Shown here: positions 1-49,317 of the stretch, in pieces
How positions within the stretch are numbered: position 1 is the first letter of the stretch
How the letters are laid out: each line of letters opens with the position of its first letter
Assembly (NCBI GenBank): GCA_001938485.1
Contig: MQRK01238907.1
Span: 1 to 49,317, forward strand
Source: Girardia tigrina
Taxonomy: Eukaryota
DNA length: 49,317 bases
Direction: 5' to 3'
Made by a program: the position numbers and the translations under genes
Notes under the pieces: generated by a model
Told to the model about the DNA's origin: nothing
The model's database searches: none
Seen by the model: only the letters and a program-made list of their open reading frames with translations

Positions 1-277
1 AATTTTTTAAAATATTTAATAAGCAAATTAACATAAAAATATTTTACCCTTTAAATTAAAAAAAATAATAAACTATTCAGGCGAGATAAAAATTTAAAAT
101 TAACCCCTCATAATATTAAAAAGAATAATTAAATGTCGATCTGAAATTTTCTATCCATTTATGTTTTAAAATTAAAACCTTTGTATGATTCATTGTTTTA
201 TCATAACATAATTAAAAATTTTTATTCATATTTTAGATGACATTGTTCACTTATTGACATTTTTGTTGTAAATTTTC

Positions 278-357
278 TGCGGTAAAGTCGCCAGCTGTAA
301 AGTCGCTTGCGGTAAAGTCGTCCGCGGTAAAGTCGTCCGCGGTAAAGTCGGCGTACC
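278..357. mobile_element. One terminus of a MITE with 15-bp subterminal tandem repeats (Mutator/foldback-like)
   Basis: Five copies of ~GCGGTAAAGTCGTCC ending in CGTACC. Same style of end (...GTACC) as the 9-bp-TSD element ending at 28764. Partner end not seen. Confidence 0.5.
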
Positions 358-616
358 AGTTTACTCAATCCATTCGATGTCAAATTGATTGATTAATGTA
401 AGTCTGAGCGCCTACAAAAGCTAAATATGTACTGGATACGTAAAAATGGGCATATTAGCCCATCACCTGATGTTATGTTATGTTATTCCGAACCGAAAGC
501 TTATCAGGTGGTATGAGTGTGTGTGCTTTGCACACTGTGCATATACGAGGCTTATAGCGCTAACCCAGTAATTATTTCATGATTCATCATTTTTCTTCAT
601 TACACTACTGGCACCT

Positions 617-906
617 ATGAACGATCTCAAAGCTAAAATCAAAGTTGTTTGGACGGAAAAGATTTCTCAGGAGTGGTGCAACAATTTGGTCGATTCAATG
701 GCTGACCGCAACCGTGTGGTAATCACTGCCAAAGGTTGTCCAACTCGCTATTGATTCAACGGGATCTGTATGAACACTTACAAAGCATATCTAAATGTTT
801 TGCTGATTATTTAGTCTAATAAATGTTTTTGACCAACTTCTCGTTCTTAAAATTCAGAAAAAATAACAAAATTTTTTAACAATTCTTAAAATTTTAGCCA
901 CCACTG
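617..906 (+). mobile_element. Tc1-like transposon 3' remnant
   Basis: 617-754 translates MNDLKAKIKVVWTEKISQEWCNNLVDSMADRNRVVITAKGCPTRY*, a typical Tc1 transposase C-terminus. It is followed by a Tc1-type TIR (...TTTTAGCCACCACTG). Confidence 0.8.
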
Positions 907-2112
907 TTCGTCTGCATAGTTGCACCATGATTCTAGCCTTTTTGTCATAAACTTTTATGACTTTCCAATAATAATTACATATACATAGGAAGCTTCTTAG
1001 ATTTTTACACATTTCGGTTTGTTAAATATTTTCATAACTTCTATTTTGAGCGGAGTCATTTTGATACCTTCGCAAATGATAGTACGTCCAAATACCTTTA
1101 TTTCCTCGATTATTAGTTGACATTTGTCAAAAAAGGATATTTATTAAAAAAAAATAATATAAAATGATTACCCAGGTTTTCTTTTTAATAATTTTAGAAA
1201 CAATAGAATCGAACAAAAATTGATGTTTGAAAGCGCTGTTACAATTACATTTTTGCTAAACGCATTGAATACCATAATTATTCTTGAAAGCAAAAATGAT
1301 TACATGATCGACTAATTACTCTGAAATAAATTTTTAAATCTGTTAAAAACTTTAGAAAATAATAAGAAGATCGCCTGAGTGCTTAAATTTTATTATCCAA
1401 TAACTTATTTTAAGATAATATTTTACAACATTAAAAAATGTATTTAAAATAAAAAAGAAATCATATAAAAATACTAATTTATTTTCATTTTCGCTATTAT
1501 TTTTACATTAGTATGGAAAAATTTAATATTTATTAAGTTTATTATTAATTTATAATTATTTTAATATAAAATAATAAAACATTTCAAAAATAATGTAATG
1601 AGATAATGTAACTGCAATAATGAGTATTGAAATATTCTAAAAATAATTTGATATCAAAAATAAAGAATTAGAAATACTAATTTTTTATTTAATAATTTAT
1701 TTATAATAAATTAAAATTTTAGAAAATTAAAAAAAAGAAAGAAAAATCAGATAAAAATATTTAATTTATTCTATTGTTTAAATTAATATTTCAGAAATAT
1801 TTTAAATTATTCTCAATATGTAAAACATTTATTTTAGTATTTTATAATCTACTTTGTAGAAAATATTAGAAAGAAATAATCAAAAATAAAAAATCTTTTG
1901 GTTAAAAATATTTAAAAACTAAGTATTATTATTTAATAATCTTTTTTTAAGAAAATATATTAATAATTAAAAGAATTTATTATCAAATAATTATTTTTTT
2001 TAATATTCATTTGCTCTAATTTTTGTAATATATTGTACAATCTACTATCTTTAGCACTTTTGATATACCTTAATTATTCAACTTTGAAATCATTTACTGT
2101 TATGGTGACTAC

Positions 2113-2654
2113 GGTTACCGGAAAAAACCTTACAGGAAAATACATCACAAGGACAGAACAACATTAAGATAAAATATCATAAATAACTTTAGGATTAAGG
2201 TATGGTTAGGGTTATGGGTTTGTACACTGAAACGTATAGAATCTACATTTAAATTAAATTTGTTTCAAATTTTAAGAATTTTCCAACATTTATTTTTAAT
2301 AACAAATTACTTAATAATTTAAATCTTACAAATTTTCTGAATATTAAAACACAGGAGATTTTTTTAAGAATATTTTGGATCCATTAATATATTATAATTA
2401 TAAAAAAAATATGTTATTATAAATACTTATATACATCTAATTATCCTTACACAGATAATAAGAATTACAATATTAATCAACCATCTAGATAGAAGAGATA
2501 CAATCCAAACATTCTTCACAATTAACATTTAGATTTTAAATATTAAAAATATATTGCAATAATTTCATTTGTGACTTTTGACAATTGTGATTTTTTGTTC
2601 TAGTGAAGTTTTGTCCTAGTGATATTTTATCCTGTGATGTTTTGTCCTACAGCC
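2113..2654. mobile_element. Mutator-like (MULE) non-autonomous element
   Basis: GG...CC ends, degenerate TIRs built of repeated subunits (ACAGGAAAATACATCAC vs GTGATATTTTATCCTGT), and a 9-bp TSD GGTGACTAC (2104-2112) / GGTGAATAC (2655-2663), 8/9 match. Confidence 0.7.
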
Positions 2655-3434
2655 GGTGAATACTATTAGACTTTCTATATACAGGACGAGAACCTTCGCT
2701 AGTAATTTGATCACATAATTCTTAAACAAATTTATGGATATTATTAAATCCAGTTTTTTATGTGATAAAAAAGATACATTTTTCCTTAAATATGTACAGA
2801 ATTTCCTATAAAATAATTTCTTCCAAAAATAAGATTATTTTTTTATTTTCGGAATTTAGTAACTAAATGATTATTCTGGAATTTTAATTAATAGAAAAAA
2901 AACACAATTAATCGTTTACTTATTTTAGATTATTAAAATCTTAAAAACAAAAAATAATTCATTAAAATTTATTTCCAAAGTCAAATATTTGATTGAATAA
3001 AATTTTAGAAATAACCATAACCTTAATTATTATCAATTTACTTATTCAATTAATTTTAAAAACAATTTATCCTTAAAAAATCAAAAATAGAGACGATTTT
3101 CATTGACTTTCTATTAAAATATATTTTTTAAAATTATTTTTTTATGTAATATTTAATTAAAAAACATACCATAAAATTATTAAATTACAATAATAAAATT
3201 AAAATTATTTAAAAAGAATACTGAGAATAATTCTTAATAAATATATTAAAATTCTTTTAATTAGATTAGATTTACAATTAGACATTTTACAATTTTTTAA
3301 AAATTTATTTTTAATTTTTGTGTCATTTAATTAAAAAAAATAATTAATTAAAATTAAAAATTATTTTAAATATTAGTCAGAAGATTTGTTTAAATAAAAT
3401 AAAGAAACCACATTAAAAACATTTTATTAATTTA

Positions 3435-5129
3435 ATGGTGTCAATTATTCATGAAGAAAAAGAAAATGAATTGTCAACCTCTGTCAAAGTTAAAGGGTTT
3501 GATGAAGATTTAAAGGAATCAGCTCCAGCTTCTGAAGCTAAGCCCAAAGAAGCATCCGATATTCCAGACGGAGGATATGGGTGGGTTATTATGATCACTG
3601 CGTTTATCGCTCGGGTTGTTATGTCCGGGGTATACGTTACATTCGCCGTTTATTCTAAAGAGTTCGTTGAAGAATTTAAAATTTCCCCAGGTACAATGAG
3701 TTGGATGATATCGATTTATTCCGGACTCTTCCTTGTGGTAGCTCCAATCGCAACATTGCTCCATAACAAATTCGGTCTTCGTTTGATGACAATAATTCCC
3801 CTCGCGATTTCTGCTGCCTTTTATATGTCGACATATTTGTACTCACCATTTTGGTATACCTTTCTAACCGGTTCAATAATTGTTGGGTTTGGAAATGGAA
3901 TAAGTAATTTATGTGCAAGTGTTATCATTACGAAATATTTCGACAGGCGTATGCCTATCGCTATGGGGTTTTATTCTTGTGGATCAGGAGCAGCTTCCTT
4001 CGTAATTACTCCTTTAGTAACAATCTTTATTAATCATTTCGGTTGGAGAATAACCCGAGTACTCTATGGCGTTTTCTACTTCATAGCGATTTTATCTGTT
4101 CTCTCTTTTCGACCGATTGAAACCAAGAAAGAAGAAGACACAGAAGATCAAGCAAGAGAAAATACTAACGAAGACACCGGGAAAGTAAATCAAATTAACT
4201 CGATTGATAGAATAAATGAAGTCATTGGATCAAGAGATTCAAACATTTTTAACTTTCTCTCCATGGCGAATATTGCATCAAAAATGTCCATCGCCGAAGA
4301 TTGTAACAAGTATTTTACTTCGTTAAAAAGTTTGAAATTAAACGATACTGAAATCGACAAGAATTCTATTAATGTTTTAAACGTTCCTATTCAAACTATG
4401 GTCGGTATGAGTGTGGCCAGTAACCTTCAGTTGAAAGCGGCTGTTGATCAAGCTTGCGAGCAAAATATAGAAGTCGTTATTCCCAATGAAGAACCGGTCA
4501 TCACAAAAACAAATGAATGCGGAGGATTCTTCAAATTATTTAAAAATCCCATTTTCGTTATTTTTCTTGTGTCTAATTTGTTAACTAGTTTAGGTTTCGA
4601 TACCCCTTTCCTTTATGTGAGAAATAAAGCTTTGGAACTCGGTACTCCAGAAGCACAAGCAACGGCATTGTTAACATGCATGGGAGTAGGAAACTTAATC
4701 GGTAGATTGGGTTTTGGTTATTTAGGATCACTCAAGAAGATTAATGTATATGTGATGAATGCTTTCTCTCTTATTGGAGCGGGTCTGTTCGTTCTTTTGA
4801 GTCGGGTAGCGTTTTCTTTTCCTCTAATGGTTACTTATACCATCGGTTTCGGAGTATGTATTGGAGGATTTTCGACTCTTGGTCCGGTTTTACTAGTTCA
4901 TTTACTACCGATTTCTGACTTCAGTAATGGGCTGAGTATTCTGTTTGTCGTTCAAGCAATCGGATATTTTTGTGGGGCGCCTGTCTCCGGATTAATCTAC
5001 GATCAAACAATATCTTATGATTGGCCTTTCATATATTGTGGAACCATTATATTAACAAGTGGTTTATTACTGTTTTTATCATACCTTTCGAAAACGTTTC
5101 GTGTAAGTCAACAAGAAGCGAGAAAATAA
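3435..5129 (+). CDS. Monocarboxylate transporter (SLC16/MCT family, MFS), 564 aa, intronless
   Basis: Uninterrupted ORF with the SLC16 signature PDGGYGWVI, YFDRRMPIAMG, GNLIGRLGFG and GAPVSGLIYD; ~12 hydrophobic helices with a long central loop; AATAAA about 25 nt after the stop. Confidence 0.95.
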   Translation: MVSIIHEEKENELSTSVKVKGFDEDLKESAPASEAKPKEASDIPDGGYGWVIMITAFIARVVMSGVYVTFAVYSKEFVEEFKISPGTMSWMISIYSGLFLVVAPIATLLHNKFGLRLMTIIPLAISAAFYMSTYLYSPFWYTFLTGSIIVGFGNGISNLCASVIITKYFDRRMPIAMGFYSCGSGAASFVITPLVTIFINHFGWRITRVLYGVFYFIAILSVLSFRPIETKKEEDTEDQARENTNEDTGKVNQINSIDRINEVIGSRDSNIFNFLSMANIASKMSIAEDCNKYFTSLKSLKLNDTEIDKNSINVLNVPIQTMVGMSVASNLQLKAAVDQACEQNIEVVIPNEEPVITKTNECGGFFKLFKNPIFVIFLVSNLLTSLGFDTPFLYVRNKALELGTPEAQATALLTCMGVGNLIGRLGFGYLGSLKKINVYVMNAFSLIGAGLFVLLSRVAFSFPLMVTYTIGFGVCIGGFSTLGPVLLVHLLPISDFSNGLSILFVVQAIGYFCGAPVSGLIYDQTISYDWPFIYCGTIILTSGLLLFLSYLSKTFRVSQQEARK

Positions 5130-8100
5130 AGAATTTTTATTTGTATATAGTTTAATAAATTCTGTCACATAAATTTGTGTTTGTGTTTTAGATAATAATA
5201 ATAATATTTTTAGATTTTCCAATGTAAAGAAAGGTAGATTTAAATATTGTTTCACCATTGAATATGTCTTGTATTTCTATGAACACGTTACTGTGAAGCG
5301 AGATATAAAGATAGTATGATCAATGGTTTAATTAATAGAATCTTTTTCCTACAAAAGTTTTTGAGATTACATTAATTTTTTAATAACTCTGAACAACTGC
5401 TAATTTACTAAAACCAGAGTTTTTTCCTAAATCTTTATTTTCGTTAGAAACCCATCACTGTAATAAACACTTTGTTCTTTAGTAAGCCGTTATTCGTAAA
5501 AGTATTTTACTTGTATAATTAATATTTTAGTTCTTTGTTTTAGCTCCTTGATCTTTTTGTAAAGAGTGTAATCTTTAAAACTTTACATACAAATATCTGA
5601 ATCACAATGACTTGTCCATAAACATAAACGATAAGAACCACTCGTTAACCTATAACAACTAAATCAGCTGCAATCTTTGATAAAAAAACAATCGTATTTT
5701 CAGATCAGAAGACCGATCACAAAAATGATTAATATATAAAAAGTAAATATTTTAGTTAAATAAAATTTTACTTTAAATTATTTATACCTCAAGAATAGTT
5801 TATAATATTTGTTTCTGTTAATCAAATGGTACCATTTGGTGATAGTCAACTGGCAGTCCATCAAGGAAATATAAATTAGATTTGATAATTTTCTTACCCT
5901 TTTTGTTTAATTTATTAATCCACGGGTAAAATATGTTTTATTTTTCTATAAAAAGTGATATAAGCTACAGTAAATACAAATAAGTTTTTAAGAACATTTG
6001 TTTAGAATATAATTTTTACAATATATCAATAAGTTATTTAAAATGTCAAGTATTAATACCTTAATTTTAACGCTAAATTACAGCTATACACAAAAAAGCT
6101 TTGACTTACGGACCGAAAATATAATAATAATTTATCGTAGACATCCCATCTCTTTCAATGGTATTGAGTCAAAGGTCTTTAGAGGGTCGACATTTTTTTC
6201 ATCCAATGAACAAGTATTCACGCTTTCATTATGCATACTATCCTACCATGTGTTTGTGTGTATGTCATGCACACATTCCTAACAACTTCAGTCGTTGTGT
6301 GTATTGAATAGTAGGACACTTAAATATGTCACTTATGTTAAAACAACAAATGCAAGTTGTATCTTTAGTTAATAACCAATTATTCTTTATTAAATTACCT
6401 ATTTTAGTTTATATTAACATTAAAAAAAATACTTGAAATAATTAATTTAAAATAATAATTAACTGTAATTTTTAAAATTTTTTTCAGATTTTCCATAGTA
6501 AATTTAAACAAAAAAAATAAATTCATGTGTTTTTGTAAATGTTATTGATTTTTTTTATTTTTAATTATTAAATTTAATTTATAAAATATTTATTTTAATT
6601 TTAGTAATTTTATCTCCTTTTTTTAATTCTGTTGCATAATGTTTATCAAAAAATTTTAATCAGCTTATTTTTTTTAAAAAAAAATAATTGATTTTTAATT
6701 TAGATTAATTCAGTAATTCAATTAATCGCTTTAATTATATAATAAAACTTCACGAATTACTTAATTAATTGTTATCATTTAAATAAGTTTACACTTGTAT
6801 AACAAAATAATTAATCATTTTCTAATTAAAAAAAATTAATTTTCAAAATATTTTTTTCTTCATTGAAAAAATCAAATTCTTTTAGTTTTGAGATTTATTT
6901 TTTTTATTTAATTAATTATTTTTTTTTGTTTGGTATTAAAAGAAAAATTGTATTTTTAATTCAATTTGATTGAGAATTAATTTTGAATTTTAAAAATTAT
7001 TTTAGTTGCATTTCGATTTTTTTTCTTCGAGTTTCATCTGGTAAAATAATTAAATCCAAACCATTTCAGTCAATTAACTTTCAGAATTTTTCTATTATAT
7101 TTCAGATTTATTTTGTTAAAAAGAAAATTTCAATTAAAAATTCAAGAAAAATATGAGTTAATTTTATTTTTTTGATTTTTTTTCTGGTTTTGCTTTTGAA
7201 AATTGTATAAAATTGATGCTAATCTAATTAAAATACAAAAAAAATTAATTCAGTTTTGTGCTTATGTTAAAAGATTTTCTGTTATAATTTAATTAATAAA
7301 TGAGTCGTTATTTAATAATATATTTTATTTTGAATTAATTTTTTTTTAATTGTAATTTTTACAATGTTTCGGGTGTTATTAAACAGCATGACAAATTTTG
7401 GTCAATACAATTTTTTTTTTAATTTATTTTTTATGGGTAATATATATTAGAATAATGATGAGCTTGAATCTTTTTCGGATCAAAATGGAGACTTTGTTTT
7501 GTATAAATGTTTCTATTTAAGAAGTAAGGATCCAAGATGTTTGTTATTGAGTCTCTAAGGACTCAATCATCCTTGCTATTAGACTGATGTCATGAATTTT
7601 CGATACATCTATGTAAATTAAAAAAAATTATAAAAAGTCAAAAGATGTGATACGAGCCATAAATTAAAAAGTAAGAAGTTCTGGATCCTGTGATTTGTAA
7701 CATTCATGATTCTAATTGTTATTCCAATTTTAATTATAGTAATGTATGTGATTATGTATTGTATAATAGCTATAATGTATGTAGTTTTATTCCACAACAG
7801 AAAATTTTATTGATAATACAGTCTAAAATTGTAGGATTTTTAAACGTGAGATGGTGCGGAAGAAGACATAAGACTATATTGAATTCAATAGTAGACACAG
7901 CATTAGGACTAGGATGGATGGAAAGACGAGGAACCGTTTGTTATACAGAGAGGCCCGATTGTTATTGACTTGGAAATTTCACAACAGTTTCAGGTTTCCC
8001 TAAATATGAAGACAACATCATCGGTAATTAGTGTAAACAGTGGCGGATGGATATAGTGGGTACTTACGATGATATAGTGATGTGCAGAAACAAGAAAGTT

Positions 8101-8379
8101 AATATTGTTATTTTTTGTTGCAAAAGTAGTAATCCCAGCGATTATTTTTTGAATAACATTGATAAGAGCAATTTGTTTAGAACTGAGGTGATGTAGAGAT
8201 GGGATAATAGATGCACAGTAGGACATCTCTGAAATGTATAGAGAGATTTTAGTTTAAAAACATAATATAAATAAGTTTAAATATACCAATACAATTTCGT
8301 TTCTAAATTCGAAAGAAAAATTTAAATTGAAAGAATATAATTTACATGCAAGTAACAAAGAATTTTAAAATGTTTGTAT

Positions 8380-10075
8380 GGCTGGAAGACTGGATATAAG
8401 GAAGGTGACACTGGTAAACACAGAATTGATACATCATGAAAAACCATTCTATTAGGGTGAACCAAAAGTATTTTCGTATTTTCTACGTCTTTTTGTTCAA
8501 TTGTTTCTTATTACCAAATAAAGATATTTTATATACATGTGTTATATATTTTTAAAGCCCTTGAACTGCTCTATCACAATATATATTAAAACTTCTAATT
8601 AGTCGTTAATATAAATTTTATGGTCTTTTAAAAAAATCATGGAAAATTTTGAAATTCGTGTTCTTTTACTCCATTACTGGAAACAGGGCTTCAACGCAAC
8701 TGCAGTAACAAAGAAGATATGCAAAGTTGAAGGCGATAATGTGGTCTCAAATCCCACTGCACAAAATTTGTTCAAAAGGTTCAACGAAGGGGACATTGAC
8801 CTCGGAGACAATGCACGTTCAGGCCGACCTATCACCGTAGATTCCGGAGCAATTCGTAAAGCCGTCGAGACAAATCCTTCAATAAGTTCTCGCAGATTGT
8901 CGGCCAAACTCGATATTCCTCAAACAAAAAAAGTCCGGATCTTGCGCCTTCCGACTATCACTTTTTCGGCTCTATGCAAACTTGCTTCCTGGTCGCAGCT
9001 TCAATAATCTGGCCGAGGTCGAAAACGGGTGTCATCAGTTCTTCGCTTCTAAGAACAAGGTTGAAACTTAAATGTTTTTTATTTGTTGTAAAATTATGTT
9101 TAAATTTTTAATAAAAAATACGAGAAGACTTTTGGTTCACCATAATATATAAACTGCAGAGATAGCTAAGCCACCTACAACAGCTTCTAGAGAATTCGAT
9201 CAGTAATCTGGAAAGAAATATAAAATAAAGAAATGCTCATCTCTATGTAATGCCCCAATGGTGTGCGTTTGGAAGAAAAGAGAAATGAGATTCATTTATG
9301 TCTGTATTTTAGATTGTTGAATCAAGTGACAGAGCGATACCCATTATTTATTCGAACTTTGACGAGATATTAGACTCACTCAAGGGTGATAAATAGTTCA
9401 GTTCCATTGAATATAGGAATGCTTACTACCAGGAGGAATAAGAAAAGTTTTCGAATGTAAAGACGGTGTTCTTAATAAAAATGGACAATATTGTTTTGTA
9501 TCTCTTATATATTTCTGATTCACACACTATTTCAGAACTAAATAATTTTTTTAGTAGTCTGAACATGAAATTAGAATATATAAAAGAGTATTTACACAAA
9601 AATACAAACGCATTGTCTCCTAAGGATTGCATAGTATATTCTTAATGTCTTATATAGAACAAGCTGAATGAAACGGGTATATTAAAGACTGAAATGTTAA
9701 CAATGGAGGATGTTACTCTTTCGTTCCTCTTGGAAGCAAGATATAAAGGAAATTGGGGAAACAATCAAAGCAATTGAAAAATGAAAGGAAATAAGATTTA
9801 AGCAACACAAAGGATGTGTAAGAGCGGCAAACAACAAGATTTGGATACTGAAAGAATCTAGGAAGGATTGTATTTTATTTTTTGATAAATACTTTTGAAT
9901 AAAGAAGAATGGAATATGACATGGAAGAGTTTAATAATATTGCTAACATAACAATACGGCCATGAAAAACATGTAAAACAACTAAAACGTTTACTTAAAA
10001 GATAAATCAAAAACAATTAATCTGATTGCAGATTGTGAACTGGACAAAATTTAAATGCATTTTTCTGACCGATGG
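8380..10075 (+). mobile_element. Highly degenerate Ty3/Gypsy pol relic, split by a mariner insertion
   Basis: Frame-broken peptides KHRIDT (~8417), CSSLCNAPMVCVWKK, IHLCLYFRLLNQVT and NFDEILDSLKGDK*FSSIEYRNAYYQ (~9234-9432) match Gypsy RT N-terminal motifs. Boundaries are uncertain and may extend back to ~7400. Confidence 0.7.
8452..9145 (+). mobile_element. Internally deleted mariner element
   Basis: TIRs TTAGGGTGAACCAAAAGTATTTTCGTATTT and its imperfect inverse ending at 9145; TA TSD. ORF 8639-9007 has the mariner HTH (RSGRP) and is joined out of frame to PDLAPSDYH. Confidence 0.92.
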
Positions 10076-11591
10076 TAATTATTAGAGGGAAAAATATTTG
10101 TAGTATCTTAATACATAAATAATATAATTAAAAATAAATAAATAATTGATTTAAATATAAATATTAAAAGACAGATTAAAAATCGATTAAAGGAAATATT
10201 AAAAATATACAACTACTTACCTTGACAAAATAAGACATTCTTGTGAATCCATTAATTTTTTGTAGTTAATCTGAAGCAGAATATCAATCCAGAGCTCCTT
10301 TAATGATTTGACTAACTTATCTTAATTAATTCTTAAAAGCTAAAGATAATGTAGTGGATTAAATTAGCAATAGATCACCAAGTGGTGGCCATAACCTAGT
10401 TTCTGAGCCAGTTTGGTTTTAAGAAGTATTTTGTAGTTTTTCCTCTGTCCAAACACTAAGCATATCGTGTCTAATTATATCATAAATTAAATTTTCCTCC
10501 TATTCAGCAATACTACTAAATAAATCTAAAGAAGATTGAAAACTTTTTATACATCGTTTTGCTTATATTTATAAAAGAACTTTGTTTAGAAGTTTTCAAA
10601 ATATACACGTAGTAGAAATATATTCGGTTAAAGACAAAAAAGATTTTTAAAAATCTTAAAAGAAATTTAAAGAACTATTTAACCATCTAAAGCATGGGTG
10701 AACAACACGGGGCTCGCGGGCCGCTTGTACCCGTTACAAATTTTTATTCGGCCCCCAAGAATTTCTAAAATTAAATTTATTTTATCAACTTTCTCTTATC
10801 ATTCATATGTCTATCGCAAGTAATGTCACCGAAAAGGGGGTTAAAGTTAAACCGTTAAAAAAATCAAAAAAGGAAAAGAACAATTTATTTGCAATTTATC
10901 TGATAAAATTCAGAGCTCTGAGCGCAAATTACAAATGTAGAAACAACATATTTTTGTGAATAATGTGTCTTATTTTCCACAGAAAAAGAAAACGTTACTA
11001 CTTCTGACAACTATGTACAATATATAAAATTTTAATCAACGAAATTCAATTACGATTCAAAATGTTCAAAGCTAAGAAGTTTTCGGTTTGGATGAAAATG
11101 TTTTCCTCACCATTTAATATCGATGTGGATACAGTTCCCCTAGACTTTCAAATGGAGGTGATTGATATGCAGAATAATAATGATTTAAAAAAATGTATTT
11201 TTCACAGTAAATATTTTAATTTTTTATAAATCTTATGTGATTTCTGAGAAATTTCCGCTTTTGATGAAAAATGGAAAGCAAATAATGTTTCTGTTTGGAA
11301 GTGCGAATCTTTGTGAACAATTATTTTCAACCATGAAATTAAACAAAAATAACCACCGATCAAGACTGACTGATGCACGTTTGGAAAGCTGCGTACATGT
11401 ACCTTCCTCATAAATTCCGGTTAATATAGATGAGTTTTAATCGAAAAAAAACAGTACCAAATTTCTCATTAAAATTTCAAATAAAATTGTTTTTCAGTTC
11501 TTCTCTTGATTGTTTTTATTTTGTGTTATGAATTGTTCATGAGTTAATTACTTTCTTTAAATCATATGTTTTTATTGTAATGTTTATTATA

Positions 11592-13805
11592 TTAGGTTGG
11601 TCGAAAAATAATGGCAGTTTTTGAGCTTTATACTTTGTTTATCTACTTTGATATGTATATAAGTTTAAATGCATTAGTGTTAGATATTATTTGAAATCTT
11701 ATGCCTAGCTGTATATTCATATAGCCATTATTAACATATTGCTGTTATTTTTTTAGAATATTTACGGTGCTAAATTAATAATAGAAAAATAAAAATTCAA
11801 GCAATTTTCTTGTACAAATTTAAACTGGGTCTTAAAGCAGCAGAAACGGTTCGCAATATCCATAAAGCGTTTAGCAAGGGAACAGCTTCTGAGCGCACAG
11901 TGCAACGATGGTCCGAAAATTTTCTGATGGAGATTGTAGTGCTCTACTTACTGACACTGCGTGATTATTTTATTTGCATGTTCTTTGACCTTTGTGTTTA
12001 CTTTCGAGTGCTCTGATGTTTCTTTCGTGTTTGGACGTGTGTTTTTTTATTGTTGATTTTTTTGTTGGTCTTTTATTTCGTGTAGTGGTGTGAATTTTTA
12101 TATTTTTTTGTTTGTGATTTGTTTTCATCTGAGCGAGTTATAAAGTGATTTTGGTCATCGACAGTTTAATCATGTAGCCGACGATCGTTAAATCGGCCAG
12201 TTGGAATGTTTATTTCGAATTTAAAAATTAGTGGAAAAGACACAAGAAATGATGTTAAGGTTTATAATAAAAAAACCATGGTTATGTTACAAAAGTTAAT
12301 CAGTTATTTCGATAAATTTTTCCCTAGTTCCAGTACTTTAAAGTTACTTTATGACAGTAGGGGTTCTTTATTTGATGGTGTTGAAAAATGTCAAAATTGT
12401 AGCTGTTATTCAAAATCGAGGATCAAATTCTATGTCTACATTATTATGTTTACAGAAAACGAATTTTAATTAACAAGTTGTAAAAAATAGATATCATAAA
12501 CATTGAGAATTATTTGTTTTTGGTTCAAAGCAAGAAGCCGTTGGAATTAATAATAATAAAAATCTGATTCAATAATGCAATCAATAAATTCAAAACTTAA
12601 TATATCTATGACTTACGGAATATATCCTACTGCTCATGTAATTATTTCGTTCTCTATTAAACATTGGTTATTTGACGTAGTTTTATTTTTTATTTTGATT
12701 AATTGTTTTTTTGTTAATTTATTTTTCTTTAACTAAGTTTACCAAAAATAAACATTATTCGTTTTGATAAACTTAGTAATAACGTAATAATTTTAGTCGT
12801 AAAAGTAGCGAATATAATAAATTGGTTAACCCATTACTTGTACAATTCGTTACTTTTACAGAGATGAAAACTTTGAAGATGAAGAAGGTCGTGGTCGTCC
12901 AGTTGCTGTGAACAACGACAATTTGAGGACAATGGTGGAAACAGATCCTCGTACAACAATCAGAGAACTTGCAGATGGGTTAGGCATTAGTCATTCAACA
13001 GTCCTGGATCATTAAAAACAACTTGGAAAAATCAAGAAACTTGATAAATTGGTTCCACATGATTTGAATGAAAATCAAAAGAACCGACGCTATGAAAATT
13101 GTCCTGCCAATCATCTTCGCAATAAAAACGATCCATTTCTTGATCGTATTGTTTCCTGTGATGAGAAATGTATCCTGTATGATAACCGACGTCGATCTGC
13201 ACAGTAGTTGGACAAAGATGAAGTACCGAAACACTTTCCAAAACAGAAACTAATACTCCGTAAGGTTATGGTGACAATTTTGTGGTGTGATGCTGGAATC
13301 ATCCACTATAGTTTCTTGAATCCAGGTGAAACAATCACATCGGAGAGGTACTGTCATGAAATTGATGAAATGCACAATTGAAAACCCTTTGTCCGGGATT
13401 GGTCAATCGAAAAAGTTCCATCATTCTTCATGATAATGCTAGACCTCATATTTCAAAAGTGCTCTTCAAAAGCTTAATGAGTTGGCCTATGAAACCCTGC
13501 TTCATCCACCATATTCACCAGACCTCTCTCCAACGGACTTCTACTTTTTCAGGCATTTGTACAACTTCCTACGTGAAAAAATTTTCAAAAACCAAAATGA
13601 TGCTCNNNNNNNNNNNNNNNNNNNNNNNNNNNNNNNNNNNNNNNNNNNNNNNNNNTGCTGATGGAATAAAACAACTTGTTTCTCGTTGGCAAAAATGTAT
13701 TGATGCCAACGGTTCATACTTTGATTAATAAACTTTTGTTTCTGTGAATTTGCACGTCTTTGAAGTTTCTGTCCAAAAACCGCCATTATTTTTCGACCAA
13801 CCTAA
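11592..13805 (+). mobile_element. Full-length but inactivated DD34D mariner (cecropia/Hsmar1-like)
   Basis: TIRs TTAGGTTGGTCGAAAAATAATGGC at both ends, TA TSD. Motifs YKFKLG.KAAET, EDEEGRGRP, VPHDL, DEKCILYDN, HDNARPH, HPPYSPDLSPTDF and RWQKCIDANGSYFD*, with stops and frameshifts. Confidence 0.95.
11935..12860 (-). mobile_element. Solo LTR (926 bp) inserted in the mariner transposase
   Basis: TGTA...TACA termini and a perfect 5-bp TSD GAGAT (11930-11934, 12861-12865). Removing it rejoins the mariner coding sequence (GD|ENFEDEEGRGRP). TATA-like then AATAAA motifs on the minus strand (~12140, ~12075) suggest the orientation. Confidence 0.88.
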
Positions 13806-14381
13806 TAAATAAAGTTTCGTAAATTATTAATAAGTGTTACTTTATGTGCGCCCGCCAAAAAACTTTTTAAATTTAGATTGGTCCGTTGATTAAAAAGGTT
13901 GCTCACCCCTGATCCAAAGCATTATGTGAGAGTTTTGTTACAAACCAATTTAATGGTCTCAAAATCCAAAATATTCACCTAATTTTATTTTACACCAATG
14001 ATACATTACAATAAATACTTATGCAATTGAAATACATATTTTACGAAAAGGTGGAAATTTTTGTTAATAAATTAATTGAACCTGCACTTGGAAATAAACT
14101 GTCGAAAAAACATGTATGTCTTTGAAGCATAAAGTTCGAAAAAATAAATTTCCATGTGTATTTAAGTAGGCTCATTGAATTGTTGAATATTTTACTGAAG
14201 TATGTGAATTAATTAGTTTGGCACAGGAAGTAAATTATTGTTTCCTTTTCTACTCTTTTCCAAGCATTTGTTAATTTTATCATTAAACTTTAAGTAATTT
14301 TTAAATAAGAGTATTATTATGTACACTGAGCTATTAAAACACCTGATTCTTTAACGAAGTTGAAAAGGGGAAGTAAACAAA

Positions 14382-14477
14382 GCGACTAAACAAAGTCTGG
14401 TTGGAAGCAAACAAGATCAACGTTCTGAGTCCATGGCCTGGCAACTCACTTGATTTATCACTGATTGAAATTTGTTG
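14382..14477 (+). repeat. 96-bp copy of Tc1 transposase sequence 17739-17834
   Basis: Two mismatches to 17739-17834. Bracketed by the 15-bp direct repeat GTTGAAAAGGGGAAG (14359-14373, 14474-14488). Confidence 0.9.
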
Positions 14478-14531
14478 AAAAGGGGAAGGTGTAAAAAAAT
14501 GTAATATTAACAAATTTACCAAATATAGTTA

Positions 14532-16167
14532 TGTCGTGACCCTTCTGAGCACAAACATTTTCGTTGACTCCTGAGCCGCCAGTGGTTATTAAGGGTCAAC
14601 CACAACCCGATGTAATTCGCACTTGATTTTATTTTATGTGAAGTTGTCGGGCACCTCTCCTCGCCTGACATTTGACCAGCAGTGCCAGGTCTGGAGGGCT
14701 TGCGGGTTCATTTTAAGTCGGGACGGGTGTGGGCCCTCCAACTAGCTCAGCGCCGCTCGGGACTGATTTCATATTATGTATATGTCGTGCTTGTCGAATT
14801 GCTGCATGGTGTCATTATTTAATATTACTTTATTACGGTGTTGATTGTTTCTCTGCTCCATGTGTGTGCCCCTTATGCTCTGCTTTTCTGAATTGATTAG
14901 CTTATGTCCGCCACCGATGTATCTATCTAAATGATTATATTTATTGTTTCTTATTTTTCGTAATTTATCACCATTATACATCTATATACAAAGTAAAGGC
15001 ATATTAATTCATTATTATTATTAATTAGTTATCATTTTTTTACGTATTTTAACCATGTGATATATTATTATCCTACTATTACTATATTATTATCACAATT
15101 ATTTTATCATTAGTCTATATCAACAACATGTCTTAATTACTATTATCCATCACTTCATTTTATTAATCTATTCATTAACAAACGCTAAAAGGAATAGTTC
15201 TTTGAAGGAATAATTATATTTAACAATCATACGGATACCAATCGGTAAACCGTTTATAGACATACGGTCAACGATTATCTCATGAATACCCATGACCAGG
15301 GCTCGAGTTTATTGCTTCAGCGAGGACGCGACACTCTCGCCACGCGACAGGGACAAACGAAATCTCGCCGCCTTTTCAGGAATTTTGTGGAGAATTGCTT
15401 TCTCTTCATCAACGACATTATAAGTTACTCTGCCAATATTGGACAGGAACAACGACCACAGCGACGACGAGGGATTAACTACTCCTAGACTCTAAAAGGG
15501 GTAATTGGTTTTTATGAATTTATTAATTAATCACTGGTTTATTAAAATCTATATAGAAAAATAAATGTTTCATAATACGTGTATTCAAACAATGAAAAAC
15601 AATGTCGGAAATTTACATTTGTATGTGGGTTTTTGTCGATAATAAAACTGGATCCGGAAGAGTGTTCATCGGTCGGCTTTCGGTTCTCGATTCGTTAATT
15701 CGTGGATCGTTCGGAGTATCTCTGTAATTCGGTAGTGTGGACTCCTGTTTCTTTTTAATCCTTATTTCGTTCTGGTTAATTGTGGTTCAAACGTTGTCTT
15801 AATGTTCTCAATTATGTTCTCTCAAAATGTTCTGATTCTGTCTCGAAAAACTGTTATATTTATAACAGTGTAATTTCTGCCTGTTGTGTTATTTTCATCG
15901 TGGCCGCTTCCGAGTGGCTAGCACCGATGATTTCGGGTTCTGGTATTTACAAATTGTGTTTATTAAAACAAATTATTTTTGGCGTCCATTTTTTTGATTT
16001 ATTTTTTTTAAAAAAAATAATTAAAAATAAATATATAAGGTTTTTTATTATATTTTTAATTTATTTTTTTTTAAATAATTAATTAAAAATAAATATATAA
16101 GGTTTTTTATTATATAAAGAAATATTTTTGTAAATATTTAAATAAGTTAATTTTGGGGGTCACTACA
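14532..16167. mobile_element. TG...CA-bounded element (long solo LTR or non-autonomous TIR element)
   Basis: Ends TGTCGTGACCC / GGGTCACTACA (10/11 inverted match), GC-richer interior with no recognisable ORF, flanks TATAGTTA / AATAGTTA. Confidence 0.65.
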
Positions 16168-16506
16168 AATAGTTATTCTACAATATTTATCCTAAAAATT
16201 GTCTGAGTCGAAACCTTAATTTCAACTACTTCTTAATTAACTACAACTGTACTGATGCAGCCTTTATCCAATTTAGTAGTAAAATAAAATCTCACTCTAT
16301 CATACAATCGAGAATTTTAACCTAATAGCCCTAATTTCCTAACTACTTAACCTTAGAACTGGATTACTGAGTTTCTTCTCAATAATTTGATAATTGTTAA
16401 TTTTTTTAATATGTCAAGTTTAATTTTATGTTTAAATTTTGGAAACTAATAAAAATATCGATTGAATTGTTATAATTTATTATATAGATATTTATAAAAA
16501 AGTTTT

Positions 16507-16886
16507 ATGTCTAAAAAAATAGATGAAAATGTCGATGAGCAAAGTTTTATAAGTGAAAACAGTATTCATTCAGAAGATTCTCTTATAATTGAAGTAAATG
16601 AAGAAAATCGACTGAGTTCTATTATATCATTTTCAAGTCCGCATCAAGGTGTTTACAACAGATCGAGATTTACGAATCCAGAGATAGATCTAACACTAGA
16701 ATGTGTAATAGTTCCTTTGTTGCCAGAGACTTTAATGTTGTGAATTGTCTTGATCGATTTAATTTATTTGAATGGAAACCAGCCTTCTTAAGAGTGAAAA
16801 TTATCGATTGGCGTTTGATTATTAACAAATGGGGGCTGCATTCTTATGGCCCGAATACCGATAGCTGCCCCCATTGGGAAAAGTAA
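16507..16886 (+). pseudogene. Unidentified frame-shifted coding relic
   Basis: Two overlapping ORFs (acidic N-terminal part, then FEWKPAFLRVKIIDW...GPNTDSCPHWEK) with coding-like composition, lying just before the Tc1 at 16925. No family recognised. Confidence 0.3.
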
Positions 16887-16924
16887 TTTCAAAGAGTTTT
16901 CATGCTGCTTTTACATCCAATAAA

Positions 16925-18162
16925 CAGTCGTGGCCATAATTCACCGGCCACCCTTGCATATTAAAGAAAATTAATATTTACCTATGTGTGTGTGTGAAAG
17001 TGCATGTAAATAATGTTCTTAACCAACATCCAATAAGAATACATCTTAAGTAGCGTACCCACAATGCTATTATGATATATAAAAGTAAAATATTAACCGC
17101 ACTGCAGTAGCCGACACTCTCAGTCTTCATCAAGTCACCGGCGCCTTTGCCTATACGAAACGCTGTGGACGGTCACGTATCATATGCAAGTTGACAGACC
17201 GGGCCATTTTGAGATCTTGCAAGACCAATCCATTTACTGGTTCCCGCGCAATACAAGCTGATCTTCCAGCTAACATTGATAAATTTCCTAGTGCACGAAT
17301 CATTCGTCGACGTCTGGTTGAAGAAGAATTTCGATCGTACAAACCTGCCAAGAAACCGCGTTTATCGTCGAAGAATATTCGTGATAGGCTCGTGTTTGCA
17401 AAAGCTTTCCAATATTGGACAGGACTTCAATGGCCTTCGGTGATGTTCAGTGTAGAAACCACAATCTGTCAGAAAGGCACATGGATCAGCACGGTGCGCC
17501 GGCCGCCTGGTCACCGCTTTAGGCCACAGTACACTGTTCCCACTGTGTGGAGTGCGCCAAAAGTTATGATTTGGGGCGCAATTGCAGCCAGAGGTCACTG
17601 CGGTCTTTGGTTCTGTTCCAAGGGAACTACTATCACTTCGCCTGTGTACAATGGCATTCTTCGCGATAAGGTCCAACGTTTCTTTCAAATGCGTCAGTGC
17701 AATTATTTCCAACATAACGATGCTTCATGCCATTAATGGCGACTAAACAAAGTCTGGTTGGAAGCAAACAAGATCAACGTTCTGGGTCCATGGCCTGGCA
17801 ACTCACCTGATTTATCACTGATTGAAATTTGTTGGAGAATAGTGAAAGAAAAGATTGCTTAGCATGCCCCCACATCATATAATGACCTACTTGACGTGAT
17901 TAAACGTGTTTGGGTACAAGAGATCAACCTCGAACTCACTGACAATCTAATCGTGTCAATGCCACGCCGATTGGAAGGAGTGATTAATGCAAAAGGTGGC
18001 CACACAAAGTACTAGTGGAAGAGTGTTTGAACTGTACATCCATGTCTGTATTCTTCTTATTATTTGTATGTACTAAATATATCCTTAATACTTCGTTAAA
18101 ATATCAGTTAGTCAAAAATCTCAGTATTTCTAGGTGTGGCTGGTGAATTATGGCCACGGCTG
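16925..18162 (+). mobile_element. Tc1 (DD34E-type) transposon, degenerate
   Basis: TIRs CAGTCGTGGCCATAATTCACCGGCCAC / GTGGCTGGTGAATTATGGCCACGGCTG, TA on the right only. ORF 17191-17736 (PAKKPRLS, VMIWGAI, FQHNDASCH), then WPGNSPDL..IE and SMPRRLEGVINAKGGHTKY*. Confidence 0.92.
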
Positions 18163-18439
18163 TAGATTTGAATAGATTTCTTATTGTTAAAAAAACTTGA
18201 AGAAAGATGTGCTCTATATTTGAAATGAAAAGGATGCAACTTTCTTCAAAAATTGTTTGATTTTGTTCATGGGTGATTGAAAAAAGTCCTGGTGTTATAT
18301 CGTTATTATATATAAAAGTGAATTTACTCTTGTTTACTTGTTAAAAATACAAAGTTTCAATAATGTATAATTTATATTTCAGTTCTCATCAATTGAGTTT
18401 TTATTCAAATAACCTATAGTTTTAATATTTGACGTTTGT

Positions 18440-19271
18440 CCCAGGTTTGTTCATTCCTTGTCGTTCTTTGGAATTAGGCATACCACAAACGTCTTTACAC
18501 CGTATTTTGCATAAAGATTTGAGTCTTAAGGCTTATAAAATTCAGTTAACGCACAAACTCCAGACGGCAGATCATCAACAACGTCGTGTCTTTACTGATT
18601 TGGTCCTTTAAATGCATAAAAAAGATCCGGAATTCCATCAAAAAATCACCTTTAGTGATGAGGCCCATTTGCACCTCGGTGGCTCCGTTAATTGTCACAT
18701 CTGGGGCTCAGAAAACCCAAGAGTTATTGTTGAAAAGCCTCTTTATCCTCAACGTGTGACTGTTTGGTGCGATCTTTGGTCCGGCGGGGTCATTGGACCT
18801 TACTTTTTCAAAAATGAGGCTAGAGCAACAGTTAGGGCGAATGGATTGCGCTATCGAGAAATGATTAATAACTTTTATGTCCAGAATTGGATGGTATTAA
18901 TCTGGAACACGTTTACTTTCAACAAGACGGCGCTACGTGCACATAAGCAACGAAACCATTGATCTTTTACGAGAAAAAGCTACGTGAAAAAGAAGGTCTA
19001 CGCCAGCAGCTCAGCGTCGATTCAAGATCTCAAAGATGGAATTCGTGAGGTTGTCAAGCATATAGGACAGCCACTTTGCAATTTGGTTATGGGAAATTTT
19101 ATGAAAAAGGATATGGTCCTGTAGGCGTTGACGTGGTAGTCATTTGGTTGATGTTATTTACCATTACTACCGGCATACCTTCCTCTTTATGTAATAAATA
19201 TACGATCATTTATCTTAACAAATGGATTTTTCTTTGAATATCAAAATAACACCTCTTATTGGAAAACCCTG
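18440..19271 (+). mobile_element. 5'-truncated rosa/DD41D-type Tc1-mariner element
   Basis: Peptides LHRILHKDL.LKAYKIQL, FSDEAHLHLGG, WGSENP, RVTVWC.LWSGGVIGPYFF and FQQDGA; right TIR ...CTTATTGGAAAACCCTG followed by TA. Confidence 0.85.
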
Positions 19272-19632
19272 TATATTGGATTTAATATAAAAATCAGATG
19301 TTGGCAAAACGAAGAATAAAATTTAAAAAAATTGCACTGATTCGTCCGAGTTATTATGTTACCATTTTCTCGTTAGAGTGAAGTCGTAACTTTATGTGTA
19401 CAAGGGTTGTGACTTTATTGAAGCATTATTTATCTCTTTGAGTCTTATATTCAATCATAAAACAATCAAAATAATAATTCACAAGAGACAAGACTTTTAT
19501 TCAAGATATAAAATTAAAAAGTAATATAACATAAAGACGAGTAAAAATGTGTACGGTCGTAAGAAACATTACAAATATACATAAACTTATTCAACATTCT
19601 TCACTTTTGACACATTGCAGTCTTTTGTAGAA

Positions 19633-21291
19633 TCATTTTTTTTGGGACTTTCTAAATTTACTTGAACAAAATGCCAGAAAGAGGACCAGTCCACTCGATA
19701 AAATTATTAATCCGCAAGATATGAACGGCCAATCGAAGGACTTAGTCGCATCGTATATCAGTCCGGAAAGTGGAGCTCCACATAGAAATCCCATTGCTTG
19801 AACAATAAAAAGCATACCGAGACCGTTACTGAAGTCAGAAATATCCAATATTTGAACCAACAAAACCGGCCCCAAAGTTGCATATCCGCCCATAAATATA
19901 CCAAAACCGACCGTGTAGATGACCATTAACGGGTAAAAGAACGCAACTCGACTCATAAGAACAAATAAACCGGCTAATATCAAACAAAAACTGTTCATCA
20001 GATATGTATTGACTTTCCTTGCACCTAAAATACCGAATCCGAGACGACCAAAAATATTTCCTATTCCGAGACTTGTCAGTAACCAGGTTGCCTTAGTATC
20101 TGACACATTTAGTTCAAGGGCTTTACTTTTAACATAGAGGTAAGGGGTATCGTATCCCATATAACCTAACAGGTTGGAAAGGAGAAAAAGAAGAAATATT
20201 GGTTTTCTAAACAACTTCAAATATCCACACGACTTTTTAACGTTAACGATTATAGGAGCGTCTTTAGAAACCAATTCGATATTCTTTTCACTTGTTGGTT
20301 CTATGGCAGCTTTTATTTGAAGATTACTGGCAACACTGATCCCCACCAACACAGATATGGGTACATTGACGACGTTGACTGAATTTTTATCTATTTCTCT
20401 TTTACTTAGTCTTAGGCTCCTCAGAGAATAGTAATACTTACTCGATTCATCACTTACCGATGTTTTCGAAGCTATATTAGCCATCGATATGTAATTGAAA
20501 ATATTGGAGTCCTTTGAACCGAAAACACTTGCTATTTGATCAACTGGAACGATTTCATTTTGTATTTCGATTTCCCCATTTTCTTTATTCTTTTCTTTTG
20601 CTTTCAAATTAACCGGTCGAAATGTCAAAGAACACAACACAGCAACTATATAGAAAAGACTGTAAATGACTTTACTCAATTTCCAACCGAATCTGTCTAT
20701 AAAAACTGACATTAATGGTGTTATTGCAAAGGAAGCGATTCCCGAACCACATGAAAACACTCCCATAGCGATTGGCAAACGTTTTTCGAAATACGTGGTT
20801 AAAATGACATTAATGCACATGAAAGAGAGTCCTTGGGCAAATGGAACGATGACTGATCCCGTTAGAAATGTGAACCACAATGTCGGATAGAAGTACGTAG
20901 ATGGGTAAGTTATACCCGCAACAAAAAGGCCAACTCCAGACACGACTCGATATCCGAATTTCGTGCCCAAATAACCACCCAAAGGAGCTACAATAAGACT
21001 TATGGAAGAAAAGATTGATATCATCCAACTCATTACACTAGGAGAAATTTTGAATTCTTCTATGAAGTCTTTAGTAAAGACAGCGAACGAAACGTAGATC
21101 CCCGTAATAATTATCCGAATAAACAGTGCCGAGGCCAAAACAACCCATCCCCAGCCGCCATCGGGGATGTTAGATTTGTTGTTCGATGTCAATTGACAAT
21201 TATCCGGCACGTCTTTGGCTTCTTCGTCAGTGACCTTCGATTTCGTTAGATCCTGACTTTCCTCTCCAGCCGGCGTGACTTCGATTGTCAT
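19633..21291 (-). CDS. Monocarboxylate transporter (SLC16/MCT family, MFS), 552 aa, intronless paralogue of 3435-5129
   Basis: Uninterrupted ORF with PDGGWGWVV, YFEKRLPIAMG, GNIFGRLGFG and GAPLSGLIYD; colinear with the first copy. An acceptor-like TTACAG lies 9 nt upstream of the ATG. Confidence 0.95.
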   Translation of the reverse strand: MTIEVTPAGEESQDLTKSKVTDEEAKDVPDNCQLTSNNKSNIPDGGWGWVVLASALFIRIIITGIYVSFAVFTKDFIEEFKISPSVMSWMISIFSSISLIVAPLGGYLGTKFGYRVVSGVGLFVAGITYPSTYFYPTLWFTFLTGSVIVPFAQGLSFMCINVILTTYFEKRLPIAMGVFSCGSGIASFAITPLMSVFIDRFGWKLSKVIYSLFYIVAVLCSLTFRPVNLKAKEKNKENGEIEIQNEIVPVDQIASVFGSKDSNIFNYISMANIASKTSVSDESSKYYYSLRSLRLSKREIDKNSVNVVNVPISVLVGISVASNLQIKAAIEPTSEKNIELVSKDAPIIVNVKKSCGYLKLFRKPIFLLFLLSNLLGYMGYDTPYLYVKSKALELNVSDTKATWLLTSLGIGNIFGRLGFGILGARKVNTYLMNSFCLILAGLFVLMSRVAFFYPLMVIYTVGFGIFMGGYATLGPVLLVQILDISDFSNGLGMLFIVQAMGFLCGAPLSGLIYDATKSFDWPFISCGLIILSSGLVLFLAFCSSKFRKSQKK

Positions 21292-22767
21292 TTTTCAATT
21301 CTGTAATTTTAATTTTTATTATCCGAAATAATATTTAAACAATTTTAATGTTTATAGAAAATCATTTTTTTTCAAATATTGAAACACTTAACCATCATTT
21401 TCCAGACAAAAAAACAATTATTTTCGAACTTCAATTTAAAACAAAATATATTTCAATAATTATAAAAAAATATAAAATTTAATTATTTTATTTTTAAGGA
21501 TAGAAATTAATACCCCCCAAAATTATATTTTTTCTGAATAATTATTTTTTTCACATTTATTACTTTCTTTTTTAACTTAATTATTTTATTAACTAAAAAA
21601 ACCGATATACTTTATAATGTGTAAATAGGAGAAAAGAAGGAACAGAAAATTTGAATTATAACATTATTAAAAAAATAATTTAATACGTTTTTCTGATATA
21701 TTAAAAATTATTCTAATAATATTTACATTTTATATTAGAAAATCCTTAGAGAAATTTTATTATAATAATAATTAGTAATCCTTTTTTTATAATAAATTTA
21801 TGTTTAATAATTAAATTTTAAGAAATAATATTTTCTAGTGAAAATTAATTAAATTAATTAACGGCGAAAAGTATTAAAAAATAAAAGTCTATTTTTCCAG
21901 CAAACGGAAATATCAAAGAATTTTAATTTTTCAAGAATTATTATTAACGCTTCCTCGCGACTGGTTTGTTAATATACTATCTCCTGAATAGATCCTGTTA
22001 ACGTAAATTAATTAAATGTATAATTATTAATTAATTACTTTATTTTAACATGTAATTTATTAATTAATGAATTTTTTAATATAAAAATGTAAAAAAAATG
22101 AAATGAATGAACTTCAGTACAGACATTTTATCATACTGGTGGCGAGAAGAAGTATTACGTAACACCAATCACACTGAGTTAATACACACACGTATACACG
22201 CACACATGGAGGGTCGAGTTCACAACTGTCAATATACTTATTACGTCATATGTAATTATACTACTTGCGAAAAATAATAATTTTATTAATAAATTAAATT
22301 TTTGAAACAATTTTATCAATAATTAAAACTTACTGTTGGTTCCCCAAAAGAATGAAATAACATTTGGGAATACGTTCAGTAACTTTGTTTATATATAATT
22401 ACATAATGTTATGCTAGACACAAAGCGTTGTTATTATTTCTAAGAACGATTGTTAATGATGGTATAATGTAAATAAACGGCAAGTTTGTCGTCATTATGA
22501 GACCACGTCACGTGGGTTGGCAAATATTAGTCTCGATTTGCGTTGGAAGTTAAGGTTACAATCCTTTGTAAAGGTTATATAATACTTATTATCATATAAT
22601 CTTATCAAATATTCATGCACTCTCAGACCTCGTAAATAGTAGGCGGTCGAAAACAGAAAGTACGACATCAATTTATTCCTGTTACTTTTGAAAAAACCGT
22701 GAATAAAAACTATCAAATGATAATCAATTTTAAATAAATCGATTTTATTCCTTAAAATGATATATAT

Positions 22768-23146
22768 CAGGCTTGGCCAAACAGGCAATCGCTATCTATC
22801 TACCAGTCGATCGCGACACGTATTTCAGTTAATCTATTACTAAAAGCCGAAAGTATTAAGTTTTTTTTTGAAAATTTGATTTTCAAATCGAAAAAAATTC
22901 TTGAAATTTTTTTTTCTGAAAATATTTTTCGCAAATTGGAAATCACACTTCATTACGACTAGCAACTGATTGAAGACATTTTTAATAGTTTTTCTATGTT
23001 TTTTATTTAGTTTTTTATTTATTTGATATTTGTTTAATTTTAAAATGAAGTTAAATTAATTAAGCATTTAAATTTTTTAATGGGTAGATCTTGAGGTAGT
23101 TGGGTCCAAAAGGGTTGATATTTAGTACAAAAAGTTTGAGTAGTCA
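22768..23146. mobile_element. Degenerate hAT/Charlie-type MITE
   Basis: Left end CAGGCTTGGCCAAAC...CAGTCGATCGCG; eroded right end GGTAGATCT...AAAAAGTTTG. TSD not resolvable. Confidence 0.45.
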
Positions 23147-23849
23147 ATTAAAACTAGAAAATTTTTTAACAATATTTTGATCCCGAATTCTAATCATGTT
23201 TGTAGTTGAAGTTTCAATTAATATTAATTTTCCTTCAAATATTATAATTTTCTTGTGAAATATCTTCGTTAGTTATATTTTAATATAATCTTTAATAGCG
23301 TTTTTTACGTCATAATTTGTCTTTATTTCAAGTTTTAATGTTGTAAAAATTTTTTTGGAATATATTTCATTAAAAGATACCATTATTCAAGGGAATTAGG
23401 GTTAGGCCTAGGGGAGGGTTGTTAATTTCTACCTAAGTAAACAAATAGAATAAGGTTCTTTATCCTTGCAAATGTTACAAAGATTGAACTTTGATAGATA
23501 GATCATCTTCATCAATTTCAAAAGATGAATTTTTTATTCTTCAGAAGAATTTCGATTAACATTATCATTAGCGAATCATTACTAATAAGACACTACAACA
23601 CATTGATAAACATCCAAAATGGAAAAAAGTAAAGAAGTCTCTATATTAAATATCTTTAAATAAAATGAAAATATTAACCAGTTAAATTGAGATTTTATAT
23701 TATTTTTCTTAGAAAAATTCCTTATATATGATTAAAAATTAAATAAACTATTAAAATTAAAAAAAAAAGTTAATACAACACAAATAAAGTTACTGAAGGT
23801 GATCAAAAATTGTAATCAAAATATATTTATTCTATAAATAATTAATATA

Positions 23850-24480
23850 CCGTGCGATTCATAAGTCGTCATCTCAAGATATGGAACTATACTGCGATGT
23901 AATGTAAAACTTTTTGAATATGATATAAATGCATTACGACATGGTTTTTTACGCAGTACAACTTGAAGACATGAAAAGAAAAAGGTTTTACAATAATTGT
24001 TCAAAATGTTCACCATTTTTCTGCAAACACAGATTGCATCGCTCCACAAAATTCGTGTAACATTTTCGAATGATGCGGTGATCGATGTCTGACAGCACTC
24101 TTGAAATGGCGCCTTGTAGTTCATCGAGGTTCAGATAGTTATTTTCGATGGCGTAAACTCGATCTTTGACGTAACTCCATAGCCAGAAGGCAGGTATCGT
24201 CAAATTTGGAGACCGAGGTGGCCATTCCTGGGGTACTCTACGACCAATCCATCTTTGTGGGAAATGTTTATCCAGCCACGTTTGCGCTGCAATGCTGAAA
24301 TGCGGAGGTGCGCCATCATGTTGATACCAGTGTTGCGTGTTATCCCCAACAAAAGGCAGCAACCTTTGATTCAGAACGTCGACATATCGTACCTGGTTCA
24401 TTGTTTCAGGTATAATACTGAAAGTTATTCCAAGGTCGTAGGAAACAGCTGCCCAAACAGTTAATCCCGGCGAGATAAAG
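23850..24480 (-). mobile_element. rosa/DD41D transposon 3' half
   Basis: ORF 23988-24608 contains HDGAPPHF...WIGRR...WPPRSPNLTIPAFWLW, with exactly 41 residues between the second D and the (mutated, A) third catalytic position. It ends NGEHFEQLL*; probable terminus CCGTGCGATTCATAAG after TA at 23848-23849. Confidence 0.88.
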
Positions 24481-24944
24481 ACGTATTTCAATCGCGAAAT
24501 ATTCACGCATCTGTTACTTATCACAATGTCATCGATGCCACACGAAGAGTAACTACTGAACAATCTGAAAGAACAGAGAAAATCATAGGCCCAACACAAA
24601 ATTTTCAAATCATGTGTTAACAGTTGGTATCCTTCTTACTTGGTTTATCAAACACAAACAAATACATATTGTGAGTAAATTTCGATTTACCTCTATTACT
24701 TAAAATATTATCAAACAAAAAATTTCAAAATTACATTTTAGAAATATTACCTATTACAAAAAATTTAAAATATTTTAACAAAATATAATTTATTAAGTTT
24801 ATTTATTATTAGTCTTAACTTTTTTTAAAAATAAAATGTATAAATAAGTAATAAATTTTGTAAGCCATTATAAATTTGATTACCATAATTTAAAATTATT
24901 TATTATTAGCCTAAACTTTTTTTAAAAAGTCTAAAAAATTTAAC

Positions 24945-25047
24945 ACCCTAAGTTACGTGACAAAAATTATGGGCTAAAAAATACGTCACCAAATATGGAG
25001 CCAAAAAATTGCGTCAAAATAAACGGCGCCAAAAAGACTTGTACCCT
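24945..25047. mobile_element. Orphan MULE-like MITE terminus
   Basis: Degenerate repeated subunits (GGCGCCAAAA-like) ending TGTACCC, like the end at 28764. Confidence 0.35.
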
Positions 25048-25211
25048 ATTCAGTAATATAAATTGACAGATCAAAATAAGGATTCAGTTTATTTTCATGT
25101 ATTTTGCATAACCTACTCAACAACATATTCTCAAAATCGATTCAATTTACACATTGTTCCACCAAAAAAAATAAAACTATAGGAAAAGAAAACTATAAAT
25201 AAATATATAAT

Positions 25212-25951
25212 CAGTGGTATGCAAGAAAAAAAGTTAAGTTTTAGCAAATGCTACCAAGCAAATGATACTTAGGAAATACTAGTGATAGCAAATGCTAAGA
25301 TTCTTATACAAGAAAAGAATCTAGCCTTAGCATTAACTATCTAGCAATTACTTAAGAGTTGCTATGGCTCTTGACCAATCAAATGTACTTTTAAATTATT
25401 TAATTTTTTTAGCAACTTTTTTCTTTTGGTAGTCCTTAAATTACAATATTGTTAATAAAAGTATTTTTAGAGTTTGAATTTTATTAATTGTAAATAAAAC
25501 CAAACTAGCTCTTTAAATTTTCTTATTGTAATAAATCTGACATTTTAAATGTTATTAAAATAATAAATTTCAAAATGAAATATTATCGTGATAATCTTTA
25601 AATTCAATTGACCCTTTGTCATGAAAATTTTCTGGGACCCTTAATTCGATTTTAAGAAATCATTTGTAATTAAAACACATTTTTCTAACTTCTCATTCCA
25701 TCAATATGAACAATATTTGAAATCAAAGCATTCAAGAAATTCTTTCTATTGGTTAGAAGATTCATCTAGATAGCTCCAGAACTATCTATCATTCACCCTA
25801 ACATTTTTTAGACTAAAGGTTAGTACATGCTTCATAGTTTTTACTTATTTTCTTATCTTGCATAAGAATTAACCCCTAGCGATTGCTATCAGCATTTACT
25901 ACCTAGCAAATGCTTTAAATTTAGGGTATTTTCTTTTCTTGCATACCGCTG
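25212..25951. mobile_element. Unclassified MITE
   Basis: TIRs CAGTGGTATGCAAGAAAA / TTTTCTTGCATACCGCTG, mirrored subterminal TAGCAAATGCT motifs, AAT on both flanks. Confidence 0.8.
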
Positions 25952-27039
25952 AATATTATCTGTTTATCTATTTTTTAGATTTTTTTTACAAAAGAAACAC
26001 AAATTTAAGTATTTTTAACTAAACAAAGTACATAAAAAGTAAACAAAATTTATTCGATTGTAAAAAAATAAAATAATGTCAATTATTATTAAAGAAATGA
26101 AAGAAAAAAATTAATAAAAAAAATTGCATTCTGCAAATTAATTTCTCTAGAAGAAGTTATTAATAATTTAGTATAATTTTGAAGGTTTTTTTTAAATTTG
26201 CTTTACTTTATTCTTCATAAAAATAAATATCTCACGATTATAATATATATTTTAAAAATAATTTTAAATTGAAATATAAATTAATAATTTTATTTTAATA
26301 TATACAGAAAAAGCTTTCTATAAAGTACATTCTTTTTTCAGGATATTTTAAAGATACGTACCTTAAAAAAATGTCGTACCATATAAAGTTCTTTATAAAA
26401 CATAATAATTTAAGCAGGGAATAATATTTTATCGTGAAAATTATAAAACTTGGGTATTAAAAATTATGAACTCTGATGTAGCAATTATAATTATCATGCT
26501 CATAGCACGTAATTTACAAATTGTTTCCCTTTAAGTCATTTTGCAAGTGTTCTTAAATACTCAAGATTTAGTTCTTTGTAAAAACGGTTACTTTTTTACT
26601 TTTATTTTGCTTCTGAAGCGTCAATAAGTTACCCTTCGTTTCAAGTAAATGTAATTCCACATCTTTCATTTTCATATTTTAATTTGAATTTAAAATAATT
26701 TTCAAACGGCTGTTTAGTTAAACAAATCGATTTTTATATTCTTTTTATATGTACAAAATATCTAATTTTAAATTATGTGATTTTTTTAATTGTGACCACA
26801 ACCATATCAGTCAAATATTTCATTGTCTTATAATTACTAATTATTTGCTATGTATTGAATCCGAGAGTTGCAAAAAAATCCACAATCACGAGACCAAGAA
26901 ATATTAAAATTCCATTTCCAGAAGGATTTAGAAAATGTAAAAATATCAGTAATGTTAACTTTTTAAAATATCAATAATGTTAAAATAGTGTCAGTAATAA
27001 ACTAAAGTGAGATACTGCCTTAAAGTGAAATTCAAAACT

Positions 27040-27150
27040 GACAATACAGTCAAAGCTAATCTTGTGTACAAATTTACTTGTTATTGGGCGTCAAAACTCG
27101 TACGATAAAATAAAACTGAACGATATGAGACCAGGATCGAAAGCAACTGA
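27040..27150 (+). mobile_element. Penelope-like GIY-YIG endonuclease remnant
   Basis: KANLVYKFTC followed by KTER..TRI resembles the PLE endonuclease motif NVVYKFTC...GKT.R.L.TRI.EH; heavily decayed. Confidence 0.5.
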
Positions 27151-27849
27151 AACAATGTAAACATCATTAATCAGTATTAACAGAAAAGTAAAAAGTGTGG
27201 CGCTGATTGAAAAAGTTGCTGTAATTAATTTTATGTTAAAATGAGTTCATTTGCAGAAACTACTTTTTTCATTAAATTATTTTATTTGTTGAATTTAGTT
27301 CATTTTTTGCCATTGAGAGCAATCGAATTTTCTATGAAATTATCATCAGAGTAAAATAAAAGAAATATACAAATTCTATGTATAAAATTTGTCGGAAGTT
27401 CCCGAAATTGTTCGACAATGACATGGAAACGGTTTTTTGATTACGCACGCCAAGAAATGTTTGAGAACTCAAAAAGCTTAATTTATATTTATATTGTGAT
27501 GTTTGTTCACACTTTGGCCTAAAAAAATAAAAGTTTTTGAAATATAAATATATGATAGCCTTTATGGTTTTTTTTAATTTAAATAAAACATCATGTTATT
27601 TTTTTAAAATTACTATTAAAATTACTTTTGTTTATTAATTTTGACGATTTAAATGTCATTTTAAGAATAAGAACACCAAAAGATTAAGAACACCAATTTG
27701 ACTTTTCATATTTTTATTTACACAACAATTTTGATTGTCCTAAGACAATCTTTGTCAAAGCTTTCGTACCAGTGCATTCTAACTAAATTGATGAATGATT
27801 TAATTCTTATTATTTTTTAGCAAATGGAGAAATAAATAATTTATTAAAA

Positions 27850-28135
27850 TATTTACTCAAAACTTATTGGATAAAAATTAAAATGATTATTAATTATTTA
27901 AAAAATATTAATTCGATTTATTTATTAAAAATTGTAAAAATTAATTAACTTTTTTAAAATTTTACAATTATTTGAAATTAAAAATAAAAATTAAAAATTA
28001 CATTATATATTTTTAGATAATAAGAATTAAAACATTAATCATCCATCTTGGTAGGAGAGACACATTTCCAAATCAACATACACATTGAAACACAAAACAT
28101 CAAACATTCAAAATATTCCTCACAAACCGATTTTA
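27850..28135 (-). pseudogene. Copy of dispersed Cys-rich peptide-like repeat family
   Basis: Minus frame ends SVCEEYFECLMFCVSMCMLIWKCVSPTKMDD* (stop 28035-28037). Alignable with ~2452, ~29180, ~29970 and ~46385. Confidence 0.5.
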
Positions 28136-28610
28136 AAAAAAATAGAAGTGCGTAAATGCCTAATGTGATATTTAAAAGGAATTAGTGTTGCTAAGAAAAG
28201 TAATTAAGCATAATTTAATAAACTCAAAAATTAATTAATATTTTTTAACAATATTTTTATTTAAAAAAACATTTGGCCTTAAGACGCTGAACATGCAAAT
28301 CTGGCCCTGTGTGATTATATTCATTCTTAAACAGATCCTTTCTTATATAAGGAAAACAAACAAAAATAAATTTACATAAAACTATGCAAGATATTTAAAT
28401 AATAAATGTCATTTATAAGAATAAAACAAGATTAGTTAAAATTTCCAAAAATACAGATGATCTATATTTTGATCTTGGAATACCTTGAATAATCTTATAC
28501 CTACATTAATAATTAATATTCATCACTATATGTAAGTATATGAGATTAAAACTGTGAAAATGAGATATTTGTCCTTTCACAGACCTTGAGTGACCTTGGG
28601 TTACTATATC

Positions 28611-28764
28611 GGAGCAGGACAACTCACTTCAGGAATTTGATTATAATTTTTTAAAAATTATTTGAGAAATTTTTTGAGGATTGTAATAAAATAATATTTT
28701 TTATTTTAAGAATTTTTTTGAGTTGTCCTGTTGCGAGTTGTCCGTAGCCAGTGGTCACGTACCC
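28611..28764. mobile_element. Mutator-like MITE (154 bp)
   Basis: Perfect 9-bp TSD TACTATATC (28602-28610, 28765-28773); GG...CC ends; inverted CAGGACAACTC / GAGTTGTCCTG subunits. Confidence 0.85.
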
Positions 28765-29200
28765 TACTATATCGGTTTATATCAAGATTAACAACACCTA
28801 TTCAAAATCGTATAGTTTATGGGGTATTGAAAGCATCCTGTAACCATAAAGATTTGTGACATACTGTTAAGAGAACTCACACATTTGGTAGAACATTTAT
28901 TACATTCACAATTTTGATCATCTCTATGTCAATCAAAATTATTACTTTCGCTTAAATTCATCATTCAAAGTTTAATACTTCTCATCCCAAATCTAAACTA
29001 TCTTGAAAAGAATTATTTTGTTTAAAATATTTAATTTAAATTTTATTGGTTAAAATAAAATTACTTTTTATAATCATTTAAAACATTAATTTAATTTAAT
29101 TATTTAAAAATTTACAATAAAAATAAATTAATAAATTGATTATTTAATATAAATCTAAATAATCTGAATAAATTAGTTCCAGATTATAAGAATTAAAATA

Positions 29201-29461
29201 TTAATCATCCATCTTTATATGAGAGGCACAATCTGAAATCAACGCACAACATTTAAAGATGCAAACAATACACAAAACACCAACATACCAAATATTCTTC
29301 ACACATGCATAAATATACGGACAAACCGAATACAATAACGCATTTTTCTCATATGAGAAATGCTCTGAATAATTATTAGCAACATCAAAATTTGCGTGAA
29401 CGCGTTTATTTACAACACAAACAGAATCATTTTCAGTTGCACTTTCTGTGGGAAGCATCAT
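29201..29461 (-). CDS. Putative small Cys-rich protein or pseudogene (86 aa); longest ORF of the dispersed family
   Basis: ORF ending ...VLCIVCIFKCCALISDCASHIKMDD*, homologous to the other copies. A piggyBac MITE sits immediately upstream. Confidence 0.4.
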   Translation of the reverse strand: MMLPTESATENDSVCVVNKRVHANFDVANNYSEHFSYEKNALLYSVCPYIYACVKNIWYVGVLCIVCIFKCCALISDCASHIKMDD

Positions 29462-29467
29462 TCTTAA

Positions 29468-29701
29468 CCCTTTCGCAGCGGCTTTCCGTTTTAAGTTATA
29501 GATAATTTTTGTTAAATATATAATGTTTATTCCGGTCTGAAATTTATTATTTAAAAGTTTTTTTTGGAAATTTATTCAGGGGGNNNNCTGGGGAGGTTGG
29601 GACAAATATATCCCATTCGTCTTTTATGATGGGTCATATATGTCCCAACAGCCTTTTGAAACATTCACTGGGACATATGTGTCCCAGCAGCTGCGAAAGG
29701 G
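29468..29701. mobile_element. piggyBac-type MITE
   Basis: TTAA TSD on both sides; 12-bp TIR CCCTTTCGCAGC / GCTGCGAAAGGG; internal GGGACA..TGTCCC palindromes. Confidence 0.92.
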
Positions 29702-30212
29702 TTAATTAATATGTTTTTTTGTATCTATATTCAAACCTTTGATTAATGGATGAGATTTTATAATTATTAACTTTAAATTTGTCGAAATTTAATTGGATAA
29801 AATACAATATTTAAATTGTAAAATAAGCATTAGTTTTTAAAATTTATTAAATTTAATAAGTTAAATCGTTTACTAAAATATTATTAAAATTTATGATTAC
29901 AAAACTTTTAATTAATTAGTATTTAAACATTAATATTATTAAATTAATCTCATTAGATTTAAATAATCAATACTTAACAAATCAATCCAATCTGAGTCAC
30001 AAATCTAAACAGCATACAAACAACAAACTTACAACATTCAGAATTTTCCCTTACAGTAATAATGAGAGATTTTAAGTTGTAATAATAATACTGTTTTATA
30101 ACGTACTTACATATTTTTATAATATAATGAAATTTAAATAAAATATAATATAATAATTTATAAAAAAAATAATAATAATTATTATAATAAAATAAAATAT
30201 AATAATTTATAA

Positions 30213-30892
30213 TAAAATATGTAGACGAATTGTTAATTTACTCAATTATTTCTATTGTATAAAGCATTACTATTAATTACTAGATAATTTGTATACATTT
30301 GTATTAATTATTGCATTTTAACATATGAGAACTCTAAAATTTTAATTACAAACTTTTTTTAAGAATATATTACATGTTTTCATACAACTTATACAGAATG
30401 TGAAAATTTTTTAGTGATTAAAACAAAAAAAAGATATACAAACAGCACATATAAGGGAAAACCTAAATCAAGTGTTAAAATATTTATTACTCCGTTGAAG
30501 TTTAATGATACAAAAGTGAATCTTTCGTCAAACACTACAAGGGAAACATAATTGTCTTAGTAACTTTAGTCCCTATCTTTCACTACAACTATTATATGAT
30601 TTAAGATTGACGTTTTTAGGATTTTTTCTTCAAAGAACATAATATAATTTTTATTTAGACACAAATTGTTGAAAAGACTTTGCTAGACTCTACAATTTAT
30701 TAATTTAAAAATAATTAATGTTAAGAAAATGAGAAATTAAAAAAATGATTAAAATAAAAGTAACAAACATAAAGTAAGATTAATTAAAAGATGAGAAATT
30801 GTCTAAAATATGTAGACGAATTGTTATTTTACTCAATTATTTCTATTGTATAAAGTATTACTATTAATTACTAGATAATTTGTATACATTTG
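30213..30892 (+). repeat. 89-bp direct repeat pair (30213-30301, 30804-30892)
   Basis: TAAAATATGTAGACGAATTG...GTATACATTTG occurs twice with two substitutions. Confidence 0.9.
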
Positions 30893-31128
30893 CATAAATA
30901 AATTATATTTGAAAAAATATTAAAAGATTAAATCAAAATTTTATAAAAATTTTTTTTCTAAAAGATAAGAAACGATTCAGCATCGATTATATATATATAT
31001 ATATNNNNNNNNNNNNNNNNNNNNNNNNNNNNNNNNNNNNNNNNNNNNNNNNNNNNNNNNNNNNNNNNNNNNNNNNNNNNNNNNNNNNNNNNNNNNNNNN
31101 NNNNNNNNNNNNNNNNNNNNNNNNNNNN

Positions 31129-31161
31129 GATGATTTTTTTAAAAATCGAAACATGTCCAAT
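31129..31161 (+). ncRNA. Minimal type-I hammerhead ribozyme, 5' part lost in an assembly gap
   Basis: ..GA-T-GATTT(TTTTAA)AAATC-GAAA-CATGTC-CAAT; the downstream ~70 bp are nearly identical to those after the 36719 copy. Confidence 0.7.
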
Positions 31162-31889
31162 AGTTGTATTAAAAAAGCTTTAATCAAATTATATTTTCGA
31201 AATACTAAACTTGCGTTCACAAGACTCAATAATATATATGTATATATGTACAATATAATATATATGTACAATGTACATATATAATTAAGACTTTGTGTAA
31301 CGTGTCTGAATAAATTAAGTGATTTCGTCAATAAAGCCTCACAAAAAGTGACTCAACATTTTTCTTAATTCTACCCGGTATTTTTATTTATAAAACAAGT
31401 CTACATATTTCATTCATATATCAATATCAATACCATTACCCAACTGTCTATGTTCTTGTATCTGTTATTAGAGAGGGTACAAAACTGATTCTTTAATTTA
31501 TGAGACGTTGCATTTATTGCAAGTGAAAAATTAAACTAAAATAAATTGGAAATTTGTTAGAAAATATATTTTAATTTTGTAAGATTCGGACATCTTTTTT
31601 AAATTTCGAGTTTTATGAAATAATGATTTTAAAATAACAGATTAAACCTTTTTGAAGCTATCAAATATGAATCATTAATTTTATTTAGTCTTAGACTCTT
31701 AACTGGTTCTTTTATCGAGCTTATTTTCTCTTGGGACGCATAAAGTTTTATTAATTATTTTACCCATCGTTTTTAAATAAAAGATTTGGAATCTTCGTTT
31801 TGATGCTAAAGTTAAATTAACATATTAAATTTATTTCATACCTTCCTATACCTATTTAAATCACCTTAAAGTTAATTACTTTACAAATA

Positions 31890-32184
31890 CACTATATCCT
31901 TTTTTACACGATTATCGGTTCCTGAAAGTCATCGAGTTAAAAAAGATACAATTTACATTAAAATAAATCATATGTTGGTAAATCATATATTAAAACAAAC
32001 ATCCGCATGTGAGTTAAAAATGAATAAATGATTTAATTTGACGAATAAAATCTTAATAAGTATTAAAGTGAAATTTTTTTTTATAGTGAAATCGCGTAAA
32101 AGTGGTAAAAATCTCGTTAAAAAAGAATTTGTGCCGCAATATCAAATCGCATAAAAGTGAATTCGCGCAAAAAAGGATAAGGTG
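31890..32184. mobile_element. pogo/Tigger-like MITE
   Basis: Imperfect TIRs CACTATATCCTTTTTTACACGA / TCGCGCAAAAAAGGATAAGGTG with TA on both sides; subterminal AAATCGCGTAAAAGTG repeats. Confidence 0.7.
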
Positions 32185-32517
32185 TATATGTTTTTAGTAC
32201 TTTTAATTTGCTTGGTGTTATGTGGATTATATATGTGAGAAGTGGTTGCAACCTCAATATCAGGATTCATTTTTTTAACACCAAAATTTTATTTATATAA
32301 CAATTCACATATTTAAAACAAATTTTCCTGTTAATTTAATTATCTCGATCCAAATTAATCTATTAAATTATTTTCGATTTAATTTTTAAAATCCTGAAAA
32401 TTTATTTCAAAAATTATTTAAACTTTATTTTCAAAATTTATTTCAAAGTTTATTTAAGATTGCTTATTAAAAATATTTTGATTTATAAATAAATATTTAA
32501 TATTTTTGTTTTCTTGA

Positions 32518-32823
32518 CATTTTTAATTTTAAGATATTTAATAGAGACATTAAAAGATATTTTTTATTTTTAAATAGGTATTTTATTTTTTATGATTTTC
32601 TTTTATTATATCATTTTTAATTTTTTTAAAATACTTAAAAACACATTAAAAAATATTTTATTTTTAAAAACGTTTTTGATTTTTTAATAGTTGTTTTATT
32701 ATATCATTTTTAATTTTAAAATATTGAATAAGCATATTAACATAGAAATATTTTACCCTTTAAATTAAAAAATAATAAATTATTCAGGCGAGATAAAAAA
32801 TTTAAATTAAGCCCTCCTAATAT
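32518..32823 (+). repeat. Degenerate ~93-bp tandem repeat; last unit and its flank also present at window 1-116
   Basis: Units start CATTTTTAATTTT at 32518, 32612 and 32705. 32712-32823 aligns with 1-116 (ATATTTTACCCTTTAAATT...TATTCAGGCGAGATAAAAA). Confidence 0.7.
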
Positions 32824-33222
32824 ATAAATGATTCTATTCCCGGGAAAATGAGACTAGGAAAAAGAGACCTAAAAAATAAAGAATATAAATGACTTAATAT
32901 ATTTTTAATAATGTTATACTATTTACAAATTTATTAGTAGATATAGCTGTAATGTAATTAATTAAAATTATTTGTTAAAATTTATTCATTATTTATTTAC
33001 ATTTTTTTATTTTTTAATCGTAAGGTTCATGGTAACCGTGGTCGTCATATTAGGCATATTAAAACACAGAGTCTTTTTTGAAGAATTATTAATAATAAAA
33101 TGGTTCGTAATTAGTGGCTGCGATATGACTTGTGAATACCTAATAGTACTATAAACGCATTAACACATCACTGAAACATAATTCACTACTTATTCAAATA
33201 TCCCTCACACAGCGTACTGCAG

Positions 33223-34119
33223 TTTTGATGATCATCGTATTTACATTACCATAACCGCAAAAAGAAATGACGGAAAGTAGAGGTAAGGAAGAATGAGACT
33301 ACGAAGAAAGAGATAAGAGAAAACAATGGTCTTATCTTAAATTATCCTTTTGCATCATCTTTGTTGTCCTGGTATCATTCTTCATTTTACCAAGTGATTC
33401 GTATCGTCACGTTTATCAATTTTAGAGGGTAAATCCAGTCCCAAATAACCATGTATTAAAAAAGTTTTCTGTATATCAAATTAATTTTTAAAATAATGTA
33501 ATTTCTAAAAAAAATGAATATTTTGTAAAAGATCGAATTATTAAAGAGTTGACTATATGTAAAAATTAGCCTTTAAAAAATAATTTAATTTCTGTAAAAA
33601 AAGGAATATGTTTTTAATAGTTTGAATGATTAAAGAAGTTTATTTTTAAGAAAATTAATTTATAATAGAAGTTACAAAAGTAAGATGAAATAAAAGACAA
33701 ATTGGGATTTAATTTCCTTAAAATGTCTAATAATTGGTTTACTAATTAATAATGTTTTACTAATTAAAACGATTTTTTTAATAAAATGAACTATTAAAAA
33801 AGTTTTCTGTATATCAAATTAATTTTAAAATAATGTAATTTCTATAAAAAATGAATTATTAAAGAGTTTACTATATGTAAAAATTAGCCTTTTGATGATC
33901 ATCGTATTTACATTACCATAACTACAAAAAGAAATGACGGAAAGTAGAGGTAAGGAAGAATGAGACTACGAAGAGAGAGATAAGAGAAAATAATGGTCTT
34001 ATCTTAAATTATCTTTTTGCATCATTTTTGTTGTCCTGGTATCATTCTTCATTTTACCAAGTGATTCGTATCGTCACGTTTATCAATTTTAGAGGGTAAA
34101 TCCAGTCCCAGATAACCAT
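33223..34119 (+). repeat. Nested direct duplications A-B-x-B'-A'
   Basis: A 33223-33452 matches A' 33890-34119 (230 bp, few substitutions). B 33454-33573 matches B' 33792-33892 (one internal deletion). Confidence 0.92.
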
Positions 34120-34913
34120 TAGCAGATGCACTAATCTTTTTATTGACTTATAATAAAAATATTTTTTAATGTTGTTTTTAAAAAGCTTTTATTAAGTCAC
34201 TAAATATTTTTATTAATATATTTTCAAATAAATTTTATTCCTTTTAAAATTAATTAACTAAAAATCCCATTTAAAATTTAAATATAAATCATTAATTTTT
34301 CATTATGGAACTGAACAATTGCATTTGAATGGAGATACTGCTCAAAATTAGGAAATTAATGATGGTAATGGCGAGTCAAGCGCAATTAAAGATGAATTCG
34401 GACAGACAATGTTAAAGAACACTTAACAAATTTCGGACTTAGTGAGCCATCCTTAATATTACACTTCAAATTTTAAGTAAATTGTTGAGAGTTATTTTTT
34501 AAATAGTATTCAGAAACAATACTGATTAATAAAAATGCCAAAAATAGTTAAATTATTAAATTTGGGGACGCATCTTCTTTTTTAAAGGTATTTTACGAAC
34601 AAATTGAAAGAGAACATTGTTGTGCGATTTAAATTACATTTTGTTTTAAATTTTCTAGATTGTTTTTTTAATTTTAGAGAAATCTAACGTCAAAAACAGG
34701 AAAATAAAACCGACGAATTTTGCAACGATATTCGACAAGAGATTAGTCAATTATCAGATTACACGAAGCACTGCTTCTTCTTTGATATCGGCAAAGTCGA
34801 CTCGAACGACATTAAAATCGAAATTATTGAAGAAAATCCGAGAATCTCTAATATCTCCGTCAATTCCCGAATCGAAAACCAAAGGTGAAAGACAAATGAT
34901 CGAATTCTTGCAG

Positions 34914-35102
34914 ATGCACCCAGATACTGGCATCTCCGGCGAAGCCATGTCAAACATGAACAATTTCGTGACCGATGTTTTTGAGCGGATTGCAAGTGAG
35001 GCTCGTCGATTGGTGCATTGCAACGAGAAGTCGACGATCACGAGCAGAGAGATCCAGACGGGAGTGACACTGCTGCTGTCGGGAGAATTGGCTAAGAACG
35101 CC
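34914..35102 (+). pseudogene. H2B: Histone H2B fold fragment embedded in a longer ORF
   Basis: [63 protein letters not shown] aligns without gaps to H2B VHPDTGISSKAM...REIQTAVRLLLPGELAKHA. The canonical N-tail/alpha1 and the end of alphaC are absent. Confidence 0.9.
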
Positions 35103-35122
35103 ACAAATTGTGAAAGAAATAA

Positions 35123-35138
35123 GACCCTCTTTAGGGCC
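35123..35138 (+). promoter_or_regulatory. Degenerate histone 3' stem-loop
   Basis: GACCCT-CTTT-AGGGCC with A-rich flanks ~20 nt after the H2B homology. One stem mismatch and a variant loop relative to the canonical GGCCCT-TTTC-AGGGCC. Confidence 0.65.
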
Positions 35139-36119
35139 AAAATTGGTGATTGGACAGTAAATGCAGGTGATAAAAATTTCGATAAACAGAAATCGAAAAT
35201 AAGACACGAGATGAGGAACTCTGGGCGTGACTTCCGTGCTCAACGTGCTGCTCTGCGATCACCTGTGTTACCACGATTTCTGATCATCTTCAGCAACTAT
35301 TTGTGTTTTGTCATTATTAAAGGTTCTCGGGACATCGTCGGAATTATTACTATGATATATTTCTGACATCTAAACTTTTATTATACCACACAAATAAAAT
35401 GTTTAAATCTAATATTTAAATAAACTTATTATTTTTTTAGAAACAATTTGTTTTATAAATCTTAAACCGATATAAAAATACTTATAAATATTCATATTTG
35501 ATTTTTTCATTACTTATTTATAAATCAATTTTAAATTACGATAAAATTTTAAAATATTTAATCGTTTCATTTGTTTTAATTTTTTTTAAAATCGTTCCAC
35601 ATAAAAATTATACATTTTATTTTTAATATTATATTAAAAACTGTCAAAAATTTTTTATTATTAGCAATTTAATTGATCTTCTTAATTTTAGTAATTTTAT
35701 TTTTTCAAACGTTACATATTTAATTATATAAAATTTTTAATTTGTACATATTTAATATAACCATCTTTCAAAAAATTTTCATATCATTTTTAATTCCTAA
35801 TAATCGTTATTTGTGTTGCATTAATTTTAATAATTTAAATCATTTTTTTAAAGTATATATGGTAATAAATAATATTATTAAAGTTTAATTTTATTGGTTT
35901 ATATAAACATTAATTTAATTTAATTTATTTAAAGATATTTAATATTGAGGCTGCTTTTATTTTCCCATTTTGGATATTGATCAGTGGGTTAAAGTGTACG
36001 ACATTGAATTTAAAAAAAAATGCTTTAAGAGATATCTATTCAAAAAATTTCAAATTTCATTGTGAACGCAAGTTTAATATTTTGAAAATATAATTTGATT
36101 AAAGTTTTTTTATATAATT

Positions 36120-36161
36120 ATTGGACATGTTTCGATGTTTATAGACATCCTCATCAGCAAT
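36120..36161 (-). ncRNA. Minimal type-I hammerhead ribozyme
   Basis: Minus strand: ATTG-CTGATGA-G-GATGT(CTATAA)ACATC-GAAA-CATGTC-CAAT. Intact core, 5-bp stem II, palindromic ACATGT stem III, GUC triplet, 4-bp stem I. Confidence 0.85.
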
Positions 36162-36718
36162 TTTCGGATATTTAGTATATGAATATAAAATTTTTTTAAT
36201 AATACAATTTTAAAATGTATATTAACTTTAAAAGGAATATTTAGAATTAAATATAATAATTTATTAAAGTATTATTGGGTAATAATGGCAAAAAGAATAT
36301 TTTAATTAAAAATTTTAAGTATTGAAATAACTTTACTTTGCCCATTCTGAATGTTAATTGATCGGTTAACCTATTTTATTAAAAAACAAATTAAAAAAAA
36401 ATTTATCTTCGAATGATTTAAAATCAAAAAAAATCAAAATTGAATAAAATAGCATATTTATATATTTATCGATATTATTATTTATATTTAGAATTTTGAG
36501 ATCTGGATTATGTAATTAAAATATTGTTCCTCATAAATTTGTTTCAATAAGGAAAATTGTAGTAGAAATAAAGTTTACAAAATTATGAATTCCAATTTTA
36601 AATCACGAATTTTAATTATTTAATAATAATTAATTTTTTCGTTACCTTTTAGAGTAAATGTATCTATTAAAATTGTATTATTCGAACAATTCAATATTCA
36701 TTTACTAAACATCTGAAA

Positions 36719-36760
36719 ATTGCTGATGATGATGTATGTAAACATCGAAACATGTCCAAT
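36719..36760 (+). ncRNA. Minimal type-I hammerhead ribozyme
   Basis: ATTG-CTGATGA-T-GATGT(ATGTAA)ACATC-GAAA-CATGTC-CAAT; predicted cleavage after C36756. Confidence 0.85.
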
Positions 36761-36821
36761 AATTATATAAAGCTTTAATCAAATTATATTTTCGAAATAC
36801 TAGACTTGCGTTCACAAGACT

Positions 36822-36826
<5 letters not shown>

Positions 36827-36858
<32 letters not shown>
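36827..36858. repeat. (AT)n microsatellite
   Basis: Direct reading; a second tract runs from ~30988 into the gap at 31005. Confidence 0.95.
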
Positions 36859-36860
<2 letters not shown>

Positions 36861-38883
36861 TACGAAAACTGAAATTTAGAGTTTACTATCAATAATTAGC
36901 TCTATACTTTATTAAATCTTGCAAATATTTAGAGTAATTTTAAACGATTAATCTAAAAGAATTTGCAAAATAATAATGGTCATTTATGAATTCATTAATA
37001 AGATCAGTTAAAAAATTCCATTGTACGTTCTCCTCAACGATAATAAATGCGTTAATGACGATTGTTGAATTGATAATAATTGTTGCAATAAACAATGTTA
37101 CCATTTAAATGGGTACAGAGGCTAATTAGCCATGGATTCACGTATAATTGCTTCAAATACTTTGAATAGATTTTCACTTTTCTGGGAGAATTCAACAAAT
37201 TATTTATCATAACTATTATTTGTTGATTTGAAAAAGAAATCTTGGAAAAATTTACATTTATATTCGATGAACAAAATGAAAAAAAGCAAATAATCTTAAA
37301 ATTTAAATATATAATTTGATACAATTTTTGGTAATATTTCAAAATTTTTGATAAATTTATTTTAATAAAAGAAATGAATTTTAAAAAAAAATATTTTTTA
37401 TCAATATTAACTGTATTTTATTTTTTATATTTTATGTAAGAATTAACAATTATAAGCTATCTACATTATCTTTATTATAGTAAATATACTACAAGGATAT
37501 CACTATAATGGATCCAGAATGGTCAAATCAAATCTCTTGATGTTAACCTAAAAAATAAATAAAACGCGTGCGATTTTTAAATTAGTAATAAATTGTTTTG
37601 CCTTTTTTGTCAGTGTCTAGATTGTTTTTTGTAATTAATTTTATTGTAATTTCCTCTTAAAAAAATTTAAAACAGAAGTTCAAAATCAGTTATACTCAAG
37701 TTATTCTTACAAGTTGTCCGATGCTCAGCAATATTACTCTTTACATTCTCAATGTACACGAATTTTTAAAATTATTGGAAGAGCGATGTCTTGCTAATAA
37801 GATCTCATTATTCAAAGATCTCGACATAAAACGTATTGGCACATGATTGATTTGAAAATGTTTTTATTATATTTTTATTGTTTGTTTACAAATTTAAGTA
37901 TTAAGTTATGTCTACTACTAATTGTTGTGGGAAATTTTAAAACATTTTAAAATATTAAACTAAGCACGCAAAGCATTTGGACTTCTTATTTCAATACAAC
38001 CTTGTGTGAAATCATTAAATAAAAATAAAATTTTAATAAGATATTTAATAGAAAACACTGAAGTAACCATTATATTATTATTTCATTAATATATTATTAG
38101 ATTATTTGACATATTTTTAATTAAACCATTTATTAAAATATTATAATTTATTGAACGGTAGTAAAAAATAGCGGTTTAATATTATTTATAATTTATTACA
38201 TTCTTGTTTTAATAGAAATTCGTTTGACATTGTAAAAATATTTCCTGTTAAAAATTTTCTCTGATTTAAAACCGAAAAAAAATTCCAAAATTTCCGATGA
38301 GATCAAATTTCAGTTGATCAACATTTATATTTATTGATCCTCAAAATTAATTTCCCTTTTTATTAAAGCTGGAAAAACCGCTAAAATAATTGTTTAAACA
38401 TTTTTTTAAAGTGTCAATATCAAAATTAAAAATTAAATGTATAATAAATAAAATTTAATTCCATAAATTCTGATATATTGTCCTGAAAAAATAATAATAT
38501 AATATAATATTAATATTTAAAATTTCTGAAATAACTGTGACAAAATCGGAAACTAAATACGAATTAAATCTTTGATGTTATCTCTTTCTTACATTGTTTT
38601 AAGAAAGTGTTACATTTTAACAAAAATTATATGTATTGAAAATTTTATAATTAATTATTTATTTTTGTTTTGAATCAAATAATAAAATAAAAAAAAATAT
38701 ATTATTATAATTTTTTGTATATAAAAATCAATTTAGATACCTAAAATACTTTTTAGATCAAAGATTTATGTATCAATTATTTTTATGTTTGTTTTACTGC
38801 ATCAATTGTCTTTTTTGTTATTTTTGATTCCTATTGTGATAGAAAAATAAAGAATTTGAAAATGGTTATTTGTGAATTATTAA

Positions 38884-40048
38884 CCACTTCTGTGATTTGC
38901 CCTAATCCAGTTCGGGTAGGTATTTTGCTGACACAGTGATTTGCCCGAACTGGATTCGGAAAAATCATACACGAATCATACAATGCCTATAAAGATGAGG
39001 CAAAAGGATTACAAATTGTTATGCATCTGATGAAACCCATATTGCATTTAGGACATTGTCTTACCACAGACAACTTTTATACCTCACCGAGACTCGCAGA
39101 TATTTTATTAGAACATTACACGGACACATTTGGCACAATGCGATTGAATAAAAAAGAGGCTCCAAAAGAATTTAAAAATAAAAAACTAAAGAAAGGAGAA
39201 ATAATAGCATACCAGAGAAGAAAAGTCTGCATTATGAAGTGGAAAGACAAAAAAGATATTACCTTGTTATCAACCATATTTATCAACCAGAATTTATAGA
39301 TATAGAAAGAAGAACAACAACAAAAATACCCAGAGTAATCAAAGATTATAATAATTCAATGGGTGGTGTAGACAGGGTTGACCAACATCTAACAAATTAT
39401 CCGATAATAAAAAGCGTGGGAAAAAGTTTTATTATAAAATATTTTTGCATTTATTAGATCAAACGATATGGAATTCTTACGTTATTTATACGAAGTGGGG
39501 GGCATGAAAACCCACTTGCAGTTTCGATTGGATCTAATTGAAGAAATATTGGAGAAATATGCGACAACAGAAGAATATCTTGGACGTCAATCCTACATAC
39601 CACCCACATCGCGATTATTGGAAAGGCATTTTTTGGAATACATACCCCAAACGGCGAAAAGAGATAAACCTACCAGAGAGTGCAAAGTTTGTTGCTCGCG
39701 GAAGGACGCGAAGGGCAAAAAAATAAGAAGATAAACCCGAACCTACTGCGCTGATTGTAATGTAGGGTTATGTCTGGAATGTTTCAAAATATTCCATACA
39801 AAAAAAGAATACTAATTTTTTATGTAAGTTTCAGTTTTTAGGTAATGTTTGATGCAAATAAAATATGTTTGATGAAAATGAAACATTTTTTTTCCTTTGT
39901 CCTTTGATTTTTTTTCTCTACTAATATTGTTTATTTATGTTTTATACCTATTTATTATATTTCAAAATATGATAAAAAAACATAATAGTGAAAAAAAAGG
40001 GTGGCTTTTTTGACCCACTTTTTTCCAAGAGGTTGACCACAGAAGTGG
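38884..40048 (+). mobile_element. Internally deleted piggyBac transposon
   Basis: TTAA TSDs and 11-bp TIR CCACTTCTGTG. Frame-shifted transposase C-terminal half: TDNFYTS, GTMR, WKDKKDI, YNNSMGGVDRVDQ, and a Cys-rich tail RECKVC...YCADCNVGLCLECFKIFH. Confidence 0.95.
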
Positions 40049-41429
40049 TTAATTTGAATTCGAAACAATTTCTGAATATCCGTCAATACAAATTGTGGTG
40101 GATTTGATATCGATATTCACAAATATAATTAATTTTCTTTTGAAAAAATATAAAATAGTCAAGTTGATAAATTTATGACAAGCAAATAAATTAATAATAA
40201 AAAATCATTTATTTTAAAACATATTTAGAGACAATATATATTTCAATGGATCAACCGTCATAAATTATTTGATTCACTTGTAAATAAATGCAAAAATAAT
40301 GATTATGTAATCGATTGAATGAAATCATACTAAAAAACATTCTGAATAGTCGAGACTAGCGTTTGAACATTGATTTTAGGGCAATGTGACCTAATTAACA
40401 ATGCTTCACGCGACACTCTCTCCGAATAACTATAAAAATGTTTACACATCAGTTTTAAATAATAAATATATTACATTATTTGCATTTGTAAAAAGATTTA
40501 TATTCCTCATATTGTCCAAATAAAGAGAAGTAAAATAATTAATAAAACTATAATGTGATAGTCAATATTTTATTAATAAAATATTCATTTATTAAGATAA
40601 TTATTCATAATTAAAAATAAATCATCAATCAGAATAAAATATCAAAAAAGAATAAAACTGTAACAAAGTATGAATAAATAGTAATGGAAAAATTCTCAAG
40701 AGAATAAGAGATACTTAAATTTAGATTATTTTAATATTATTTTTTGTAGATTTTTAATGAATTTTCTTTCAGATTTCATTTTATAAGCTAGATATTCAAT
40801 TTCAAAATCTATTGTTCATGTCTAATTACGAAAAAATATAAAATAAAGAGAAAGAAAATGTTGAATGGCTATTAGAAACTATTAACTTGAAAAATTGCGT
40901 TAAATTCTTCATTATTTTTTTTTAATTCTGTTAGTTTTCACAACTTATGTAAAATTTAAAGAATTTCACCAAATTAACTTTAATTAAAAATAATATTAAT
41001 TAAAGTAAATTACATTATAAAATGACATTAGAAATAGAGCATAGTTATGTGAGAAACAACGCAAACATCGTTAAATATATTTAATGTTAGACCTTTTCAA
41101 GGTTCAATTTTTAAAGTAGAAAAATATTAATAAAACGAAATAAATAAATAATTTTAAATGTTAATAAGGTAGAAGGTGCAAGATCTTTAATCTTTAAAAC
41201 TAATTAATATATTGACTCTTATTATTAGTTTTCTACTGAACAAAATTGAAAAATACTGACGTAATTAGATATTATTTTTACAATATTATATTTTTCTATT
41301 ATTCATGGTCGTGTGGATGCTTCTGTGTAATTATTATTTTTATAATTATTTGTGCTTGACAAAAATATTGGGACTCAACAAAATGAAGAATATCATATAA
41401 TCCTTCTATTTAATTAATTGATTGATAAA

Positions 41430-42100
41430 CAAAACTGAAAATTATCTTGACTACCGTTGATTTTGGTAGAAATATTGAGAACAGATTTCGTTGCTGTTTT
41501 CTTCTAATTCCATTGACAAAAACGGACTTTCTAAAATACCTATTCAATCTTACACCAATTTTTCTTCACACAATACTTATCCCGACTAAGTGATTCACAC
41601 TTTCATTCAACTACTTATACATCCACCAATTTCTTTCATTCCTAATTCCAACTTCATTTATCGTGGTTAGGTATTCCAAGCCAAAAGTACGTCCCGAAAT
41701 CCCGGGATTATTGGCTTTTATATGGAAACTAGCACACATATTTTAATAAAAAATGCCTTAACTTTTTAAAGATAATCATAAGTACAGCAAAACAACACTA
41801 TCTACAAATATAACATAAATGTTCATAGTCGAACCAAAGTGTAGAATCCAGGTTTCTCTCGAATTTCTAGAGTATTATCATCTGAGGGATATAAGAATGT
41901 TATAAGTGCTTAGTTGTTGGAGATGGGAATCGAATTCAAAACTGATATTGTGTGTGAGCAACTGATGGTTAAATTAGGTCGCATTATCGGTCCACTGCAA
42001 CAGCCCCTGCAACGTACATGGTCTTTATTTTGATGAATATATTTAATGCAAAGAAGAAATAAACTTTTGCTCCTGAAAGCGTCAATGTAACAATAAAAGA
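41430..42100 (-). mobile_element. Very decayed non-LTR retrotransposon RT relic
   Basis: Ordered minus-strand traces: QG(C)CSGPIM (~41985-42015, needs a frameshift), then IFVDSVVLL (~41785-41812, resembling FADDVVLL). Confidence 0.35.
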
Positions 42101-42901
42101 ATCAGAATCTGATCTTTCTAAAGATGAAGAAGAAGAAACCTCCCTCTTTATTGTTTGCCTCCAAATATTACAACTCTGATTTCAGGAAGTAATTTTTTTC
42201 CTATTTCAAGTATTTCCAAAAGGATATATAAAAGAAATAATGAAATAGCTTGAGAGTTTATGAGCCTCCTATCTCTTTCAATGGTATTCAGCCATAAGCT
42301 ACTTAGAGGGTCCACCCCAACTAGAAAGCACTAGCAGTCCCCCGATAGGCCTCCTACGAGGTTGTCAGCTTTCCGCTTACGATGTCTCTTAGGACCCCCA
42401 GAAAAAAAACGACCAACCATGTTTGGATGTTCCATGATTTAGCATTCCTTTGGTCGTTCCCGTAGACTTTGAACAGCCAGCGAAGGGACAGTTGAAATTT
42501 CATTTTTTCAGATAAATCCGTTAAACAGAAATTTAACACTTCTAAAGAGATCATTTCCAAGAGATTCATTGAAACATTCGTATCGATGGTCCGTACCTGA
42601 GAGTTTGCAAAACTGTTAAAACGATCAACACAGTATAGTCAACATGTTAGAGATACTCTTCATTGTAAAGTCAGCTGTTCAGAAAGTATTGATAGATGCG
42701 AATACAAGCGTCCGTCCGACGGATGATGATTTTGGAATCATGAAGAAAATCGTTTATGTACTGTAATCATTTCAGGTAGTTGTTACAGCTATCTGCAAAT
42801 GTGACGCTACTATTTTAAATTGTTTTTAAATTTAAATTATTTTTACATATTCTTAGTTTTTTTAATTTTTTAAAATATATTATCATTAATGATAATATAA
42901 C

Positions 42902-43608
42902 ATGAAGGTGGAAGTAACATTGCAGGACATAATAAACATGAAGGATACAATCTGTGAGCACCTGGAAATACTTCAAGTTTCATTTGAAAAATATTTCAAT
43001 TTGGATGAAATAACTAAAAAAGATGAGTTGTGGATTGGTAATTCTTTTCTTTGTGATATTAACTGTATCGACGACATGGATCTTGCCAAAGACGAGTTAA
43101 TTGGTTTGAAAACAAAGTCCTTGTTAAAAATGGCTTTCGATTCAAAAACTCTTGGAGAGTTTTGGTCTTCTTTAAGAGAAGCCTACCCATTGCTAGTAAA
43201 ACGAGCTATGGCAGCCATTATACCATTTGCTACGGTATATCTTTGCGAATCAGGATTTTCCACACTCGTAAAAATAAAAACAAAACATCGAAATCGACTG
43301 AATGTCGAACATGATATGCGCGTTGCTTTGTCGAAAACTATCCCTCAATTCAATCTCCTAATCAAGAAAAGCAGCAACAGCATTCACATTGAAAATTTTA
43401 TTTTCTTCAATTACAATTATTATTTTATATCCAGGAACATAAAGATATCTGTCAACAGTTATATTATTGAAATAAAAATATTTAAATCATAAAATAGAAT
43501 ATATTTTGTAATAATTGACGTTTAAACAAATTTTTTACACAGAGGGGTCCGTGACATATTTAAAATTTTTAAAGGGGTCCATTGCATCAAAAAGGTAAAG
43601 AAACCCTG
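42902..43608 (+). mobile_element. hAT Buster/Charlie (ZBED5-like) 3' fragment
   Basis: ORF 42902-43492 has the hATC dimerisation domain FWSSLREAYPLL...PFATVYLCESGFSTLVKIKTKHRNRL. Right end GGGGTCC...AAAAAGGTAAAGAAACCCTG is followed by CTCTACAA. Confidence 0.92.
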
Positions 43609-44802
43609 CTCTACAACTTTGTTTTAGTTTTTAAATGATGCACTGATGACGTATTGATTACATAATCATTAACTGCACTTGGAAATTTTTTATTCAACAA
43701 CTTGCCAGTTGTATTCAAATTTATTCACAACTATAGCATATGTTGAAAGAGTAGTTCCCAGAGTTGGACCTTTTGAAAATTTTGAAAAAAGAATTCGCAT
43801 TTACTGTTGGGAATATTACTGCACCCTGATCACGATGACTTGAACCTAAAAATCGTACTTCACTAGGAGAATCGTACTCTAGGAGACTGAAAACCATCTG
43901 ATTTATTGTGCAAAATCAAATTAAAAATTAAATTAAACATGTAAATCAATATTCACATATTTTACAAATTATTTTTGTCAATGATGAAATATGAAACATT
44001 GAAACATGTTCAATAATCAATTTCTAAAAAAAGATTTAACTATATTATTTTTTTAATTATAATTATTTTTTTTTACTTAGTAAATTTTTTATTATTTTAA
44101 GTCATTGAATAATTGATCTTTTCTAGAACTTGGAAAATTAATTTTGTAACGTATTTTTGGAACACAATTTCCTCGAAACATTAAATAATTCGATACTCTT
44201 TACTATGCTACATTTTGATGAGATTTTCTTTTAATGATTAATAAAAAAAATAATTTTAATAAAAGACAGATGAACGAATAAATTATTTAATATATTCAAA
44301 GAAAATTCTATTTATAGAAAATACCATTTTAAATGTGAAAATAATTTTCAATTTGACAATTTAATCTATTTTTCTTTTTTTTCAGTTTTAGTAGACAAAT
44401 AAACTCAAAAAAACTAAACCAAACTGAGTAAACATTTTCCATTTTCTTTTTGTCATTAAATTAATTCCAGATGAAGTTTTATTTCTTAAAAGTGATAAAC
44501 ATTTCCTCTTTTATATTTCTGTTTCAAAGTGTCTGTTGTTTTAAAGTTTTATCCATTGATTTATTAATTAAAACAAAGTCAGACAGATAAATGATGTTAA
44601 AATTTGGAAATATTAGTTGAAATTATGAAATAATTAAACAAATTACTTCATGATCATTAGTAGAAATTCATTTCGAACAGTTATTATTACACACGGTTTA
44701 TACAATTTGGAAAATACATAAACTAGTTATAAGCACATTTAAATTTATATATTAATATGCAATAATGAAAAAGATATAAATAAAACTGGAAAATCGATTA
44801 TA

Positions 44803-45411
44803 CAGTGCGTTCCAAAAGTCTGTTCGCACCCATAAAAATCATCACTTATACAAATTTCCTAAGTAAAAAGGCGATGAAGTGGAAGTAAATATTATATTAA
44901 AAATAAATGTTATTTTTAATATTTTGTGTGGTATCCTTTCATCTTGATGATTGAAGACACCCTTCGCGGCATCGAATCGACAAGTCGACGACATAAAGAA
45001 CTTGGTATGTTGTACCATAACTTTTGTATTTCTATCCACATTTTCTCTGAATTCAAAGTATCCATATTATTTATTTTTCTCTTTATAATACCCCACAAAT
45101 TCTCAATTGGGTTTACATCTGGTGAGTTTCATAATGGTAACCTTCATAATTTCTTGTATCCGACCCATTGAATGACCCTCGTTCATTAATTCTACAATAA
45201 TAATCCTAAACCTTATATCTATATTTCGAGTTGTCATTGAATCTAAAAGATAGACATTTAATTAATTCATCTTAAAAAAAGATGGTCTTGATATTTCAAT
45301 CTTAAATTTACTAAAATTATTTAAATTAAAGCATTTAAACAAATTAAAAAAATTAATAAATAGCATAAATCAAAATTTCAATGGGTGCGAACAGACTTTT
45401 GGAACGCACTG
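44803..45411 (-). mobile_element. Internally deleted Tc1 element
   Basis: Perfect 31-bp TIRs CAGTGCGTTCCAAAAGTCTGTTCGCACCCAT, TA TSD. Minus-strand remnant SPDVNPIENLWGIIKRK...LVDSMPRRVSSIIKMKGYHTKY*. Confidence 0.95.
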
Positions 45412-45445
45412 TATATAGGCTGATTGAAAAGTAACTCCTTATTAT

Positions 45446-45577
45446 CAGTGCTGTAGTGGAAGGTATACGGGGGTATACGCCGTATACCCTCTGCTATTAA
45501 AATTTAGATAGCGTATACCTAGTGGTTTTACTTAAAAATAGCGTATACCCTATGCTAATTTTACGACTACAGCACTG
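45446..45577. mobile_element. hAT-type MITE (132 bp)
   Basis: 12-bp TIR CAGTGCTGTAGT, perfect 8-bp TSD CTTATTAT, repeated GTATAC(C) motifs. Confidence 0.93.
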
Positions 45578-45665
45578 CTTATTATACAATAACTGTAATT
45601 TATAATTTAAATATAATTTGTACGTTTATTAAATATCAGAAGAAAGTATATTACATGAACCTTAT

Positions 45666-45910
45666 TAAAAATTCAATATAAGCACCATCATTCGCAACCA
45701 GTTCGAAGTTGACCTGAAATTGCATGAACTGATTTTACAAGAAACTCTTGTGTGATGAAAACCGTAAGTTAACGTTCTTTCTTCAAGTTCTTCTATTTTG
45801 CTCTTTCGACCAACCCCAGAAAATAAAGTCGCATGGAGTTAAGTTAGAACTTCTGAGTAGCCATTCGTGTGTACATCGATGACCCATTTATGTTTCGGAA
45901 TTTTAAACTC
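45666..45910 (-). mobile_element. rosa/DD41D-like transposase C-terminal relic
   Basis: Minus strand gives HEWLLRSSNLTPCDFIFWGWSKE...IEELEER...VANDGAYIEF across frameshifts. Confidence 0.7.
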
Positions 45911-46149
45911 AAATTATTATTTATAATTTAGTATGTTTCTTTTTATTTCGGATGTCTTCTTTCTTCTTGCCCAAGGACGATCTTTCTCTCTCTAATTATT
46001 AATTTTAATCATTTATGAATCTTTAAAGTCTTAATTCATTTTGTAATAATTTGAATTTTTTATCGTTTTCGTTGAATAGTTTTTGCTTGATTATATACAG
46101 AAATATGAATATATTATGTAGATACTATATGATAAATGATGTTACATAT

Positions 46150-46675
46150 ATTCAACAATCAAAGTTTAATAATTTATATCCCAATATCTAAACTAACTTG
46201 AGCCTAAATATTCTTTAAAAAATATTTAATACAAATTTTATTAGTTAAAATTAAAAAAATTACTATTTATCATTTAAAAATATTCATTTGATTTAATAAT
46301 TCACTAATTTAAAAATAAAATTAATAAAATCATTTAAAATTTATAATCATAATACATTAAAAATCAATTTGAATAAATTAGTTTCAGGTAATAAGAATTA
46401 AAATACTAATCAATCATTTGAGTAGAAGAGACAATTCAAATTCTACATAACATTCAAACACAAAATATCAACATTCCAAATATTCCTAACACAGATCAAA
46501 TAACGAAATCATAAATCTACTCTAATGGAAGCGTATAAATAGATATTCTGAATCTTATTTCTGTTTTACAATACAAAGTCAAAATGTTATTTTCTTTGGC
46601 ATTTCTTATGAAAATTTGACAACAAAAACCAAGAAGAAAATCTCTGTTCTTTTAATTTTCATTTTGTGTGGGACT
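46150..46675 (-). pseudogene. Copy of dispersed Cys-rich peptide-like repeat family
   Basis: Aligns with ~28955-29455 (TCAAAGTTTAATA...TCTAAACTA; ATAAGAATTAAAATA; CACAAAA..CAACAT.CCAAATATTC); contains stops. Confidence 0.5.
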
Positions 46676-46761
46676 TTTTACACATGAGAAATAAAAATAA
46701 TATGATACATAAATTTTGTTTTTATTTATAAAAAATCTTTTTACTCTTGAATATTATCAAT

Positions 46762-47356
46762 TAACGGATAACATGAAATAGTAGGACACCTACTATTTTA
46801 ATAGTAGGTGGAAAAAAAATTGAAAAGGCGCCCAATATTGGTTTACACCTACTATTTGGTGCTTTTGTTTTGAACTTGTCTTAAACTTGAAAAATAAATA
46901 AGAATTAAACTGGAAAAATAAGAATTTATTCATCATAGATAATAAAAGCATCATCAGTTAATATATATTAACTGATATATATTAATATATATTAACATTA
47001 ATTTAACATTAATATATATTAACATCATATTAACTGATGATGCTTTTATTATCTATGATGAATAAATTCTTATTTTTCCAGTTTAATTCTTATTTATTTT
47101 TCAAGTTTAAGACAAGTTCAAAACAAAAGCACTATCACTATGATCAGTTTCTTTTTGGGATTCCGACAAATACTTTTTTACAAAACGTTCACCATACACA
47201 TCATGTTTCGAAATATGCCATTTTTATAAATTGCTTTAAAAACGATACACCTACTATTTGATTCCACCTACTATTTTAATAGTAGGTGGAAAATTTTTTG
47301 AAAACTTCATTACACCTACTATTTCATGTCCGCCTACTATTTGATGTTATCCGTTA
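46762..47356. mobile_element. MITE with CACCTACTAT subterminal repeats and an internal fold-back
   Basis: 24-bp TIR TAACGGATAACATGAAATAGTAGG / CCTACTATTTGATGTTATCCGTTA (one mismatch); repeated palindrome CACCTACTATTTTAATAGTAGGTG. TSD unresolved. Confidence 0.85.
46859..47132. repeat. 106-bp inverted repeat with 62-nt spacer
   Basis: 46859-46964 is the reverse complement of 47027-47132, with no mismatch seen. Confidence 0.93.
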
Positions 47357-48711
47357 GTTAAAAATACAATTTATTGATATTTTTCTGTTATTTGATTATG
47401 TTCTTTCTTAATATTAAAAGACGGAGTCTTTTCTTTGATAATAAGATGGTCCATCATTAACGTTTGTGACATGATTTGAGAGTTATTTTACTTTTAAAAT
47501 GTTTCTAATTTTCAAAGAGAAATACAATATAATATTTTTATTAATTGTTAAATTATTTAATAATTACACAATTAAAGATGTCCCGTCGAGAATTCTCGAA
47601 AATATAAAAAAATTACCAAATAATTTTTCTAAAGAAATTTTACATTTAAAATTTTAATTAAATTCTTTTTATAAAAGATCAATGATTTTTGTTTTTAATT
47701 TACAAATAATAATTATATTTAAGACTTTCTGAAATTATGTATTAAAAAGGATAATTGTTTAAATGCTTATCGATAAATAAAATTTTGAATTTCTAATCGC
47801 TGTTTTGAAGAACAATTAATTTAATATCAATAAGACAACACCAAAACAGATTTATCCTTCAAATCTATGTAATATCTGAAAAAGATATTACCAATTTTAT
47901 TTTCTGATCATTATGTTTAGTCCGTTAATTAAAATTTAATACTTGTTTAAATTGTTTTTAAAATTTTCTCAAGAAAATATAATAATATAAGAATAATTAG
48001 CTACGTCCCGGGAAGATTGTTCGATAAATCGTCTACCAAAATCTCATTTACTTCATAAAAATAAATTGCAAAATAAAATTTTCAAAAACTGCAGGAATTC
48101 GAAATTATTGCACTTTTAATTGAAAAAAATATGAAAAAATGTGAAAATATTTCATAATTTATTAAGCGTTACTATTGGTAAAAAAATTTAGTTACTTTTA
48201 CTTAAAAGTAGAAATTATTTAATTTATTCAATATTACGTTTTATTCGAAATTTTATTATTTAATAGAAAGTTTTATTTACATTCAAACTTAAAACATGAA
48301 AAACATGTATCAAAATTCTTTTAAAATGAATATAGAAATACATTATGATATTTTAATTAATGAATTATAGATGTTTTTGCAGTTAGTGTTCATTTTAGAG
48401 AGTGATCACTGTATAAAAAATTCCATAATTCGTTCTTAAGGATATATGTATATATATTGATACATAAATAGAGTTTTATGAATACTGGTGTGGTGCACGG
48501 GAAATTTCAAAAAATGAAAAAATCGATCAACAAAAAAAACAATTATATGAAAAAAATGATGATTAAAAAAATTAACAATTGTTAAAATAAATTAAATAAA
48601 TAGGCACATGATGTATGAATTTTGAAAAGTAAAATAAATGTTATTTCTTCTTGTGTCATTCTGATTTGAGCTTTTAATTGATAATAATTCGAACCGCACT
48701 GATAATTCCTC

Positions 48712-48990
48712 ACCGACACCATTGATGGATTCCGTGATGTCTTTGGCAATGGAATTGTTGAAAGGTAACCCAAGCAATTTTAAGATTGGCTCAAGCAAAA
48801 TGAAATTATTTAATTTGGCTTCANNNNNNNNNNNNNNNNNNNNNNNNNNNNNNNNNNNNNNNNNNNNNNNNNNNNNNNNAATTTCTCCAATTAAATAGCC
48901 ATTACAGAATGCTGATGAGAAATTGCTTTCATCAATAAATTGAGACACTTTTAATTCGTCATTTGACCACAAACAAATTGTTTGACACAC
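48712..48990 (-). pseudogene. SPEF2: SPEF2 (sperm flagellar protein 2) N-terminal calponin-homology-like fragment
   Basis: ICLWSNDELKVS...FSSAFCNGYLIGEI...AKLNNFILLEPILKLLGLPFNNSIAKDI matches the SPEF2 N-terminus (LCQWLNKELKVS...FSSGYLLGEV...AKLNNFSRLEPTL). No ATG at the expected start, similarity ends after NGVG, and there is an internal gap. Confidence 0.75.
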
Positions 48991-49317
48991 GCACTCTTAA
49001 TCGTGTGATACCAAATGAGTGATTACAATGAGAAATCGATCGTTCGACTTTCGGCAATTGTGAGCCTCATTTTTGGTGTTTATGTGTGTGATCTGTGTGT
49101 GATGTGTGCAGATGTGTCATTGGAGTGAAGTGTTTGAGCCAATGAGATTGTGGTATGTGTGTGTGGTGAGAGGTTTTTTTTTGTTTGGTGTCACAATTAT
49201 TAAAACAATGCAATTGATAATGTGAATTCAATTCACTGTTATTAAAAATAAAAAGATTTGAATTTAAATTGAGATATGCCTGATGAAACTTTTAATGAAA
49301 TATTAAATTTTCTCTAT

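Follow-up and report, generated by a model that had tools for sequence, protein, structure and literature searches.

Minimal hammerhead motifs in Girardia tigrina as probable pLTR ribozymes of truncated Penelope/Poseidon-type elements

Introduction

That Penelope pLTRs carry hammerheads is already published, and so are the palindromic stem III, the pairs on opposite strands and the tails. The min-HHRs of metazoan PLEs (Cervera and De la Pena 2014, PMC4209133) belong to type I and have a stem I of 4 bp, an extra base before stem II, a G10.1-C11.1 pair and a small palindromic stem III; they lie in pLTRs and occur as thousands of solo copies as well as in opposite-strand pairs 100-700 bp apart. 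The Girardia tigrina motifs described here resemble them in all these points, although stem II has 5 bp here and 7-8 bp in the Schistosoma families. This sequence family does not appear in the main text of that paper.

A closely similar coding element is PAc, the Poseidon of Anolis carolinensis (Frangieh et al. 2024, PMC11167929). As described there, it combines an RT with a C-terminal GIY-YIG domain, its hammerhead overlaps the start of the ORF and cuts downstream of the AUG, a tail is defined by its two 3' ends, the targets are AT-rich and uncleaved RNA is the apparent template. The Girardia element appears alike in each respect. It also shares with the Penelope/Poseidon EN+ PLEs (PMC8557442; Adineta Pen2, PMC3846280) a C-terminal EN with CCHH, the DKG motif and the lack of a CX2-5CxxC linker, and likewise a pLTR of ~200 nt including the first codons, a ~30-nt tail, an inverted 5' pLTR and fold-back junctions. 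It differs from this group in its strong (TA)n association, although it lacks the linker finger that has been proposed as the mediator.

Results and Discussion

Hammerhead motifs in the window

The window is a stretch of 49,317 nucleotides (contig MQRK01238907.1). We checked three hammerhead motifs in it base by base. The preliminary description had reported a partial copy at 31129 (+) and complete copies at 36120 (-) and 36719 (+), the complete ones with a CUGAUGA/GAAA core, a 4-bp stem I, one extra base and an ACAUGU stem III, and this holds on the sequence. Copy 3 (36719-36760, plus strand) is a complete minimal motif with GAAA, a stem I of 4 bp and a stem II GAUGU/ACAUC closed by a 6-nt loop. 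Its core CUGAUGA occupies 36723-36729 and is followed by an extra U at 36730; the palindrome ACAUGU of stem III lies at 36750-36755 and C17 at 36756, after which the cut is predicted. Copy 2 (36161-36120, minus strand) is also complete and has the same layout with G as the extra base and a different loop; here the predicted cut follows C17 at 36124. Copy 1 (31129-31164, plus strand) is partial because it begins at an N gap within the core. Its stem III is palindromic, and it is the copy with the GAUUU/AAAUC stem II, so that the reported use of GAUGU/ACAUC with two loops and of GAUUU/AAAUC in another copy was likewise correct. The complete motifs thus show the CUGANGA and GAAA core, NUH triplet and stems I and II of minimal type I hammerheads, together with the extra base after A9, G10.1-C11.1 and a short palindromic stem III.

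These motifs are not due to chance, as a structural scan found 2 of them in the window versus 0 in 200 first-order Markov controls, and the genome contains 5,600 matches to the core, spacer and GAAACAUGUCC versus 0 for the reversed pattern. A loose core pattern discriminates poorly, with 26 overlapping matches in the window and equally high counts in 3 of 100 shuffles. Only two of the 11 CTGATGA sites in the window passed the structure test; the pair at 46951/47034 was rejected, as it sits in an unrelated 106-nt inverted repeat. The Rfam search that had been proposed gave 0 matches at E<=1 for the window, and monomer folding is weak (z of -1.7, -0.9 and -0.05). Both are expected of minimal motifs.

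Repeat copies carrying the motifs

The motifs are embedded in repeats of 206-303 nt which the preliminary description had missed. Copy 1 (31129..31234, plus strand) is the 3' end of a pLTR of a young subfamily with a U-A pair in stem II. It is cut by the assembly gap inside the hammerhead core, is 98% and 97% identical over 106 nt to two other copies (L049, L056) and terminates in a long tail followed by an AT-rich repeat. Copy 2 (36060..36362, minus strand) is the 3' end of a 5'-truncated PLE and comprises the last ~19 codons and the stop of the GIY-YIG ORF, equally overlooked before, and then the pLTR. It is 88% identical to L006 and has a shortened tail without (TA)n; beyond 36367 other copies continue, as loose ends in the contig coverage indicate. 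The following 258 nt (36363..36620) are a spacer that does not derive from the Penelope element and has only weak AT-rich matches in the loci; its section at about 36425-36601 belongs as a fragment to a different repeat, with deep cover and loose ends at 36601. Copy 3 (36621..36828, plus strand) is a solo pLTR with a 30-nt tail, 96% identical to L006, and an (AT)16 microsatellite (36827..36858) marks its 3' junction. A decayed fourth copy (43981..44053, plus strand; 77-81% identity), also new, has a broken catalytic core.

Inverted pairs like copies 2 and 3 occur in 18 other cases, 13 of which are 89-99% alike. We considered copies 2 and 3 as terminal inverted repeats of a MITE and rejected this, as they are only 83% alike and of unequal length, and one includes ORF sequence. 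Since the two lie on opposite strands, the window's own head-to-head pair cannot supply a ribozyme dimer and would instead form a long hairpin. All copies in the window lack an ORF, and in an RNA read through copies 2 and 3 the sense sequence would anneal to the antisense one, so that they are probably inert leftovers.

The coding element

In locus L120 a 5' pLTR, the ORF start, the RT region and a 3' pLTR in direct orientation follow each other across one gap, and in L006, L014 and L023 the RT and/or EN runs into the hammerhead repeat. The suggested link to a PLE is therefore supported, as an ORF with RT and GIY-YIG is directly joined to the repeat in genomic loci. Pfam searches with ORF fragments gave RVT_1 (E 1.6e-6) and GIY-YIG (E 1.5e-4) with scores (28.4 vs 29.6 and 22.4 vs 22.6) that fall slightly short of the curated cut-offs; the L006 EN and the L123 RT fragment had no relevant Pfam match. 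There are 426 longer homologues, the best 120 of which are nearly all of 614-852 aa with an RT, and all five that we inspected end in a GIY-YIG-like domain with CxxC. Pieced together from broken copies, a single ORF encodes the RT and then the C-terminal GIY-YIG nuclease; its length of 2,487 nt comes from two copies, and none of the loci read has it intact. In translations the EN has a CCHH finger, two Cys of which lie between GIY and YIG, and the DKG motif precedes the RT. The linkers of L006 and L014 have two isolated Cys only, in place of the CX2-5CxxC finger between RT and EN that is among the criteria for EN+ PLE clades and is found in Neptune and Nematis (Craig et al. 2021, PMC8557442). 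Direct pLTRs are present, together with two optional PLE features, an inverted 5' pLTR and a tail in the 30-40-nt range. We did not find a spliceosomal intron, which some families of these elements have; contig joints near the pLTR are skips of 36-40 nt without GT..AG ends. Judged by these motifs rather than by a tree, the element appears to be an EN+ PLE of the Penelope/Poseidon type.

The nuclease region shows a further feature. An APE-type LINE interrupts the YIG codons at a single base in 22 of the 30 copies that we looked at, and at least nine distinct 5' ends occur among these insertions. We consider it probable that the Penelope family is a dedicated target of this LINE, which carries C-terminal C2H2 zinc fingers, and that insertion into the catalytic YIG codons destroys the rival's cutting domain and uses a safe landing site of high copy number. 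If true, this would be a rare case of a retrotransposon that targets the active-site codons of another, and a natural 11-bp site for studying sequence-specific APE elements.

From the ORF length and an N-terminal spacing resembling that of P0007/P0008 we place the putative start codon at 36752-36754, within the stem III palindrome and two bases before the cut site; in PAc the AUG is at stem II, 26 nt before the cut. The reading frame of copy 3 is broken 7 codons after this putative start. In favour of this start, a second family (L135) also has its AUG within the hammerhead, upstream of the cut; against it, the putative AUG is preceded in L120 by 29 open codons without AUG.

Ends of the copies and the role of cleavage

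The copies have one of two 3' end points, which are separated by ~30 nt, and most of them end in (TA)n. Among 30 motifs picked by their core only, 20 have (TA)4+ within 100 nt, 7 do not and 3 are too short. Cervera and De la Pena (PMC4209133) proposed that cleavage is a required step of transposition, by which tandem or read-through transcripts are cut into unit-length, possibly circular, templates. The core and the palindromes are indeed conserved across several families, and some copies begin there or close by, L210 and L211 exactly at the cut and L111/L125 4 nt ahead of it. All 5,600 counted copies span the cut site, which agrees with insertion from uncleaved RNA, but a circular template would also rebuild this site, so that the genomic copies are compatible with such processing too. 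However, the 3' ends fall 40-70 nt beyond an intact 3' hammerhead, and we found no excess of 5' ends at the cut: of 94 copies, 2 well-matched ones start within 5 nt of it, and a small test with one sequence variant gave 3 true junctions among 7 matches versus 1 among 3 at a control offset. Moreover, the cut would remove the putative AUG, and ribozyme mutants of the Anolis Poseidon insert normally in vitro (PMC11167929). We therefore regard a required processing step as unlikely. Short assembled contigs of four runs on L120 and four on the window, with the RNA status of the runs guessed, cover the repeat and also non-PLE repeats, and no pile-up of starts or ends at the repeat is listed in them. 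The best dimer from RNAcofold is an alternative pairing and not a hammerhead dimer.

Variation of stem II

Position 4 of stem II is G-C in 3,510 genomic copies, U-A in 975 and mismatched in 61. Covariation is thus present among the copies, as expected from the structure-preserving variation noted before, but the change in copy 1 is a single subfamily event: the difference between G-C and U-A is one subfamily split and not independent covariation. The covariation could be a by-product, either of one founder haplotype or of a near-palindrome repaired from a hairpin template, with the motif retained chiefly for protein binding or as context of the start codon and cleaving little or not at all. 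This would agree with the U-A type, which has four linked differences that turn stem II and loop into a nearly perfect T-run/A-run palindrome, and with the AUG in the palindrome of the first family. We nevertheless find it quite improbable, as other families retain the full catalytic core and the extra base with unrelated stems and with palindromes that lack an AUG (ACGCGU, AUAUAU, AUUAAU). Of six further motif types in the loci, five have a palindromic stem III, and palindromy was not used as a filter.

The U-A copies are near-identical. The distance to a contig end is at most 53 nt for all 12 in L031-L059 and also for most of 20 further ones that we picked; their body is therefore unassembled and no ORF is seen beside any of them. 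This, and a 2026 preprint that derives animal non-LTR retrozymes from pLTRs (10.64898/2026.07.22.740005) and to whose hammerhead-bearing repeat the Girardia repeat is akin, would suit a non-autonomous retrozyme-like family, as had been suggested before, that makes small circular RNAs from tandem monomers and of which the U-A subfamily with copy 1 could be a derivative, yet this is highly improbable: the Girardia repeat is dispersed and is the pLTR of a coding element, ORF-less monomers in head-to-tail arrays such as define those retrozymes are absent at the window copies, copy 2 and most G-C copies adjoin the nuclease ORF, and the U-A copies resemble the coding family in both 3' ends, in junctions at (TA)n and in their fold-back 5' inversions, one of them (L192) extending into post-ORF sequence.

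Proposed mechanism

We conclude that the motifs are very probably pLTR hammerheads of 5'-truncated, nuclease-bearing Penelope/Poseidon-type copies of high copy number, likely inserted by target-primed reverse transcription (TPRT) from uncleaved RNA at AT-rich sites, with a ribozyme predicted to depend on a dimer or a protein. A matching picture has been reported for the Anolis Poseidon (PMC11167929) and the metazoan min-HHRs (PMC4209133). The element protein would nick (TA)n DNA and prime on a read-through transcript, within its first ~25 codons. AUA lies at both 3' ends and could anneal to the (TA)n repeat where it is nicked; measured from the putative ORF start, these ends are at about 45 and 75 nt, whereas PAc uses an AC-rich stem-loop at 111-118. 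Reverse transcription would usually halt early and leave stubs like the window copies.

In motifs of this type, RNA cleavage likely requires two copies to pair. Two sense ACAUGU palindromes could form a 6-bp stem III and so let the RNA be cleaved slowly, whether they belong to both pLTRs of one tandem transcript or to separate RNAs. Dimer cleavage by hammerheads has been described (Lunse et al., as summarised in PMC6765202). The cut would strip the RNA of its cap and of its sole early AUG in frame, and its likely effect would thus be to end translation of that RNA and not to shape the insert.

The family is a good test bed for the role of the ribozyme, since its copies number in the thousands, stem II comes in two haplotypes and the putative AUG lies inside the palindrome. 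As the AUG would lie within the dimerisation palindrome, cleavage or dimer formation would turn translation off.

Results

The window carries three hammerhead motifs at the positions named in the preliminary description. Motif and structure reading of the sequence confirmed that two are complete, copy 3 on the forward strand (36719-36760) and copy 2 on the reverse strand (36161-36120), and that both have, as described, a 4-bp stem I, CUGAUGA, one extra base, the GAAA that follows a 5-bp stem II with G-C closing, and the palindrome ACAUGU with the GUC triplet. Copy 1 at 31129 (+) is indeed partial, as a gap of Ns interrupts its core, and its stem II is of the U-A version (GAUUU/AAAUC). At 43981-44053 there is a fourth copy, which is decayed and whose core is broken. 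A structure-aware scan gave two matches in the window versus none in 200 Markov controls. The Rfam search that had been proposed returned no hammerhead match in the window, and monomer folding of the window motifs was no better than that of shuffles.

The motifs are embedded in a longer repeat. The proposed collection of genomic copies, with a 217-nt repeat query against the 1.43-Gb genome, yielded 2,344 first-look candidates, and among the 40 scored the identity is 94-96%. The core followed by 17 N and GAAACATGTCC has 5,600 genomic matches and the reversed control pattern none. The suspected link to Penelope-like elements (PLEs) was borne out: 5′ of the repeat, most of 29 other loci share a sequence translating to a GIY-YIG nuclease, and at one of them, L006, the upstream sequence extends back to a reverse transcriptase (RT) with YVDD. 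The Pfam scores (RVT_1, E = 1.6e-6; GIY-YIG, E = 1.5e-4) are both slightly below the cut-off. Copy 2 itself reaches 36362 and includes the final ~19 codons and the stop of the nuclease open reading frame. Genome searches with an RT fragment and an N-terminal fragment gave 150 scored matches each, and locus L120 has the order pseudo-LTR (pLTR), ORF start, RT region, gap, pLTR, with the pLTRs in direct orientation. The span between the hammerhead AUG and the stop, added up from two copies, is 2,487 nt or about 828 codons, which falls within the range of the longer homologues; no intact ORF was found among the loci read. We regard it as very likely that the window repeats belong to a PLE. Since the protein has DKG and a CxxC between GIY and YIG and is without the CX2-5CxxC linker, the motif criteria in PMC8557442 point to Penelope/Poseidon.

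The PLE copies have two alternative 3′ ends, separated by about 30 nt and lying 40-70 nt beyond the cut site. The stretch between these ends corresponds to the tail described in PMC11167929 and PMC3846280; in 5′ pLTRs the tail sequence instead continues into the ORF (three cases). When 30 motifs were chosen by core only, (TA)4 or longer lay within 100 nt of 20 and was absent from 7, the remaining 3 being too short.

Besides that of the window there are 18 head-to-head pLTR pairs, 13 with 89-99% identity. Opposite-strand hammerhead pairs 100-700 bp apart are described in PMC4209133. In the window pair, copies 2 and 3 are only 83% alike and their 258-nt spacer is partly another repeat, so that two insertions are more likely than one. 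Folded as a single RNA, copy 3 pairs lengthwise with the complement of copy 2; in this model the pair cannot form a ribozyme dimer. At locus L190, elsewhere in the genome, two pLTRs of the U-A subfamily form a perfect fold-back whose junction is palindromic, which self-priming would be expected to produce.

When the remaining stem II pairs are held fixed, 4,546 copies are counted: position 4 of stem II is G-C in 3,510 of them and U-A in 975, and 61 have a mismatch there, against about 1,570 mismatches expected under independence. This difference traces to a single split between subfamilies that was passed on to many copies, and it could have arisen by hairpin-templated change. Better covariation evidence comes from further types of motif that the fetched loci contain, in a second PLE family (L134, L135 and L141) and in L062, L070, L156 and L159; these differ in stems I and/or II. 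Although palindromy was not among the filters, stem III is palindromic in five of six such types (ACGCGU, AUAUAU, AUUAAU twice, ACAUGU), the exception being L080. The U-A subfamily is nearly uniform in sequence. Its copies almost always sit at a contig end, all 12 among L031-L059 within 53 nt of one and most of 20 further copies likewise, which explains the assembly gap beside copy 1. The second PLE family (L125-L154) has a distinct hammerhead with a 3-4-bp stem II, an ACGCGU palindrome and mostly a GUU triplet.

An insertion at a single site, one base in the YIG codons of the PLE nuclease (target L006:1123-1133), is present in five or six of the initial 29 loci. The insert is a LINE (loci L155-L188) that may be RTE-like; it encodes an APE-type nuclease (Exo_endo_phos_2, E = 1e-7), an RT (E = 5e-31) and weakly scoring C-terminal C2H2 fingers. 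A genome search with one insert gave 3,314 candidates, of which 40 were scored and 30 fetched. By alignment, the LINE 3′ end is joined to the PLE target in 22 of these 30, the query's own locus included; one further copy matches the target over 13 nt, and seven lie elsewhere, mostly at ACA or ATA. There are at least nine different 5′ ends, and in eight copies, truncated 5′ to different extents, PLE sequence is found again on the upstream side, starting at the target. Together with the 11-bp target duplication of the 3.84-kb copy at L185, these truncations indicate that the copies at the PLE target are independent insertions. Tx1 is a precedent. In the window, a related PLE has left a decayed piece of its nuclease (26899-27104, +) that ends precisely where the LINE target site lies, and two related LINE 3′ ends (42376-42261, -, 78%; 6191-6144, -, 88%) are off target and not in a PLE. 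Transposons are a known class of LINE target according to PMC4640811; our literature search found no Penelope-targeting LINE.

Other PLE families are also represented in the window by decayed fragments of the nuclease, at 23509-23666 (+, 73% at the DNA level), 40458-40363 (-, E = 4e-4) and, doubtfully, 31554-31432 (-, E = 0.8). A diverged histone H2B-like frame at 34659-35366 (+; Pfam Histone, E = 3e-7) recurs at other places in the genome and is probably a pseudogene. Two intronless major-facilitator transporter paralogues lie in opposite orientation (3417-5129, +; 19633-21294, -). An inverted repeat at 46859-47132, in which a 62-nt AT-rich spacer separates 106-nt arms of 100% complementarity, is either MITE-like or a fold-back, and a 230-nt direct duplication (33223-33452 and 33890-34119) is 97% alike. 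Seven DNA transposon fragments (8615-9007, 13369-13728, 17089-17736, 18612-18962, 23988-24635, 38940-39734, 42896-43492) include Tc3-type, piggyBac-like (DDE_Tnp_1_7) and hAT-like ones by Pfam; the others are presumably mariner/Tc1-like.

Discussion

The window hammerheads are real, ordinary and already explained; every feature of motif and setting is present in PMC4209133, and the family may already be among the motifs that its supplements list by species.

We suggest that the element nicks DNA in (TA)n and that priming is internal, at sites ending in AUA. Synthesis would end early, with frequent fold-back. The ribozyme would cut as a dimer joined through the palindrome, as proposed in PMC4209133 and the review PMC6765202. 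All 5,600 counted copies include sequence across the cut site; the RNA that was copied had thus not been cut at this point, or had been re-ligated. A search for copies that begin at the cut returned seven matches, three true junctions and four small indels, versus three matches with one true junction at a control offset. Two well-matched copies start within 5 nt of the cut among 94 bounded copies, a set biased toward intact motifs. As there is no clear surplus of such starts, cleavage does not visibly shape the inserts, as judged from the genomic copies. The element resembles in this the Anolis Poseidon, of which PMC11167929 reports that core mutants insert normally and that protein is needed for cleavage.

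The first in-frame AUG of the PLE ORF lies inside the palindrome, 2 nt upstream of the predicted cut, and no further Met follows for about 290 codons, so that the cut would decapitate the mRNA. In the second PLE family the AUG likewise lies within the hammerhead, upstream of the cut. That hammerhead cleavage switches translation off is possible, though we consider it somewhat improbable; the overlap of start codon and hammerhead is a testable feature.
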